Below, one piece after another: positions 1-64,000 of a DNA stretch of 64,000 bases. The notes below the pieces were generated by a model, which was not told the origin of the DNA, searched no databases, and saw nothing but the letters and a program-made list of their open reading frames with translations. Both the position numbers and the translations under genes were made by a program. Location of the stretch: positions 232-64,231 of the forward strand of contig CADBUF010000012.1 of NCBI GenBank assembly GCA_902797795.1, given 5' to 3'. Position 1 is the first letter of the stretch. The number at the start of each line of letters is the position of its first letter. Source of the stretch: an uncultured Erysipelotrichaceae bacterium. Lineage in GTDB: Bacteria > Bacillota_I > Bacilli_A > RFN20 > CAG-826.

Positions 1-564
1 TAAAAGTTCAAATTGGGCTAAAGTTCTATTCTTTGGATCTTTTTTGAGCTCATATGTTCTTTCAAGGGTAAGAATGACATCACTTTCACTACCTGGAGTT
101 AAATCGAGTTTTGCTCCATATTTTTGAATTCTTTGATATCTTTCTTTGGACATATTATCTGGCATAATGACAATCGCGTCATATTTCATTAAGTTAGTGA
201 TGTAAGAAACACCAATACCAAAGTTACCAGTACTTGGTCCTAAAATTGTGTGTTTGCCTGGGATGATTTCTTTATCAACACAACCTTCGATTAAAGTTGA
301 GTAGGCTGGTCCCACTTTGTGGGAGCCACTTGGGAAATATTTACCAAGTAAAACAACGATATTTGCATCAACTCCAGTAATTTCTTTTGGAAGAATAATC
401 TTATTAACTTCATTCTTTTCATTTTTCCAAGTGATATTGAATAAGTTAATTGGATCAAGTTCATTTTCATTTTTAGCTTTAAGAGCAGCTTTTCTTACTT
501 CTGGATCTTGATGATTTGGGTTCAACATTTCATCATATGTTGGACCAAATGGGATTTTTGACAT
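1..564 (-). CDS. PLP-dependent fold-II enzyme (cysteine synthase / TrpB-like family), N-terminal part; gene continues beyond window start
   Basis: Reverse-strand translation from ATG at 564-562: MSKIPFGPTYDEML...FPSGSHKVGPAY...GPSTGNFGIGVSY...PDNMSKERYQRIQKYGAKLDLTPG. Lys-containing PLP motif and Gly-rich loop typical of the beta-family. No stop before window edge. Confidence 0.5.
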   Translation of the reverse strand, partial: MSKIPFGPTYDEMLNPNHQDPEVRKAALKAKNENELDPINLFNITWKNEKNEVNKIILPKEITGVDANIVVLLGKYFPSGSHKVGPAYSTLIEGCVDKEIIPGKHTILGPSTGNFGIGVSYITNLMKYDAIVIMPDNMSKERYQRIQKYGAKLDLTPGSESDVILTLERTYELKKDPKNRTLAQFELL

Positions 565-567
565 ATT

Positions 568-1815
568 TTAAATTACTCCTTTTTCTTTTAAATAAATGTC
601 TAATTTTTTCATGTTTGGCTCCATGATTTCTGGTTTGACAATTGCCTTTTGAGCGTTGTTTGGATCTTTTAGTCCGTTACCAGTGATGATGACAGTGACA
701 CTTTCATCTTTACTAATAACTCCTTCTAATAGAGCCTTCTTTAATCCAGCAACAGAGGCTACTGCCGCTGGTTCGCCAAATATTCCTTCAGTTCTTCCAA
801 GTAATGACATAGCCTTTAATATGTCTTCATCTGGAACACTGATCCACGCGCCTTTAGAGTTTTCAATAGCTCTAAGAGCTTTAAGTGGATTACGAGGAAT
901 ACCTACGGCAATTGAATCAGCTAATGTGTTTTCTTCCGCTTCTTCTAGTGGCTTATGATTTCTACTAGCAATAACGAATGGTTCACATCCTTCTGATTGT
1001 ACCCCTAGAATTCGAGGAACCTTTTCAATTAGGCCCAACTTATATAATTCTAAGAAGCCTTTATAAACACCTCCAACTGTGCAGCCATCTCCTACTGAGA
1101 CCACTACCCAATCAGTGGGTTTAAAATTAAGTTGTTCTGCAATTTCTAAGGAAACAGTTTTCTTTCCTTCCACCATGTATGGGTTAATTGCAGCGTTACG
1201 GTTATACCAACCGTATTTGCTAATCGCCTCTTTTGATAAGCTGAAGGCAGCTTTATAATCACCATCAACAATCACAAGAGTTGCTCCATATAAGGAGATT
1301 TGTGTAAGTTTTCCTATTGGCGCACGTTTAGGAACAAATATTACAGCGGGTAAACCCATATGGGCAGCGTGACAAGCGCAACTACTAGCAGCGTTACCTG
1401 TAGAAGAACAGGCGATAACTTTAGCGCCACTTTCAATTGCTTTCAGTACCGCTACTCCACTAGCCCTATCTTTACTACTACCGCTTGGATTAAGTCCATC
1501 ATCTTTGATGTATAACTCTTTAAGTCCAAGCTCTTTAGCAAGATTATGACTCTTATTTAATGGAGTCCATCCAATTCTTAGCATCTCATCGATATGACTT
1601 TCTTCAATTCCCATCATTGGGGCGTATCTCCACATCGAATAATTCTTATTGTTTTGGAAATATTCTTTGGTGAGGACTTTCTTTAAAGCATCATAATCAT
1701 ATTCGACGTCTAAGATTCCTTTTTCTCCGCATACTGGACAAGTAAGTTCAGCTTCGCCAGGAGCGAAGAATTTGCCACATACTGTGCACCTATAACCACG
1801 TATGTATTTACTCAT
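568..1815 (-). CDS. threonine synthase-like PLP enzyme (ThrC family) with N-terminal Cys4 zinc ribbon
   Basis: 415 aa. N-terminal CxxC...CxxC (YRCTVCGK...CPVCGEKG). SSKDRASGV PLP-lysine motif and glycine-rich loops of fold-type II. 8-nt overlap with upstream gene. Confidence 0.6.
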   Translation of the reverse strand: MSKYIRGYRCTVCGKFFAPGEAELTCPVCGEKGILDVEYDYDALKKVLTKEYFQNNKNYSMWRYAPMMGIEESHIDEMLRIGWTPLNKSHNLAKELGLKELYIKDDGLNPSGSSKDRASGVAVLKAIESGAKVIACSSTGNAASSCACHAAHMGLPAVIFVPKRAPIGKLTQISLYGATLVIVDGDYKAAFSLSKEAISKYGWYNRNAAINPYMVEGKKTVSLEIAEQLNFKPTDWVVVSVGDGCTVGGVYKGFLELYKLGLIEKVPRILGVQSEGCEPFVIASRNHKPLEEAEENTLADSIAVGIPRNPLKALRAIENSKGAWISVPDEDILKAMSLLGRTEGIFGEPAAVASVAGLKKALLEGVISKDESVTVIITGNGLKDPNNAQKAIVKPEIMEPNMKKLDIYLKEKGVI

Positions 1816-2659
1816 TGATACCTCCTTCTTTTATATCCATAACGAACTTTTTAAGAAGATTCATCGCCACTTTATGACGATATTCTTTATTACTTCGTTG
1901 ATCAGTTATTGGAGTCACTAATGGAGCGTAGTCATTAATTACTTCATTAATATCAAGTTCGTTAATATTTCTACCAATGTATTTATTTTCAATTTCACGG
2001 TTTCTAACAGTTTTAATCGCAACTGAGCCAAAAGAGACACGGAAATCTTTAATAACTTTATTTTCAATTTTTACACCACCAAGGAAACTAACTTTGGTAA
2101 TGCTTTCAGCTTTACGAGAACCAACTTTGCGATAAAAATAACTGAGTTCTTGCGGCTTTAGGACAATTTCAGAAATGAGTTCATTCTTTTCTCTATGGAT
2201 TTTTCTTACCCCATAGACGAATTCATCGACTTTCATTTTTCTTTCTCCATTAGCACTAGTAAGGACGACTTCAGCGTCATTAAGAACAAGTGGCACTAAA
2301 GTGTCTCCAGCAGGAGATGCATTAGCGATATTGCCACTTATAGTTGCCATATTTCTAATGTTAGGAGAGGCAATCTCTTTGATTACTCTTTTATATATAT
2401 TAGGAATTAAAGGAGAATTTTCTATTTCTACATATCTAGTTGACGCACCGATATGAATCCCTTCCTCATCTTTTTTAATATAATCGAGTTCTTTCAAGTT
2501 ATTGATATATAAAACATCTTTATCAAATTTTGGTAATAAGCCAGTACTTACATGTTTTTGCACCATTAAATCAGTGCCACCATTCATAATGTAACAATCA
2601 TGTTTATTAAGAATTGTAAGAGCTTCTTTTAAATTTTTAGGAACGAAATGATTAATCAT
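1808..2659 (-). CDS. molybdopterin dehydrogenase FAD-binding subunit (xanthine dehydrogenase family, medium subunit)
   Basis: 283 aa. Size, position directly downstream of 2Fe-2S and Mo subunits with 4-nt overlaps, and GG-rich FAD-binding N-terminus (YIMNGGTDLMV). Confidence 0.75.
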   Translation of the reverse strand: MINHFVPKNLKEALTILNKHDCYIMNGGTDLMVQKHVSTGLLPKFDKDVLYINNLKELDYIKKDEEGIHIGASTRYVEIENSPLIPNIYKRVIKEIASPNIRNMATISGNIANASPAGDTLVPLVLNDAEVVLTSANGERKMKVDEFVYGVRKIHREKNELISEIVLKPQELSYFYRKVGSRKAESITKVSFLGGVKIENKVIKDFRVSFGSVAIKTVRNREIENKYIGRNINELDINEVINDYAPLVTPITDQRSNKEYRHKVAMNLLKKFVMDIKEGGINE

Positions 2660-3123
2660 AATTCAATTCCTTTCTTTGCAGCTAACATCACCGCGTCAAC
2701 AATTGCTTGATAACCTGTGCAACGGCATAAATTACCACTTAGGGCTAGTCTAGCTTCTTCTTCACTTGGATGAGGATTCTTCTTAAGTACAGCGTAAGTA
2801 GCAAGTATCATACCAGGTGTACAGAATCCACATTGGCTTCCACCTTGAGAAGCAAAGGCATCAGCAATAATGCGATATGATTTAGTTTCTCTAAATCCTT
2901 CAATTGTCATAACTTCTTTATTAGCGACATTTATAATAGGAGTAAGACAAGAATTATATGGTTCATCATTCACTAAAACAGTGCACGCTCCACATTCTCC
3001 TTCTCCACATCCTTCTTTTGTGCCGGTCAAACCCAAAACATCGCGAACTACATCAAGTAAACGCATCGATGGAGAAACATCAACTTCAACATTCTTTTTG
3101 TTTAAAATAAAACTAATCTTCAT
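2656..3123 (-). CDS. [2Fe-2S] iron-sulfur small subunit of molybdenum hydroxylase
   Basis: 155 aa. CGEGECGACTV plant-ferredoxin-type motif plus second cluster motif CGFCTPG...CRCTGY. Confidence 0.85.
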   Translation of the reverse strand: MKISFILNKKNVEVDVSPSMRLLDVVRDVLGLTGTKEGCGEGECGACTVLVNDEPYNSCLTPIINVANKEVMTIEGFRETKSYRIIADAFASQGGSQCGFCTPGMILATYAVLKKNPHPSEEEARLALSGNLCRCTGYQAIVDAVMLAAKKGIEL

Positions 3124-5209
3124 TTTCTAAAATCTCCATGATGTATTCTGGTGTTGCTGGAATCTTATGGACTTTGTGTTTAATTGCTTGCTCTAACGCA
3201 ATTGCAAAAGCCGGAGCGCCACCAGCAAAAGTTAATTCACCAGCCCCTTTGGCACCAAATGCTCCATAAGGGAATGGGTTATCAATTAAAGCAGTCTCCA
3301 TTTTTGGAAGATCGACCATTGTTGGAATCACATAGTCAGATAATGTTTTTTGCTTAAACATTCCGTTTTCTGCTTCTTCTTTTTCTAGATATGCCCATCC
3401 TAAAGCTTGAGCAAGCCCACCATCGGCTTGACCCATTAAAATTCTTTCATCAATTGCGTGTCCAACGTCATAAGTTGACCAGCAACCTTCAATATTTACT
3501 TCATAAGTTAGTGGGTCAAATGACACTTCAACAACATTTACTCCCCAAGCATAACCAGGATAAGCATCTCCTTGCATGGTGTCTTCATCCCACTTAATGA
3601 AATCTGGTCCCACATATGGTTCAACAATTTCTTGTTCTTCACCGTCTTTCCAGATTTCTTTAAGATGACGCGCTGCTTTAGCAGCTAATCCACCAACAAT
3701 AATAATTGTTCTGCTAGCAGCAGTTGGTCCGGTTGATAAAGTAATATCAGTATCAGGAGCGTCATAAATAACGTGATCTTCAGGAATACCTAAAGTATCA
3801 ACAACGATACGTTTAAGGGTAGTTCTATTACCTTGTCCAAAATCAACTTGTGATGTATAGAAGGTAACGATATCATTTTTATCTTTCTTAATTTTAAGTT
3901 GAGCGTTAATAATCGTACTTTCTCCACTTCCTGTAAAGCCACATCCATGTAGGAAAGTAGACATACCAATACCACGATTACTTCCAGGTTTAGAATATTC
4001 GGCAAGTTTACGTTTGTAATCACTCATCTCCATCGCTTTATCCATTAATTCTTTAAGAATAATTGGGTCGCGATAAATTCCGTTTGTAGGAGTAATATCA
4101 CCAGTTTTAACTAAATATTTATTACGTAAATCTAATGGTTTTACATGTAGGAAGTCCGCTAAATGGTTGATAAATAGTTCCATCGCAAAGATTGATTGAG
4201 GGGATCCAAATCCTCTAAAAGCAGCACTAGGAACTTTGTTTGTACAATATGCATCACCAATAACATGAACATTTTCGAATGTATATGTATTGTTACACGC
4301 GATTAAAGCGCGTGAAAGAACAACCATAGAACAGCCAACGTAGGCTCCTCCATCAATACCGACATGAATTTTAACTCCAAGGATATTGTCCTTTTCATCT
4401 AAGTAAGCAGTAATCTCCGTTTTACTTGGATGACGTTTGGTGGTAAAAGTAATATCTTCTTTACGATCAAAAATCATCTTCAAAGGTTTTTTTATCTTAA
4501 CAATTGCAATTGCAAGTTGAGCGGCCATTAAGGATGGATAATGTTCTTTACCTCCAAATGCTCCTCCAACTGCAGGTTGAATTACTCTAACTTTATCTTC
4601 AGAGCAATTTAAAACTCTAACAACAGCCTTCTTGATGTAGAAAGGACATTGCATTGATGCTTTAATGGTGATTTTTTCACCATCAAGATACATAAGCATC
4701 GCTTGTGGTTCTAAATAAATTTGTTCTTGATAGCCAGTTGAGAACGATTCAGAGAAAGTCTTTTTAGCGTTAGCGAAAACTTTATCTGGATTACCTTTTT
4801 TAAATTCTTTATGAACATAGGAATTCACCATTTCAAAGACTGGTTCAAATTCCTTATGTTCACACTCAACTAACGCAGCTAATTCCAAACATTTTTCTTT
4901 ATTTGGTCCGACGATTATACCAATGGTCTCGCCTTTATAGTGGACTTCTTTATCTGCGAAAACAGGCCAATCGGAAGCAATGATATTACAAACATTTTCT
5001 CCAGGAATATCTTTTGCAGAAATAAAGCTATAATCCTTAGGTAAATTAGGAACATTAATTTTTAATAATTTTCCATAAGAAATAGAAGATCTAACTGGAA
5101 TAGCAAAATAAGCATCATCCATTTTGATGTCACCAGTAAAGATTGCCATTCCTGACATCTTTTCTTCGTTATCTACTTTTTTAACTGAATCTTTATATTG
5201 ATGAATCAT
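3113..5209 (-). CDS. molybdopterin-binding large subunit, xanthine dehydrogenase / aldehyde oxidase family (enzyme 2)
   Basis: 698 aa. GGAFGGKE and other conserved Mo-hydroxylase motifs. Operonic with the 2Fe-2S and FAD subunits. Confidence 0.85.
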   Translation of the reverse strand: MIHQYKDSVKKVDNEEKMSGMAIFTGDIKMDDAYFAIPVRSSISYGKLLKINVPNLPKDYSFISAKDIPGENVCNIIASDWPVFADKEVHYKGETIGIIVGPNKEKCLELAALVECEHKEFEPVFEMVNSYVHKEFKKGNPDKVFANAKKTFSESFSTGYQEQIYLEPQAMLMYLDGEKITIKASMQCPFYIKKAVVRVLNCSEDKVRVIQPAVGGAFGGKEHYPSLMAAQLAIAIVKIKKPLKMIFDRKEDITFTTKRHPSKTEITAYLDEKDNILGVKIHVGIDGGAYVGCSMVVLSRALIACNNTYTFENVHVIGDAYCTNKVPSAAFRGFGSPQSIFAMELFINHLADFLHVKPLDLRNKYLVKTGDITPTNGIYRDPIILKELMDKAMEMSDYKRKLAEYSKPGSNRGIGMSTFLHGCGFTGSGESTIINAQLKIKKDKNDIVTFYTSQVDFGQGNRTTLKRIVVDTLGIPEDHVIYDAPDTDITLSTGPTAASRTIIIVGGLAAKAARHLKEIWKDGEEQEIVEPYVGPDFIKWDEDTMQGDAYPGYAWGVNVVEVSFDPLTYEVNIEGCWSTYDVGHAIDERILMGQADGGLAQALGWAYLEKEEAENGMFKQKTLSDYVIPTMVDLPKMETALIDNPFPYGAFGAKGAGELTFAGGAPAFAIALEQAIKHKVHKIPATPEYIMEILENED

Positions 5210-5211
5210 AA

Positions 5212-6303
5212 TTATTTGAAAAATTTAATCGCCTTAGTTGGACATTTAGAAGCACATAATCCGCATCTAAAGCATTTAGAAGCATCAAATTCAGGAACTT
5301 TTTGTTCATTTAATTTGATAGCGAAATATGGGCAATTTCTTTCGCACATTCCACAATGTGAGCATTTAGAGGAATCAACACTTGGCATTTCATGTTCATA
5401 TTCAACATCATTTTTAAGTTGTGTATCAATGACTTCTTGAATAGAGGAGAATCCATATTTTTCTAATTCTTTAGGAAGATCAGCAATGACTTTTGCGTAT
5501 AATTCTTTTCCTCTTAACATAGGAGCAGAAAGCATTCCTACTGCACTAGCGCCCGCTAAAAGGAATTCAATAACATCTTTAGCAGAAGCTACTCCACCAA
5601 CACCAATAACAGTTAATGATGGTTCGGCTTGTTTGATTGTGTAAACAGTGGCTAAAGCAAGTGGTTTAACAACTGGTCCGCTCATCCAAACAAAACCTTT
5701 GTCATTAGAGCAAAGCATTTTACGATGTTCAACGTCGATAACCATGCTTGGTCCAAGCGAGTTAATAGCAACAACACCATTAGCGCCATTCTCTTTGATG
5801 ATATGAGCAAATCCAGCAGGATCAGGAATATGTGGTGAAATCTTCATATAGAAGGGTTTCTTTGTATGTTTTCTAATGGTTCTAACAGTTTCAGCAACTT
5901 TGGCGTGGTCAGTACCAACATAGTGACAACTCACTTCAAAGGCATCAGCAAATTCATCTAATAGAGGAATAAGCTCTTCCATATCCTCTTTGGTATAACC
6001 AACAGAAATAATTAAAGGAGTGTCTCCCTTTTTAGCTTTAAGTTCTGGAAGGAATTCATTAATCCATTTTTCTTTTGGGTATTCTGTCCAGAGCTCACAG
6101 TTAAAAATCTTATCCATCCCTTCACCAACAATACATGGATGAGGAATGTGAGCATCTTTAGTGGAAATGGTTTTAGCAACTAAAGCACCTAAACCTTGAT
6201 CTTTGAGCCACAGCATTTTGTCTGCATCACCAACAAGTGGTCCTGCTGCTGGCATGAGGGGATTTTTGAGAACTAGTCCATCAAATTTTGTACTTAAATC
6301 CAT
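5212..6303 (-). CDS. dihydroorotate/dihydropyrimidine dehydrogenase-like flavoprotein (PreA family) with C-terminal 2x[4Fe-4S] ferredoxin domain
   Basis: 363 aa. DHOD-like TIM-barrel flavoprotein sequence. C-terminal CSHCGMCERNCP...CFRCGLCASKCP twin CxxCxxCxxxCP motifs. Confidence 0.7.
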   Translation of the reverse strand: MDLSTKFDGLVLKNPLMPAAGPLVGDADKMLWLKDQGLGALVAKTISTKDAHIPHPCIVGEGMDKIFNCELWTEYPKEKWINEFLPELKAKKGDTPLIISVGYTKEDMEELIPLLDEFADAFEVSCHYVGTDHAKVAETVRTIRKHTKKPFYMKISPHIPDPAGFAHIIKENGANGVVAINSLGPSMVIDVEHRKMLCSNDKGFVWMSGPVVKPLALATVYTIKQAEPSLTVIGVGGVASAKDVIEFLLAGASAVGMLSAPMLRGKELYAKVIADLPKELEKYGFSSIQEVIDTQLKNDVEYEHEMPSVDSSKCSHCGMCERNCPYFAIKLNEQKVPEFDASKCFRCGLCASKCPTKAIKFFK

Positions 6304-6306
6304 TGA

Positions 6307-7605
6307 TTATTTCTCCTTAACTTTGTTCCAAAGTTCTTTACTGTATTTTCTAGATTCGATTAATTCGTTTTTAAGTTTTTTAGAAGTCAACTCTTGATTA
6401 TGAACAACTCTTAAACCATCAACATAAACATCAACTGGTTTGAAATTTGGAAATAACCCAAAGAATAAATGGCCAAATGCATTAGATTTATTCATTTCAG
6501 TAAATGGAGTGTAATTAACAAGCATAAAATCACTCACAAAAGACTTCTTGATTTTACCAATGCGAATGCCTAATCTATCACTTACATATTTATAAGCATT
6601 ATTTATTATATCAATAATGGTACCTAAATTCATAGCAGTAGGATTAGAATTTTTTAAGTGAGTTAAATAATAGGCATTTAAATATTCTGTTGCCATTGAA
6701 CTACTTAGGCCATCATTGCCAATCATTACTGGTATATTTTTTGACAAATAATTGTTTATATCGGGGATGCCAACCGCGTTATTGAGATTGCTAGTTGTGT
6801 TAACAACCATATACGCGCCACGTTTTTTAACAATATCTAACTCTTCATCTTTAATATGCACGCCATGAACTATTAACGAATCTTTATTAATAAGATGATA
6901 TTTATCTAATCTTTCGATGATGTTCATATTATATTTTTGTTCACAATCTGCTTCATCCATAGCGCTTTCAGCAACATGAATATGAATTGGTACATCTTTC
7001 AATTTCTTAGAGATTAGTTTGTATGATTCGTTGCTTAAAGACATCGAAGCATGCATACCAAATAAGCCTGCGACATGCTCATTATGATTGCGAGCGGCAA
7101 AAGATGTGTTTTCCTTAATACAATCTTTAATTGGGAAACGATCACTAGTTTCAAAGCAGAGAATCGCTCTTAGGTGTCCAACATTGACCAGTGATTTCTT
7201 CAACTCATTTAAAGAACCAATAATGTCTGTTCCACTGGCGTGATGGTCAATAACAGTGGTCACACCATTGAGAAGGAATTCACTGCCAGCAGCAATACCA
7301 GAATAATAAGTAATTTTGTTATCAATCTTGCTATCCAGTTTCCACCACATTTGATCAAGGATCTCTTGGAAATTATGTGGATTAAATGGTAAAGCTAGTC
7401 CTCTTGCAAATATGGAATAGATATGTGAGTGAGCACAAACAAAGTTAGGAAGAAGCATTTTGCCCTTTCCATCAATAATTTGATATCCATTATTTTTGAA
7501 ATTAGACATTTGACCTACATCAACGATTGTTTTATCAAAAATGACATAGCCATTTTCAATATAATTTTCATAATCATAGATGCGTACATTGATTAAAGCC
7601 TTCAT
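6307..7605 (-). CDS. ssnA: SsnA-like aminohydrolase / chlorohydrolase-family amidohydrolase
   Basis: 432 aa. HxH metal motif (CAHSHIYS), amidohydrolase superfamily. Context with Mo hydroxylases as in ygeW-ygfM-type clusters. Confidence 0.6.
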   Translation of the reverse strand: MKALINVRIYDYENYIENGYVIFDKTIVDVGQMSNFKNNGYQIIDGKGKMLLPNFVCAHSHIYSIFARGLALPFNPHNFQEILDQMWWKLDSKIDNKITYYSGIAAGSEFLLNGVTTVIDHHASGTDIIGSLNELKKSLVNVGHLRAILCFETSDRFPIKDCIKENTSFAARNHNEHVAGLFGMHASMSLSNESYKLISKKLKDVPIHIHVAESAMDEADCEQKYNMNIIERLDKYHLINKDSLIVHGVHIKDEELDIVKKRGAYMVVNTTSNLNNAVGIPDINNYLSKNIPVMIGNDGLSSSMATEYLNAYYLTHLKNSNPTAMNLGTIIDIINNAYKYVSDRLGIRIGKIKKSFVSDFMLVNYTPFTEMNKSNAFGHLFFGLFPNFKPVDVYVDGLRVVHNQELTSKKLKNELIESRKYSKELWNKVKEK

Positions 7606-7608
7606 TTT

Positions 7609-8916
7609 TTATTCTCCTTCTTTGCAATTTATGAGACACCCTTTTCTTGGGAAAAATTTACCATCTTTGAGAACGAATTTTCCTCTTATAATTGTGCTTT
7701 CAACGGTGATATTAACAAGCATGTTCTCATATATTGAATAATCAACAGACCCATGTGGTTTTCCAATGGTTTGATTACGTCCAGAAATAATTGCAAAATC
7801 TGCAAAATTTCCAACTTTTATTTCACCTTTTCCGGCAAATCTCTCTAATTTTGCAACATTTTTGCTCATCTTATCAATTACCTTATCGCCAAAGATTTTG
7901 TGCATAACAACAAAGCTAGTTTCAATTCCACCAACACCTAATGGCATGCCTTTGAGATAGACATGACTCTTCTTATCTTCTATATTAAATGCGCAATGAT
8001 CTGTACCAATTGTAGAAACATAATCAATGCAGTCGATAAGTAGTTTTCTCTCAGATTCAGAACGAAGTGGAGGAGCAAAGGTAAATAAATAACCATTTTT
8101 ACCCTTCAATACATTATTGTTAAACACAAAATATTGTGGACAAGATTCAATAAATATATTAATTCCAAGGTTTTCACCATATTGATCATATATTTTCTTA
8201 AGCGTATCACCACTCGAGCAGTGGACCATGTATAAATAGCCACCTGTCTGTTTAGCAAATTTGCATAATTTCAATGCTTCTGAGGACTCAGCATAAGAGC
8301 TTCTAGCCTCAGAAAGTTCCATATAAGTCAATCGCTCATCACGATTAATCAAATCATCGTTTTCAATGTGAGCGCAAACCATGAAATTATATTTTTTGGA
8401 TAATCTTAATAATTTCTTAATATCCCTATCATATGTACGACGATGAGTTTCAGAATAAGTAGTAAATAATTTGATGGTGTTCATGCCAAGTTTTTTCATC
8501 ATTAATACATATTCTTCTAAATCACCATTAGGCTCGCGTATACACGCATGAAAATGGTAATCGCAATTACAGTTTTTCGCTTTTGCCAATCTTTCAAAGA
8601 AAGATTTCTTAAGTTCTTCAGCGTTTCTTGTAGGGTCCAAGAAATCTACGATGGTTGTAACTCCACCATAAATGGCGCTCTTTGAACCGTAATAAAAATC
8701 ATCTCTACTAGGAATAGTACCACAGAACAAATCAAAATGAACATGAGGGTCAATTAATCCAGGAATGACTTTTTTGTTCTTAGCATCAACCGTTTCTAAG
8801 GATTTGAAAACAGTTTTGCCTAAATAGACTATCTTTCCATTTCTGACTCCTATGTTAAGACGTTTAAAAACGCCTTCATGATAAACTAGACCATTCTTAA
8901 TAAAGAGATCAAACAT
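7609..8916 (-). CDS. cyclic amidohydrolase (dihydropyrimidinase / D-hydantoinase-like)
   Basis: 435 aa. IDPHVHFD metal-binding motif near the N-terminus, amidohydrolase fold. Paralogous to the 55768-57147 gene. Confidence 0.65.
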   Translation of the reverse strand: MFDLFIKNGLVYHEGVFKRLNIGVRNGKIVYLGKTVFKSLETVDAKNKKVIPGLIDPHVHFDLFCGTIPSRDDFYYGSKSAIYGGVTTIVDFLDPTRNAEELKKSFFERLAKAKNCNCDYHFHACIREPNGDLEEYVLMMKKLGMNTIKLFTTYSETHRRTYDRDIKKLLRLSKKYNFMVCAHIENDDLINRDERLTYMELSEARSSYAESSEALKLCKFAKQTGGYLYMVHCSSGDTLKKIYDQYGENLGINIFIESCPQYFVFNNNVLKGKNGYLFTFAPPLRSESERKLLIDCIDYVSTIGTDHCAFNIEDKKSHVYLKGMPLGVGGIETSFVVMHKIFGDKVIDKMSKNVAKLERFAGKGEIKVGNFADFAIISGRNQTIGKPHGSVDYSIYENMLVNITVESTIIRGKFVLKDGKFFPRKGCLINCKEGE

Positions 8917-8917
8917 A

Positions 8918-11242
8918 TTATTTCCTTAATTCTTTTAAGCCCTTGAGAATCTTTTCAGGGGTTATTGGAAGTTTATGAATACGAACACCAGTGGCATTAT
9001 AAATAGCGTTACAAATAACCGCTGGAGGTGTATCAATACCAATCTCACCAACAGACTTAGCTCCAAATGGACCAGTAGGTTCATAAGAATCGGCAAATTC
9101 CGTGGTTAATTTATGAATTTCTTTATGTGTAGGGATGTGGTAATTGAGGAAATTATTAGAAAGAAGGTTTCCTTTTTTATCATATTTAACATCTTCAAAA
9201 CACGCCATACCAAGTCCTTGAACAACACCACCTTCAACTTGTCCTCTAGCTAACATTGGGTTAATTGTTGTTCCACAGTCAGTAACTGTAACATAGTTAC
9301 AGATTTCATATTCTCCAGTTTCTAAATCGACTTCAACTTCAGCATAAGCAGACATAAATGGAGGAGGAGAAACATGTCCAAAATAAGATTCGGTAACTTG
9401 GACCTGTTGTTGATTTTTATTGTATAGAAGTTTGATTGATAATTCGTTTAAAGTGATAGATTTCTCACCAGAAATAAAGATTTTGCCGTCAAATTTAACA
9501 GTTTCTTCTTTTACTTCAAGGAATTCAGCAGCTTCTTTAATTAAACGTTTTCTCATCTTCTGAGCTGCTTTCCACGCAGCATTGCCAGAAACATATGTAG
9601 TACTAGAAGCATAAGCCCCACAATCAAATGGAGTTAAGTCTGTGTCAGAAGAATAGATGATAACTTTATCAACTGTAGTCTCTAATTCTTCAGCAACAAT
9701 TTGGCTAATAATTGTGTCGCTACCTTGACCAATATCAGTAGCACCGACAGTTACCATATAGGTACCGCCATCATTAAGTTTGATAGAACAGCTACCCATA
9801 TCCATGAATGGAATACCACTACCTTGCATAGCGATAGCCATACCATATCCTCTGACTTTAGTTGGGCTAATAACTTTTCTTGGCCAATTATGTTCCCAAT
9901 CAATTAATTCCGCACCACGTTTAATACAATATGGGAGCTTACATGATTCCATTATCATAGCTGTACCTTTGGTACCTTCACCCATAATCTCAAAGATAGG
10001 AGATGTTTCCTTTTCTCTCATGGAATTCAATTCTCGAATCTTTTTAGGATCCATTCCAAGCTTTTCAGCAAGAATATCTATAGTTGATTCAAGAGCATAG
10101 TTGCCTTGAATAGCACCATATCCTCTATAAGCACCAGCAGGGACGTGGTTAGTGTAAACGACACGGCCACCAAAACGTACCGCATCAACTTTGTTATATA
10201 AAGGAAGAACCTTACTACCAACAATCATAAAGACTGTTAAAGAGTGTTCTCCATAAGCTCCTGTGTCACTTAATGAACGACAATCAATCGCGTTGATTCT
10301 TCCATCTTTCATCGCTCCGATTTTAAGACTAATTTTCATTGGGTGACGAGTGTAAGAAGCACCAAAGACTTCTTCACGAGTATAAACAAATCTACTTGGC
10401 TTACCAGTTCTTAATGTTGTTAAAGCGCAGAAAAATTCACCATGGAAACATTGTTTTCCACCAAAACCACCGCCAACTCTCGGTTTAATAAAACGAATTT
10501 GGTGTAGAGGAATGCCTAAAGTTGTCGACATAATTCTTCTCATGTGGAATGGTGTTTGTGTAGAAGAATAAATAACTAATCTATTGTGTTCATCTAAACG
10601 TGCGTTACTACTATGAGTCTCAAGCATAGCATGCGCTTGAGCTTGTGAATAGAAAGTCTCTTCCACAACGACATCACTCTTAGCAAGTTCTTTTTCCACA
10701 TCGCCAACTTCCATCTCATAAGTGGCAGCAACATTCTTCTTTGGTTCGAAACCAATTGGGAACATTTCATAAATTCCATCTTCTGGATGGATAATTGATT
10801 TATTTTCATATGCGGTCTCAAAATCTAATACAGGTTCAAGGACCTCATATTCAACTTTTATTAATTTTAGAGCGTCTTCAGCAATTTCTTCATTAATAGC
10901 GGCAACCATTGCAACTTCATCACCAACATAACGAACATATTCATCTAAGATGAATTTGTCATGTGGAGATGGTTCTGGATACCCTTGTCCTGCTCTACTC
11001 ATAGAAACATGAGGGACATCTTTATAAGTTAAAACAAGGGCAACACCATTAAGTTTTTGAGCTTCGCTAACATCAATATTCTTAATATGAGCAAAGGCGT
11101 GTGGAGAACGTAAAATTTTAATGACTAAACTTCCTTGAACGGCTAAGTCATCTGTATAATAACTGCGGCCTTGCATTAAACCTTTTCCATCGACGGAGTG
11201 GGTTTTATTATTAACAACGCGCATCTTTTTCTTATCAACCAT
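8918..11242 (-). CDS. molybdopterin-binding large subunit, xanthine dehydrogenase family (enzyme 1)
   Basis: 774 aa. VGGGFGGKQ motif, Mo-hydroxylase large-subunit conservation throughout. Confidence 0.85.
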   Translation of the reverse strand: MVDKKKMRVVNNKTHSVDGKGLMQGRSYYTDDLAVQGSLVIKILRSPHAFAHIKNIDVSEAQKLNGVALVLTYKDVPHVSMSRAGQGYPEPSPHDKFILDEYVRYVGDEVAMVAAINEEIAEDALKLIKVEYEVLEPVLDFETAYENKSIIHPEDGIYEMFPIGFEPKKNVAATYEMEVGDVEKELAKSDVVVEETFYSQAQAHAMLETHSSNARLDEHNRLVIYSSTQTPFHMRRIMSTTLGIPLHQIRFIKPRVGGGFGGKQCFHGEFFCALTTLRTGKPSRFVYTREEVFGASYTRHPMKISLKIGAMKDGRINAIDCRSLSDTGAYGEHSLTVFMIVGSKVLPLYNKVDAVRFGGRVVYTNHVPAGAYRGYGAIQGNYALESTIDILAEKLGMDPKKIRELNSMREKETSPIFEIMGEGTKGTAMIMESCKLPYCIKRGAELIDWEHNWPRKVISPTKVRGYGMAIAMQGSGIPFMDMGSCSIKLNDGGTYMVTVGATDIGQGSDTIISQIVAEELETTVDKVIIYSSDTDLTPFDCGAYASSTTYVSGNAAWKAAQKMRKRLIKEAAEFLEVKEETVKFDGKIFISGEKSITLNELSIKLLYNKNQQQVQVTESYFGHVSPPPFMSAYAEVEVDLETGEYEICNYVTVTDCGTTINPMLARGQVEGGVVQGLGMACFEDVKYDKKGNLLSNNFLNYHIPTHKEIHKLTTEFADSYEPTGPFGAKSVGEIGIDTPPAVICNAIYNATGVRIHKLPITPEKILKGLKELRK

Positions 11243-11246
11243 AGCC

Positions 11247-11696
11247 TTACTCCTCCTTTAAATATGCTTTGATAGCCTTCAGTTGAGATTGAAGACCAGA
11301 ACAGCGGCAAAGATTACCGACAATATAATTATTAATTTCTTCTTCAGATGGATTTTTAAGTTCACGTTTTAAAGCATAAACAGTAAGAGCTAATCCAACA
11401 TTGCAGAATCCACATTGATCAGCCCCTTCTTCTCCAAAATAATGCGCAATTTTCGCGGCTTCTTCTTGAATTCCTTCAATAGTAGTAATGTGTTTGCCTT
11501 CAATTGAGGCACTTAAAATAGAACAGCTCATCATTGGTTTTCCATCAATTAAAAGGGTACAACTACCACATGATGATTCATTACATCCAACTTTGACACT
11601 TTTAATACCATGACTTCTTAAAGTTTTAGCAAGATATTCATTAGGCGCGACATCAAAGCTAACCTCTACATCATTTAAATAAAATTTAACTAACAT
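11247..11696 (-). CDS. [2Fe-2S] iron-sulfur small subunit of molybdenum hydroxylase
   Basis: 149 aa. CNESSCGSCTL and CGFCNVG...CRCSG motifs. Confidence 0.85.
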   Translation of the reverse strand: MLVKFYLNDVEVSFDVAPNEYLAKTLRSHGIKSVKVGCNESSCGSCTLLIDGKPMMSCSILSASIEGKHITTIEGIQEEAAKIAHYFGEEGADQCGFCNVGLALTVYALKRELKNPSEEEINNYIVGNLCRCSGLQSQLKAIKAYLKEE

Positions 11697-12481
11697 TATT
11701 TGCTAACCTCCTCAAGACCACGTCTAACATAGACTTTTGTTAAGTCTTGACGATATTCTTTACTAGCGTTCATATTATCTAAACAAGATAATTCCTCTAA
11801 GACAAGTTCAGCAGCTTTATTAAAATCTGGCTTGCTTTCTTTGTTTAAGTAATCCATGGCTTTATGTGCTAAGGAGGCCACCATTGGTCTAGAGCCAACA
11901 GCAACGGCATATTTACCATTTACTTTACTAATAGCAACATTAAGAATTGGGAAATCAAGAGCGGTTGTCTTTACTTTTTTAAAGTAACCTTTGCCGTTTC
12001 CCTTTTTAATATGAATGTTTACCAAAATAGCGTTAAGACGACCTTTATAATTTAAATAGTCTTCTAGACTCATCTTTTGAGATGGATAAAATTCCAAAGA
12101 AACATCATAAGGAAGTAATCCACAGATAACATCAGAGAATGTATACCTTCCCATGATAGAACCACCTATAGTGGCAATGTTACGGAAATTAACACCCATT
12201 ACTTCTCTAACTGCAAAAGCAAGAGAGTCATTAAATAAAGACTTAATAATAGGGGAGTTCTCAAAATCTCTTTGAGTAACCATGCTTCCCACTATAATTT
12301 CGTCTTTGGTTTCGCTAATTTTGTTTAAGCCAAGGGTAGATAAATCGATTAAGCAATTAACACTTAATCCCATTTTCTTGATCCAAAGTCCACCAGCGAG
12401 TAATGAGTTCTTAGGATCTTCTTGTAACTTATGGTACGCATCTTCTAAAGAAGATGGTCGGTAGTATTCATTAACTTTCAT
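11696..12481 (-). CDS. molybdopterin dehydrogenase FAD-binding subunit
   Basis: 261 aa. LLAGG...ATIGGSI FAD-binding motifs. 1-nt overlap with the Fe-S subunit. Confidence 0.7.
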   Translation of the reverse strand: MKVNEYYRPSSLEDAYHKLQEDPKNSLLAGGLWIKKMGLSVNCLIDLSTLGLNKISETKDEIIVGSMVTQRDFENSPIIKSLFNDSLAFAVREVMGVNFRNIATIGGSIMGRYTFSDVICGLLPYDVSLEFYPSQKMSLEDYLNYKGRLNAILVNIHIKKGNGKGYFKKVKTTALDFPILNVAISKVNGKYAVAVGSRPMVASLAHKAMDYLNKESKPDFNKAAELVLEELSCLDNMNASKEYRQDLTKVYVRRGLEEVSK

Positions 12482-12485
12482 ACTA

Positions 12486-13085
12486 TCATTTCCTTTCGTT
12501 AATATTTACCTTATGAACATCAAAAACATTATTAATGTTTAATAAAATGTTTTCGTCTTTCACGTTTATTATCTCATACTTTTTACTATCGCGAAATAAT
12601 TTTAGATTGTAATCTAACGGACACTTTAATAATTCATCTATATACTTCTTAGAAATATATATAGGGTGACCGTCTTTATCAAGATATCTCACTACTCTAA
12701 TATCTTTTGAGCCAGAGAGGATTTTTTTATAGGTATCAGCTTTAACAAAGGGACAATCACCAGGAATAAGTAAAAAGTCATTACTAACTTGTTTAACTCC
12801 AGCTAAAACACTTGAAAACATTCCAAGTTCAAAGTCAGGGTTGTAAACAAAAGTTACATCTTCATCTTTTAAAGCCGCTCTTATATCTTGATCATATTTA
12901 CCAGTAACTACAAAAATACGATTCACAAACTGCTTCATCCCATGAATCGTGTGCCATAAAAGAGGATGACCATCTATTTCTAGTAGCATCTTGTTGGTAT
13001 TCATTCTGGTTGATTTACCACCAGCAAGAATAATTCCATCAATCATTAATAAAATTATATTTTGAAAATGTTGATAAATCAACAC
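12486..13085 (-). CDS. mocA: MobA-like NTP transferase (molybdenum cofactor cytidylyltransferase MocA-like)
   Basis: IILAGGKSTRM nucleotidyltransferase motif. Likely true start at the internal Met (about 13046). Sits at the head of the Mo-hydroxylase operon. Confidence 0.6.
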   Translation of the reverse strand: MLIYQHFQNIILLMIDGIILAGGKSTRMNTNKMLLEIDGHPLLWHTIHGMKQFVNRIFVVTGKYDQDIRAALKDEDVTFVYNPDFELGMFSSVLAGVKQVSNDFLLIPGDCPFVKADTYKKILSGSKDIRVVRYLDKDGHPIYISKKYIDELLKCPLDYNLKLFRDSKKYEIINVKDENILLNINNVFDVHKVNINERK

Positions 13086-13107
13086 TATCTAAATATATAA
13101 CATGTAA

Positions 13108-13860
13108 TTATTCGTGGAAGTAACGTTCGTTACGCGTTAATACAAAGATATAAAGAATAACTCCATATATAACAGCAACAACGCCAATAACAATCGCCGT
13201 TATATATTTAGCAGCATCAGATAGTGTTATCGAATAGATATTTTCAACAAAAATTAAATTAAAGAAATTAAAGATGAAGTGAAATCCAATACATAGTGGT
13301 AATGAGTAGGTATATTCAAAAATCAATGCAAGTATTAAACCTAAGAAGAAAGAATAACCAACTTGAATTAAAACGCCGACCAACGCATTAACATTTGAAA
13401 CGTTAACAAGATTGAGCAAATGGAAGAGTGCAAAAATGCCTGCAGAAGCAAAAATTCTCTTTAAACTGCTGGCATTTACCAGTGAATTTTGAATAAATAG
13501 CCTAAAAAGAAACTCTTCGCAAATTACACCCAATAGGTGATAAATAATAACAAGAATTAAGAATTTGATCGAGCTGCCAGAAGCAAAATTTGCTCCACTA
13601 ATTCCCGCGGCAATTAGATTAGAAAAGCAAACTAGAACAAATGGAAGAAAGAGTAACCCGTTTCTATAATTAGCAAACTTAAATATGTTAATTCTATATG
13701 ACCATAATATATAAATGTAGTATAAAACTAACAAAAATCTAAGTCCGATTTGGATTAATAAACGATAAAAACTAGAAATATTAAGTAAATCAACAGGAAA
13801 AGAGCTAACAAAAATGAATAGAAGTGCAAATAAGAGAATGTCTAAAAATCTAAATTTCAT
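13108..13860 (-). CDS. CPBP family intramembrane glutamic endopeptidase (CAAX protease-like)
   Basis: 250 aa polytopic membrane protein with EEFLFR...FALFH motifs. Confidence 0.7.
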   Translation of the reverse strand: MKFRFLDILLFALLFIFVSSFPVDLLNISSFYRLLIQIGLRFLLVLYYIYILWSYRINIFKFANYRNGLLFLPFVLVCFSNLIAAGISGANFASGSSIKFLILVIIYHLLGVICEEFLFRLFIQNSLVNASSLKRIFASAGIFALFHLLNLVNVSNVNALVGVLIQVGYSFFLGLILALIFEYTYSLPLCIGFHFIFNFFNLIFVENIYSITLSDAAKYITAIVIGVVAVIYGVILYIFVLTRNERYFHE

Positions 13861-14626
13861 TATGATTATTCTCCTCTACTTTTTTAACATAATAATTCTT
13901 TAAGAAGAAACATAAAGGAACAGCTAAAACTACTAACACTATACACCAATATTGAGATGGAGATAAACCGTTTAACTGTCCTCTTTCATCACCTCTAAAA
14001 AATTCAATAATAAATCTAAAAGTTCCGTAAAAAACCATATAAATTACAAAATTAAAAGAAAAATTATGTTTAAATGCTAAATATATTAGGCACGCAGATA
14101 AGAGCAATAAAAATGCGCATTCGATAAGTTGAGTAGGTAATACTTTATGATCATGGCCAGGAAATAAAATACCTATCGACGAATCTGTATCAACGCCGTA
14201 GCAACACCCCGAAAGAAAACAACCGACTCTACCAATTGCGTGTCCCAAAGTAATAGAAGCTGGTGCAATAATTAAAACCTTGTCCATGATGGGTGAGTTA
14301 TGTCTTAAAAAGTAAAACTTATATATTAAAACAAATGTAGGAACGCCTAATATAAGCCCACCATAGAAAGTCATTCCCCATGTCCATTTTAAATTTGTAT
14401 GGTAAATTGACGATTTGATTGCTTCATATAAATTTTCAAATAAAATGGTGCCAATCATTCCCATTAGGGCTGTACCAACAATGATAAGAAGTACATCGAG
14501 ATAACATGACTTATCTACTTTTCTGAAGTGAAGATAAATAAATAAAAGAATAGTTGCAAAAACAAATCCTAAAAGAATCATTACAACCATCGAAAAACCT
14601 TTGATACCAAATAAATCAGGATACAT
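13850..14626 (-). CDS. lgt: prolipoprotein diacylglyceryl transferase
   Basis: 258 aa membrane protein. Lgt signature GRVGCFLSGCCYG. Confidence 0.8.
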   Translation of the reverse strand: MYPDLFGIKGFSMVVMILLGFVFATILLFIYLHFRKVDKSCYLDVLLIIVGTALMGMIGTILFENLYEAIKSSIYHTNLKWTWGMTFYGGLILGVPTFVLIYKFYFLRHNSPIMDKVLIIAPASITLGHAIGRVGCFLSGCCYGVDTDSSIGILFPGHDHKVLPTQLIECAFLLLLSACLIYLAFKHNFSFNFVIYMVFYGTFRFIIEFFRGDERGQLNGLSPSQYWCIVLVVLAVPLCFFLKNYYVKKVEENNHNEI

Positions 14627-14726
14627 AACTCTTATATTTTACACTGATTACTTTCTTTTTAAGAATAATTGTTGTTTCACATTTCAAAAATGATATAGTT
14701 ATTTTTGGATATAGGAGAAATTACAA

Positions 14727-15641
14727 ATGAGATATGTTGTCAGTTTAGGTGGCAATGCTTTAGGTAACAATGCTGAAGAGCAAAGACTTTTAGTTAGTAA
14801 TGTTGCTAAATACATTGTCAAATTAATGAAAGATGGTCATGAAGTTGTGATTGTCCACGGTAATGGGCCACAAGTCGGAATGATTAATAATGCATTCACA
14901 GAAGCAAAAGGCGTACCTGATATGCCATTCCCAGAATGTGGAGCAATGAGTCAAGGATATATTGGCTACCATTTGCAAAACGCATTACAAAACGAATTAA
15001 GAGCGCAAGGTGTAAAAAGAAATGTTGCTACAGTAGTAAGTCAAGTCCTTGTAGATAAAAATGATCCTCTCTTTTTAAATCCAACTAAACCAGTTGGCTC
15101 ATTTATGAGTAAAGAAGAGGCAGAAAAAGTAGCTAAAGAAAAAGGCTATACAATGAAAGAAGACGCTGGAAGAGGTTATAGAAGAGTAGTTCCTTCCCCA
15201 CTTCCAATCGATATTGAAGAAAAAGAAATTATCACCACTTTAGTAAAAAACGGTGATGTTGTTATCTGTGCTGGAGGAGGAGGAATTCCAGTCATTAAAG
15301 AAGGCAATAAATTAGAAGGTGTTGCCGCTGTTATTGATAAAGATTATGCTTCTGCTTTAGTAGCTGAACTCGTTAGTGCGGATTACCTTGTTATCCTTAC
15401 TGCGATTGATAATGTTTGTATTAATTACAAACAACCAGACGAAAAGAAACTTGGTAAAGTCAGTGTTGATGAAATCAAGGAATATCTAAAAGGCGACTAC
15501 TTTGCTAAAGGAAGTATGTATCCAAAAGTGAATGCCTGTGTGAAATTCTTAACACGTTGCCCAGGAAAAACCGCAATCATTGCTGCGCTAGAAAATGCTG
15601 CGTTAGCCTTTGAAGAAAAAAGCGGAACCATTATTCGCTAA
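14727..15641 (+). CDS. arcC: carbamate kinase
   Basis: 304 aa. VVSLGGNAL...IVHGNGPQVG amino-acid-kinase-family motifs. GGAG-type RBS. Divergent from the catabolic cluster. Confidence 0.85.
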   Translation: MRYVVSLGGNALGNNAEEQRLLVSNVAKYIVKLMKDGHEVVIVHGNGPQVGMINNAFTEAKGVPDMPFPECGAMSQGYIGYHLQNALQNELRAQGVKRNVATVVSQVLVDKNDPLFLNPTKPVGSFMSKEEAEKVAKEKGYTMKEDAGRGYRRVVPSPLPIDIEEKEIITTLVKNGDVVICAGGGGIPVIKEGNKLEGVAAVIDKDYASALVAELVSADYLVILTAIDNVCINYKQPDEKKLGKVSVDEIKEYLKGDYFAKGSMYPKVNACVKFLTRCPGKTAIIAALENAALAFEEKSGTIIR

Positions 15642-15653
15642 TAACATAAAGAA

Positions 15654-15687
15654 AAGTGCCTCACCATTCGGTCGGGGCACTTTTTTA
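15654..15687. terminator. rho-independent terminator (bidirectional, between convergent arcC and serA)
   Basis: GTGCCtcaCC...GGtcGGGGCAC imperfect hairpin followed by TTTTTT. Confidence 0.6.
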
Positions 15688-15702
15688 AAAGGATTTAAAA
15701 AT

Positions 15703-16848
15703 TTATTTGATTAAATGCACTTTTAAGACGCCAGAAACAAGCTCTAATCCGCTTGGTTCTTTTTCTAAATCAGCAATTAAAGCACCAAAGTTACCTTTGA
15801 CACCTTTTGCCATTTTTAATACTCCAGCTCCTTTTAATACTTTAGAAATTTCTTCTTCAGCGTTAGGAGTATTTTTAAATAAAACTGTCACTCTAATTCC
15901 ATGTGGAGTTCCTAAATCTAAATTAGGATAGTTAACAGAGTTAACAATATTACCATTTTCAATGAAATTAACAACTTGAGAAGCCGCCATATGGGCACAG
16001 TTATCTTCCGCTTCTTCAGTTGAAGCACCTAAGTGAGAAATTGCTACTACACCTTCCATATTAGCGGTTTTAGCATTTGGGAAGTCCGTAACATATTTTC
16101 TGACTTTGCCGTTTTTAAGAGCAACTTCTAAATCTGCATCATTAATTAAAGCGTCTCTAGCAGCGTTAATAATAATTACTCCATCTTTCATCTTATTAAA
16201 TGCTGCTTCATTTAACATGCCTCTTGTGGCATCTAATAAAGGTACGTGAACAGTGATATAATCACTCTCTTTTAATAATTCATCTAACTCGACAAATTTC
16301 ACATTTCCTAATAAGGAAGCATTTCGTTCTCTAGTCGCAGCACTTGGTTCAACGCCTAAGACTCTCATACCAAGTTTACTAGCAGCGTCAGCAACTAAAG
16401 CACCAATCGCGCCACAGCCAATAACACCTAAAGTCTTTCCCATGATTTCCGTTCCAGCATAGGCTGCTTTGGCTTTTTCCATGGTTTTATTGATTTCAGG
16501 ATCTCCTTTATTAGCTTTTACCCACTCCATTGATCCTCTTAGATCACGAGCAGCAAGAAGCATCATTGCAATGGTTAATTCCTTGACCGCATTAGCATTA
16601 GCGCCAGGAGTGTTAAAAACGACAATCCCTTTTTCTGCGAATTTTTCTAATGGAATATTATTAACACCTGCTCCTGCTCTAGCAACACAAAGAACGCTTT
16701 TTGGGAGTTCCATTTCATGCATTGCAGCGCTTCTTACTAATATAGCAGACACTTTATCATCTAAAGTATCAACTACTTTGTAGTTATTAGGGAGAGCTTT
16801 TAATCCAACAGGAGAAATCTTATTTAAACAATGTACATTTCTTTCCAT
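15703..16848 (-). CDS. serA: D-3-phosphoglycerate dehydrogenase (2-hydroxyacid dehydrogenase family)
   Basis: 381 aa. GVIGCGAIG Rossmann motif, catalytic His/Glu region. Adjacent to serC. Confidence 0.75.
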   Translation of the reverse strand: MERNVHCLNKISPVGLKALPNNYKVVDTLDDKVSAILVRSAAMHEMELPKSVLCVARAGAGVNNIPLEKFAEKGIVVFNTPGANANAVKELTIAMMLLAARDLRGSMEWVKANKGDPEINKTMEKAKAAYAGTEIMGKTLGVIGCGAIGALVADAASKLGMRVLGVEPSAATRERNASLLGNVKFVELDELLKESDYITVHVPLLDATRGMLNEAAFNKMKDGVIIINAARDALINDADLEVALKNGKVRKYVTDFPNAKTANMEGVVAISHLGASTEEAEDNCAHMAASQVVNFIENGNIVNSVNYPNLDLGTPHGIRVTVLFKNTPNAEEEISKVLKGAGVLKMAKGVKGNFGALIADLEKEPSGLELVSGVLKVHLIK

Positions 16849-17933
16849 TATTTGTGTGCCTCTTCAAATTCTTTCAAGTATTTGACTAAAGCTTTAACAC
16901 CTTCAATAGGCATCGCGTTATAAATGGACGCTCTTAATCCACCAGTGGATCTATGACCTTTGAGGTTGGTAAATTTATATTTTTTCGCGCCTTCTAAGAA
17001 TTCAGCGTCAAGTTCATCACTTGGAGTTCTAAAAGTAACGTTCATTAATGAACGAGAACCCTTTTCAACTGATGTTTGATAGAAATCAGAACTATCTAAA
17101 TAGTCATATAAAACTTTGGCTTTTTCTTCATTTAAGATACGACGTTTTTCAAGACCACCATTTTTAAGTAACCATTTGAAAACTTTGCCACAAATATAAA
17201 TACCATAAGTTGGTGGAGTGTTATACATAGAGCCATTTTCCACGTGTGGTAAATATCTTAAATATACTGGAAGAGGAAGTTCAGCAGAACGAGCCACTAA
17301 ATCATCACGAATGATAACAATAGTAACTCCAGCAGGGCCAACATTCTTTTGCGCTCCAGCGTAAATCATGCCAAATTTACGGACATCGATTGGTTCGCTT
17401 AAGAAGCAGCTACTCATATCACAAATTAGAGGAATCTTACCAGTATCTGGATATTCTTTAAATTTGGTACCATAAATTGTGTTGTTATCACACATGTAAA
17501 CATAATCTGCATCTTCATTGATATGAAGGTTCTTCATAGAAGGAATATAAGAAAATTTCTTATCTTCACTACTAGCAATAACTCTTACTTCGCCAAATAA
17601 TTTCGCATCTTGAATAGCCTTTTTAGTCCATACACCAGTGTTGATAAAATCAGCTTTCTTATTGATGGTCATTAAATTCATTGGAATCATTCCAAATTGA
17701 AGTGTTGCCCCACCTTGAAGGAAGAGAACTTTGTAATTCTCAGGAATACCGACTAATTTACGAAGGTCAGCTTCTGCTTCATCAATAATTTGTTGATATA
17801 CTTTGGAACGGTGACTCATTTCCATGACGGACATGCCACATCCACGGTAATCAAGCATTTCTTCTGCGGCTTCTTTTAATACTTCTTCTGGAAGCATTGC
17901 TGGGCCGGCAGAAAAGTTATAAATTCTTGCCAT
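16848..17933 (-). CDS. serC: phosphoserine aminotransferase
   Basis: 361 aa. FSAGPAMLP N-terminus, class-V aminotransferase motifs. Confidence 0.9.
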   Translation of the reverse strand: MARIYNFSAGPAMLPEEVLKEAAEEMLDYRGCGMSVMEMSHRSKVYQQIIDEAEADLRKLVGIPENYKVLFLQGGATLQFGMIPMNLMTINKKADFINTGVWTKKAIQDAKLFGEVRVIASSEDKKFSYIPSMKNLHINEDADYVYMCDNNTIYGTKFKEYPDTGKIPLICDMSSCFLSEPIDVRKFGMIYAGAQKNVGPAGVTIVIIRDDLVARSAELPLPVYLRYLPHVENGSMYNTPPTYGIYICGKVFKWLLKNGGLEKRRILNEEKAKVLYDYLDSSDFYQTSVEKGSRSLMNVTFRTPSDELDAEFLEGAKKYKFTNLKGHRSTGGLRASIYNAMPIEGVKALVKYLKEFEEAHK

Positions 17934-17945
17934 ACTTTTTTCTCC

Positions 17946-19169
17946 TTATTTTGTTATTTTTTTGGCTTCTAAATAATATCTTTTTTCACTTGCGTGTCCC
18001 ATCGAGAAAGATTTACGTGGGAGGACAAGGTCGCCAGCGATGTAATCAAAGAGATCATCTTTAGTTAACGCGGGCATTTTAATCGCTACTGAATTTGTAT
18101 TTTTATCAGTAACAGAAAGTAATTCATCTTCATCATGAATGAAGTCGATTTTTATTTCTTTATGTTTAGACATATATTCATCTAAAAATGATTGAATTTC
18201 TTTATACGCTTTCGGAGCGTTTTTGTTCATTTTAAACGCTTTCTTTCCAGTTTTAGAAGAATAAATATAAGTAGAGAAGTCGCCTTTACTTATTTTATTA
18301 AGTTCATTTATAAATTCATCATCAACGTTAAATAAGACGCGGTGAATTGGTTCAAAAATGATCCCTTCATCATACAAATTATTAGCTTCCACTAATGCAA
18401 ATCTTGCAGGATGATTTTTTCTTTCTTCTTCATTAAGATCTTTTTTAATCAAATCCCAGTGTGCTTTCGCGGTCGCTAAAGAGTGATTCCCATCACCAAC
18501 GATAAAGAGTAACCCGTTATTATTTTTGTTAAATAATGCATCAAATTTAGTGATTACTTCTTTAGTGTTATTAATCTTATAACCACGGATATGACCACCG
18601 TCTTTATTGAGTTCAAAGTCATAAACTTTTTCTAAAGAATTTCTATTCTTATATAATTCTTCAACAATGCTCTTTTCTTTGTCATCAAAAAGAACAAGGA
18701 TGTGTGGTAATTCAATAGGGGCGTTCTTTCTAATCTTTAGTCGAGGTGGGATACGTTCAACGATCGTTGCTTCACTAGCCTTAATAGAAGCTTTATTTCC
18801 TTTTTCATAAGAATAATCTTCTAAATCAATGGCAAGCATTAACCCAAGACGACGAACTCCAAAAGAAGTAACACGTTCCACTAATATGAAGCATTCACCA
18901 ATATCCACTAAATCGCCATTAGCTAAATAAGAAGAAATATTCTTATTAATATTAGCGATATATGCATCATTATCAGTGGTTTCTAAATATGCTTCTGGAT
19001 AAATCATATGAAGTGTAGAAACACTGTCACCAACGTATTTACTTAAAGAATCCCAATATTGTAAATTAGAAGTATATTGGTCACAGGCAATGACCGCATA
19101 TTTAGACATATCCACACCTTTTCTAGGTAGATATATATGAGGGGCTTTAATGGTCCCAATCATTAGCAA
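17946..19169 (-). CDS. DUF1015-type conserved protein commonly linked to serA/serC
   Basis: 407 aa. Call based on size and conserved genomic association with serA-serC in Firmicutes. No catalytic motif identified by eye. Confidence 0.4.
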   Translation of the reverse strand: MLMIGTIKAPHIYLPRKGVDMSKYAVIACDQYTSNLQYWDSLSKYVGDSVSTLHMIYPEAYLETTDNDAYIANINKNISSYLANGDLVDIGECFILVERVTSFGVRRLGLMLAIDLEDYSYEKGNKASIKASEATIVERIPPRLKIRKNAPIELPHILVLFDDKEKSIVEELYKNRNSLEKVYDFELNKDGGHIRGYKINNTKEVITKFDALFNKNNNGLLFIVGDGNHSLATAKAHWDLIKKDLNEEERKNHPARFALVEANNLYDEGIIFEPIHRVLFNVDDEFINELNKISKGDFSTYIYSSKTGKKAFKMNKNAPKAYKEIQSFLDEYMSKHKEIKIDFIHDEDELLSVTDKNTNSVAIKMPALTKDDLFDYIAGDLVLPRKSFSMGHASEKRYYLEAKKITK

Positions 19170-20509
19170 ACTCCTTGCGCAAGCATCGCATCATACACTT
19201 TTAAGAATCCAGCGATATTAGCGCCTAAAGCTAAGTTACGTGGTTGACCAAATTTAACCGCAGTTTCATGACATGCTTTAAAGATTTTCTTCATGATCTC
19301 TTCAAGCTTTTGATCGACTTCTTCAAATGTCCAGCTTAAATGCATAGCGTTTTGACTCATTTCAAGGCCACTAACAGCAACTCCGCCAGCATTACTAGCT
19401 TTACCAGGAGCGAATAAGACATCATGAGTGTTGAAGTATCTAATTGCTTCAACGTCTGTAGGCATATTAGCGCCTTCAACTAACATAAAACAGCCATTCT
19501 TTTTAAGTTCTTCGGCTTCTTTAAGAGCAATTTCACCTTGTGTAGCACATGGGAGAGCAATATCGCAAGGAACGGACCATAATCCTCTAGGACCTTCAAC
19601 AAATTTGGCGCCTTTATGAGTTGAAGCATATTCTTTAGAGAACATTCCTTTGGCTTTAGATAATTCGACGATATATGGAACATCTAATCCGTTTGGATCG
19701 CTAACATAACCATCAATATCGCTCATACCGACAAGGATTGCGCCTAATTGATGGGCTTTTTCTGCCGCCATACCACCGACTTTGCCACAGCCAGAAATTA
19801 TTACTCTTTTACCTTTGAAATCGGTGTTGAAATAGGTCTTTAACATTTCTCTAGCGTAATAAAGTAAGCCATAACCAGTAGCCTCAGGTCTAGCTAAAGA
19901 ACCACCATAAGAGATGCCTTTACCAGTAAAGACTCCACTCCATTCATCACGGAGTTTCTTATAATAACCAAACATATAACCAACTTCACGAGCCCCAAAA
20001 CCTAAATCACCAGCAGGTACGTCAGTGTCTGGTCCAATATGACGATAAAGTTCACTCATAAAGGATTGACAGAATCTCATCACTTCCCCATCGCTTTTAC
20101 CACGTGGATCAAAGTCCGCGCCACCTTTACCGCCACCCATTGGAAGGCCAGTTAAACTGTTTTTAAATGTTTGTTCAAAACCTAAGAATTTTAAAATTGA
20201 TAAGTTGACAGATGGATGGAATCTCATTCCACCTTTATATGGGCCAATCGCGGAATTAAATTGCACACGATATCCAGTGTTCACTCTGATTTTTCCACTA
20301 TCATCAACCCAAGGGACTCTCATTTGGATAACTCTTTCAGGAACGATAAGTCTTTCAAGAATTGAATATTGTTCAATCTTTGGATCTTTTTCCACTAAGA
20401 AATCCATGGAATCGAAGAATTCTTCAACCGCACTAACGAACTCTTTTTCATGTCCATATTTGGTTTTAACTTCTTCAAGCAATCTGTTTAGATAAGCACT
20501 TTTATACAT
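19163..20509 (-). CDS. gdhA: NADP-specific glutamate dehydrogenase
   Basis: 448 aa. GLPMGGGKGGADFDP catalytic lysine motif, Rossmann GCGKVGG. Confidence 0.9.
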   Translation of the reverse strand: MYKSAYLNRLLEEVKTKYGHEKEFVSAVEEFFDSMDFLVEKDPKIEQYSILERLIVPERVIQMRVPWVDDSGKIRVNTGYRVQFNSAIGPYKGGMRFHPSVNLSILKFLGFEQTFKNSLTGLPMGGGKGGADFDPRGKSDGEVMRFCQSFMSELYRHIGPDTDVPAGDLGFGAREVGYMFGYYKKLRDEWSGVFTGKGISYGGSLARPEATGYGLLYYAREMLKTYFNTDFKGKRVIISGCGKVGGMAAEKAHQLGAILVGMSDIDGYVSDPNGLDVPYIVELSKAKGMFSKEYASTHKGAKFVEGPRGLWSVPCDIALPCATQGEIALKEAEELKKNGCFMLVEGANMPTDVEAIRYFNTHDVLFAPGKASNAGGVAVSGLEMSQNAMHLSWTFEEVDQKLEEIMKKIFKACHETAVKFGQPRNLALGANIAGFLKVYDAMLAQGVC

Positions 20510-20668
20510 TTTCTCCTCCTATCCATAGCAAAAAAGTATTTTGAAGCAAGCCAAAATAACTAGCTATGAATTTTATATATATGTTTCATCAACACATTAA
20601 CTTTAACACTTTAAATTTTATTTTCAATGAGAAAAGAAAAAAGGGCGTCATAGTTAGAGAGCAAAAGA

Positions 20669-20688
20669 AAGGTCCTTTAGTCAGGACC
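20669..20688 (-). terminator. rho-independent terminator downstream of GT28-like gene
   Basis: GGTCCTttagtcAGGACC hairpin. On the minus strand it is followed by TTTCTTTTGCT. Confidence 0.5.
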
Positions 20689-20696
20689 AATCACAT

Positions 20697-22130
20697 TTAT
20701 TTTTTTCCCTTAACAGCGAGTTTAACGCATTCATAGGCTCCATCATAATGACCTTGAGCTTTTAGTTCATTAATGCGCCTACACATATGAGGAATTAGTT
20801 CTTTATCACTTATTAATCTATCAAGCATCGCGTTAGCCTCTTTTTTAGTAGGACATTCAGGAGTGGAGTCACCATTTTCTCTACCGTTTATCGCTCCATA
20901 TACTTCATGACCACCGATGTGTCTCATGAATAATTTTGGAATTGGATAATAAGCTAATTCACTTGGTTTAGTCACTAATAAATCAGTAACAGGCATTAAT
21001 AAGTTTGTCGAATAAACAGCCTCAAAGATATTCTTATTGTATATACAATAAACACCTTCCGCATCTCCATTTTTAATCTCTTTGACTAAGTCTAAGAGTT
21101 TGCCATATTCGTTAAAATAATTCTTGGTCTTAAGTTCAACCTTTTTAATGAGTTTATTATAAACAGTTAAGTGATCACCAAAGTTGATGAATAAGGCCAC
21201 TTTCTTCTCTTTTACATAAGGAAGAAGATATTTGACCATTGAGAGGAACATATCAAAACCCGCTCCCGCTCCTCCTACTGTCATAAGGATACGAATTGGT
21301 TTACCATTAACAACTCGATTAATTCTTCTTTCGTTATCTTCTTCTAAATTAACAAGTAATTCATGGTCGATGAAGCAACCCACCATTTTGAGTTGATCTT
21401 CAGGAATGCCATTGAGTGGTTTTTTATCAAACCCGTTAAGAGTCTTATAACCGAAATAGGCAAAAGGAGTTTGTACAGTGTGAATTGCTCCTTCAGAAAG
21501 ATGTAAGCCCATTGGCCAATTATCAGGAATGGCATTAACGACATGTGTCATACCAGCATGAATTGCGGCTTGGCTAGGCCATACGTGAGTGGCAATATAA
21601 GGGATTTCTTTAGGGATATTTCTAAAAATTGGAACGAGTAGTTCACTATTAGCTTGATCTTTCGCATTGTAGGAAATCTTTTTAAATCCTTCAGAGTTAA
21701 GTGGTTCCCAAACAAGTTTGTTAAATAGTTTAGATTTTTGAGAAATACGACTCGCTAAAGAATATAAATCGTTTTGTTCTCTTATCATTTTACTACCAGT
21801 TGCGTCAAAAGAAGCGAGGTCTAACCAATATGGTTTATAACCAAGCGCTTTAGCGGCACTGGCCATGGCAATAGAGATACGGTAATGTCCAAAACCCATA
21901 CGGATGTTACCAACAATTAAGGCTTTATCATCAAACTTTTGGTTCTCTTTTCCAAAGATGATATTATCCGCATTAATGAAATCTAAAGTTGGAATTGATT
22001 CGAAACTAATCTTGTATTCTTTAGAAGAATCATCACCATATTTTTTTATGTATTTCTTTTTGCTTTTATATGCACCCTTAACCACTTTCTTTGGTTGAGG
22101 ATTATTAAATATTGATTGAGATTTATTCAT
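20697..22130 (-). CDS. GT-B fold glycosyltransferase (GT28 / MGDG-synthase / UgtP-like)
   Basis: 477 aa. N-terminal ALIVGNIRMGFGHYRIS (GxGH motif as in MurG/UgtP) and C-terminal MTVGGAGAG donor-binding-domain start. Confidence 0.5.
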   Translation of the reverse strand: MNKSQSIFNNPQPKKVVKGAYKSKKKYIKKYGDDSSKEYKISFESIPTLDFINADNIIFGKENQKFDDKALIVGNIRMGFGHYRISIAMASAAKALGYKPYWLDLASFDATGSKMIREQNDLYSLASRISQKSKLFNKLVWEPLNSEGFKKISYNAKDQANSELLVPIFRNIPKEIPYIATHVWPSQAAIHAGMTHVVNAIPDNWPMGLHLSEGAIHTVQTPFAYFGYKTLNGFDKKPLNGIPEDQLKMVGCFIDHELLVNLEEDNERRINRVVNGKPIRILMTVGGAGAGFDMFLSMVKYLLPYVKEKKVALFINFGDHLTVYNKLIKKVELKTKNYFNEYGKLLDLVKEIKNGDAEGVYCIYNKNIFEAVYSTNLLMPVTDLLVTKPSELAYYPIPKLFMRHIGGHEVYGAINGRENGDSTPECPTKKEANAMLDRLISDKELIPHMCRRINELKAQGHYDGAYECVKLAVKGKK

Positions 22131-23736
22131 CGTGTAGCACTCCTTTTTCCGTGTTATAAACTAGTTTATGATTCTTATTATCAAGTTCATAAATGATATC
22201 TATATATTTTCTACCTCTTCGAGAAATAGAAACAACTTTCGCATTCTTAAATAAATTTAAAGCATTAGATAAAACGTCTTTCTTCTCTTCATCATAACTA
22301 GCGATATTGTCACTAGTCATAAGCACGCTTCCAAATAGAGCATTTATAATTGTTAAAGCTTTTCTTTGTTCTTTGCTCAAAGAGATATTGGTGTCTCTTA
22401 GTAAGAATACGTCAGGATCATTTCCAAATAGATGTTGGTCAAAGATATGTCGATATATCGTATTTTGTAACGTCACTTTAGTGGATATTCTTTCTCTATG
22501 GAACATCCTCATAAAGGCGACGTCATCAAAGGATAAAGAGACATCTGGTCCCACTCTTAGATAATCGAATTCTCCGTAGGAATCAATAATATTTGCTCCA
22601 CATCCAAGGATGAGTTTGTCTTTTAAAACTTCTCTAAGAAAATGGTAGGCTTCTTTTTGGCTCATTGAACGACTCTTGCCTTTAGTAGGGAGAAGAGCAC
22701 AAGCATAAAGGAAATCGAGTTTAAAGAAATCAAAGCCAAGATCGACATAATGTAACAAACACTTTTTGATATATTCTCTAGCGTCCTTATTATAAATATC
22801 TAAAGAATAGAAACCTGACCAGTTACCACCAGCCTTAAGTGGTTTGCCGTGTTTATCTTTTACTAGCCAATCTTGATGCTCTTTAAAGGTTTTGGAATTT
22901 GTTTCCACTGCGAAAGGAGCAAGCCATATACCAGCCTTATATCCTTTAGAGTGGATTTTATCCACAATTCCTTCTAGCCCATTAGGGAATTTCTTTTGAT
23001 CAATTTCTAACCAATCACCAACAAAGCTTTCATAACCATCATCAATTTGGAAGATATTAAATCTTTCATCTAATGCATCTAAATCTCTTAAAATGATTTC
23101 CTCATTGATGTTTTGATAATAGTTATACCAAGATGTATAACCAAATAATTTTTCTTTATTTAAAATAGGGAAGTCTATATTAAATCCTTCAATACCTTCT
23201 TCATATGAATTGAAATAACGGTAATCAAAGACATTAATTTCTTCACCTTTTTTTAGTTCAATTCCTTTAATGTCACTCACTAAATGGAGACATCTTTGGT
23301 TTTTGATGAGTTCAATAATTAGATAAGCGTTAGAGTAATTGAGTGAATATAAGAAGCATTCATATTTCCCTCTCGCATAGAAAATATCATAACCATGGCT
23401 CTTGTTAATAGAGTAATGGTAAAAAGAACTGTCACCATATTTATCCATAGCGTACATATGTGTAATGATGTGTGGAGATTTTTTAATGTTTCTTAATCTT
23501 TTTAATAAATAAAACTCTTTGGTGTCTGTCCAAGATTGATAACCATTAAGGAAATAATGATCGAAATAATTCACAAAGAAGGCAATTTTAGTATCCGCGC
23601 TTACTAAAGTGATATCTTTTTTTGCTTTAATAGAAACAACGTGACGATTATCTTTGTGAAAGGAAAAGACTTCCATGTCCATGTTAGACATAGAAGTTTT
23701 CATATGCTTATTATTTACTAAATAATGAACAAACAT
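22123..23736 (-). CDS. GH36-like glycoside hydrolase (alpha-galactosidase / raffinose-synthase-like)
   Basis: 537 aa. FQIDDGYESFVGDW...KGYKAGIWLAPF motifs typical of GH36/melibiase catalytic domain. Confidence 0.55.
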   Translation of the reverse strand: MFVHYLVNNKHMKTSMSNMDMEVFSFHKDNRHVVSIKAKKDITLVSADTKIAFFVNYFDHYFLNGYQSWTDTKEFYLLKRLRNIKKSPHIITHMYAMDKYGDSSFYHYSINKSHGYDIFYARGKYECFLYSLNYSNAYLIIELIKNQRCLHLVSDIKGIELKKGEEINVFDYRYFNSYEEGIEGFNIDFPILNKEKLFGYTSWYNYYQNINEEIILRDLDALDERFNIFQIDDGYESFVGDWLEIDQKKFPNGLEGIVDKIHSKGYKAGIWLAPFAVETNSKTFKEHQDWLVKDKHGKPLKAGGNWSGFYSLDIYNKDAREYIKKCLLHYVDLGFDFFKLDFLYACALLPTKGKSRSMSQKEAYHFLREVLKDKLILGCGANIIDSYGEFDYLRVGPDVSLSFDDVAFMRMFHRERISTKVTLQNTIYRHIFDQHLFGNDPDVFLLRDTNISLSKEQRKALTIINALFGSVLMTSDNIASYDEEKKDVLSNALNLFKNAKVVSISRRGRKYIDIIYELDNKNHKLVYNTEKGVLHDE

Positions 23737-23737
23737 A

Positions 23738-25276
23738 TTATTCTTTTTCGTTTTCGATAGCTTTTAAGAATTCTTTGTCTTCTTCTTTAGCGATGGTCTT
23801 CATAATGTGTTTTTCACGATAGAACATGAGAAGAATCGCACCTAAAACACAGAATCCAACCGCAACACAGGCAACGATAATCATTCCAGACTTGTCTGGA
23901 TAGACTTCATCTGCACTTGATCCTTTAGAGGACATTGCGACCGCTAAAGAGGTAAAAAGGATCATAGCGATTGATTGGCCAAATTTCATTGCAAATGTAC
24001 GAGCGGCAAAGAACATACCTTCTCTATTTTGACCTGTTGTCTTAGCTTCAGCTTCAGCAACATCGGCAACGATGGATTGAGGAATGATACCAAGTAAGGC
24101 CATTGGTAAAGCAGAAATAACCATGATTGCAATACCGAATGCCCAGCTTAATCCGTTGGCTCCAGCGCCTTCTTCAGGACAGAATCCTGGAATAGAACAT
24201 AAGGCCGCAATCGCATAACATAACGCTAAGCCCAAGAAACCAGCAATAACGAGTTTCTTTTTGCCAAACTTCTTAACAAATTTAGTAACGAATGGATAAA
24301 AGACAGCGGCCAAGATAGACATTCCACCCATGAAGAGCATGACCATACCTGCATCAAAGCCCATTGAAACTTTAACAAAATATGGTAAACCAGTTTGGAA
24401 CATTGTAAGTCCAACCCAGTACATGATGTCACTAGCGGAGAACGCTCCGAAATCTTTGTTTTTAAATGTCGAAGCTAAGGATCTGAAAACATTTTCGTTT
24501 GATGGTTTTGGATCGATGAAATCTGTTTCCTTTAAAGCAAAGGAAGGAATTAACATCGCTACGCAAGCAATGACAGCTAAAACAATGAAGCAAATTCTAA
24601 AGCTCCAAGCATATGCACTTGCTTGATCCATACCGCCATTAACTAGCATGGAAGTAACCATTTTATTAGTTATTACACCTGTATCAGTATTCATACTTGC
24701 CCCAGCAACAACGAATGGAATATAGGCAAATAATGTACCGAATAAATAAGTAAAGGAAATAGAGGTAGAAATAAACATTCTATCTTCTTGGTTTTGTCCA
24801 AATTCAGAAATTAATGCATTGTAAGGTGTGCAATACATTGTCATGAATAAATAAAACAAAACAATCATGATGGAAACCCATAAAATGTTGAGCCAGTTTT
24901 CTGCTCCAAAATCAATGCAGAATAATAAAACTGTGACAACTGCAAATGGAATAGCGGCAACTTGCATAAATGGGATACGACGTCCTCTTTTACATTTACT
25001 GCTATCACTTAAAGAAGCAATTAAAGGATCAGTAACCGCATCAAAAATACGGCTAGTCGCAGTAATTAAACCGATGATTGTTAAAAAACCACCAATAGCT
25101 AACCCACCAATAATATATTGAGTTGCTCCAAGTTGAGCGTCGGCTTTTGTTGGCATAAAGAATGTAACAAGCCACGCAGAGATGATACCACCAAGCAAGG
25201 ACCAACCAAATTGTCCAAGGGAGAAGATAATCATCTGTTTCTTTGATAATCTTTTTTTCATAAATATTTCGTGCAA
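23738..25276 (-). CDS. glycoside-pentoside-hexuronide (GPH)-type MFS sugar:cation symporter
   Basis: 512 aa, 12-TM-like hydrophobicity, GPH/MelB-like N-terminus. The listed start codon is TTG. An in-frame ATG at 25261 is an alternative start. Confidence 0.7.
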   Translation of the reverse strand: MHEIFMKKRLSKKQMIIFSLGQFGWSLLGGIISAWLVTFFMPTKADAQLGATQYIIGGLAIGGFLTIIGLITATSRIFDAVTDPLIASLSDSSKCKRGRRIPFMQVAAIPFAVVTVLLFCIDFGAENWLNILWVSIMIVLFYLFMTMYCTPYNALISEFGQNQEDRMFISTSISFTYLFGTLFAYIPFVVAGASMNTDTGVITNKMVTSMLVNGGMDQASAYAWSFRICFIVLAVIACVAMLIPSFALKETDFIDPKPSNENVFRSLASTFKNKDFGAFSASDIMYWVGLTMFQTGLPYFVKVSMGFDAGMVMLFMGGMSILAAVFYPFVTKFVKKFGKKKLVIAGFLGLALCYAIAALCSIPGFCPEEGAGANGLSWAFGIAIMVISALPMALLGIIPQSIVADVAEAEAKTTGQNREGMFFAARTFAMKFGQSIAMILFTSLAVAMSSKGSSADEVYPDKSGMIIVACVAVGFCVLGAILLMFYREKHIMKTIAKEEDKEFLKAIENEKE

Positions 25277-25316
25277 TTTCGCACGCCTCCTCTTTTTTAT
25301 TTATGCTCGCATGATT

Positions 25317-25940
25317 TTACGAGTTTTTAAGTGCGTTTAGGAATGTATCAATGAGACATTTGATCTCTTCATCTTTATTAATTTGTTCATCTTGATGAAG
25401 GACACTTCTCTCATAAGATAATTTTTTGCAGAGTTCGATCAATGCGTGCGTGGAAGTGAAATAAAATAGCTCTAAATCACTCAGAACACGCACGCTTTGA
25501 TCTTTTAATCCCAATTCATAGGCTCTTATATAGGCATTTTTAAAGAAGGCAAGACCGTCCTCATAGGCTTCAAGATTTTTGTCATCTTCTTTAATCATTA
25601 ATAAATCAAATTCACGAATAAATCTGAAATAGTTAGGACGTGTTTTAAAAACATCAAGATAAGAATTATAGAAAATCGCTAATTTCTCATAGCCAGTAAC
25701 GCCTGAATCCATTTTGAAAAAATCTTGGGAAACTGAATTTTGTAATGTCATCACTGCTTCATAGACAATTGCTTGTTTCTTGCCAAAATAACGATAGATA
25801 GTCATTTCACCAACATTAGCAGCTTTAGCAATGTCTTCAATTGCGATGTTTTCGATTCCGTGTTCAAGAAATAGACCGGTCGCGGTCTCAATAAAAAATT
25901 TTCTCTTAACATCTCTTAATGTCATAATTCTGATAGTCAA
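25317..25940 (-). CDS. TetR/AcrR family transcriptional regulator
   Basis: 207 aa. N-terminal HTH (IENIAIEDIAKAANVGEMTIYRYF) typical of TetR. Confidence 0.8.
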   Translation of the reverse strand: MTIRIMTLRDVKRKFFIETATGLFLEHGIENIAIEDIAKAANVGEMTIYRYFGKKQAIVYEAVMTLQNSVSQDFFKMDSGVTGYEKLAIFYNSYLDVFKTRPNYFRFIREFDLLMIKEDDKNLEAYEDGLAFFKNAYIRAYELGLKDQSVRVLSDLELFYFTSTHALIELCKKLSYERSVLHQDEQINKDEEIKCLIDTFLNALKNS

Positions 25941-26064
25941 ACTACCATTTTGATAACTTGTCTATCACTATTCTATTCTTTTATCCATATTTTAAACAAG
26001 AAAAAAGTGTTTTAAAGAAAAAAGAATTGCAAAGCAATTCTAATTTTTTTAAGTAATTAAAATT

Positions 26065-27210
26065 CTAATAAAAAACTTTTCTGATAAACGGAATCATCTT
26101 CAGTAGTTGAACGATATAAGTATCAACATATGATAATAAGAACGATCCCACTAAAGTGCAAATTGCAACAATTGGAATATATAACGCCGCGCTTAATGGT
26201 TCAAAGATTGGACCAAGCCAGATTTGGAAAATGAACATCACAAAGACATGTAACAAATAAATACCAAACGATTGTTTGGAAACGAGGTTAATACCTTTTC
26301 TAAACCATCCAGCGTTTTCCTTATTCTTTAAATATTGTTTAGCAAGAACAAAGGCCACCATTGCATTACCAACAATATTGATAGAGCAGAATTCATAGAA
26401 TAAGTAATCTGGATGACCGACGTGAAAAGTTAAACCCGCCGCGCCAAAAATCGTAGTTAGTAAACATATTCCACCCAAAATATAGAAGATCTTTTTATGT
26501 TTGATATCAAATTCAGATAGGTACCATCCTAAAACAAAATAGCCAATATAACCAAGTACTTGATATACTTTGACTTTGTCTAAAACAATAACAAAAGAAG
26601 CAAGGACATTATTTTCAGGACTAGATAAACGAGTAATCATCAATATGGCTTGAGCAAAAACACTTTGGAAAATGATAGCTAATATGAGGAAATATTCAAC
26701 GTATTTCCTATTATCCTTTTTCACCAACAATCTAAAGATTGGAGTGATGAGGTATAGACCAATTAACATTGGGATAAACCACAAGTGATAATGTCCATCT
26801 CTAAATGCGTTCCAGAAAAATTCACTAATGACAGGTTTGCCATCTATTGAAGGCATAATGATTTCAAAGAAAATAGCGTACAATAGCGACCAAACAACAT
26901 AAACTATACACATTCTAACAATGTGCTTTGCCATTTTCTTTCCAGTAAAATGATAAGATTCGTTTAAAAATAACGCTCCTGAAATCATGATGAATAAAGG
27001 AACAGAAATTCGACAAATAGAGTCTAAAATATTAGCGATCCAATAATCTGGACTTGATAAATAGTTTGGTAGTCCATTAAAAGAAATTGGCAAATTCGCG
27101 GGATTGATATTAAAAAGCACTGTCGCTGCAGTGTGAACAATGATAACCATGAAGCAAGAGATTGCTCTAAGGAAATCGAAATAGAATAAGCGCTCTTTCT
27201 TTTCTCCCAT
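26065..27210 (-). CDS. acyltransferase family 3 membrane protein (OatA/OafA-like)
   Basis: 381 aa, about 10 TM. FDFLRAISCFMVIIVHT N-terminal motif of Acyl_transf_3. Confidence 0.75.
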   Translation of the reverse strand: MGEKKERLFYFDFLRAISCFMVIIVHTAATVLFNINPANLPISFNGLPNYLSSPDYWIANILDSICRISVPLFIMISGALFLNESYHFTGKKMAKHIVRMCIVYVVWSLLYAIFFEIIMPSIDGKPVISEFFWNAFRDGHYHLWFIPMLIGLYLITPIFRLLVKKDNRKYVEYFLILAIIFQSVFAQAILMITRLSSPENNVLASFVIVLDKVKVYQVLGYIGYFVLGWYLSEFDIKHKKIFYILGGICLLTTIFGAAGLTFHVGHPDYLFYEFCSINIVGNAMVAFVLAKQYLKNKENAGWFRKGINLVSKQSFGIYLLHVFVMFIFQIWLGPIFEPLSAALYIPIVAICTLVGSFLLSYVDTYIVQLLKMIPFIRKVFY

Positions 27211-27357
27211 AAGCCTTGATAATTATATCATTTTATATAAAATGTACTACTTTTATTTGATGCAGTTTGGAAAAAATAATTATATAAGTGGTGAAATAGA
27301 CACCTAGAATATACGTAATTGTTTGTTTTTTTGTTATAACAAAATATAATTAATGGG

Positions 27358-28383
27358 ATGGAAGAAAAAATAGTAAGTAAACCAGTTAGAAAGCAAAGAG
27401 ATATATTTGATTTAACCAAATATGTTTTGTGTTTCATTGTTATCATGGTCCACAGTTCTTTTTTAAGAGAATATTTGTATCCATGGACTAGAATCATTGT
27501 TCCTATCTACTTCATGATCAGCGCTTTCTTATTTTGTGAGAAATTAAATAGAACTCCAGAAGCAGAACACTGGAAAGTCACGAAGAAATATATATGGAGA
27601 AACGTTACATTATATTTGTTCTGGTTTATTGTCCTCAGCCCAATTACCTTCATTTTTAGAGAAGGGGTGTGGAGTGGAGAAAATAGTCTATTAAGCATCA
27701 CAAAAGTTTTGGAGACTTTATTCTTAACAAATTCATTCTTTTCATCTTGGTTTATCACCGGCTGTATCTATGGGGCTTTAGCAATCTTTTTAACACGTAA
27801 AGTTCCTACTTGGGTATTAGTGACGATTATTTGTGTGGCGTTCACTATATTTTGTTTCTTCTCTTCCTATTCCTTTGTGTTTGGAAGAGTGAACGAATTT
27901 GCTACATTTTATGCGCCTAATGCGATTGTGTGGATGTTACTTGGTGCCTTAGTAGTGAGACATAACATCGAAATAAAGAGCAAAAAAGGATTTATCATTG
28001 TTGGTTCTCTTACCGCTTTAACCTTAGGTTTACTATTTGTAGAATGGTATTTTGTTAGAAGAACTACTGGAGTATTTACCTGGGATACACTTTTCTTTGT
28101 GTTACCACTAAGTTTTCTCACTTTTGTTTTAATTAAGGATATCCCTGTTAAAGTTAAACATGCGAAAACAATGAGAAAACTAAGCACTACTCTTTACACT
28201 ACACATTTTTCACTTATTGCAGTTTTTAATTTTATATTAGAAAAGATCTGCCCTGATTTGAACGCATACCTTTATACATTTATCCTCTTTGCGGCCTCCG
28301 CAATAGTGGCTCATCTCATCTCATATTTAATTTTCTATCTCGAAAAGAAACCGCATCTTAGCTTTTTGCGTTACTCATATTAA
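27358..28383 (+). CDS. acyltransferase family 3 membrane protein (second, divergent copy)
   Basis: 341 aa. FDLTKYVLCFIVIMVHSSF motif, polytopic. Confidence 0.7.
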   Translation: MEEKIVSKPVRKQRDIFDLTKYVLCFIVIMVHSSFLREYLYPWTRIIVPIYFMISAFLFCEKLNRTPEAEHWKVTKKYIWRNVTLYLFWFIVLSPITFIFREGVWSGENSLLSITKVLETLFLTNSFFSSWFITGCIYGALAIFLTRKVPTWVLVTIICVAFTIFCFFSSYSFVFGRVNEFATFYAPNAIVWMLLGALVVRHNIEIKSKKGFIIVGSLTALTLGLLFVEWYFVRRTTGVFTWDTLFFVLPLSFLTFVLIKDIPVKVKHAKTMRKLSTTLYTTHFSLIAVFNFILEKICPDLNAYLYTFILFAASAIVAHLISYLIFYLEKKPHLSFLRYSY

Positions 28384-28395
28384 GGAGAGAATCTT

Positions 28396-30267
28396 ATGGA
28401 ACATTCAAAACTATTCTTTTTAGCCTTATTCCCACTTTTATTGACTTCTTGTGGAAATGAACCTACCCCAACCCCCACTCCAGGATATATTCCTGTGACT
28501 AGTATCACTACGATGGAGCCAGAATTCACTCTTGAAATCGGTGAAGAACATGAACTCCAATACGAAATCAAACCAGAAAATGCGACTTATAAGTCTGTTA
28601 TCACCTCAACGTTATCTACAAATATCGCTCTTGAAGGAACAACAGTTACCGCATTGTCCGCCGGAGAAGCCACTATTGTTCTTGAAACCGTAGATGGAGG
28701 CTATACGCTTATTTATACAGTCACTGTTAATGATGATGAACCAGTATTACAGGAAATTGATATTACTGGCGATTACAAATCTGTTTATTTTGTTGGCGAA
28801 GAATTTGACCCAACTGGTTTAATGGTTATGGCAATTTATGACGAAGGTGAACCAGTTGATGTCACTAGCGAATGTGAATTCAGTGGCTTTGATTCTTCTG
28901 AAGTTGGAATTATCACTATTACCGCTACTTATAAAGATAAGTCAGCAGACTTTGAAGTAGCTATTGAAGAAAAAAATCCTACAAGAGGTGTGGTTACTTT
29001 TAAACTAGGTTCAAAAGCTTCTAAAACTCCAAAAGGATATTTCTTATCTTTTAATCATGACAATGAATATTTCACTAACTCTGCTAAAGTGCTTAATAAT
29101 GACTTAAAAAAACTTTCTTATGGTGTAGCTTTATGTAACGTAACTGCAAAAAGCGGCGAATATTTCTATACTGCTATGGGATACGAAGATTATCTTTCTG
29201 AAGGTTACGACGAAGAGTCATTTGACAAGGTATCTTATTCTATCGCTCATAAAAATATTGGCGATTATGATTTAGTAGCCCTTTCTATTCGTGGCCAGGG
29301 TTATGGCACTGAATGGGCTAATAACTTTATTGTCGGAAAAGAAGGCAACCACAAAGGATTTGATGAATGCGCAAATAAGATTTATGACACATTAAAAGAA
29401 TATATTTCAAATCACTCAACCTCTAATTTCAAACTATGGGTCAGTGGTTATTCAAGAGGTGGCGCAATTGCTAACGTTTTAGCAAGTAAACTCTTAAAAG
29501 AACGTAACGAAATCGAAATTAGCCAAGATAACTTATTTGTTTATACTTATGAAGCTCCAAATGCTTTAACTCTAGAGAATGCTGTTGCGTATGAAAACGT
29601 TTTTAATTTCATTACTGAAAAGGATTTCGTACCTAATGTTGCTCCAAGTAAATATGAACTATATAGATGCGGTGTTGATATAAGTATCGATGAAGGAAAA
29701 GATATCGATGAATGTTTTGCCAAATTCGATCCAGAAGTCACTCTTCCTAAATTCACACCAGTTAGTCCTGAAGAATCTTCTAGTTTCTATTACGCTAGCG
29801 AAGAAGAATTAATCGACAAATTAATGGATGCCCTAGTTGAAGATGTTGAACTTGATGTTAAACATAAAATTTCAACTAGAGAACTCTACGCAGATACCTT
29901 TGAAAATGAAATTGCTTATTTCTTTGAAGTCTTTATGTCATTAAATGACGAAACCTTTAGTGATATCATCGCTAAGGCAAAAGCATTAGATATGTCCAAA
30001 ATTTTTACGATGATTACCACTGATAGCGGTATCTATAATTTCATTGAACCTATCTTAAGAGAGCATGAATTCCCTTATGATGAGGCAAAATTAACCGCGA
30101 CATGTGATGCAGCTAGGGATTTAATCCAATCAAAAGTATCTTTCTTCATTAGTAATTTTGTTGATTTCTCTACTATGTCACTCAAACAAAATCGTATTGA
30201 TAGCGTTATGCGCTGCGCCTATATCCATTTTCCAGAGGTTATCTATTCTCTAATTGCTGATTTATGA
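28396..30267 (+). CDS. secreted lipoprotein: Ig-like (Big_2-type) domains + class-3 lipase domain
   Basis: AAGGAGAG RBS. Signal peptide with lipobox LLTSC. Beta-rich repeats (TALSAGEATIVLETVDGGYTLIYTVTV). Lipase_3 motifs YDLVALSIRGQGY and nucleophile elbow VSGYSRGGAIA. Confidence 0.7.
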   Translation: MEHSKLFFLALFPLLLTSCGNEPTPTPTPGYIPVTSITTMEPEFTLEIGEEHELQYEIKPENATYKSVITSTLSTNIALEGTTVTALSAGEATIVLETVDGGYTLIYTVTVNDDEPVLQEIDITGDYKSVYFVGEEFDPTGLMVMAIYDEGEPVDVTSECEFSGFDSSEVGIITITATYKDKSADFEVAIEEKNPTRGVVTFKLGSKASKTPKGYFLSFNHDNEYFTNSAKVLNNDLKKLSYGVALCNVTAKSGEYFYTAMGYEDYLSEGYDEESFDKVSYSIAHKNIGDYDLVALSIRGQGYGTEWANNFIVGKEGNHKGFDECANKIYDTLKEYISNHSTSNFKLWVSGYSRGGAIANVLASKLLKERNEIEISQDNLFVYTYEAPNALTLENAVAYENVFNFITEKDFVPNVAPSKYELYRCGVDISIDEGKDIDECFAKFDPEVTLPKFTPVSPEESSSFYYASEEELIDKLMDALVEDVELDVKHKISTRELYADTFENEIAYFFEVFMSLNDETFSDIIAKAKALDMSKIFTMITTDSGIYNFIEPILREHEFPYDEAKLTATCDAARDLIQSKVSFFISNFVDFSTMSLKQNRIDSVMRCAYIHFPEVIYSLIADL

Positions 30268-31778
30268 AAAAAATAACCCTATTTATTACTTCATTACTAT
30301 TTAGCGCACTGTCTTTTTCAGCGTGCTCTTCATCAATGAATGGAAGTAATAACCCTATTATTCCTCAAGGAGAAACTAACCCTGAAGAAGGAACTCCTGA
30401 AGATAGTGGCGAACAAGGTCAAGGAGAAGAACAAGGACAAGGTGAAGAAGAAAATCCACCAGAGGATGACGATCCTGCTAACTATAAAGTGATCGACACA
30501 TTCTCAAAAAGAATGCCCGCTGAATTTGAACCAGTGTCAATGGTTAAAGTGGTCTATCCAAACATGATGCCACTAAGCGCATATAAAACAATATCAGAAG
30601 ATATTCCTCTTCTTGTTTTGGTTAATCCTGATAACAGTAATAAATCAAGAATCTCAAAAGCAAAAAGTGAATTCGCTAACGCTGGCATAACTAACGCAAC
30701 ATATATCGATATGCCGCTTGATTATGATTATGCTGCCTGGGTTAGAGATTTTTCACCGTTTTATATCTTTGATGATAAATCAGTAACCGCTGTTGATTTC
30801 ACTTATAATCGTAATCGTTATGAACAAAACGCTGTTCCTAAAAAAATAGCGGAATATTTAAATATCCCATATAGCAAAATGAACATCACCCATACCGGTG
30901 GTAATTTAATGCAAGATGGAAGAGGCACCGCTTTTAGTGATGACCTTGTTGTTAGTGAAAACGGCAATAATAAAAGTAATGTAATTAATAAAATGAAAGA
31001 ATATACCGGTACTGATAACTATGTTATCACTATCGATCCTCAGGGTGACTATATTGCTCATATTGATTGCTGGGCAAAAATAGTAGCCCCAGATAAAATC
31101 ATCGTTGCTAAACTACCAAAGTCTAATAATAGATATCAATATTACGAAGATGTCGCTAATGAACTTGCTAACACCACTTGTGCATATGGATATAAATATA
31201 AAATCTATCGTGTTGAAGAACCTGGTGGAACTACTGTTGCCCCATACACCAATTCATTAATCGTGAACAATAACGTTTATATGCCTTTAGGCGACAATGA
31301 AACATATAATCAAAAAGCTCTTGCGGTTTATAAAGAGGCATTGCCTAGTTATAACATTAAAGGAATCAAAGGTTATAATTCTGGACATGATCAAGAATTT
31401 TTGAATACTGACGCACTTCATTGCCGCACTCATGAAATTCCAAATCAAGATATGCTCTTTATTGATTCAAGAGAAGTTTATCAAGGTTCTGTCGTGTTAA
31501 AGGATGAATATGTCGTTAAAACAAACATTGTTAGCTATGCAAGCAAAGATGTAAATGAAGAAGATGTGAATATCTATTATTCCATCAATGATGGTGAATA
31601 TGTTAAAGCTAACATGAATAAATATAAAGACACTACTAACTTCACATTCTCATTTACTAATCTCACCATAGGTGATGATGTTAAATATTATATTGAAGCC
31701 ACTGACAGTGGAAGCAACTATTCAATCGATCCAACTTGCGGAAAACTTGATCCACATCACTTCACAATATCAGCATAA
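30264..31778 (+). CDS. secreted lipoprotein of the PAD_porph family (agmatine deiminase / peptidyl-arginine deiminase-like) with acidic low-complexity linker and extra C-terminal domain
   Basis: ATGA overlap with lipase gene. Lipobox SFSAC. GEQGQGEEQGQGEEENPPEDDD linker. Guanidino-modifying fold motifs WVRDFSP, HIDCW, and catalytic-Cys motif TDALHCRTHEIP near the C-terminus of the catalytic domain. Confidence 0.6.
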   Translation: MKKITLFITSLLFSALSFSACSSSMNGSNNPIIPQGETNPEEGTPEDSGEQGQGEEQGQGEEENPPEDDDPANYKVIDTFSKRMPAEFEPVSMVKVVYPNMMPLSAYKTISEDIPLLVLVNPDNSNKSRISKAKSEFANAGITNATYIDMPLDYDYAAWVRDFSPFYIFDDKSVTAVDFTYNRNRYEQNAVPKKIAEYLNIPYSKMNITHTGGNLMQDGRGTAFSDDLVVSENGNNKSNVINKMKEYTGTDNYVITIDPQGDYIAHIDCWAKIVAPDKIIVAKLPKSNNRYQYYEDVANELANTTCAYGYKYKIYRVEEPGGTTVAPYTNSLIVNNNVYMPLGDNETYNQKALAVYKEALPSYNIKGIKGYNSGHDQEFLNTDALHCRTHEIPNQDMLFIDSREVYQGSVVLKDEYVVKTNIVSYASKDVNEEDVNIYYSINDGEYVKANMNKYKDTTNFTFSFTNLTIGDDVKYYIEATDSGSNYSIDPTCGKLDPHHFTISA

Positions 31779-31796
31779 GAAAAGCCCACAAATGGG

Positions 31797-32720
31797 CTAT
31801 TTCTTTTTCTTTTTCTCTGTGTCTTCTTTATGAATCTGTTTCATTTCTTCTGTGTCTTGTTTGCCAGAAGTTTCGTTATAGAAGTTAACAATAATAGAGG
31901 TGATGACCGCCACAACGACAATGCCGTACATACCAAGAAGCACAGTAACTACTCTACCAATTAACGTTTTAGCAGTGAAATCGCCAAAACCAATCGTAGT
32001 GACAACCGCAAAAGAGTACCATAATCCATCACCAAAAGTTGTAATCGATTCTTCAAAATAGGCAAAGACAATCGCAGAAGCCACTACCATGGTTAATAAA
32101 CCAAGGAGAACTTCTAAAGCGAAAGTACGGATGATGATTTTTAATAATGTCTTTAGTTTTAATTGTAAGAAAGCGTTTGCAAGAACTTCGATTAAAGAAG
32201 CAATAATGACAATAAAACAAACTATCATAATTGGGGCAAACATTTCCGTAGGTCCATAAGGCACAAATAAACCAAGAGCGAGTAAAGCAAATAAAGTAAT
32301 AATAAGAGCGTTTAAAACAATACTTCTAACCGTCGGCTTTTGAATGATTTTAAAGATACGGGAAATAATAATAGAGATACAGAATATTCCCCCGCATGCA
32401 GAATAACAATAGGAGTTATCTTTACCAAAGTAGGCAATTACGCCTAGAGAAATATTTAGAACAAATAAAAAGGCAAATCTTATTAAATTAGTTCTTGTTC
32501 GATCTCTTAAATACGTAACGAATCTTGATAAACCTAAAACAATAAAGATTAAAAACATATAAACCGACACCATAGTAGCGTCAGGTGGAGTTAATCTTGC
32601 GTAATATAAGGCCATGATTGAAAAGGCCATGATGATAGTTGAAATAGCACTACCAAGAGTGAGCAAAAGCACCCTTACAGTGGTTTCAGTTAATTTTATT
32701 CTTCCGTGTTTTTTACTCAT
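31797..32720 (-). CDS. potassium-channel-like membrane protein (paralog A)
   Basis: 307 aa. Multi-TM N-terminus, pore helix + selectivity filter WYSFAVVTTIGFGD followed by an inner helix, Lys-rich C-tail. Confidence 0.65.
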   Translation of the reverse strand: MSKKHGRIKLTETTVRVLLLTLGSAISTIIMAFSIMALYYARLTPPDATMVSVYMFLIFIVLGLSRFVTYLRDRTRTNLIRFAFLFVLNISLGVIAYFGKDNSYCYSACGGIFCISIIISRIFKIIQKPTVRSIVLNALIITLFALLALGLFVPYGPTEMFAPIMIVCFIVIIASLIEVLANAFLQLKLKTLLKIIIRTFALEVLLGLLTMVVASAIVFAYFEESITTFGDGLWYSFAVVTTIGFGDFTAKTLIGRVVTVLLGMYGIVVVAVITSIIVNFYNETSGKQDTEEMKQIHKEDTEKKKKK

Positions 32721-32741
32721 GCTATCACCTCAACTTGTCGC

Positions 32742-34586
32742 TTATTTATTATACGCGTTAGAAAGATATTCTCCAATCGCGTTAAAATCATAGAATTTAG
32801 AAACATCTGGCAAATCTGGGTTTAGTGGGTTTTCTTTAATCTCTAATTCAAAGTCAACAGGAACACCACTATCAATGTTTTCACCTTTGGCGTTAGATAA
32901 ACATTTTTCAGATGAATGGGAGAACATTAATCCTTCCACTGTGGTGTTAAGCTCAACAGTGCAACTACCGCCACCACTTCTCTGGCCTAATGTTTTATAA
33001 CCCATTTCTTTTAATAAAGAAGGTAATAAGTTACCACAAGAGAAAGAGAAATTAGTGGTAATGATTCCATAATTAAAGTTAAAGTTAATCGCTTCTTCGT
33101 AATCTAAAGAATCCCATTTACCATCTAAATTAATATCGACAAGAACGTGTTCAGTGTTACGGTTATGGTGACTCACATTATTTAAACTAATTGAGGATCT
33201 CGCCCCATTCATTAAACCGATAATGCCGTGGACAATAGCAGTGCTGCCTCCTCCGTTAGCGGATAAATCTAAGACGAGGTTTTTCGCATTATCTTCTTTA
33301 GCTTGATAGAGTTTTGATCTCACAAAAGCATATGTATCAGTATTAACAGGCGCTTCACTTGGATCTTTGCTTTTTTTATAGAATTCATCCCAACTACGAG
33401 CGTCATACGCAAAGCTATCAAAACCAATATAAGCGGTTTCTGTCGCGTTATCGTAATAATAATAGTTAGCCCCATCAGTGTAACCTGGGAAAAGATTTCT
33501 TCTTTGGGCAACTAAAAGCATTGCTAACATATGTTTTTTAGCATCAACTTTAAACGCACCATCTATAGCCATCGCGATTTCTTTAGCGTATTCTTCTTGA
33601 TCGAGTTTATCGATAGAGTATTGTCCTAAATCTACATCAGCGTTACTAATTAATGACTTAGTGTGACCTCCATCATACATCCCACCCATAAACAAGTTAT
33701 AGCCTTCGTAATATTTTTCTTTGTCACTAGAAAGAAGGAGTTCTCTAATTTTTGGGTAATATTCTAAAAGTAATCCATTCGTACCTAAAGAAAGGAGATT
33801 GTTATCGCCAAAATTAAGTTGAGAAGTTAAACCACGGAAATGATCAAAGGTGAGACATATTTGTCCATAGTTATAAGTGATAATATCGTTTTCTCTAGGA
33901 GAAGAAAAATCTTTAAGAATTGAATAATAACCTTCGTAATAATCAGGAACGCGTTTCACTCCATTAGAGAGGATTCCTTGATAATCAATCACGTAGATAT
34001 CTTTACCATTATAAGCAACGTTATATAACCAACTCGCACCAGAGAAGATGCCTAGTAATTGAAGAGGAACATAAACGTTATCCCCTTCTGAATGGATATC
34101 AATCTTGTAGTCATTGAGATTGATGATTTTTTCAACGTAACCATGGCTAGAAGAATAATCCAGTTTTAAAAAAGATTGTCCGTTAAAATTAATTGCCTCT
34201 TTATGATTAGAAAATGAATCAGTGCCACTAAAGGCAAAGATGTTATATTTGGAATCAAATCTTAAATAGTCATCGTTATTATTGATGAGTTGATAAACAT
34301 AATCATCTCTTAGTAAGAGATAGTCATCATGAGCAAAGAATTCCTTATAATATTCTTTAACATTAACATAAGGGATATTTGGAGTGTTTTGATAAAACCT
34401 CACTGGGAACAATTTGTCGACTTTATTATTTTCACGGTAGATGTTAACCCCTTTTATCACATATGGCTCAACATCGATATAGGCGACAGTGATGTAATTA
34501 TCAAGAGAATCACTACACCCAGTTAAAAACATCATTGGAGAAGATAATAACGCGGTTAATAAAGCTAATTTTGATTTGATTTTCAT
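32742..34586 (-). CDS. S41-family (tail-specific/C-terminal processing-like) peptidase lipoprotein
   Basis: 614 aa. Lipobox LTGCSD. LDLSANGGGS motif resembling the S41 IDLRxNxGG catalytic-region motif. Confidence 0.5.
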   Translation of the reverse strand: MKIKSKLALLTALLSSPMMFLTGCSDSLDNYITVAYIDVEPYVIKGVNIYRENNKVDKLFPVRFYQNTPNIPYVNVKEYYKEFFAHDDYLLLRDDYVYQLINNNDDYLRFDSKYNIFAFSGTDSFSNHKEAINFNGQSFLKLDYSSSHGYVEKIINLNDYKIDIHSEGDNVYVPLQLLGIFSGASWLYNVAYNGKDIYVIDYQGILSNGVKRVPDYYEGYYSILKDFSSPRENDIITYNYGQICLTFDHFRGLTSQLNFGDNNLLSLGTNGLLLEYYPKIRELLLSSDKEKYYEGYNLFMGGMYDGGHTKSLISNADVDLGQYSIDKLDQEEYAKEIAMAIDGAFKVDAKKHMLAMLLVAQRRNLFPGYTDGANYYYYDNATETAYIGFDSFAYDARSWDEFYKKSKDPSEAPVNTDTYAFVRSKLYQAKEDNAKNLVLDLSANGGGSTAIVHGIIGLMNGARSSISLNNVSHHNRNTEHVLVDINLDGKWDSLDYEEAINFNFNYGIITTNFSFSCGNLLPSLLKEMGYKTLGQRSGGGSCTVELNTTVEGLMFSHSSEKCLSNAKGENIDSGVPVDFELEIKENPLNPDLPDVSKFYDFNAIGEYLSNAYNK

Positions 34587-34632
34587 ACTTAAACCTCAGC
34601 AATAAGATTATACATTATCTTATTTTCTCTGT

Positions 34633-35475
34633 TTATATAAATAATTGTTTGATTGTTTTGACAATCTTTCGTCTTTTTCCTTGATATATTCCATCACCAG
34701 AATATAGAACCTTAAATCCACACTTATCTAAAACCCTTAAGCTTGCCTTGTTGTTTTCAAGAACAACACCATAGACTTCTTTTAAATTTGTGTTTCTCTT
34801 TAAATATCCTAAGAAAAGATTTACGGCTTCTGTTGCATACCCTTTTTTGGTAAATAGTTTAGCGATGTGATAGCCTATTTCCCATCCTTCTTTTATTTTT
34901 ACTAATTGAATGTAACCAATATTTGCATTATCGTCTTTTCTAATAATTACGTATACAAACGGACCGTTTTCGCTACCATAGTTTTTAATAATTTGATCTA
35001 CCACTTCGCTAGCTTCTTCTAAAGATTCAAAGACTTCATCTGGAGAAAATTTTCTGTTGTCTTCGTCTTGTGAATTACGAAACACATCATAATACATGGA
35101 TTGATTCATTTTAGCTATATAGAGTCTATTTCCATCAATAAGTTTTTCACTTGTGTTTAATAACTCTTTGTTAACAATGTCTTTCCAATCTTGAAAATGA
35201 GAAAGAACACGTAATATAAATACGGTTTTTGTTGATTCGTTAATTTGATAAATAGCAATGTGATTTAAGCAAACTAAATAGTAAGACCTTGCATAATCAA
35301 ATAATGAATTTCTAATTTTGATTCCGCGGCTTGGAAAAGTAGATAAAGATTCCAATTTATCAAATATTTTTTCAATGTAATGAGTCGCAGCATTTATATT
35401 ATCAGCAGAAATAAAAGACTTGATGTTCTCCAAGTCTTTAAAGGCAGAATTAGAAATAATAACATTATATGTCAT
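34633..35475 (-). CDS. fusion protein: ParE/RelE-family type II toxin domain (N-term) + GNAT N-acetyltransferase domain (RimL/Acetyltransf_3-like, C-term)
   Basis: N-terminal about 95 aa has ParE/RelE hallmarks (FPSRGIKIRNSLFDYARSYYLVCLNHIAIYQINESTKTVFILRVLSH). C-terminal part has GNAT motifs (IGYIQL...GYATEAV...NKASLRVLDKCGFK). 4-nt overlap with the upstream antitoxin gene. Confidence 0.65.
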   Translation of the reverse strand: MTYNVIISNSAFKDLENIKSFISADNINAATHYIEKIFDKLESLSTFPSRGIKIRNSLFDYARSYYLVCLNHIAIYQINESTKTVFILRVLSHFQDWKDIVNKELLNTSEKLIDGNRLYIAKMNQSMYYDVFRNSQDEDNRKFSPDEVFESLEEASEVVDQIIKNYGSENGPFVYVIIRKDDNANIGYIQLVKIKEGWEIGYHIAKLFTKKGYATEAVNLFLGYLKRNTNLKEVYGVVLENNKASLRVLDKCGFKVLYSGDGIYQGKRRKIVKTIKQLFI

Positions 35476-35720
35476 AGCAATTTCTTTTTTGCCTCGGACA
35501 AAGGCATCATTCTTCCATTTGCAATATCCGCAATACCTTCATTAATTTTTTGCATTAAATCAATACTTCGATATAGTTCGTCTAAAACATGAGAAGCGAC
35601 AATAGCGGTATCTTCTTTACCATTTACAGTAATATATACAGGCTCTTGCGTTAATTTGCACAGCTCACTTATTTCTTTGTATTTGTTTCTTAAGTCTGCA
35701 CTTGGTCTAATAATCGCCAT
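35472..35720 (-). CDS. Phd/YefM-RelB-like type II antitoxin
   Basis: 82 aa. MAIIRPSADLRNKYKEISE...PVYITVNGKEDTAIV resembles Phd/YefM antitoxin fold. Overlaps the toxin gene by 4 nt. Confidence 0.55.
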   Translation of the reverse strand: MAIIRPSADLRNKYKEISELCKLTQEPVYITVNGKEDTAIVASHVLDELYRSIDLMQKINEGIADIANGRMMPLSEAKKKLL

Positions 35721-35880
35721 AAAGATGCCTCCTTTTTATATCATAATTATATCATATATATCATTTTTTGCAATTCAAGCAACACGAAATTTGATTTTGC
35801 CAAAAGTAGATGCTTTATGAACAGAAAATGAAAAAAGTCACCTTAAGGTGACTCTAATCTAATCGTTAATTTTGATTAAA

Positions 35881-36393
35881 TTATTCTTCTTTTGATAATA
35901 AAGCGCTGAGTAAGAAGAATAAACCATAAACAGCGACAAGTACGCCGATAATAATCCAGAATACTTTGTAGAAGCTTGGAATATAGATGTAGCAGAAACC
36001 TAAAGCAAAAACGCCACCACCAATAACGATTTGGCCAAGGCCAGCAAATAAACCTTGTTTGAAGATAGTGTAAATGCCATATAAGACTAATGCTGCACCA
36101 GCGGCAATCATGATTAAGATAAATGCTTCAATAAAACGATCGAAACTGTAATATCTAGCAATCAAGAATGAACCGATTAATAAACCTGCTAAAGCGGCAA
36201 ATACTGAACCAAAAGCTAAGACTTTTGTTTTAACTAATCCAACAATTGAGAGGATTAAGAATAATGCACCAGCAACAACAAGCAAGACACCGAAATAGAT
36301 ATCTAAAACAGTTTGTCCACCGAAGCACGCCATAAGTACACCGATAACAATAGCAAGGGCACCTTCACAAATAGCGAGTAATTTCTTTTCCAT
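35881..36393 (-). CDS. small 4-6 TM membrane protein (HdeD/DUF308-like)
   Basis: 170 aa, Gly/Ala-rich repeated TM pairs. No enzymatic motifs. Confidence 0.35.
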   Translation of the reverse strand: MEKKLLAICEGALAIVIGVLMACFGGQTVLDIYFGVLLVVAGALFLILSIVGLVKTKVLAFGSVFAALAGLLIGSFLIARYYSFDRFIEAFILIMIAAGAALVLYGIYTIFKQGLFAGLGQIVIGGGVFALGFCYIYIPSFYKVFWIIIGVLVAVYGLFFLLSALLSKEE

Positions 36394-36496
36394 TTTTATC
36401 TCCTTTCAATGCGATATTATATTCTTAATTATTAAGAATTAAAATAGTTGAATGTGATATCTTATTATTTAATAATATTGTTTAGGGGAAACAATT

Positions 36497-38020
36497 ATGA
36501 AACTATTAAGGATTATCTTTTCTAAATGGAGTATTTCCATCATTTTACTTTTAGCCCAAGTTGCGGCGATTGGACTAATTATTTATTTCTTAAATGCCTA
36601 CTATTACATTTTCCAAATCGTCTCTCTTGTCATTGGAATAATTGTCTTCTTTGTTCTTATAAATCGAAAAGAGAACCCAGAATACAAAATTCCTTGGCTC
36701 TTCTTAGTTCTCATTCTTCCTCTATTTGGTGTCCTTTTCTATTTGATGTTTTCCAAACAACACGCGAGTAAAAAAACGAGAAAATTCTATAAAGAAGCCT
36801 TAGATAAACTCGCCCCATATGTCGAAAATAATGAAGACAATGAAAAAGTCTATGAATATATGGGTGAATATCAAGGTGTTGCTAAATATTTAAAACAAAC
36901 ATCTGGCTTAGGTGGCCAACTTAATAACGACATCAAATACTACCCAGTAGGTGAAAAGATGTGGGTTGATATGTTAGAAGCACTTAACTCCGCGAAGAAA
37001 TTCATCTTAATGGAATATTTCATTATTGATCCAGGAATCATGTGGGATTCAATTCATGAAATTTTAGTCAAAAAAGCGAAAGAAGGCGTCCGCGTTCACC
37101 TTGTCTATGATGATTTAGGAACGATGACAATGCTTAAAAGTAGTTACTATAAGAAGCTTCGTAAAGAAGGTATCGATGCGCACAAATTTAATCCATTCAC
37201 TCCAATTGTGAGTGCAGTATATAATAACCGCTCACACCGTAAAATTATGGTGGTTGATGGAGAAGTTGCCTTCACTGGTGGTATTAACCTTGGTGACGAA
37301 TATATCAATAAAAATGATCGACTTGGTCACTGGAAAGATACTGGTATTAGAGTTAAAGGAAGTGCTGTAAATACTTTAACCGCTTTATTCTTCTTTGATT
37401 TCATCGTTGCTAAAAGAAAAATTCCAGAATTTGATTTCTACTTCAATCCAAATCCAAAGAAATTTAATCAAGAAGGGGCAATCGTTCCTTTTGGAGATGG
37501 TCCAAAGCCAATGTATGAAGACCAAATTGGTGAAGAGAGTTTAATAAGTGTTATTGGTAGAGCCACTAAATATTTCTATATCACAACCCCATATCTCATC
37601 ATTGATTATCATCTCACTATGGCGCTTAAAGACGCCGCTAAAAGAGGGGTTGATGTTAGACTAGTAACTCCTCATATTCCAGATAAGAAAGCAGTTTTCT
37701 GCTTAACAAGAAGTTCGTATAAATTCTTAAGAGAATCAGGTGTAAAGGTTTATGAATACACTCCTGGATTCATCCACGAAAAAACATATCTATGTGATGA
37801 TGTAATAGGATTTGTAGGAACAATTAACCTTGATTATCGTAGCTTAACCCATCACTATGAATGTGGCGCGATTATTTATAAACACGAATGCTTAAAAGAT
37901 ATCAAAGAAGACTTTGAACATATATTCTCCATTTCGCAATACATTGATGACAGCTTTAAATTGTCAGTGGGTGCGAAGTTAGTAAATGCATTGCTCGCTG
38001 TCTTTAGAGCGTTGTTCTAA
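36497..38020 (+). CDS. cls: cardiolipin synthase
   Basis: 507 aa. Two N-terminal TM helices and two PLD HKD motifs (HRKIMVVDGEVAFTGGINLGDEY and HEKTYLCDDVIGFVGTINLDYRS). Confidence 0.9.
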   Translation: MKLLRIIFSKWSISIILLLAQVAAIGLIIYFLNAYYYIFQIVSLVIGIIVFFVLINRKENPEYKIPWLFLVLILPLFGVLFYLMFSKQHASKKTRKFYKEALDKLAPYVENNEDNEKVYEYMGEYQGVAKYLKQTSGLGGQLNNDIKYYPVGEKMWVDMLEALNSAKKFILMEYFIIDPGIMWDSIHEILVKKAKEGVRVHLVYDDLGTMTMLKSSYYKKLRKEGIDAHKFNPFTPIVSAVYNNRSHRKIMVVDGEVAFTGGINLGDEYINKNDRLGHWKDTGIRVKGSAVNTLTALFFFDFIVAKRKIPEFDFYFNPNPKKFNQEGAIVPFGDGPKPMYEDQIGEESLISVIGRATKYFYITTPYLIIDYHLTMALKDAAKRGVDVRLVTPHIPDKKAVFCLTRSSYKFLRESGVKVYEYTPGFIHEKTYLCDDVIGFVGTINLDYRSLTHHYECGAIIYKHECLKDIKEDFEHIFSISQYIDDSFKLSVGAKLVNALLAVFRALF

Positions 38021-38028
38021 TGCACAAG

Positions 38029-38054
38029 AAAAGCGGGATTCCCGCTTTTTCTCT
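38029..38054 (+). terminator. rho-independent terminator after cls (possibly bidirectional)
   Basis: AAGCGGGAttCCCGCTT hairpin followed by TTTTTCTCTT. Confidence 0.7.
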
Positions 38055-38971
38055 TATTCCTTCTTGTTTTGTTCTTCAAGTTCCTTGATTTGTTTTTCAA
38101 GTCGCTCAATATCTCTTTGTTCTCTTTTCTTGTTCATTTCGTTATAGAAGTTAACGATGAAGGAAGTGAATACCGCGACAACGGCGATGCCACTTATTCC
38201 CAAGAAAACTGATAGAATTCTTCCAAAAGTAGTAACTACATATACATCACCAAAACCAATCGTGGTGATAACCGCAAATGAATACCACAAAGAATCAACA
38301 TAACTCACAATATTTGGTTCCACTAAAGTGAAATATAAGGAACATAAAATAACAAGGATAGATAGAGTTAAGATAATCTCATTAATAAGTGACTTTTTAA
38401 TGATGTTACTAATGACATTGAATTTTAATATGTTTTGATAAGGGAAGAGCAAATTCTTACCACTAGAAACAATGATCATCGAAGAAAAACATAGAACGAT
38501 AAAATTAGAATTACTAACTGAGGTAGCGTGTTTACCATAGATTTCTGGGAAAAAGAACACAAAAGAGAAGAGGAACGCTAAAGTGATACATAAACAGTTG
38601 AATATGATTGATTGTAAAGAACGATCTTCTCTTATCTTAAGTAAACGATAAACAACGATTGTTAAAGAATATAAGAACATCGAAGTAATAAGGAAATATA
38701 TGCTATATTTAGTAAGTGAGACTAAGACAGCAAGAACAAAAATAAAGGCGGTTAAGAAAATGTTTTCAAACATGTTCTTTTTAAAATTTGAAAGGTGTAA
38801 ACCAACGCGATTAATACCTAAACATACTAAGGCAATTGATAATGTGTAAAGACCAACGTAACTATCCTCCACTGAAAAAGCAACTGTGGCTATACAAAAA
38901 CCAATCGCGATTATTCCACTAATTAAGCCAAATATGTAGTAAGGGTTTTTTCTGTTTCCAACTTTTTCCAT
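38054..38971 (-). CDS. potassium-channel-like membrane protein (paralog B)
   Basis: 305 aa. WYSFAVITTIGFGD filter, same architecture as 31797-32720. Charged coiled-coil-like C-tail (EQRDIERLEKQIKELEEQNKKE). Confidence 0.65.
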   Translation of the reverse strand: MEKVGNRKNPYYIFGLISGIIAIGFCIATVAFSVEDSYVGLYTLSIALVCLGINRVGLHLSNFKKNMFENIFLTAFIFVLAVLVSLTKYSIYFLITSMFLYSLTIVVYRLLKIREDRSLQSIIFNCLCITLAFLFSFVFFFPEIYGKHATSVSNSNFIVLCFSSMIIVSSGKNLLFPYQNILKFNVISNIIKKSLINEIILTLSILVILCSLYFTLVEPNIVSYVDSLWYSFAVITTIGFGDVYVVTTFGRILSVFLGISGIAVVAVFTSFIVNFYNEMNKKREQRDIERLEKQIKELEEQNKKE

Positions 38972-39050
38972 AATTAATCTTCTATATTATATATAAAAAC
39001 GTCAACTAATGTTATTTTCTTGTAATGTAGTCAATTAATAATTCAAATGA

Positions 39051-41162
39051 TTACATTTTAATAATAAGGATATTTTTGTTATTAGAGTAATAATAATCAA
39101 TAGCCTTACTAATGTTACGAATAATAGAGATACCTAATCCTCCAACAATCCCTTCTTCAACGTTTTCTTGAACGGTTCTATTTTTCATTTTCAAAGGATT
39201 GAATGGGTGAGAATTATCAATAAAGATTAAGGTAATATCATCTTTTTTCTTTTCTACTTGGATAGTAATCTTTTTATTTGTTTTAGCCTTGCCGTAGGAG
39301 ATGATATTATTCAAAGCATCATCGATGATAACTCCAATTTTACTAACGACATCAACTGGTGACTCACTTAAATATTCACCAACTTGATTTGTGACTTTTT
39401 CAATATCGTCATAACAAGGATTTTCAATTTCAATATTTAAGATCTCTGGTCTAATTTTTAAAGAGAGAATTGTAATATCATCAAATTGTTCTTCCTTACC
39501 TCTAAATTTAGTAATGTCATCAATCGTATTATCGATTTTTTCTTTGATTTCTTTGTCATTATTCAAATCATCAAAAATTCTTTGATAACCATATTCTTCT
39601 TTTTTCTCATTAATCGCTTCATTTAATCCATCGGTGTGTAAGAATATTTCATCATTTTTATCAAGTTGGATAGATTCTTGTTCATAAATGAAATCTTCTT
39701 CTAAACCTAAAACAAAGTTAGAGTTAACTTTTAATTGTTGAAGTTTGCCTTTGTGTTTTACAAACGGACGTTCATGACCAGCGTTTACAAATTCAAATTT
39801 ATAAGTTTTCACATTAAGTACACCTAAGAAGACAGTGACAAAATATCCTTCTTTATTATTGATGCACAAACTGTTATTAACTTTGTTAAGTACTTCAGAT
39901 AAGCTTCTTTCAATGTGACATGCGGCTTTAATTTTTTCTTTCGCTCGCATCATAAATAAGCTAGCAGGAATACCTTTACCAGAGACATCAGCGATAACGA
40001 CCGCTAAGTGGTCTTTATCAACGAAGAAATAATCATAGAAATCCCCACCTACTACTTTAGCAGGAAGAATGAGGGTTCTAACTTCAATGTTATGTTCAAA
40101 ATATGTTGTGTCTGGTAAAGAATCCAATTGAATCTTACTAGCGATTTCTACTTCCGTATTAAATTGTTGCTCTTTAGCTTTAGCCTTTTTGATATTATCA
40201 ACATATTCAATGATTTGGTGTTGCATCTCATTAAATTCATTAGATAAGTCTCTAACTTCATCATTAGATTTGATGTTACTATTAATAACTTCTAAAGGTT
40301 CATCATTTTTCATCTTCTCAACGAAAGAAGTTGTCGCTTTTGATAATTTGCGGAAATTCTTAATAAGGAAAAATTTCGTAAATAAAGCATATATAACAAC
40401 TAGAACAATCGCTGCTCCAATAGTGATTAATAATTCAGTGGTTAATTGTTGATTGAATGTTTTATTAAATTCATATAGAGGATATTGAGTAACGATATAG
40501 CAACGGTATTTACTATCATCAACCCCCTCGGTGTAATATTTTAAGTAGGCATAAGAAGCATAATCATCCGCATATTTAGTGCTTGCTTGATTAGATGAAA
40601 GGAAAGATAATTCCGTATTATTAGTGACCCGATACGCTAATCCAACCACCCCGTAATTACCAGTAAGAGGGATACTACCTTCGACTAAATCGATGATCTT
40701 TCCTCTAAGAGCGTCATAAACAAACATTCGACTATTAACTGAAGTATAACGTTCGCTCACAGATTGAATGCTCGTAATAATTGAACCATAAAAGTTATTT
40801 CTAGCAGCCTGAATAAAAGATAAGCCCATTCCGCTGGTGCTACCAAATAAAGAAATTCGAGTATCTCCTTGATATTTAGCTAATTCAGTAGGGTCTAATT
40901 GCTCATAAGTATCCGCGACTGTTTCATATCTACTAATGAGCTCTTCAATAATCGATTGAAAGCCGTTATTTGGATCTGGAATAACTCTTACAACATCGTT
41001 AATAGAATTAGTGACTTGCTCACAAGTATTTGTGTAATTGTTTTTAGTGTTTTTATGGGAAATTAATAAGTTTACAGTTAGACTTGTGGTCACAATTAAA
41101 ATCGTCAACCCACCGGTTAACAAAATAATCTTACCAAGTAAACCAAGTCTAATTTTTTTCAT
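39051..41162 (-). CDS. membrane sensor with extracytoplasmic domain, HAMP linker, PP2C/SpoIIE-type Ser phosphatase domain and C-terminal RsbW-like HATPase_c_2 Ser-kinase domain
   Basis: 703 aa. TM1 (aa about 10-33), about 210-aa extracellular region, TM2 (LLITIGAAIVLVVIYALFTKFFLI), HAMP-like helices. PP2C motifs VGGDFYDYFF...ADVSGKGIPASLFM...HTDGLNEA. RsbW-like N/G boxes (IIDDALNNIISYG, IFIDNSHPFNP, GGLGISII). Confidence 0.75.
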   Translation of the reverse strand: MKKIRLGLLGKIILLTGGLTILIVTTSLTVNLLISHKNTKNNYTNTCEQVTNSINDVVRVIPDPNNGFQSIIEELISRYETVADTYEQLDPTELAKYQGDTRISLFGSTSGMGLSFIQAARNNFYGSIITSIQSVSERYTSVNSRMFVYDALRGKIIDLVEGSIPLTGNYGVVGLAYRVTNNTELSFLSSNQASTKYADDYASYAYLKYYTEGVDDSKYRCYIVTQYPLYEFNKTFNQQLTTELLITIGAAIVLVVIYALFTKFFLIKNFRKLSKATTSFVEKMKNDEPLEVINSNIKSNDEVRDLSNEFNEMQHQIIEYVDNIKKAKAKEQQFNTEVEIASKIQLDSLPDTTYFEHNIEVRTLILPAKVVGGDFYDYFFVDKDHLAVVIADVSGKGIPASLFMMRAKEKIKAACHIERSLSEVLNKVNNSLCINNKEGYFVTVFLGVLNVKTYKFEFVNAGHERPFVKHKGKLQQLKVNSNFVLGLEEDFIYEQESIQLDKNDEIFLHTDGLNEAINEKKEEYGYQRIFDDLNNDKEIKEKIDNTIDDITKFRGKEEQFDDITILSLKIRPEILNIEIENPCYDDIEKVTNQVGEYLSESPVDVVSKIGVIIDDALNNIISYGKAKTNKKITIQVEKKKDDITLIFIDNSHPFNPLKMKNRTVQENVEEGIVGGLGISIIRNISKAIDYYYSNNKNILIIKM

Positions 41163-41165
41163 TAT

Positions 41166-41465
41166 CTATTCCACTGTTAAGAATTTATCAAAACCAGTGA
41201 CGGAGAAAATTTCTTTAATGACGTCGTTACAGTTTTTAATCACTAATTTCTTATTAGTGGCTTGTGCGTCTTTTTTAAAGGCGATTAATAGTCTTAATCC
41301 AGCAGAAGAGATGTATTCGAGTTTTGCAAAATCCAAAACAACATCTAAATCATTTCTTTCTTCATGAGGAACTTTTTCAGTTAATTCTTGGGAAGTAACG
41401 GTGTCTAATCTTCCTTCTAAGGCGATTGTGATAACACCTTTTTCTTTAGTTGTTTTAATAGTCAT
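41166..41465 (-). CDS. STAS-domain anti-sigma-factor antagonist (SpoIIAA/RsbV-like)
   Basis: 99 aa. ITIALEGRLDTVTSQEL...LDFAKLEYISSAGLRLL with conserved phosphorylatable Ser in the YISSAGL motif. Confidence 0.8.
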   Translation of the reverse strand: MTIKTTKEKGVITIALEGRLDTVTSQELTEKVPHEERNDLDVVLDFAKLEYISSAGLRLLIAFKKDAQATNKKLVIKNCNDVIKEIFSVTGFDKFLTVE

Positions 41466-41467
41466 AA

Positions 41468-43234
41468 TTACGCTCCTTGTAAATTAATTTCTAAATATGT
41501 ATTGTTGGTATTTAACACTCTTGTGTAAGACATGTTAGATATCACTTTTCTCACTAATAATATACCACTAGTGGAGAATTCATGTTCATCTTCTTTATAT
41601 TGGGTTGGATCGAAGATGATTCCATCATCTCTAATAGAGAGTAACATTTTATCATTACTTATTCTTAAGGTGACGTCGATATAATAACGATGATTTTTAA
41701 AGCGATAACCATATTGGATGATATTAGCCACCATTTCTTCAGCGCCAATAGAAATCATCGTCGCATCTCTTTTATTCGCCCCATGTTTTAAGGCATATTC
41801 TTTTACTTCCATTGATAATTCTTCAACTTCATTGATGTCGTTAGTAATCGTGACATCATATTTATCTTGAATTTCAATATTAGGAATCATTAATAATCCT
41901 TCGGAAGTAGTTTTCTTCTTCTTGTTATAAATATAAATAAAGATATAAGTGATAAAGACAGTTCCTAATTCTGTTGCCGCTTGAGACACACAATATCCCT
42001 TTAAACCATAAGAGAATAATAGGCCTAAAGTTAAAGGAATAACTAAAATTAATTCTCGACATAATACAGTGACATAGGCAGGAACATTTTTAGTAATAGT
42101 CGGGTAATACATTTGATTGTATTTAGAAATCTCATAAGGAATAAAAGCAGCGAGATAAATCCAAATACATGTAAAGGTAAGACCGCTATTAGAGGTATAT
42201 TCACTAAATCCAAAGACTGTGCAATAAACTCCAGGGAAGATGGCAATAAGAGCGGTTAAAAAGACAGTTACCGCTAAATTAATAATGAAGATTTTTTTCG
42301 CTATTTTTCTTAAGGCGTAATAATCTCTTTCCCCATAAAGCACCCCACAAATATTTGGAATGGTTTGGATAATTCCACCTGCAAATAAATCAAAGACAAA
42401 GACCATGTTGGCAAGAATTCCAAAGATCATAATCTCAAAATTATCTTCAATTACTTTTGAAACATAGATCGAACAAATCGACATCTGTATCGCCGTTAAA
42501 AACATATTAAGGGCAAGCGAACTACTAGCCTTCAATGAATCAATCAAGCACTCCTTAGATGAGTCAAATTTAAAGGTCAATGAAAGCATACGTTTTTTGC
42601 TCTTAATATAGAAAAATACGAGCAAAATGCCGACAAAATATCCAAAACCGGTAGATAAAGCCGCTCCATACATCCCCATATCGCACCACTTAATAAAGGC
42701 GTATTCGGAACCAATTTTAAAGATATTAGCGACGATATACATCGCTGAAGCAAGACGTGGATTATTGTCTGCGCCAATGAAAGATCCTAAAAGTAAAGCA
42801 AGGGTGATAATTGGATCAGTGAGCATGAAGATAAGAATATATTGTCTAGCGTATTCAACGATATCGTTTGGGCAGAATAATTTCGCTAATGGTTCAGCAG
42901 TTAAATAGGCTAGTCCAGCAAATAAAAGAGAAAAAGCCATACCAATAATTAAACATAACGAGAATGTTGTTTTGGATTTAGAGACATTCCGTTTGCCTAA
43001 ATAATTAGCCACTACAATAGCACCACCCGTACCGATAGCAAATCCAGGCAATTGAATGATATATAAAATCGGTAAAACAAGAGAGGAAGCACTTAAAGCG
43101 TCATTACCAATGAAGTTACCAACAAAGATACCATCCACAAGCGAGCCAAATTGCATCGCAAAAATCATGAACATTGAAGGAAGAAGATATTGGATAAGTT
43201 TTTTATCCATCAATTTAGAATTACGAGCAAGCAT
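41468..43234 (-). CDS. MATE-family transporter fused to C-terminal RsbW/SpoIIAB-like HATPase_c_2 (anti-sigma-factor-type Ser kinase) domain
   Basis: 588 aa. N-terminal about 440 aa 12-TM MATE hallmark (LLPSMFMIFAMQFGSLVDGIFVGNFIGNDALSASSLVLPI...GTGGAIVVANYLGKRN). C-terminal about 140 aa with kinase N-box EMVANIIQYG, G1 IRDDGIIFDP, G2 STSGILLV. Confidence 0.65.
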   Translation of the reverse strand: MLARNSKLMDKKLIQYLLPSMFMIFAMQFGSLVDGIFVGNFIGNDALSASSLVLPILYIIQLPGFAIGTGGAIVVANYLGKRNVSKSKTTFSLCLIIGMAFSLLFAGLAYLTAEPLAKLFCPNDIVEYARQYILIFMLTDPIITLALLLGSFIGADNNPRLASAMYIVANIFKIGSEYAFIKWCDMGMYGAALSTGFGYFVGILLVFFYIKSKKRMLSLTFKFDSSKECLIDSLKASSSLALNMFLTAIQMSICSIYVSKVIEDNFEIMIFGILANMVFVFDLFAGGIIQTIPNICGVLYGERDYYALRKIAKKIFIINLAVTVFLTALIAIFPGVYCTVFGFSEYTSNSGLTFTCIWIYLAAFIPYEISKYNQMYYPTITKNVPAYVTVLCRELILVIPLTLGLLFSYGLKGYCVSQAATELGTVFITYIFIYIYNKKKKTTSEGLLMIPNIEIQDKYDVTITNDINEVEELSMEVKEYALKHGANKRDATMISIGAEEMVANIIQYGYRFKNHRYYIDVTLRISNDKMLLSIRDDGIIFDPTQYKEDEHEFSTSGILLVRKVISNMSYTRVLNTNNTYLEINLQGA

Positions 43235-43236
43235 AA

Positions 43237-46200
43237 TTAATCGTCCCTTTCAAAGTAATCTAAGGAAATCAAAGACTTAATAGCCTTAGTTAAATATTCT
43301 TGGTCAGTAATTGGCCATTTATAGCCTAAGCGGTAAAGCGCTTTAATCGAAAATGAATTATCGGTAAGGATATAAGAGTGAGAATGATTATCACTACTTG
43401 TATAAGTAATTAAAGCAGACACTTTCTTGCTCTTAACGTCATCATTTGTAGCTTTAATAACCTCATCCATAAATTCTTTATCCCCAACTTTTTCAATCTT
43501 TAAGCCACAGTCATTCATTGCTTCAATCACATCACCCATTTCTACAGGATGAGAATTTGCACTATGGAAGACGGTGAATTCTTTTGGAGCGGTCGCTAAA
43601 ACGAGAATGCTCTTAGCGACTTCATCAATTGGAGAGAAGTCGGTCGTTTCATCCAAAGAAGAGATTGGGAATTTTCCTAAAGCGTAATAACCTCGTAGAG
43701 ATCGCATAAATCCGTTAGTAATAGAGTTAATTTGGAATTCTCCATCGCTTTGACGTGACATCAAATTACCGACACGAACAATCTTTCCATCTAATCCATC
43801 TTTATTAATTGCCTCTAACATCGCTGCTTCCGCCATAAACTTAGAATGGATATATTTGTTAGAAATATCTTGTCCGATGTCTAATTGGTTTTCTTTCATA
43901 CGGAAGTTTTCAGCGAACTTATGGTCAATATTTTCGCCCGCAACTGATAAAGTGGAGATTTGAATCATTCTCGCATTATGCTTTAAAGCGATTCCAATGA
44001 GGTTTTTCACCCCTCCAACATTAATTTTTTCAATGATATCATCATTTGAGAAATGTTTAACAATCGCTGCTGAATTAATAAGTGTGTCAAATTTGATATC
44101 TTTGAGTTTATCGGTTAAGTTCTCGTCTGCAATATCTCCATCAACGATATGAATAAAGCTATCAAGTTCTTCAGTAAATGGAGAATCGAAATAATATTCA
44201 AGTAATAGAGAAAGTCTACTATGTAAGGAGATTTGTTTACTTCTTACTAACACATATGTTTCTATGTGCTGATCAATTAATTCTTTAAGAATATGAATTC
44301 CTAAAAAGCCAGTCGCACCAGTTAAAAGGACAACACCTAAATCTCTTTCTTTATGAATATCATCAACATATTCAATCGTGTTTTTATTAAGCGCTGCATA
44401 TTTATTATCCTTAGATTCTTCTACTGCTTTTTCTTCTTCCACCACCTCTTCATCTTTATTAATTAATGAAGCAAGTTCAAGGGCAGTAGAATGTTCAAAA
44501 ACATCTTTATAGGCAATTGGTAAGCCCTCTTTAAGAGCGAGCATTGCAACTTTTGAAGCGCTTAAAGAAGTACCACCTAATTCAAAGAAATCTTCATCGA
44601 TTCCGATATCTTGTTTTCCAAGGGCTTTAGCAAAGATTTCACAAATCGTTTTTTCAGTTTTGTTTCTAGGTGCTTTCTTTTCTTTATTAGAGGAAGTAGA
44701 AACAATTTCTGGTAATGATTTCTTATCAATCTTGCCATTAGGAGTAAGAGGGATACGATCAAGTTGCATCATTGCTTTAGGAATCATATATGGGGTAAGT
44801 GATTTTGCCATATATGAAGTTAAAGTTTCTTTATCTAAAGGTTTTGACGCGGTGTAATAAAGCGCTAAATAGTCGCCATCAACATCATTATTTTTCACTA
44901 AAATGACGCATCTAGTGACGTCTGGATGAGAATTACAAACGTTTTCAATCTCATCTAATTCAATTCTTAATCCATGTAATTTTATTTGGTTATCAAGACG
45001 TCCAAAGAATTCGGTGTTACCTTCATTATTCATTCTAGCAAGGTCACCACTTCGATAGGCTCTTTTACCGTTTAAATCAATAAATGAGGCTTTGGTTTTT
45101 TCTTCAAGTTTATAATAGCCAATACCAACACTATCACCGGCAATAGTTAAATCACCAATCGCATTAATTGGTAAAATATGACCAGCCTTATCCAAGATGT
45201 AATAGCTAGTGTTAGCAACAGGTTTACCAATAGTGACATATTTATCAGTAATAAAGGTCATTGATGAAGTAATCGTTGTTTCTGTTGGACCATAACCATT
45301 ATCAATCAGGCAATCAATGCCATGTTTTCTTATACGATCCACTAATTCATAAGGAACAGCCTCTGCTCCCATATCAAGCACTTTGAAGTTCTTTAATGCT
45401 TCAACAAATTCTAGAGTATCTAAAACGTTAGAAACGTATGAAGGAGTTAAGAACATAATGTTAACTCCATATTTCTTTAATGTTTGTGATAATAAAAGTG
45501 GGTTTTCAATCTCTTCTTCACTAGCGATCACTGCTTGATAACCATGAGAGAGAATGACACATTCTTCTTGTAAAGAAGCATCAAAAGCAAAAGAAGCAAA
45601 CGAGCAGCTAGACACTTTGTCTTTAATAATGCGATATTCGTTAGTGGCTAAATTAGCGCCATCTAAGACATAATTTGATAAATTCTTATGACTAATCATC
45701 ACCCCTTTAGGTTTACCAGTGCTACCAGAGGTATAGATGATGTAACATAGTGAATCTAGTGGGATACCAATATTTAAATTGCTTGTCTTATTAGATTTCA
45801 AAATGTCTTCAATTAAAAGAACTTTAATCTTTGTCTTTTTAATGAGGTCATGTTTTTCTTTTTCAATATCTTTAGTGGTTATTAAAATCTTCGCGTCACT
45901 ATCGGTGATGATATATTCAATACGATCATCAGGATATTTAGGATCAATAGCGACAAAGGCTCCACCCGATTTAAGAATACCTTCTCTAACGAAATAAGCA
46001 CTTACTCTTCTAGGCATGAGCATGATTACTCTTTCACCAAGAGCGACTTTATCTTCAGACAAAGCATGAGCGACTTTATTCGCGTTTTCGTTAAATTGTT
46101 TATATGTATATTCTCCATCAACACCCGCTAAAGCGAGTCTATTTGGATATTTCTCCACTATTTCTTCTACGATCTTAGGGTAGGCTTTATTTGAAGGTTT

Positions 46201-49200
46201 AACATATGTTTGGTTAAATTCTTCATATAACTTTTTATCAACTTCTGGTAAGCAGTTAATTTCACTGATGTGTTTTTTAGATGTCACTTCCAGTAACGCC
46301 AATTCAAATAATCTAGCAAATGATTCAATCGTATTCTTGTTATACATTGATTCATCATATTCAAAATGAAGTTTGAATTTATTATCTTCGATGAAAACAT
46401 CTAAAGAGAATAGTGATTTCGCATCATCTGAATCCAATATCACACTTTCAGCTTTCTTATTACCGATTTCATTAAATTCAAATAAGTCTCCTTGATAAGC
46501 AAACATCACATCACTAGTGATATTAAAGGCTGAGGCTATTTCTTGGAAAGAATAGATGTCGTTTATTTGTGAAGACTCTAATTGTTTCTTCATCTCTTCT
46601 AGTAGAGATAACACTTCATCATTTTCTTGATATTTAACATAAACTGGTAAAGTTTTTACCATCATCGAAACAGTGTTCATGTTCTTAGATGAATTTCTCC
46701 CATTATAGATAGTGACAAACAAAGCATCCTGCTTATAAATAAATTTAGAGAAGGTAAAACCAAATACGAAGTTAGTGATCGCATTTAGGGTTAAATTGTT
46801 CTTACTAGCGAATTCTTTAATCGCTTTGACATCAATATTAGAATAGATATCTTCAACATGTAATTTAGCGACTTCTTCAGTCTTTAAATCTTTCTTCATG
46901 AGATATCCATCTTCGACATCTTTCAATAAAGTAGCGTAATATTCTTTCGCATTTTCATAGGCTTTTGAATTACGTTTATCGTTCTCTTCTAAAGCAAGTT
47001 CATAGCCAGTGAAGGTTTCTTTTTCAAGCTTTTCACCAGAATAAGCTTTATTAATATCATTTAAAAGGATATTTTCACTAGTGCCATCACAGATAAGATG
47101 ATGAACATCTAAGAAGAGGTAATTATTATCTTTACATTCATAGATTTCAACACGATATAAAGGACCACCAACGATTTCAAAAGGTCTAACCAAAGATTTT
47201 TGATCGAGCTTATTAGCTTTAATAATTTCAACTTTTGGTTCAGCTTCTTTTCTTATAGCCTTGATGTTCCCATCATCGTCCATCTTCAAAGTTGTTAAAA
47301 GATATTCATGAGCCTTTAAGGCCTTAATCACACTTTCATTAAGTTTATTGATATCGATAGACTTATCAATTTTAAATAATAAAGGAATGTTATAATTTGT
47401 ACTTCCAACTTTAGCGATTGATTCAATAAAGATACCTTCTTGAGTCTTGGTTAATGGGTATTCACTTAATAAATCATAAGTCTTGTTTTCATCTTGTTCT
47501 TCCATCAAAGAAGCGAGTTCTTTAATGTTAGGGTGCTCGTTTAAATCTTGAGAAGAGATCTCTTTATTAAATGCTTTAGATAATCTCACAGTTAAAGTGA
47601 TAGAAGAAATAGAGGTAATACCAGCCTCATATATATCAGTAGTCACTCCAAAAGAATCATGACCTAAAATCTCTTTTATAATATCAAAGATCTTTTGTTC
47701 ATTTTCAGTGCTAGGTTTAACGACATCCTCCACTTTCAATTCAGGAACTGGTAAAGCTTTTTTATTCACTTTTTGGTTTTGATTAAGTGGAATTGCATCT
47801 ATTTGCATAATATATGGGGGGACCATATAAGGTGGCTTTTTACTTTTAATGAAAGCTTTTAAGTCATCAACGTCAATCTTTTTATCACTGACGATATAAC
47901 CCACGATATATTTAACTCCAGCGGGGTCCGCAAAATCTTTAACAGTCGCGTCTTTAATGTCTGGATATTGTCTAATAACTTGTTCGACTTCACTTAATTC
48001 CACACGGAAGCCACGTATTTTCACTTGGAAGTCTTTTCTTCCAATAAAATCGATATCTCCATTTGGAAGGAATCTTACGATATCACCAGTCTTATAAAGT
48101 TTTTTAAATCGAGGATCATCATCGAAAGGATTAATCAAGAAGGCCTTTTTATTTTCTTCGTCTCTATTTAGATATCCACGAGACACTTGAGGACCAGAAA
48201 TATATAACTCACCTTTAGCAAGATATGGTAATCTCTTTTTATTTTCGTCTAATACATAGAATTTATAATCGCTTAAAGCGTGACCAATTGGGATACGATG
48301 ATAAAGTTTATCAACATGATATCCGGAACAATATATTGTTCCTTCTGTTGGTCCATATAAATTGAATAGCTTATAGTTTTTAGGTGGGTCAAGAGGGACT
48401 AACTTTTCTCCTCCTACAGAAATAGTTCTAATCGTTTCAAATGTTAATTCACTCACTAATTGTCGACCTACTTGAGTAGTAAAGAAGGCATCAGTAATTT
48501 TATTTTCATTTAAATATTTATTTAGTCCAATGAGATCTAATCGCATCTCTTCAGGAATGATATAAATAGTTCCCCCGACCACGATAGTTGGATATAAATC
48601 AAGCATATCAGCGTCAAATCCATATGAAGCATAGGCACTCACTCTCGCGTCATGTTGGAGATTTCTAAAATTAATATCAACATTACAAACTGACATGATG
48701 TTTTGGTGTTCTAACATTACTCCTTTAGGAACACCAGTGGAGCCAGAAGTATATAACATGATAAAAAGGTTTTCAGGTCTAGGTCTATTTGTAGGTCGAG
48801 ATTCATCTTTCAATTTATCAAATTCATCAAGATAAATAACTGGGCCTTTATATTCATCGAGTAAATCAATATATTGTCTTTCGGCGATAACAACTTTACT
48901 AGATGCATCCTTAACCATGAAGTTAAGTCTTTCTTTAGGATAAGAAACATCTAATGGTTGATAGGCTGCACAAGATTTAATAACTCCTAAAGAGGCAATA
49001 ACAATATATTCACTTTTCGAAATAAGGATTGAAACTTTGTCTTCCTCTTTAACACCAAGTCTAATCAATTCATTAGCGATTCTATTTGAATAGAGGTCAA
49101 CTTCCTTATAGGTGTAACTCTTATCTTTATAGACCACTAAGGTTTTATTGGGCTCCTTATTAAGCCAATAATCAAATTTATCAAGAATTGTTTTTCCCTG

Positions 49201-50472
49201 TTCAAGTTGACTCATATCAACATGATTAAAGTCATCTAAAATCTTGATTTGTTTTTCATCTAAAAGTTCAATTTCTTCAAGTTTTAATGGTGATTTGAGC
49301 AGTTTTTTAAGAATTATGTCATATAAATCAATGATTTGATTAATCGAGTCATCACTATATAAATCACTTCTAAATTCAAACCAAATATAGAACTTATTTC
49401 TATCTCTATGGATCTCAATAGACATGATTCCTTTTCCATCTTTTTCTTCGATTTGTTTAGCCACTACTTCTTTGTCGTTGAATGTTGTTTTAAACATATA
49501 ATCACCTTGATAGGCAAATAAGATTTCAGGAGAGACACCTAAATTTGTAACAACTTGAGAGAAGGAATATAAATCATGTTTAACATTATTAATCAATTCG
49601 TCATTAACCTTATTAAACATTTCTTTGGAAGTTTTGATATTTTCTAAATTGAGATAAAGAGGGAATGTCCTTACAAACATACCAAAAGTATTTTCTAATG
49701 TTTCATCTCTACCATTATGAATGGAAGCAATTATTACTTCTTTGTCCATGTTCACTTTTGAAAGGAGGAACATAAAACAAGAGATAAAATAGCTTGATGT
49801 TTTAATTCCTTGCTTATGAGTAAATTCACGAACCTCACTAGCGTCAACTTTTAATTCTTTTTTAATCGTATGATGACTAATTTCTTCTTTTTTATAGTCC
49901 TCGACTATTGTACTTTCAGTGTCGATTCCACCATAGTTGTCTTTATAATATTTTTCAGCTTCTTTAAATTCCTTGGATTTTAGAAGTTTTTGTTCGCGCT
50001 TACAGTAGGAGAAGACATCTTCTTTTTCAGAAGGTATTTTCTTTCCTTTATATAAAGCATCTAAGGAATCAATGAATAATTTAATTGTGTTACCATCAGC
50101 GATGATGTGATGGAAATCAAAAAATAGATAATATTCTTTATTAACTTTTAAAAGCTCAAAACGATATAAGTGATGGTTAAATAGATCAAATTCCTTCACC
50201 AACCCTTTTTCATTAATCTTTTTTAATTCTTTAAGAGGGACTTTGATATCTTCTACATGACATTCTTTGTAGAAGTTTCCTTCATCATCTTTTTTAATGA
50301 TCGTAAATATCCCTTGATGGACTTTACTAAACTCATTAATAGCGGCCTCTATTTTCTTGGCGTCAACATCTTCTCCTAAAGGTAATAAAGAAGGGAGGTT
50401 ATATTTAGTTGTCGGTTTTAAACATTCAAACAAAATCCCTAATTCAGATTGCGATAAAAGATACTTTTCCAT
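43237..50472 (-). CDS. dimodular non-ribosomal peptide synthetase, C-A-T-C-A-T-R (terminal thioester reductase)
   Basis: 2411 aa. C1 HHIIADG (aa 121-127). A1 cores LYTSGSTGVPKGV / NLYGPTEG / YKTGDIVRF...GRKDFQVKIRGFRVEL with FDAD (Asp235). T1 GITSIS. C2 HHLICDG. A2 YTSGSTGKPKGV / NGYGPTET / YRSGDLARM...GRLDNQIKLHGLRIEL with FDAS. T2 LGGTSLSA. R domain Rossmann VVLLTGATGFLGIHIL. Confidence 0.95.
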   Translation of the reverse strand: MEKYLLSQSELGILFECLKPTTKYNLPSLLPLGEDVDAKKIEAAINEFSKVHQGIFTIIKKDDEGNFYKECHVEDIKVPLKELKKINEKGLVKEFDLFNHHLYRFELLKVNKEYYLFFDFHHIIADGNTIKLFIDSLDALYKGKKIPSEKEDVFSYCKREQKLLKSKEFKEAEKYYKDNYGGIDTESTIVEDYKKEEISHHTIKKELKVDASEVREFTHKQGIKTSSYFISCFMFLLSKVNMDKEVIIASIHNGRDETLENTFGMFVRTFPLYLNLENIKTSKEMFNKVNDELINNVKHDLYSFSQVVTNLGVSPEILFAYQGDYMFKTTFNDKEVVAKQIEEKDGKGIMSIEIHRDRNKFYIWFEFRSDLYSDDSINQIIDLYDIILKKLLKSPLKLEEIELLDEKQIKILDDFNHVDMSQLEQGKTILDKFDYWLNKEPNKTLVVYKDKSYTYKEVDLYSNRIANELIRLGVKEEDKVSILISKSEYIVIASLGVIKSCAAYQPLDVSYPKERLNFMVKDASSKVVIAERQYIDLLDEYKGPVIYLDEFDKLKDESRPTNRPRPENLFIMLYTSGSTGVPKGVMLEHQNIMSVCNVDINFRNLQHDARVSAYASYGFDADMLDLYPTIVVGGTIYIIPEEMRLDLIGLNKYLNENKITDAFFTTQVGRQLVSELTFETIRTISVGGEKLVPLDPPKNYKLFNLYGPTEGTIYCSGYHVDKLYHRIPIGHALSDYKFYVLDENKKRLPYLAKGELYISGPQVSRGYLNRDEENKKAFLINPFDDDPRFKKLYKTGDIVRFLPNGDIDFIGRKDFQVKIRGFRVELSEVEQVIRQYPDIKDATVKDFADPAGVKYIVGYIVSDKKIDVDDLKAFIKSKKPPYMVPPYIMQIDAIPLNQNQKVNKKALPVPELKVEDVVKPSTENEQKIFDIIKEILGHDSFGVTTDIYEAGITSISSITLTVRLSKAFNKEISSQDLNEHPNIKELASLMEEQDENKTYDLLSEYPLTKTQEGIFIESIAKVGSTNYNIPLLFKIDKSIDINKLNESVIKALKAHEYLLTTLKMDDDGNIKAIRKEAEPKVEIIKANKLDQKSLVRPFEIVGGPLYRVEIYECKDNNYLFLDVHHLICDGTSENILLNDINKAYSGEKLEKETFTGYELALEENDKRNSKAYENAKEYYATLLKDVEDGYLMKKDLKTEEVAKLHVEDIYSNIDVKAIKEFASKNNLTLNAITNFVFGFTFSKFIYKQDALFVTIYNGRNSSKNMNTVSMMVKTLPVYVKYQENDEVLSLLEEMKKQLESSQINDIYSFQEIASAFNITSDVMFAYQGDLFEFNEIGNKKAESVILDSDDAKSLFSLDVFIEDNKFKLHFEYDESMYNKNTIESFARLFELALLEVTSKKHISEINCLPEVDKKLYEEFNQTYVKPSNKAYPKIVEEIVEKYPNRLALAGVDGEYTYKQFNENANKVAHALSEDKVALGERVIMLMPRRVSAYFVREGILKSGGAFVAIDPKYPDDRIEYIITDSDAKILITTKDIEKEKHDLIKKTKIKVLLIEDILKSNKTSNLNIGIPLDSLCYIIYTSGSTGKPKGVMISHKNLSNYVLDGANLATNEYRIIKDKVSSCSFASFAFDASLQEECVILSHGYQAVIASEEEIENPLLLSQTLKKYGVNIMFLTPSYVSNVLDTLEFVEALKNFKVLDMGAEAVPYELVDRIRKHGIDCLIDNGYGPTETTITSSMTFITDKYVTIGKPVANTSYYILDKAGHILPINAIGDLTIAGDSVGIGYYKLEEKTKASFIDLNGKRAYRSGDLARMNNEGNTEFFGRLDNQIKLHGLRIELDEIENVCNSHPDVTRCVILVKNNDVDGDYLALYYTASKPLDKETLTSYMAKSLTPYMIPKAMMQLDRIPLTPNGKIDKKSLPEIVSTSSNKEKKAPRNKTEKTICEIFAKALGKQDIGIDEDFFELGGTSLSASKVAMLALKEGLPIAYKDVFEHSTALELASLINKDEEVVEEEKAVEESKDNKYAALNKNTIEYVDDIHKERDLGVVLLTGATGFLGIHILKELIDQHIETYVLVRSKQISLHSRLSLLLEYYFDSPFTEELDSFIHIVDGDIADENLTDKLKDIKFDTLINSAAIVKHFSNDDIIEKINVGGVKNLIGIALKHNARMIQISTLSVAGENIDHKFAENFRMKENQLDIGQDISNKYIHSKFMAEAAMLEAINKDGLDGKIVRVGNLMSRQSDGEFQINSITNGFMRSLRGYYALGKFPISSLDETTDFSPIDEVAKSILVLATAPKEFTVFHSANSHPVEMGDVIEAMNDCGLKIEKVGDKEFMDEVIKATNDDVKSKKVSALITYTSSDNHSHSYILTDNSFSIKALYRLGYKWPITDQEYLTKAIKSLISLDYFERDD

Positions 50473-50477
50473 AATTG

Positions 50478-51092
50478 TTATTCCTCCAAAGAATTGATTT
50501 TCTTAATATTTATATTAAATGGTTTTTCCTCTTTTAAAGTAAGAGATAACGAATAGCCATCATATATCATCGATTTAGTGTAACCACCATATCTATTTCC
50601 TTCTAAAGGAAGGCCCTTTATTTTTCTTATATCCATAAGCGAATTAGAGAAACATTTAATAAGGCTTTCTTTATTAGACCAAAGAAGGAATAAATCATTG
50701 ATATCATTAATTTCTTTTTCTTCATCCACTAATGAATATTTAATCGCCCCAATTTTGCTTTGATCAATGCGTTCAATATCCACTCCAACATCTCTATCTA
50801 TAGAGACAGCAAGAACAACATATTCCCCTGAATGTGACAAATTAAAATATGGTCCATTTTCCATATAAGGCTTACCATTATCGGTAAATTTAATCTCTTT
50901 ATGTGGAAGAAATTTATATAGTAAATACCCTCCACCCAAGGAGAGAATTTGATCCTTTTTTTGAACGAACCTATTAGCTTTTTCAATTCGACTTTTATCA
51001 ATATGAGAAACAATAAAAGAATAATTGTCGTTTACAAAAGAAGTATGAAGAATATAGACATTAATTTCATTCATTAAAAAATATTCTAACAC
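50478..51092 (-). CDS. Sfp-type 4'-phosphopantetheinyl transferase
   Basis: 204 aa. VGVDIERI and WSNKESLIKC (W..KE...K) motifs. 5-nt gap to the NRPS start. Confidence 0.8.
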   Translation of the reverse strand: MLEYFLMNEINVYILHTSFVNDNYSFIVSHIDKSRIEKANRFVQKKDQILSLGGGYLLYKFLPHKEIKFTDNGKPYMENGPYFNLSHSGEYVVLAVSIDRDVGVDIERIDQSKIGAIKYSLVDEEKEINDINDLFLLWSNKESLIKCFSNSLMDIRKIKGLPLEGNRYGGYTKSMIYDGYSLSLTLKEEKPFNINIKKINSLEE

Positions 51093-51149
51093 ACCTATGT
51101 ATTACGCGTTAATAATTTCCGTTCAATAAATTGAAAGAGGATTATATAA

Positions 51150-51929
51150 CTAATATTTTCCGAAAAGAAGAACCGCTACGACGAGAATTTGGCTTTTTGA
51201 CAATGAATCAGTGATTTCATATTTTATTGATAAGTCATAAAGAGTGATATAGTTACCACTAATAGAGGCATAAAAACCACCAAAAATTTTATTGATGTTA
51301 CTACCACTCAATTCATAAAGATAGCCACCGAAAGCGTTTTTAATTTGATTGCCTCTAATTTCAAAAACTGGTCCATATCCTTCTTGATTAACCATATCAT
51401 TTTCAATACGGTAATATGTATTTGTTCGCATATCTAAAATACGGCTACCATCAATTCTTAATATCGGTCCATAACCAACTTGTTTAACATATATAGTGGA
51501 AATAGAAGAATAACGGTAAGAGGTTCTTTCATCTCTTTCTGCTTTATAAAAATATTCATTATTTTTCTCTATTTCAATCTCACTTTTTTCATTAAAAGAA
51601 GAGGTTTCTTTCGCGTCTTTATTCTCTTCTATATCTTTTTCTTCTTTAAATTCGCTTGGTATTGGAGCGTTTATTTTGTTCTTATTTGACACATATTGGA
51701 TAGTAAAAAAGACTAGAAAAACAAGTAAGGCAATAATTCCGATAATGAGCAAAATTAAACCAGAAATAAATAGACCTTCGCCTTTTTTAAAATTGTAAAT
51801 TAAAGAAGACGCTCCATAGGCGGTTCCAATAATTCCAAACACCGCAATTGTCCAAAGAAAATATCGTCTTCTCATAACTAATAAAAGTTTATCATAAGTA
51901 ATACTTATTCTATATATAAAATGTAACAC
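51150..51929 (-). CDS. membrane-anchored hypothetical protein with C-terminal Gly/aromatic-rich tandem repeats
   Basis: 259 aa. N-terminal TM segments. C-terminal imperfect about 14-22 aa repeats (YGPILRIDGSRILD / YGPVFEIRGNQIKNAFGGYLYELSGSNINKIFGGFYASISGNYI). No known motif recognised. Confidence 0.35.
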   Translation of the reverse strand: MLHFIYRISITYDKLLLVMRRRYFLWTIAVFGIIGTAYGASSLIYNFKKGEGLFISGLILLIIGIIALLVFLVFFTIQYVSNKNKINAPIPSEFKEEKDIEENKDAKETSSFNEKSEIEIEKNNEYFYKAERDERTSYRYSSISTIYVKQVGYGPILRIDGSRILDMRTNTYYRIENDMVNQEGYGPVFEIRGNQIKNAFGGYLYELSGSNINKIFGGFYASISGNYITLYDLSIKYEITDSLSKSQILVVAVLLFGKY

Positions 51930-52028
51930 CGCTTTTATAAAAAGACAGTAGATGAATTAGTGGACTACATCGATAAAATGATTGCTATGATCATTAATAT
52001 TTAAAATATCGGAAAAAATAATTATACC

Positions 52029-52931
52029 TTAAATTAATCCCGCTAAAGTATTTAACGCCATCCCTATAGAAACAAGGATAATGATTAATAATAACTGGAG
52101 TTTATTTTTGCTTTTAAAGAATAATACTGTACCTAAAGAAACGATGATGAAATCTAATCCAACAATCACATTAACAATCGCAGGAATCGAATTAGAATAA
52201 GAGAAGGCTCTATATTTTGCCACTACTGTTAAAGCGTTAAATACCGCTCCTAAGAAGATAAATAAATGACCCTTCCAATTAATAGTTACCACTTCTTTTA
52301 TTGATTTAGTGAAAATAGAAGATAAAAGCATCGCTATAAATAAGATGAAGGTTTGATGAAAAGAAATAACGTCAGATGGTAAATCACTTAACTTTAATTT
52401 GACGATTAATAAAACAAAGGCAAAAGCAATAACAGACACGAGAGCAAATATCACCCAATGTGCCTTCGCTTTAGAATTGATCTTTTTATTAAAAACAATA
52501 TAGATAAGGGCCGCTAATAAAAGGGCTAAACCAATAAAATATAAAGCGATATTTGCTGGTTTACCACCACCAGTAACAAGTGAAAAAGTAAAGATTATAA
52601 ATAAAGAGTTAGCGAAAAACAAAGTTCCCGCACTACAAAATGGTGAGAAAGCTTCTAAATGAGACCTTTTAATAGCGAGGAAATAAAATAACCAGTTTAT
52701 CGCCATTAAAATTCCAACCAAAGAAATCCAAAGCCACTGTTCTAGTGACAAGTTATATAAAGTTGGAACGTGGCCAAGAGCTAAACATATAAAGAAACAA
52801 GCAATAACCATAAAAAATGATTTAAGAGCTGCATTTGTTATGGCCGAAGCTTTATTCGCGCCCAATTTATTAAAAATAGTGTTGCCACTAGAGGCAAGCA
52901 AAGCTAGAAAAGCAAATAAAATATATTCCAC
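52029..52931 (-). CDS. DMT-superfamily (EamA-like) transporter
   Basis: 300 aa, about 10 TM. Two-half internal symmetry typical of EamA. Confidence 0.45.
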   Translation of the reverse strand: MEYILFAFLALLASSGNTIFNKLGANKASAITNAALKSFFMVIACFFICLALGHVPTLYNLSLEQWLWISLVGILMAINWLFYFLAIKRSHLEAFSPFCSAGTLFFANSLFIIFTFSLVTGGGKPANIALYFIGLALLLAALIYIVFNKKINSKAKAHWVIFALVSVIAFAFVLLIVKLKLSDLPSDVISFHQTFILFIAMLLSSIFTKSIKEVVTINWKGHLFIFLGAVFNALTVVAKYRAFSYSNSIPAIVNVIVGLDFIIVSLGTVLFFKSKNKLQLLLIIILVSIGMALNTLAGLI

Positions 52932-53022
52932 GATTAATAGGATACTCTTTTTTATAAAAAGGCGATAGAAAAAGGACTCTTTAATAACCTATTTTGAATA
53001 AGAGGTTAATAGGAGTAAATCG

Positions 53023-54501
53023 TTATTGCTCTTCGTTTTTCTCTACGTTATCTTCATTTAACGATTCAACATCTTTTTCAATTTTCTTTTTTGAAAGGAA
53101 TTGCCACAAAAAGAAGGCCGCTCCTAAAACAATCCAAACCGCAAAGATGATGTAAGACGGAATAGAGAAGTTAACTCCTAGTCCACCAATAGGAACTAGT
53201 TGGATAACAATAAAGACAATCGAAAAAGCTAACCCTGACAGGGTTATGATTTTCATAAAGATGCTTCCATCTTTTTCTTTTTTCATTGTGATGAAAGCCG
53301 CTAAACAGGTAAATCCAAAGCCAATAGAAGTACCAATCGAAGCCATATCCACAAACCAGCTTAAGGCGTTTCTTCCTAAAAATGGTCCGACCAAAGAAAT
53401 GATTAAACAGAATAAAATAGCAAATTGTGGGACGCTATGTTTTTTATCAACTGTGCCAAATCTTTTTGGTAGATATCCTTCTCTTCCCATAGAGAATATT
53501 AGTCTACTAGAGGCCATATAAAAGCCCATGATACCCGATAAAATAGCGCTTAATACAGCTACCGCTAAAATGATTGTTCCAGGGATCTTTCCTAAGATTT
53601 GTTGAGCAGCATATAATAGTGGCCAACTACCACCGCTAGCGATGTATTCTGGCCATTTTTCAATCACTAAGGCAGTAATCGTATTATTAGCAACATAGAC
53701 AAATGTTCCAAACAAAATAGCGATCACCATGATAAAGATAACTTTTTTAAAGCTGAATTTAAATTCTTCCGCAGCTTGAGGAATTGTTTCAAAACCAACG
53801 AATGCCCAAGGGGCAATTGCTAAAGTCGCAAATATTGATGAAGTAATTCCGATGCCACCTAATTTAGGATCATCAGGCAATTTGAAATATCCCCAAATGT
53901 TACCCATATTGCTCCATTTAGTAAGTGGAGAGGCTAAAGCGGCTATAACTAAAACAATAACCGTCGAACCTAATAACACCGCTAGAATGGTTTGTACAAT
54001 CCCAGCCTTTTTAGTTCCTAACATATTAATGACAGCGAAAAGTATTAACACTCCACACGCTAATAAGATTTCACCTAAATAAATTGTTTTCCCGGCTATT
54101 TCATAAGAAAAGCCAAAATGTAATGATCCTGGAGCAATGCCATCCACCACAAGCCCTAAGGCTGTTGAATTAAGTGGGACATTAGATAAATAAGCAGCAA
54201 TTAAAAACCAACCACATATATAAGCAGGAATTCTACCAAAACATTGCTTAGCAAAAATAAATTCTCCGCCTGCTTTTGGATGTTTTTTAATCATATAGGC
54301 ATAGCTAAAGGAGATAATTATCATAATTATTGCTCCTATTGCTATAGCAATTGCAGTACCTAAAACACCAGAATTAGGAAGGAACTTTTCTCCAGGATTG
54401 ATGAAAGCTCCCCAACCGATGATACAACCAAACGCAATGGCCCATACGTCCATTGGGTTAAGTTTCTTTTTAAATTGTTGCTGTCCTTCTGGTTTATTCA
54501 T
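53023..54501 (-). CDS. APC-family amino acid permease
   Basis: 492 aa, 12-13 TM. APC-type N-terminal region (WAIAFGCIIGWGAF), acidic C-tail. Confidence 0.7.
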   Translation of the reverse strand: MNKPEGQQQFKKKLNPMDVWAIAFGCIIGWGAFINPGEKFLPNSGVLGTAIAIAIGAIIMIIISFSYAYMIKKHPKAGGEFIFAKQCFGRIPAYICGWFLIAAYLSNVPLNSTALGLVVDGIAPGSLHFGFSYEIAGKTIYLGEILLACGVLILFAVINMLGTKKAGIVQTILAVLLGSTVIVLVIAALASPLTKWSNMGNIWGYFKLPDDPKLGGIGITSSIFATLAIAPWAFVGFETIPQAAEEFKFSFKKVIFIMVIAILFGTFVYVANNTITALVIEKWPEYIASGGSWPLLYAAQQILGKIPGTIILAVAVLSAILSGIMGFYMASSRLIFSMGREGYLPKRFGTVDKKHSVPQFAILFCLIISLVGPFLGRNALSWFVDMASIGTSIGFGFTCLAAFITMKKEKDGSIFMKIITLSGLAFSIVFIVIQLVPIGGLGVNFSIPSYIIFAVWIVLGAAFFLWQFLSKKKIEKDVESLNEDNVEKNEEQ

Positions 54502-55765
54502 AATGTTTATCTGCCTTTAAAACAGCATTGAGCATGACACTAGCTCCTAACATACAGTGTTTAGGATCGGAATATTCTTCTTCACAATGTGATAAACCTT
54601 TTTTTGATTGCACAAAAATCATTGTGGTAGGAATGATATAAGAAACAAATTGTGCATCATGTCCTGCTCCACTATGGATGTATTGATGTTTAACATCAAG
54701 TTCTTCACATGATTCTTTGACAAATTTCACTAAATCTTTGTCCCAATAGACTGTATCTCGATTCCACATTGGAATAACTTTACATGTACATTTAGCGAAT
54801 TCTTTTCCATCAAATGATTTAACAATTTCTAACACTTTATCTAAAACTTTAGGATCTTCATGTCTAACATCTAAAGAGAAATTGACATAATCAGGAACAC
54901 AAGTATGAACATCTGGGTGACAAACAATCTCACCAGTTGTGTACACTAATTCGGGTCTATTTAAGGCATCAATTTTTTGATGTAATTCGATTAACGCTAA
55001 ACTTGCCGCATATAAAGCATCTTTTCTTTTATGCATTGGGAAAGTTCCCGCGTGAGTAGTTTGACCATGGAATTCTAAGCGATAATTAAACATTCCAAGA
55101 ACACAATCAACAACTCCGATTTCATTACCCGCATCTTCTAAGATTGGGCCTTGTTCAATATGGGTTTCAAAATTACAAACATATTTGTCTCTAGATAATC
55201 GATTTTCTTTTTTGCCTTTATATTTAAAGGCTTCTAAAGCTTCTTTATAGGTTGTGGTTTTATCTAAGACATTGATTGAGGCCATCATCTTATGATATTC
55301 CACACTAGGTTTAATATAATCAGGCAAATATTCATAAGCCACCATTCCACTTGTCATAATTGCTGGTGGATATAAAGAGCCTTCTTCATTAGTCCAAATC
55401 ATCGCGGTGATTGGATGTTTATGAGGTATTTTCTTTTCAACGATTGTCTCTAAGACTTCCATCGCTGACATAACTCCTAAAATGCCGTCATAATTACCAC
55501 CGTTTTTCACAGAGTCACAATGTGAACCCATCACAATTCTTTTGGCTTTTGGGTCACTTCCTTCAATTGTCGCATACATATTGGCCAAATCATCTACTTC
55601 GATTTTTGCCCCAATCGCTGTCATTCTTTTAACGAATTCATCACGCGCCATCTCGTCTTCTTTACTTAATGCATATCGAGTAATACCGCCGTGCCCAGCA
55701 TCACCAAATTTGGAGAATGTTTTAATCTTATCTTCCATTCTCTTTAAATCACATAAATAGGCCAT
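54494..55765 (-). CDS. M20-family Zn amidohydrolase (N-carbamoyl-amino-acid amidohydrolase / allantoate amidohydrolase family)
   Basis: 423 aa. N-terminal GDAGHGGITRYALSKEDEMARDEF...MGSHCDSVKNGGNYDGILGV matches the hydantoinase/carbamoylase-family amidase signature. 8-nt overlap with the permease gene. Confidence 0.8.
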   Translation of the reverse strand: MAYLCDLKRMEDKIKTFSKFGDAGHGGITRYALSKEDEMARDEFVKRMTAIGAKIEVDDLANMYATIEGSDPKAKRIVMGSHCDSVKNGGNYDGILGVMSAMEVLETIVEKKIPHKHPITAMIWTNEEGSLYPPAIMTSGMVAYEYLPDYIKPSVEYHKMMASINVLDKTTTYKEALEAFKYKGKKENRLSRDKYVCNFETHIEQGPILEDAGNEIGVVDCVLGMFNYRLEFHGQTTHAGTFPMHKRKDALYAASLALIELHQKIDALNRPELVYTTGEIVCHPDVHTCVPDYVNFSLDVRHEDPKVLDKVLEIVKSFDGKEFAKCTCKVIPMWNRDTVYWDKDLVKFVKESCEELDVKHQYIHSGAGHDAQFVSYIIPTTMIFVQSKKGLSHCEEEYSDPKHCMLGASVMLNAVLKADKHYE

Positions 55766-55767
55766 AA

Positions 55768-57147
55768 TTATTTTCCTTTATACCTTTCTCTTTTAATAAA
55801 TTTACCATAGCCACGTTCACCAAGGAACTCACCATCTTTAAAGACTAATTTGCCTCTTAAATATGTAGAAGTTACATATCCGTGACATTTATAGCCTTCC
55901 CAGATTGTGTGGTCATAATTAGAATGCATATTTTTTACGGAAACAGTGAATTCTTTCTTTGGATCAAATAGAACAATATCTGCATCTTTTCCGACTTCTA
56001 AGCTTCCCTTATCTTTGCAGCCAAAGATTTTAGCAGGATTATAAGAACAAACTCTCACCACTGTTTCATATGTGGTCTTTCCTTCGTTAGCTTTAGCGAG
56101 CATATAAGGATACATGTTTTCAATACCTGCACATCCATTAGGGATTTTCGTAAAATCATCTTTGCCCCATAATTTTTCACTTTGTTGGAATGGACAATGA
56201 TCTGTCGCTACTGTATCAATATAGCCTTCATTTAATGCTTTCCATAATGCTTCAAGGGAATCTTGACCTTTCATTGGTGGAGAACAAACGAAGTTGATTC
56301 CATTTTCTCTTTTAAATACTTCGTTAGTGAATTCTAAATAATGTGGACAAGTTTCAACTTTAACGTCATACCCTTTCTTTTTGGCGTCAATAATTGCGTC
56401 AAGTCCTTCTTTATCTGACATATGAACAATATAAACAGGGGTATTAAGATGAGTGGCCCAATGAACCGCTCGTTTATCTGCTTCGGCAGCCACAAATTCT
56501 GGTCGAGATAAATAGTGGTACCAGGCGCTAGTCTTGCCTTCTTTTAGGAATTGTTCACTTCGAACATCGATGATGTCTGGATTTTCAGCGTGTAAGTTGA
56601 GCATCGCACCCACTTCTTTACATCTTAAAAGGAGTTGATAAATCATTCCGTCATCCACCATCATTCCTTCTTTTTTATAGACCATATAACCTTTAAAAGA
56701 AGTGATACCAGATTCACAAGCTTCATCCATCTCTTTTAATATTTCTCCATCATTGAAATTAGTGATCGCAACGTGGAAAGAATAATCACAGCAGGCATCT
56801 TTTTCACACATTTCAAATCTTGGTTTAAGTGTTTCTTTAATTGAATTGCCCTTTCTTTGGCATGGGTAATCAATAATTGATGTCGTTCCACCACATAAGG
56901 CCGCTCTTGTACCAGTAAAATAATCATCAGCGGAAATCGTTCCACCAAAAGGCATCGCTAGATGGGTGTGAACATCAATTGCTCCAGGAACAACTATCTT
57001 TCCTGAGGCGTCCACCACTTCTTTTGCAGGCTCTAAAATGCTTTCTTTAATTAAAGCAATCTTTCCTTCCTTAACAGCGATATCTACTTTTTTTATTCCA
57101 TTAGGTAAAACAACTTGGCCATTTTTAATCAAAAGATCAAATTCCAT
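55768..57147 (-). CDS. hyuA: D-hydantoinase / dihydropyrimidinase
   Basis: 459 aa. GAIDVHTHLAMPFGGT metal-binding motif, carboxylated-Lys region and amidohydrolase fold. Confidence 0.8.
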   Translation of the reverse strand: MEFDLLIKNGQVVLPNGIKKVDIAVKEGKIALIKESILEPAKEVVDASGKIVVPGAIDVHTHLAMPFGGTISADDYFTGTRAALCGGTTSIIDYPCQRKGNSIKETLKPRFEMCEKDACCDYSFHVAITNFNDGEILKEMDEACESGITSFKGYMVYKKEGMMVDDGMIYQLLLRCKEVGAMLNLHAENPDIIDVRSEQFLKEGKTSAWYHYLSRPEFVAAEADKRAVHWATHLNTPVYIVHMSDKEGLDAIIDAKKKGYDVKVETCPHYLEFTNEVFKRENGINFVCSPPMKGQDSLEALWKALNEGYIDTVATDHCPFQQSEKLWGKDDFTKIPNGCAGIENMYPYMLAKANEGKTTYETVVRVCSYNPAKIFGCKDKGSLEVGKDADIVLFDPKKEFTVSVKNMHSNYDHTIWEGYKCHGYVTSTYLRGKLVFKDGEFLGERGYGKFIKRERYKGK

Positions 57148-57330
57148 AAATAGTTTTCCTTTAATAAATTATATTTATTTTATCATTTAGTTCTTATGGC
57201 GTCAAAGACGCTCATATAGAAATGAGCAAGTTGTTATAGCAAAACAAACAACGCTAACTATGGTTAGTTATTTTTGAACTCATCAATTTTTTAATAGTTC
57301 ATTCTATAGTGTTGAAGCTGCCACGAACAA

Positions 57331-57356
57331 GAAAAAAACCGAGCTTTTACACTCGG
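57331..57356 (-). terminator. rho-independent terminator ending the minus-strand accessory island
   Basis: On the minus strand: CCGAGtgtaaaagCTCGG hairpin followed by TTTTTTT. Confidence 0.6.
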
Positions 57357-57629
57357 CATTTACTTAATTAGATTGCGCCAATAGGTATATCGCTCCACAC
57401 TAAATAGTCAATAAGCAATTTATAACGGAGTTAATAATATAGAGCATTTAACAAAATTCCATCAAAATACTTAAGCGACGAAATCAAATATCTTTTAGCT
57501 ATATATTTGTTCCCACCATGCCTAAATCTTGGAAAAAAGAAAATTCACATCTTTTTAACACTTTTTTCATTTGCTGGTGCGGTTAATACATAATATTCGT
57601 TTTTTCAGGTGTTTAATGTCATTAAACAA

Positions 57630-58862
57630 TTATTTAAGAAGAGAAGTTAGAAATACCTCGGCTTGGACAGCATTAACACTTTTGTCTATTCTACTTGTAT
57701 CCGTTAGTATCTCAACATAAATCAAGGACTTTTTGCAATCATCATTAATCGCAACCAAATTTCCTATTTCTCTATCGAAATTATCTCCAGTAAGAGAATA
57801 AGCTACCTGAACATGATTACCTGAATAATTAAAATCAATTTCGCCTTCAACGTTGTTTTTCTCACCAATTATTAATAAACCAGTCGAGTCAATCTTATTT
57901 TGCTTTAAATGTAGAAATACGGCAGTTTCTAATGCGGAAGTTAGTTTATGATTCGGAACTTTGCATTGTTCATACGCAATGCCACTATCACAGCAGTAAT
58001 ATTTTTTATTTAGGCCAATCATTTCTAGTGGTGTTTTTCTGCCATACGATTCGTTGTCAAAAGGACTAAATAAGAAAGATTTAGTTACAATGTCTAAATA
58101 ATCTTTAACTTCCCTTCGTAATTGAGCTTTTTGACTTTTATCAAAGCCATAATGTTTGCACATTTCATCGACAACTCTAACAGTACTAAAAGGAGTAGAG
58201 CCCGAGAATAGATTAGACATAATACTATCCATGTCTTCTTTTGATAGATATAAAAAGTTTTCTTTTATTGTTCTATCCACAATATCTAATTGATATATCT
58301 GTTTGTAAATATAATCTATCTCTGTATCTTTTGATTTTGTATTTACAACTGTTGGCAGACCACCATATTTCAAATAATCAAGCAAAGAGTATGTTTTCTT
58401 AACAGCTCTAATTTCTTTGAAAGTTAAAGGATAGAGATATACTATATCCGCTAATTCTTTAAAACTTTCAACTATATCAGCGGACAAAGTATTGCTGTTC
58501 GAACCAGTAACATACAAATCAATATTTGGATAATCATAGATAAAATCTTTAAGAACTTTGTGATAGTTTTCTGCTTCTTGAACTTCATCTATGAAAATGA
58601 TTTCTGGATTGCTGTCTACGACGGTTTTTAATAGTGATCTGAACAACTCTTCGCTTTTATATTTCTTGTGCTTTCCAGTTAAATATATTTTTGTAAAAGA
58701 ATTCTTACCGAGCTTATCTTTTTCAGAAACATATTCATAAAATAAAGTATCTAGAAGATATGTCTTGCCACATCTTCTAACTCCGGCAACAATTTTAATC
58801 TTTCCATTATGAAGTTTTTTGTATAATTCTTTTACTTTGGTGTTTCTTTTAAATTTGCTCAT
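57630..58862 (-). CDS. AAA_14 + DUF4143-type P-loop ATPase
   Basis: Walker A GVRRCGKTY, Walker B IIFIDEVQ. Probable start ATG at 58862 (GGAG 9 nt upstream, 1 nt after the upstream TAA) rather than the ORF-track start 58877. Confidence 0.7.
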   Translation of the reverse strand: MSKFKRNTKVKELYKKLHNGKIKIVAGVRRCGKTYLLDTLFYEYVSEKDKLGKNSFTKIYLTGKHKKYKSEELFRSLLKTVVDSNPEIIFIDEVQEAENYHKVLKDFIYDYPNIDLYVTGSNSNTLSADIVESFKELADIVYLYPLTFKEIRAVKKTYSLLDYLKYGGLPTVVNTKSKDTEIDYIYKQIYQLDIVDRTIKENFLYLSKEDMDSIMSNLFSGSTPFSTVRVVDEMCKHYGFDKSQKAQLRREVKDYLDIVTKSFLFSPFDNESYGRKTPLEMIGLNKKYYCCDSGIAYEQCKVPNHKLTSALETAVFLHLKQNKIDSTGLLIIGEKNNVEGEIDFNYSGNHVQVAYSLTGDNFDREIGNLVAINDDCKKSLIYVEILTDTSRIDKSVNAVQAEVFLTSLLK

Positions 58863-58863
58863 A

Positions 58864-59958
58864 TTATTGGACTCCATAAGTTAAAAAGTTTTTTACGCTC
58901 ATATATGTAACACCGTGTTCATCGACATAAGTATCAATATCGTCCATGATAATAATGAATCTTGGATACAGCGATCTATATCTATAGTATCTCTCCAAAG
59001 AATCTTGATTTTCTGTAAAATATAATTTCAATAAAAATTGTTTGGTTTTTGAAACCACGAAATATGTATTTGCTAAAGCGTTAGAATGCTTATTCTCGCT
59101 ATTGCGATAGACCGCTTTGTATGTGAGATTATTATCATTAATTAATTTAGCAATAATCGCAGTTTCATAAACGCTTCTTCTTTGCTTATCTATATTAGTT
59201 ACACTCCTACATATTTGTGATATGTCCGCTGGATAACAGTATAAATAATTGGGTAGTTTGTCCATTTTTTTTAAATCAAATCTGTTTAATGCATAGAAGA
59301 ATCTATGATGTGCAGCGTAATTGAAAATGCCAACAAATGTATTTAAACTAACGTCTGGCGACATATTCTCAAACATTCCTCTAAAGTTTACAGGATAGCC
59401 GACATTTTTCGCTATATAATCGCATATCTTTTCCACTTCGTTTTTATACTTGAATGTTGGAATATAATCAAATAGTTTTTCATCAGTGTCTTCAACATAA
59501 TTAAGTAAATCAAAAGTATGATGATTATCCAAGAAATCGCTATACAAAAAAGGTGGAAATGCAATATACTGTACTCTTCCTCTAATCACGGTTGATCGAT
59601 TACCTAACAAATCTTCTAAATGAATATTGGATGAAGCGATTAAATCAACATTCGAATTACCAGCAAATAGATTGATAATCCCATCTATATCGTTATAATC
59701 TGGTAGCCTATCAATTATAAAAATCTTTTTTACACTATCTTCTGTTGAAAGGTTTTCTGAAAGATGTTCTAACAAATCAACCTTTGTAAATACACTGCCT
59801 ATATAATAAACATTCTTAAAAGTTTGTCTAATTTCATCCACTAGAAATTCTTTCATGGTTTTTGAATAAGCGCCACAAAGGATTTTTACTTTTCCATTTC
59901 CTAAGCTACTCTTTATTTCTTTTTTAATATTATCTCTCATGATTAAACTATAAAGCAT
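58864..59958 (-). CDS. degenerate paralog of the downstream AAA_14-type ATPase (pseudo-ATPase; Walker A/B not conserved)
   Basis: 364 aa, alignable with the downstream ATPase (KVKILCGAYSKT vs KIKIVAGVRRCGKT; IFIIDRLP vs IIFIDEVQ). Translationally coupled to the downstream gene. No convincing SD at either candidate start. Confidence 0.5.
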   Translation of the reverse strand: MLYSLIMRDNIKKEIKSSLGNGKVKILCGAYSKTMKEFLVDEIRQTFKNVYYIGSVFTKVDLLEHLSENLSTEDSVKKIFIIDRLPDYNDIDGIINLFAGNSNVDLIASSNIHLEDLLGNRSTVIRGRVQYIAFPPFLYSDFLDNHHTFDLLNYVEDTDEKLFDYIPTFKYKNEVEKICDYIAKNVGYPVNFRGMFENMSPDVSLNTFVGIFNYAAHHRFFYALNRFDLKKMDKLPNYLYCYPADISQICRSVTNIDKQRRSVYETAIIAKLINDNNLTYKAVYRNSENKHSNALANTYFVVSKTKQFLLKLYFTENQDSLERYYRYRSLYPRFIIIMDDIDTYVDEHGVTYMSVKNFLTYGVQ

Positions 59959-60113
59959 CTGTAAAATAATTTCAATTTTTAATTATTGTTTTTGATTTTT
60001 TTGACATTTTTTGCAAAATAATTCAGTACAATAACTGTCTAATCAAAAGCAGAGAGCTCAAAATAATTGATACCTTTAAAAACCAATGCAAGGAAACAGA
60101 GTGCTTCAATCCA

Positions 60114-63113
60114 TTAATCCTTCTTTTTTGGGCTACTGCAGAATTCAAGCAGTTTTAGTTGAGGGATTCCTGTTATTTTAGAAATATTAGCACACTGCTC
60201 ACTATTTAAACCATTTTTTATGGCAAACACACGCACAACTCTATTAATAATTAATAATTTTTCTTTATTCTTTTCTGGTTCTTTATAGAAATATTTTATT
60301 TGGCTACAGAAAGCATCAAAGTTTCCTGTCTCAGCATAAGTAATAATCTTAAATAATTTTTTAAAGAAAACATCATCCTCTAGTTTATTAATTATTGGCA
60401 ATGATACTCTCGAACTAATGATGTTTGACATTGTTGTTTCAATATTCAAAACAAAAGTAATTAGCATATCATAAAAAGCGTGAACGATATCCATATCTTC
60501 AACTTGTTTAATAATGCGTTCATTAATACCATTTTCTTTTGCGTTGTCAATCCATTGCTTTTTGGCATTATTAAAATCTTCTTCAACTTCTTTGATTTCT
60601 TCTTCACTGCTAAAGCTGAAAAGCAAGTTCACAATTTTCAAAGATGCAGAGATTGTTTTATCCAAAAACAAATATCTTGTCTCGGAATCTATTTCGCTAG
60701 GAAAACCAGCAATTACTTTGCAAGATATCTCAATTAATTTTGCAATTTTATTAATGGCGTTGATTTCTTTATCTTCTTCTACATCAAAAGCCTTCCTTTC
60801 ATTATCTCTTGCTGATTCGATTCTTCTTCTATTTTCTGTATCCAATCTTTCATATAAAGCTTTCTTGTTCTCAGCTTGTCTTTTGGTTTCGGGAATCAAC
60901 TTTTTATTAAGTTTTAGAATAGGATTATTTTTTGTTTCAAAGTTTATTTCCTCAAACTTGCTTAAAAGCTTGTCTAAAGTGTCATGGATATCAAAAAACA
61001 CGTTGATAGTTTTAAGCTGGTAAACGACGAAAACAAAGATGTCGCCATTTATTCCGTAAACAATATTATCAACAATCTTATTGAAATAATCTGTTTTGCC
61101 AGATTGGTAAAGCCTGATAATTTCTAGCGATGCAAAATAAGCTAAAAATGAATTTCTTTCAAACCTATACTCGTTGTCTTCTTTATAGACAAGTTTTGAA
61201 CCAACTAGAATTCTAAGAACATCTTCGTCGGTTAATTTGATATGAGTAAAGTCTTTGCGTCTTTCTTTTACACATTTTGAAATATCTGCAAAGTCAAAAG
61301 AAGATCCTTGCTTAACAAACACCGTGTGCAAAGCAAGAAGCTGGATAACGCTTATACAATCATCTAAAGACTCTCCGTTAGATGCGTTTAATATGGCGCT
61401 TCTCAAAGAATGTTCAAAAATAATGGTGAAAGCGTTTTGGGTATCACGTTCTTGGTAGAGTTTATTGTTATATATTTGAGAAATTAATGGTAGCAAATAG
61501 CTCGGATCAGAAATATCCAAAACACTACAGGTTGAAATAGAAGCCTCAATAGCATTTGTAATTAATGACAATTCATTTTCGCTAATAATATTCTTTTGTT
61601 TTAAATATTTGTTATAGAATTCGATTCTTTGCTTAATTGAGAAACCACCTATGATGAACGTTTCGTTTTCTTCGAAATATCTCTTTATTAAATTACTTAG
61701 TGATTCGTTCTTTTGAATAGAGGAAACGATAATAATGCCAAACTTTTCTTTCAAATAATCCAGTATTTCATTCTTTTTGTAATCCTTTTCAACACAATCA
61801 AAATTATCAATTAAAATAATCTTTTCATCTAATGGTGATTCAATAAAATCATCATATACATTGATTGCACTTCTATATTCCTCATTAAAAGCGTTTTTAA
61901 TCGCTGTCTCAATGTTGTTAGGATATTCATATTTGACATCAAGGTATATGCACCATTTGTCATTTTTAAAATATTCAAACAACCTATGCAGCAAGATACT
62001 TTTTCCACAATTTGGATTTCCGAACAAATAAACTTTATGTTGCTTTCCGATATGGTCTACAAAAGATTGAAAATCGTTAATGTTTTCCTGCTTGCCGGAA
62101 GCTTTCAATAAAGGCATTACAAAAATGTCTCTCTCACGAACATCATCTTTCAACAAAGGGTTGATAATAGTCGAAATAAAAGTGTCTTTAATTAATAAAG
62201 GCGTGTTAGTTTTTAGATTCTCTTTTTCAAAATGGTGCCTTTTGAATTTATTCTTTTTATAATCAAACACAAATTTAAACATTTCGCAACGGCTGCAATC
62301 ATCGTTGACATAATAAGCGGCCAAACTACCAGTTATTGCTCCTGAGTTTACATTTAATTCGCCGCCTTTTGAAATGATTGTCGAGCCTTCTTCATAATCA
62401 ATTCTTACTTCTTTAATTTCACAAGTATGCTCATGACCATAAAATCCAAATGTAGCAACAGTATTCTCAAAGTCTTCAAGAGCTGTTTTTGCACTGTACA
62501 CAAACCAATCTGGTCTATGATGTGAAACAAGTATCTCTATGGTTGTCTTTCCTTTTTGAGGATCTCCATGAATTGGATAATTGTTTGGTAGCAAATAATG
62601 AATTCCTTTATCTTTATCATTAGAGCCCAACATAGAAAAAGGCGCAGAATTGACTAATACAAAATGGAATCTTGTTTTATTGGTATCAAACGTCTTATAG
62701 ACAATACTATTTTTTGAAAAATCAATGCCGTATTTCTTGCAATAATTGATTGACTGTTTTTGGTTTTTAAGCGTTTCAACATACAGTTTCTTAACGTCGC
62801 CACTTTTCATGTTTGTGATGGAACGATACTGTTCTTGCTTGCTTTCATCAATTGATATGTCATGATTCCCAGGGACAAGGATTAATTGGCAATCAACACC
62901 ATATTTTCTGTCTATTAATCCTTTTATGTTGTTAATCAAAACATCAAAAGCAGATATCTCTTCATCAAGATGTTGTTGGCTAAAGTCACCAGTAAAAATA
63001 ATAAAGCAATTCTCAACCGCAATACCTGATGGCAATTCAGAAACAATGCCATTGATATCAACCGTAGAAGAATCCCCAATATGTATATCGCTTAAATGTA
63101 ATAATAGAGTCAT
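60114..63113 (-). CDS. calcineurin-like metallophosphoesterase domain fused to STAND/AAA-type P-loop NTPase and C-terminal alpha-helical region
   Basis: Likely start at 63113 (MTLLLHLSDIHIG; AGGGGAG RBS), not the ORF-track 63197. Phosphoesterase motifs DIH / FTGD / PGNHD / GHEHT. Walker A LFGNPNCGKS, Walker B IILIDNFD. About 400-aa helical C-terminus. Confidence 0.65.
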   Translation of the reverse strand: MTLLLHLSDIHIGDSSTVDINGIVSELPSGIAVENCFIIFTGDFSQQHLDEEISAFDVLINNIKGLIDRKYGVDCQLILVPGNHDISIDESKQEQYRSITNMKSGDVKKLYVETLKNQKQSINYCKKYGIDFSKNSIVYKTFDTNKTRFHFVLVNSAPFSMLGSNDKDKGIHYLLPNNYPIHGDPQKGKTTIEILVSHHRPDWFVYSAKTALEDFENTVATFGFYGHEHTCEIKEVRIDYEEGSTIISKGGELNVNSGAITGSLAAYYVNDDCSRCEMFKFVFDYKKNKFKRHHFEKENLKTNTPLLIKDTFISTIINPLLKDDVRERDIFVMPLLKASGKQENINDFQSFVDHIGKQHKVYLFGNPNCGKSILLHRLFEYFKNDKWCIYLDVKYEYPNNIETAIKNAFNEEYRSAINVYDDFIESPLDEKIILIDNFDCVEKDYKKNEILDYLKEKFGIIIVSSIQKNESLSNLIKRYFEENETFIIGGFSIKQRIEFYNKYLKQKNIISENELSLITNAIEASISTCSVLDISDPSYLLPLISQIYNNKLYQERDTQNAFTIIFEHSLRSAILNASNGESLDDCISVIQLLALHTVFVKQGSSFDFADISKCVKERRKDFTHIKLTDEDVLRILVGSKLVYKEDNEYRFERNSFLAYFASLEIIRLYQSGKTDYFNKIVDNIVYGINGDIFVFVVYQLKTINVFFDIHDTLDKLLSKFEEINFETKNNPILKLNKKLIPETKRQAENKKALYERLDTENRRRIESARDNERKAFDVEEDKEINAINKIAKLIEISCKVIAGFPSEIDSETRYLFLDKTISASLKIVNLLFSFSSEEEIKEVEEDFNNAKKQWIDNAKENGINERIIKQVEDMDIVHAFYDMLITFVLNIETTMSNIISSRVSLPIINKLEDDVFFKKLFKIITYAETGNFDAFCSQIKYFYKEPEKNKEKLLIINRVVRVFAIKNGLNSEQCANISKITGIPQLKLLEFCSSPKKKD

Positions 63114-63596
63114 CAAGTACTCCCCTATCTCGTATCTATAAAATATTATGTTATAAGAAATCTTATTAATAAAGAAAATAAGCATACAAATGAACAATAA
63201 TAAGAATAATAATCTTTAAATAATAAAATTTCGGAAACACGACAATCATCTTCGTGAGTAATCATATGTTAACATATGTAAGATTTAAACCATAGCTAGT
63301 AGACTTCATAGATCATATCTTGCGATATTGGATCGAGAAAGGCCCATTTCATCCGCGAATTGTGTTTGGCTTAAGTTGAATAGTTTTCTAATTGTTTTTT
63401 ATGTCTTTTTTACATTGAATGTTTTCACAAACAAATTGTAGCATTTGCTACATTTTATTTTAAGATTGCACTGATTAAATAGAAAAGACCTATTTATAGG
63501 TCTTTAATATCTATATCAGTAGTAATTGTGGTTGTCTAAGGTCAGTTATTCAATTTGATCTAAAAATTCGTATAGTTTTTGAAATTAAAGGCATTA

Positions 63597-63646
63597 AAAA
63601 AGTACCTCTAGTTCTAGAAATTAGATAGAGGTACCTTTTATTATTT
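63597..63646 (-). terminator. rho-independent terminator for the minus-strand gene ending at 63657
   Basis: On the minus strand: AGGTACCTCTAtctaatttctagaacTAGAGGTACT hairpin followed by TTTTTT. Confidence 0.6.
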
Positions 63647-63656
63647 TTTAAGATTA

Positions 63657-64000
63657 TTATTTTTCAGTGATTACTACTTTAATCTCACTAACTCCTTTAA
63701 CAGGAATTAAAGTAAAGGAATAATCTTGTTCATTAAATGGAACATTAGCCCCGTTATAAGTAATAACGATATTCTTATCAAATAAAGAGTGTTCATCATC
63801 ATTACCCGCTAATTTGTAGCTAACAGGTTCTCCAACATTAACTGGTTCACTAGTTAATCCTTCGATTTTATATCCTTCGCTGATATTTGCAGTTAGGACT
63901 ACTTTTTGATTAATAGTTTGGACTAAGAATTCATATTCGCTTCTAGAAGCGTCAAAAACATAAGTTGCAACTCCTAATTCATTAACTAAGTAATCAGTTC
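63657..64000 (-). CDS. C-terminal part of an unknown (probably surface/beta-rich) protein; gene starts beyond window end
   Basis: Open frame to window edge ending ...NIVITYNGANVPFNEQDYSFTLIPVKGVSEIKVVITEK, stop TAA at 63657-63659, followed by a terminator. Confidence 0.35.
   Translation of the reverse strand, partial: TDYLVNELGVATYVFDASRSEYEFLVQTINQKVVLTANISEGYKIEGLTSEPVNVGEPVSYKLAGNDDEHSLFDKNIVITYNGANVPFNEQDYSFTLIPVKGVSEIKVVITEK

Follow-up and report, generated by a model that had tools for sequence, protein, structure and literature searches.

The gene on the minus strand at 60114-63113 of the window (the whole stretch of 64,000 nucleotides analysed here) encodes, with a probability that we put at roughly 0.8, an NLR-like (STAND) protein that acts against phage as a single polypeptide and belongs to the DS-8 family. 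DS-8 itself, which combines a metallophosphatase with a NACHT module in one protein, is an anti-phage system validated in E. coli (DeWeirdt et al., DefensePredictor, Science 2026, PMC13092281); the E. coli protein has the working identifier MNAC and the accession WP_032203427.1, and the family is modelled by NCBIfam NF053861, DS8_antiphage (PMC13092281). The window protein is a divergent DS-8 branch in a gut or rumen Bacilli genome and represents a new member, not a new type of system. Our reading is supported by end-to-end homology with DS-8, the retention of the residues essential to it, the STAND fold, the lack of a conserved partner gene and the location in a variable island.

The ORF containing the gene covers 60114-63197 on the minus strand and would encode 1027 amino acids when counted from its TTG codon (ORF list), while the ATG at 63113, 28 codons further on, yields 999 amino acids. 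The original prediction had already placed the true start at this downstream codon, and the call is right, because the ATG is preceded by a GGGGAG Shine-Dalgarno sequence and coincides with the N-termini of the homologues in the alignment (consensus MKxLxLHLSDIH). ORFs on the plus strand within the gene (e.g., 60514-61023) were set aside as shadow ORFs, the region being AT-rich. A protein 100% identical to that of the window (P0001) is present on seven contigs. The full-length protein was modelled with AlphaFold2 (pLDDT 88.2, pTM 0.80), and the gene can be divided as follows:

60114-63113, minus strand: complete coding sequence of the DS-8-like metallophosphoesterase-STAND protein, 999 amino acids plus stop (ORF list, translation)
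63120-63125, minus strand: Shine-Dalgarno sequence GGGGAG, 6 nt before the ATG at 63113 (upstream sequence)
62394-63113, minus strand: calcineurin-like binuclear metallophosphoesterase core, residues 1-240 (Pfam PF00149, ligands, model, Foldseek)
63081-63089, minus strand: DxH motif (LSDIHIGD), residues 9-11
62985-62990, minus strand: GD motif, residues 42-43
62859-62870, minus strand: GNHD motif, residues 82-85
62520-62522, minus strand: His198 (SHHRP), residue 198
62427-62438, minus strand: GHEH motif, residues 226-229
62109-62393, minus strand: beta-rich cap subdomain (residues 241-305) and linker (306-335) following the core (AlphaFold2 strands within 244-300)
61644-62108, minus strand: P-loop nucleotide-binding domain, residues 336-490 (motifs, Foldseek)
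61998-62021, minus strand: Walker A motif GNPNCGKS, residues 365-372
61797-61820, minus strand: Walker B motif IILIDNFD, residues 432-439
61155-61643, minus strand: helical domain (residues 491-557) and winged-helix domain (558-653) (model secondary structure, alignment columns)
60117-61154, minus strand: all-helical C-terminal domain, putative sensor, residues 654-999 (helices within 654-992)

The three-domain match to DS-8 is not due to chance, since NF053861 aligns residues 6-961 of the window protein to model positions 1-972 of 994 with an E-value of 2.8e-73. The comparison by hhalign of the clade of the window protein (A3) with the DS-8 clade (A4) gave a probability of 100% and an E-value of 8.3e-75 over 951 homologous columns. 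The two proteins also share a length of about 1,000 amino acids, the order metallophosphatase, NACHT-like NTPase and helical C-terminus, the essential residues and the lack of a conserved partner. Defence by E. coli DS-8 requires the aspartate of the GD motif, the asparagine of GNHD and the Walker A lysine: D52A, N84A and K375A are the mutants that were made, and defence is lost when the catalytic or the ATPase site is mutated (PMC13092281). To judge from motif identity and residue numbering, the mutated positions are probably equivalent to D43, N83 and K371 of the window protein; D43 and N83 are invariant among 54 aligned sequences, and K371 is found in at least 90% of them. Nevertheless, the score against NF053861 (247.1 bits) falls under the equivalog cutoff of 790, which the distant homologues P0083 (1055 bits) and P0119 (897 bits) exceed, and identity to members of the DS-8 clade is only 17-21%; an identical function is therefore an extrapolation. 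The two proteins also differ in origin, as DS-8 comes from Proteobacteria and the window protein from uncultured gut or rumen Bacilli/Erysipelotrichaceae.

The fusion of a metallophosphoesterase to a STAND module is thus real and already known, as DS-8. The original prediction had regarded a phosphoesterase effector in this position as uncommon. The layout has meanwhile been characterised in DS-8 (PMC13092281), whose family comprises some 4,200 clusters (50% identity, E ≤ 1e-30). Nearly all of the 150 best-scoring matches are about 1,000 amino acids long and align end to end. The family is not only large but uniform: the Walker B aspartate and all seven metal ligands are invariant, and at least 90% of the aligned sequences keep the Walker A lysine. 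A contig scan with the single window protein retrieved no relatives among the GTDB species representatives, and tblastn gave no match to it in phage records. Phosphoesterase effectors are not mentioned in the main text of a 2026 survey of STAND proteins (PMC13581612), and our searches found no usable literature on nSTAND3/nSTAND4 or on bNACHT proteins with a phosphoesterase. The window protein extends an architecture validated in E. coli to a very divergent lineage of uncultured gut or rumen Bacilli, and a second member at this distance would be a useful comparator for finding the phosphoesterase substrate and the sensor trigger of the family.

As a DS-8-like protein, it would act through a sequence of steps in which we infer the trigger, the oligomerisation, the substrate and the cell-fate outcome only. 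The C-terminal helical domain (residues 654-999) would sense a sign of infection, which is most likely a protein of the phage; the NACHT-like nucleotide-binding, helical and winged-helix module (336-653) would bind ATP and drive oligomerisation, which would in turn activate the N-terminal binuclear metallophosphoesterase (1-305). The activated enzyme would cleave a phosphodiester or phosphoanhydride substrate, and phage replication would be halted, probably at the expense of the infected cell.

The complete set of phosphoesterase motifs first read from the sequence (D-x-H, GD, GNHD and GHEH) is confirmed in the translation, and Pfam Metallophos (PF00149) matches residues 4-230 with an E-value of 4.1e-8 (34.3 bits vs. 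a gathering score of 21.5). Poor conservation of the metal ligands, which had been named as grounds for doubt, was not observed: none of the seven (D9, H11, D43, N83, H198, H227 and H229) varies among 54 homologues, whose identity goes down to 14%. By its motifs, its seven ligands and its alpha/beta sandwich fold (sequence and model), the N-terminal domain belongs to the calcineurin-like superfamily; modelled alone, it reached a pLDDT of 90.7. Its top structural match is B. subtilis YydB (9a6c_B; E-value 2.2e-14 with the N-domain and 6.8e-12 with the whole model), taken from an integrative model of the YydD-YydB complex and not from an experimental structure. The N-domain and YydB have the core and the beta cap in common (TM-score 0.61 relative to the query), but YydB is a separate protein of 481 amino acids paired with YydD, without fusion to a STAND NTPase. 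No usable functional literature on YydB/YydD was found.

After YydB, the N-domain has its best matches among solved structures in GpdQ (2zo9/3d03), Rv0805 (3ib7/2hy1) and SMPDL3A/B (5ebb, 8w6r, 5kar), with E-values from 5.7e-9 to 1.4e-7 (GpdQ 5.7e-9, SMPDL3B 8.4e-9, Rv0805 3.6e-8, SMPDL3A 6.9e-8). These enzymes share with it the binuclear fold and the full ligand set, and they are also the best phosphoesterase matches in the sequence-profile search of the PDB, although their identity to the N-domain is only 12-17% and the TM-scores are 0.4-0.6. They are stand-alone, constitutively active enzymes. SMPDL3A/B and Rv0805 were also recovered for this domain with the whole model, and Vps29, MPPED2 and LpxH accompany them and GpdQ among the top 50 N-domain matches. 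In the predicted model, the N-domain is therefore structurally closest to small-molecule phosphodiesterases (GpdQ, Rv0805, SMPDL3A/B) and to YydB. Our best guess for the substrate, judged only from these fold neighbours with TM-scores of 0.4-0.6, would be a small molecule of nucleotide type (NTPs, or a nucleotide in linear or cyclic form) in preference to DNA. A weaker homology links the N-domain to DS-9A (NF053862), with which it shares the phosphoesterase motifs I-III over residues 4-108 (E-value 1.8e-5). DS-9A has neither NTPase nor helical tail and belongs to a two-gene system with a HAD phosphatase; the phosphoesterase domains of DS-8 and DS-9A were called homologous by the authors of DS-8 (PMC13092281).

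The Mre11/SbcD branch of the superfamily cuts nucleic acid, and so do Cap4 and Mrr, which serve as effectors in Avs3 and Avs4. It is possible, if doubtful, that the same family and the same switch control a nuclease, which once activated would cleave the DNA or RNA of both phage and host. Most characterised effectors of STAND defence proteins, as established for Avs and bNACHT, are indeed nucleases or NADases, and activation of a nuclease by oligomerisation is easily rationalised. One family member (P0081) is annotated as 'DNA repair exonuclease', and searching the PDB by sequence gave a weak match to SbcD (2q8u, E-value 0.18). P0083 also matches TIGR00619 (SbcD), but its 22.6 bits are far under the threshold of 77.65, and Foldseek places no Mre11/SbcD protein among the 50 best matches to the N-domain. 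By structure, by PDB sequence search, by ABC signature and by SMC or ABC Pfam domains alike, the protein falls outside the Mre11/SbcD class. Thus, where the original prediction left the choice between an Mre11/SbcD-type and a phosphodiesterase-type effector, the structural matches favour the second.

A further and rather unlikely reading keeps the family assignment but changes the outcome: the phosphoesterase, instead of being a toxic effector, would act as an eraser that infection switches on and that removes either a nucleotide messenger or a nucleotide needed by the phage, or else the Bacilli clade would have a substrate or trigger unlike that of E. coli DS-8, perhaps acting jointly with the co-oriented PDC-S01-like ATPases. 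The idea of an SMPDL3A-like destruction of a small molecule was put forward by the authors of DS-8 (PMC13092281). If the eraser reading were true, immunity would be governed by an NLR-like sensor of bacteria through the removal of a small molecule.

For the DS-8-like switch that we favour, the central region supplies the expected module. Its predicted Walker A (GNPNCGKS) and Walker B (hhhhDNFD) motifs are found at residues 365-372 and 432-439, where G370 and D436 are invariant; four proteobacterial members of the family lack the Walker A lysine. In the model, strands and helices at 336-490 are followed by helices at 493-555 and by helices and a beta-hairpin at 559-651, so that the motifs, the model and Foldseek together support the STAND order of nucleotide-binding, helical and winged-helix domains and, with it, the effector-NTPase-sensor layout originally proposed. 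An invariant arginine (R496) opens the helical domain in the 54 sequences, and the beta-hairpin of the winged-helix domain (642-651) ends in the invariant F651. The best matches of the whole model for this region in the PDB (Foldseek) are NLRC4 (3e-8), NLRP9 and NLRP3 (about 1e-7) and Avs3 and Avs4 (1e-6 to 7e-6), and ORC/Cdc6-type AAA+ proteins rank under them. An SMC- or ABC-type centre, the second ground for doubt, did not emerge: the protein lacks an ABC signature motif, and Pfam (E ≤ 1) gives no SMC or ABC match. The evidence thus supports a STAND-like central ATPase over one of SMC/ABC type.

In Pfam, the window protein scores 25.3 bits with nSTAND3, just under the gathering score of 27.2, and nSTAND_NTPase4 and NACHT have no match in its own sequence. 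Other family members pass the gathering scores of nSTAND_NTPase4 (48.3, 29.7 and 28.0 vs. 27) and NACHT (28.0 vs. 26.7), and the nSTAND_NTPase4 match of the homologues falls on the winged-helix stretch. The BFVD matches are generic NLR-like, AAA+ and phosphatase proteins only. RecA concatemers at the top of the PDB sequence-profile search were rejected as an artefact, since their rank comes from a weak P-loop match repeated six times (E-value 11-13 for each).

With NLRC4, NLRP3, Avs and bNACHT proteins, the window protein shares the succession of effector, NBD-HD-WHD and C-terminal sensor, and its family has a NACHT-style Walker B motif (hhhhDxxD), a 'GFSxxxR..FY' motif after strand 5 and a winged-helix motif YxFxxxxhxxYF. 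In contrast to the NLR and Avs proteins, its effector is a metallophosphoesterase, its sensor is not hypervariable and has no LRR, TPR or WD40 repeats, and its family does not keep two classical STAND residues: among the 54 sequences, the sensor-1 arginine after strand 4 is replaced by variable columns (465-468, with S/V/T at the strand end), and the position of the winged-helix histidine (column 653) holds Y/R/N/D. The motifs suggested as a check on the STAND assignment are therefore recovered in part. A GxP-type proline (P537) starts the helix at 537-549 in 48 of the 54 sequences, its preceding glycine not being conserved, whereas the sensor-1 arginine is not conserved.

The C-terminus was initially described as about 400 helical and repeat-like residues. 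It is all-helical in the AlphaFold2 model (pLDDT mostly >85) and homologous with the DS-8 clade out to column 983 of the profile comparison, but it is not detectably repetitive: profile-profile self-comparison of its segments gave probabilities of at most 1.8%, and no repeat family (LRR, TPR, WD40) was found in Pfam at E ≤ 1. As the helical and winged-helix parts of the NTPase module take up residues 491-653, the putative sensor comprises about 345 amino acids (654-999). Its variability is not above that of the other domains, which is atypical for pattern-recognition STANDs.

On its contig, the gene is flanked by an AbiEii gene on one side and by PDC-S01-like genes on the other, in a region where GC content is 29-31% vs. 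34-36% in the flanks. Seven related MAGs have the adjacent hydantoinase (86-92% identity) and peptidase (92-95%) genes, and an eighth has the hydantoinase at 78%; within the DNA examined, none of these eight carries the island genes. The DS-8-like gene thus sits in a low-GC variable island together with AbiE and PDC-S01-like genes. The absence from these eight MAGs, the variable and defence-gene-rich context, the low GC relative to the flanks and the end-to-end homology with an experimentally validated defence protein, together with the lack of ABC or SMC features, make it very improbable that the protein is a housekeeping or regulatory enzyme without a role in phage defence, such as a cyclic-nucleotide phosphodiesterase gated by ATP or a repair fusion of the SbcCD type. 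Such a role would agree with the generic public annotation ('metallophosphoesterase', 'predicted phosphodiesterase') and with the metabolic or signalling functions of the fold neighbours Rv0805 and GpdQ.

The transcriptional setting of the DS-8-like gene is defined by the following features:

63484-63505, minus strand: terminator-like hairpin that closes the upstream gene (652-amino-acid protein) and parts it from the DS-8-like gene (consensus scan)
57630-59958, minus strand: two overlapping PDC-S01-like genes (364 and 415 amino acids), downstream (PADLOC)

The upstream gene has its stop at 63657. The PDC-S01-like proteins match with E-values of 4.2e-53 (415 amino acids) and 6e-10 (364 amino acids) in PADLOC. 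A three-gene system made of these two ATPase genes and the DS-8-like gene, in place of a stand-alone protein, appears improbable, even though all three genes lie on one strand, the PDC-S01-like pair shares an overlap of 14 nt and the arrangement is repeated in both long contigs with the identical protein. Also in its favour, the consensus scan found no terminator-like site in the 155-bp gap between 60114 and 59958, and a strong one only past the third gene (57338-57357). Nevertheless, E. coli DS-8 needs no partner (PMC13092281), PADLOC lists PDC-S01 as a candidate system by itself, and clustering of defence genes is common without functional coupling. The two genes may be co-transcribed with the DS-8-like gene, a difference from DS-8, but they are not conserved partners.

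Indeed, in the homologues P0004, P0005 and P0012 (59, 40 and 30% identity), PDC-S01-like genes do not adjoin the gene, and the neighbours, including those downstream, are unrelated to each other and to those of the window (BLAST), so that no conserved partner accompanies these three homologues, in keeping with the single-gene nature of DS-8. Small ORFs after P0004 (106 amino acids) and P0005 (110 amino acids) were considered as a conserved partner and ruled out, as they are unrelated. The neighbours of the homologues include DpnII restriction-modification, SRA-NUDIX, NERD, AIPR and KAP NTPase genes, and a copy on a C. botulinum plasmid lies 6 kb from a DncV-like cyclase.

The architecture of this protein is already known and has been validated as DS-8, an anti-phage system of E. 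coli (DeWeirdt et al., Science 2026, PMC13092281), and the window protein is a new, divergent member of this kind. DS-8 consists of one protein (WP_032203427.1, working id MNAC in the supplement) combining a metallophosphatase, which its authors liken to human SMPDL3A, with a NACHT domain, and its defence depends on the three residues mutated in D52A, N84A and K375A, as named in the supplement (PMC13092281). Judged by motif, D52 is the aspartate of GD, N84 the asparagine of GNHD and K375 the lysine of Walker A, corresponding to D43, N83 and K371 in the window protein. The latter is encoded by a single long minus-strand ORF (60114..63197), in which an ATG at 63113, 28 codons inside, follows a GGGGAG ribosome-binding site located 6 nt 5' of it and matches the N-terminus of essentially all homologues (consensus MKxLxLHLSDIH). 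Therefore, the product is 999 aa long, and the downstream start chosen in the original prediction holds, as do both Walker motifs and the complete metallophosphoesterase set, of which all five motifs are present:

60114-63113, minus strand: DS-8-like gene
Residues 9-11: DxH, metallophosphoesterase motif
Residues 42-43: GD, metallophosphoesterase motif
Residues 82-85: GNHD, metallophosphoesterase motif
Residue 198: His, metallophosphoesterase motif
Residues 226-229: GHEH, metallophosphoesterase motif
Residues 365-372: Walker A, GNPNCGKS
Residues 432-439: Walker B, IILIDNFD

The NCBIfam model of DS-8 (NF053861, DS8_antiphage) aligns at its positions 1-972 of 994 with residues 6-961 (E 2.8e-73), although the score of 247 bits is well short of the equivalog cutoff (790), which is exceeded by the distant homologues P0083 (1055 bits) and P0119 (897 bits). 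The window protein and P0083 share 21% identity over 930 columns in pairwise BLASTP. A profile built from the clade that includes the window protein (14 sequences), compared with one from the DS-8 clade (16 sequences), gave a probability of 100% (E 8.3e-75, 951 aligned columns, 17% identity), with an alignment running from the first motif through to the C-terminal helices. The homologue search retrieved 123 proteins, nearly all close to 1,000 aa long. When 1.84 billion cluster representatives were searched exhaustively with a profile, 4,212 passed E<=1e-30, and of these the best 150 are nearly all of about 1,000 aa and match end to end. Judged from these sequence comparisons, the DS-8-like family is large and uniform, and the window protein is a divergent branch of it; its value lies mainly in the question of substrate and trigger across the whole family.

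In an alignment of 54 sequences with identities down to 14%, the invariant columns D9, H11, D43, N83, H84, D85, H198, H227 and H229 include the catalytic histidine and every one of the seven metal ligands, so that loss of metal ligands among homologues was not observed. G370, the Walker B D436, R496, F651 and F695 are also invariant, and at least 90% of the sequences retain the Walker A K371. This lysine is replaced by A, R or S in four proteobacterial members (P0072, P0075, P0090 and P0101), which retain the phosphoesterase ligands although DS-8 loses defence with K375A; these may be ATPase-independent or decayed variants.

Regarding the type of phosphoesterase, the window protein exceeds the gathering score of Pfam Metallophos (E 4.1e-8), and the N-domain modelled alone (pLDDT 90.7) matched in the PDB, using Foldseek, the integrative model of B. 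subtilis YydB (E 2.2e-14, TM 0.61), GpdQ (E 5.7e-9), SMPDL3B (E 8.4e-9), Rv0805 (E 3.6e-8) and SMPDL3A (E 6.9e-8), with weaker matches to Vps29, MPPED2 and LpxH. A sequence-profile search of the PDB agreed, with E-values of 1e-6 to 1e-3 for Lmo2642, GpdQ and Rv0805, compared with 0.18 for SbcD. Going by these rankings, the domain is more likely a phosphodiesterase with small, nucleotide-like substrates than a DNA nuclease. A nuclease is still conceivable, if rather unlikely, because the TM-scores of the phosphodiesterase matches are only modest; the best 50 matches of the N-domain include neither Mre11 nor SbcD structures. Of the two effector types originally proposed, the phosphodiesterase is thus favoured over the Mre11/SbcD type. 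YydB, to which the phosphoesterase and its beta cap (62109-63113, minus strand) are structurally most similar, was deposited together with YydD (9a6c), which hints that the same predicted module could serve a separate two-protein system, YydB-YydD; we found no functional literature on either protein.

The AlphaFold2 model of the whole protein is confident (pLDDT 88.2, pTM 0.80) and places the following segments after the phosphoesterase:

Residues 336-490: NBD
Residues 493-555: helical domain
Residues 559-651: winged helix with beta-hairpin
Residues 654-999: long helices up to the protein end, high confidence

The best Foldseek match of this model in the PDB was the YydB model (E 6.8e-12), followed by NLRC4 (E 3e-8), NLRP9, NLRP3 and NLRP7 (E about 1e-7), Avs3 (E 1.3e-6) and Avs4 (E 7e-6), with SSO1545 and the ORC/Cdc6 AAA+ proteins ranked lower. 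SMC and ABC proteins were absent from these matches, no SMC or ABC Pfam family was matched by the protein, and it lacks the ABC signature motif. Together, the domain layout and the NLR and Avs matches support the STAND assignment first made from sequence. The hhhhDxxD form of the Walker B and a 'GFSxKQRxEFYxKY' motif after strand 5, containing the invariant R496, are consistent with a NACHT-like module, as are the helix-capping P537 described below and the winged-helix motif 'YRFERNSFLAYFA', which includes the invariant F651. The protein falls just under the gathering score of nSTAND3 (25.3 vs 27.2 bits), while homologues exceed those of nSTAND_NTPase4 and, in one case, NACHT. Among the expected STAND motifs, the helix-capping proline of the helical domain is present (P537, kept in 48 of the 54 sequences) and the sensor-1 arginine after strand 4 is not conserved across the family alignment, nor is the winged-helix histidine; we therefore describe the module as STAND-like with affinities to NACHT.

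The C-terminus, described at first as helical and repeat-like, is helical in the model, and repeats were found neither by hhalign (probabilities <=1.8%) nor among Pfam repeat families. Its position in the protein points to a putative sensor. In many Avs and NLR proteins the sensors are hypervariable, whereas here the mean pairwise identity of residues 654-999 in the near clade is 0.31-0.39, vs 0.25-0.36 elsewhere, and the segment does not exceed the catalytic domains in variability (54-sequence and window-clade alignments). A pattern-recognition sensor would not usually vary so little, and these alignments thus hint at a trigger that is conserved, or at a structural role for the segment.

From the homology with DS-8, and in analogy to Avs and NLR proteins, we infer that the helical tail would pick up an infection cue, upon which the NACHT-like module would bind ATP and thereby be driven to oligomerise, switching on the N-terminal binuclear phosphoesterase. 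The latter could then cleave a phosphodiester, most likely in a nucleotide-type small molecule, and phage replication would be blocked.

The gene order on the minus strand, taken from ENA contig ERZ27280358:k141_525775 (100% identical to the window over 13,887 nt), is as follows:

Radical-SAM/SPASM peptide cluster with two C39/ABC exporters
L001 (locus extending beyond the window edge) 6190-7378: AbiEii nucleotidyltransferase toxin gene (Pfam E 3.9e-14), just beyond the window, overlapped from upstream by a 107-aa gene
63657-64000, minus strand: 3' end of a gene for a 652-aa protein with no assigned function (rest at L001 7571-9529)
63484-63505: terminator-like hairpin
DS-8-like gene
57630-59958, minus strand: two PDC-S01-like genes with a 14-nt overlap
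57338-57357: strong terminator-like site
Hydantoinase, M20 peptidase and permease operon

The hairpin sets the DS-8-like gene apart from the upstream gene, and no terminator-like site was found between it and the PDC-S01-like genes; co-transcription is possible in this genome. Functional coupling is not supported by homologue comparison: the gene stands alone, with no neighbour common to homologues at 59%, 40% and 30% identity, whose surroundings include DpnII R-M system, SRA-NUDIX, NERD, AIPR and KAP NTPase genes. Plasmid copies occur in C. botulinum (with a DncV-like cyclase 6 kb away), Paenisporosarcina and Pseudomonas, and none was found in the phage records searched. Both PDC-S01-like products match PADLOC PDC-S01, the 415-aa one over its full length (E 4.2e-53, AAA_14 ATPase domain) and the 364-aa one only in its C-terminal half (E 6e-10), with a degenerate P-loop (GAYSKT vs GVRRCGKT), which suggests a pair of paralogues, one active and one inactive.

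The hydantoinase gene, with 86-92% identity to several MAGs, marks the host as an uncultured member of the rumen/gut Bacilli/Erysipelotrichaceae. It is common to eight such MAG loci, seven of which also have the peptidase, and the DS-8-like and PDC-S01-like genes occur in none of the eight within the DNA fetched. In one of the eight, the same position is occupied, in inverted orientation, by a relative of the 652-aa protein with 32% identity. This makes the region a variable island, and the GC of 29-31% at 58-64 kb, vs 34-36% in the adjoining hydantoinase operon, fits horizontal acquisition. The 652-aa gene, between the AbiEii toxin and DS-8-like genes, could be a further uncharacterised island gene; its product reached no Pfam or PADLOC threshold, its sole match being a sub-threshold CBM_X2. 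The 107-aa gene, with no family match, presumably encodes the AbiEii antitoxin and is far shorter than a typical AbiEi. In the peptide cluster upstream of the island, one of the two ABC exporters carries the C39 peptidase domain. The window also contains a 2,411-aa NRPS (43237-51092, minus strand) with two condensation/adenylation/carrier modules and a reductase-type domain, adjoined by a 204-aa phosphopantetheinyl transferase.
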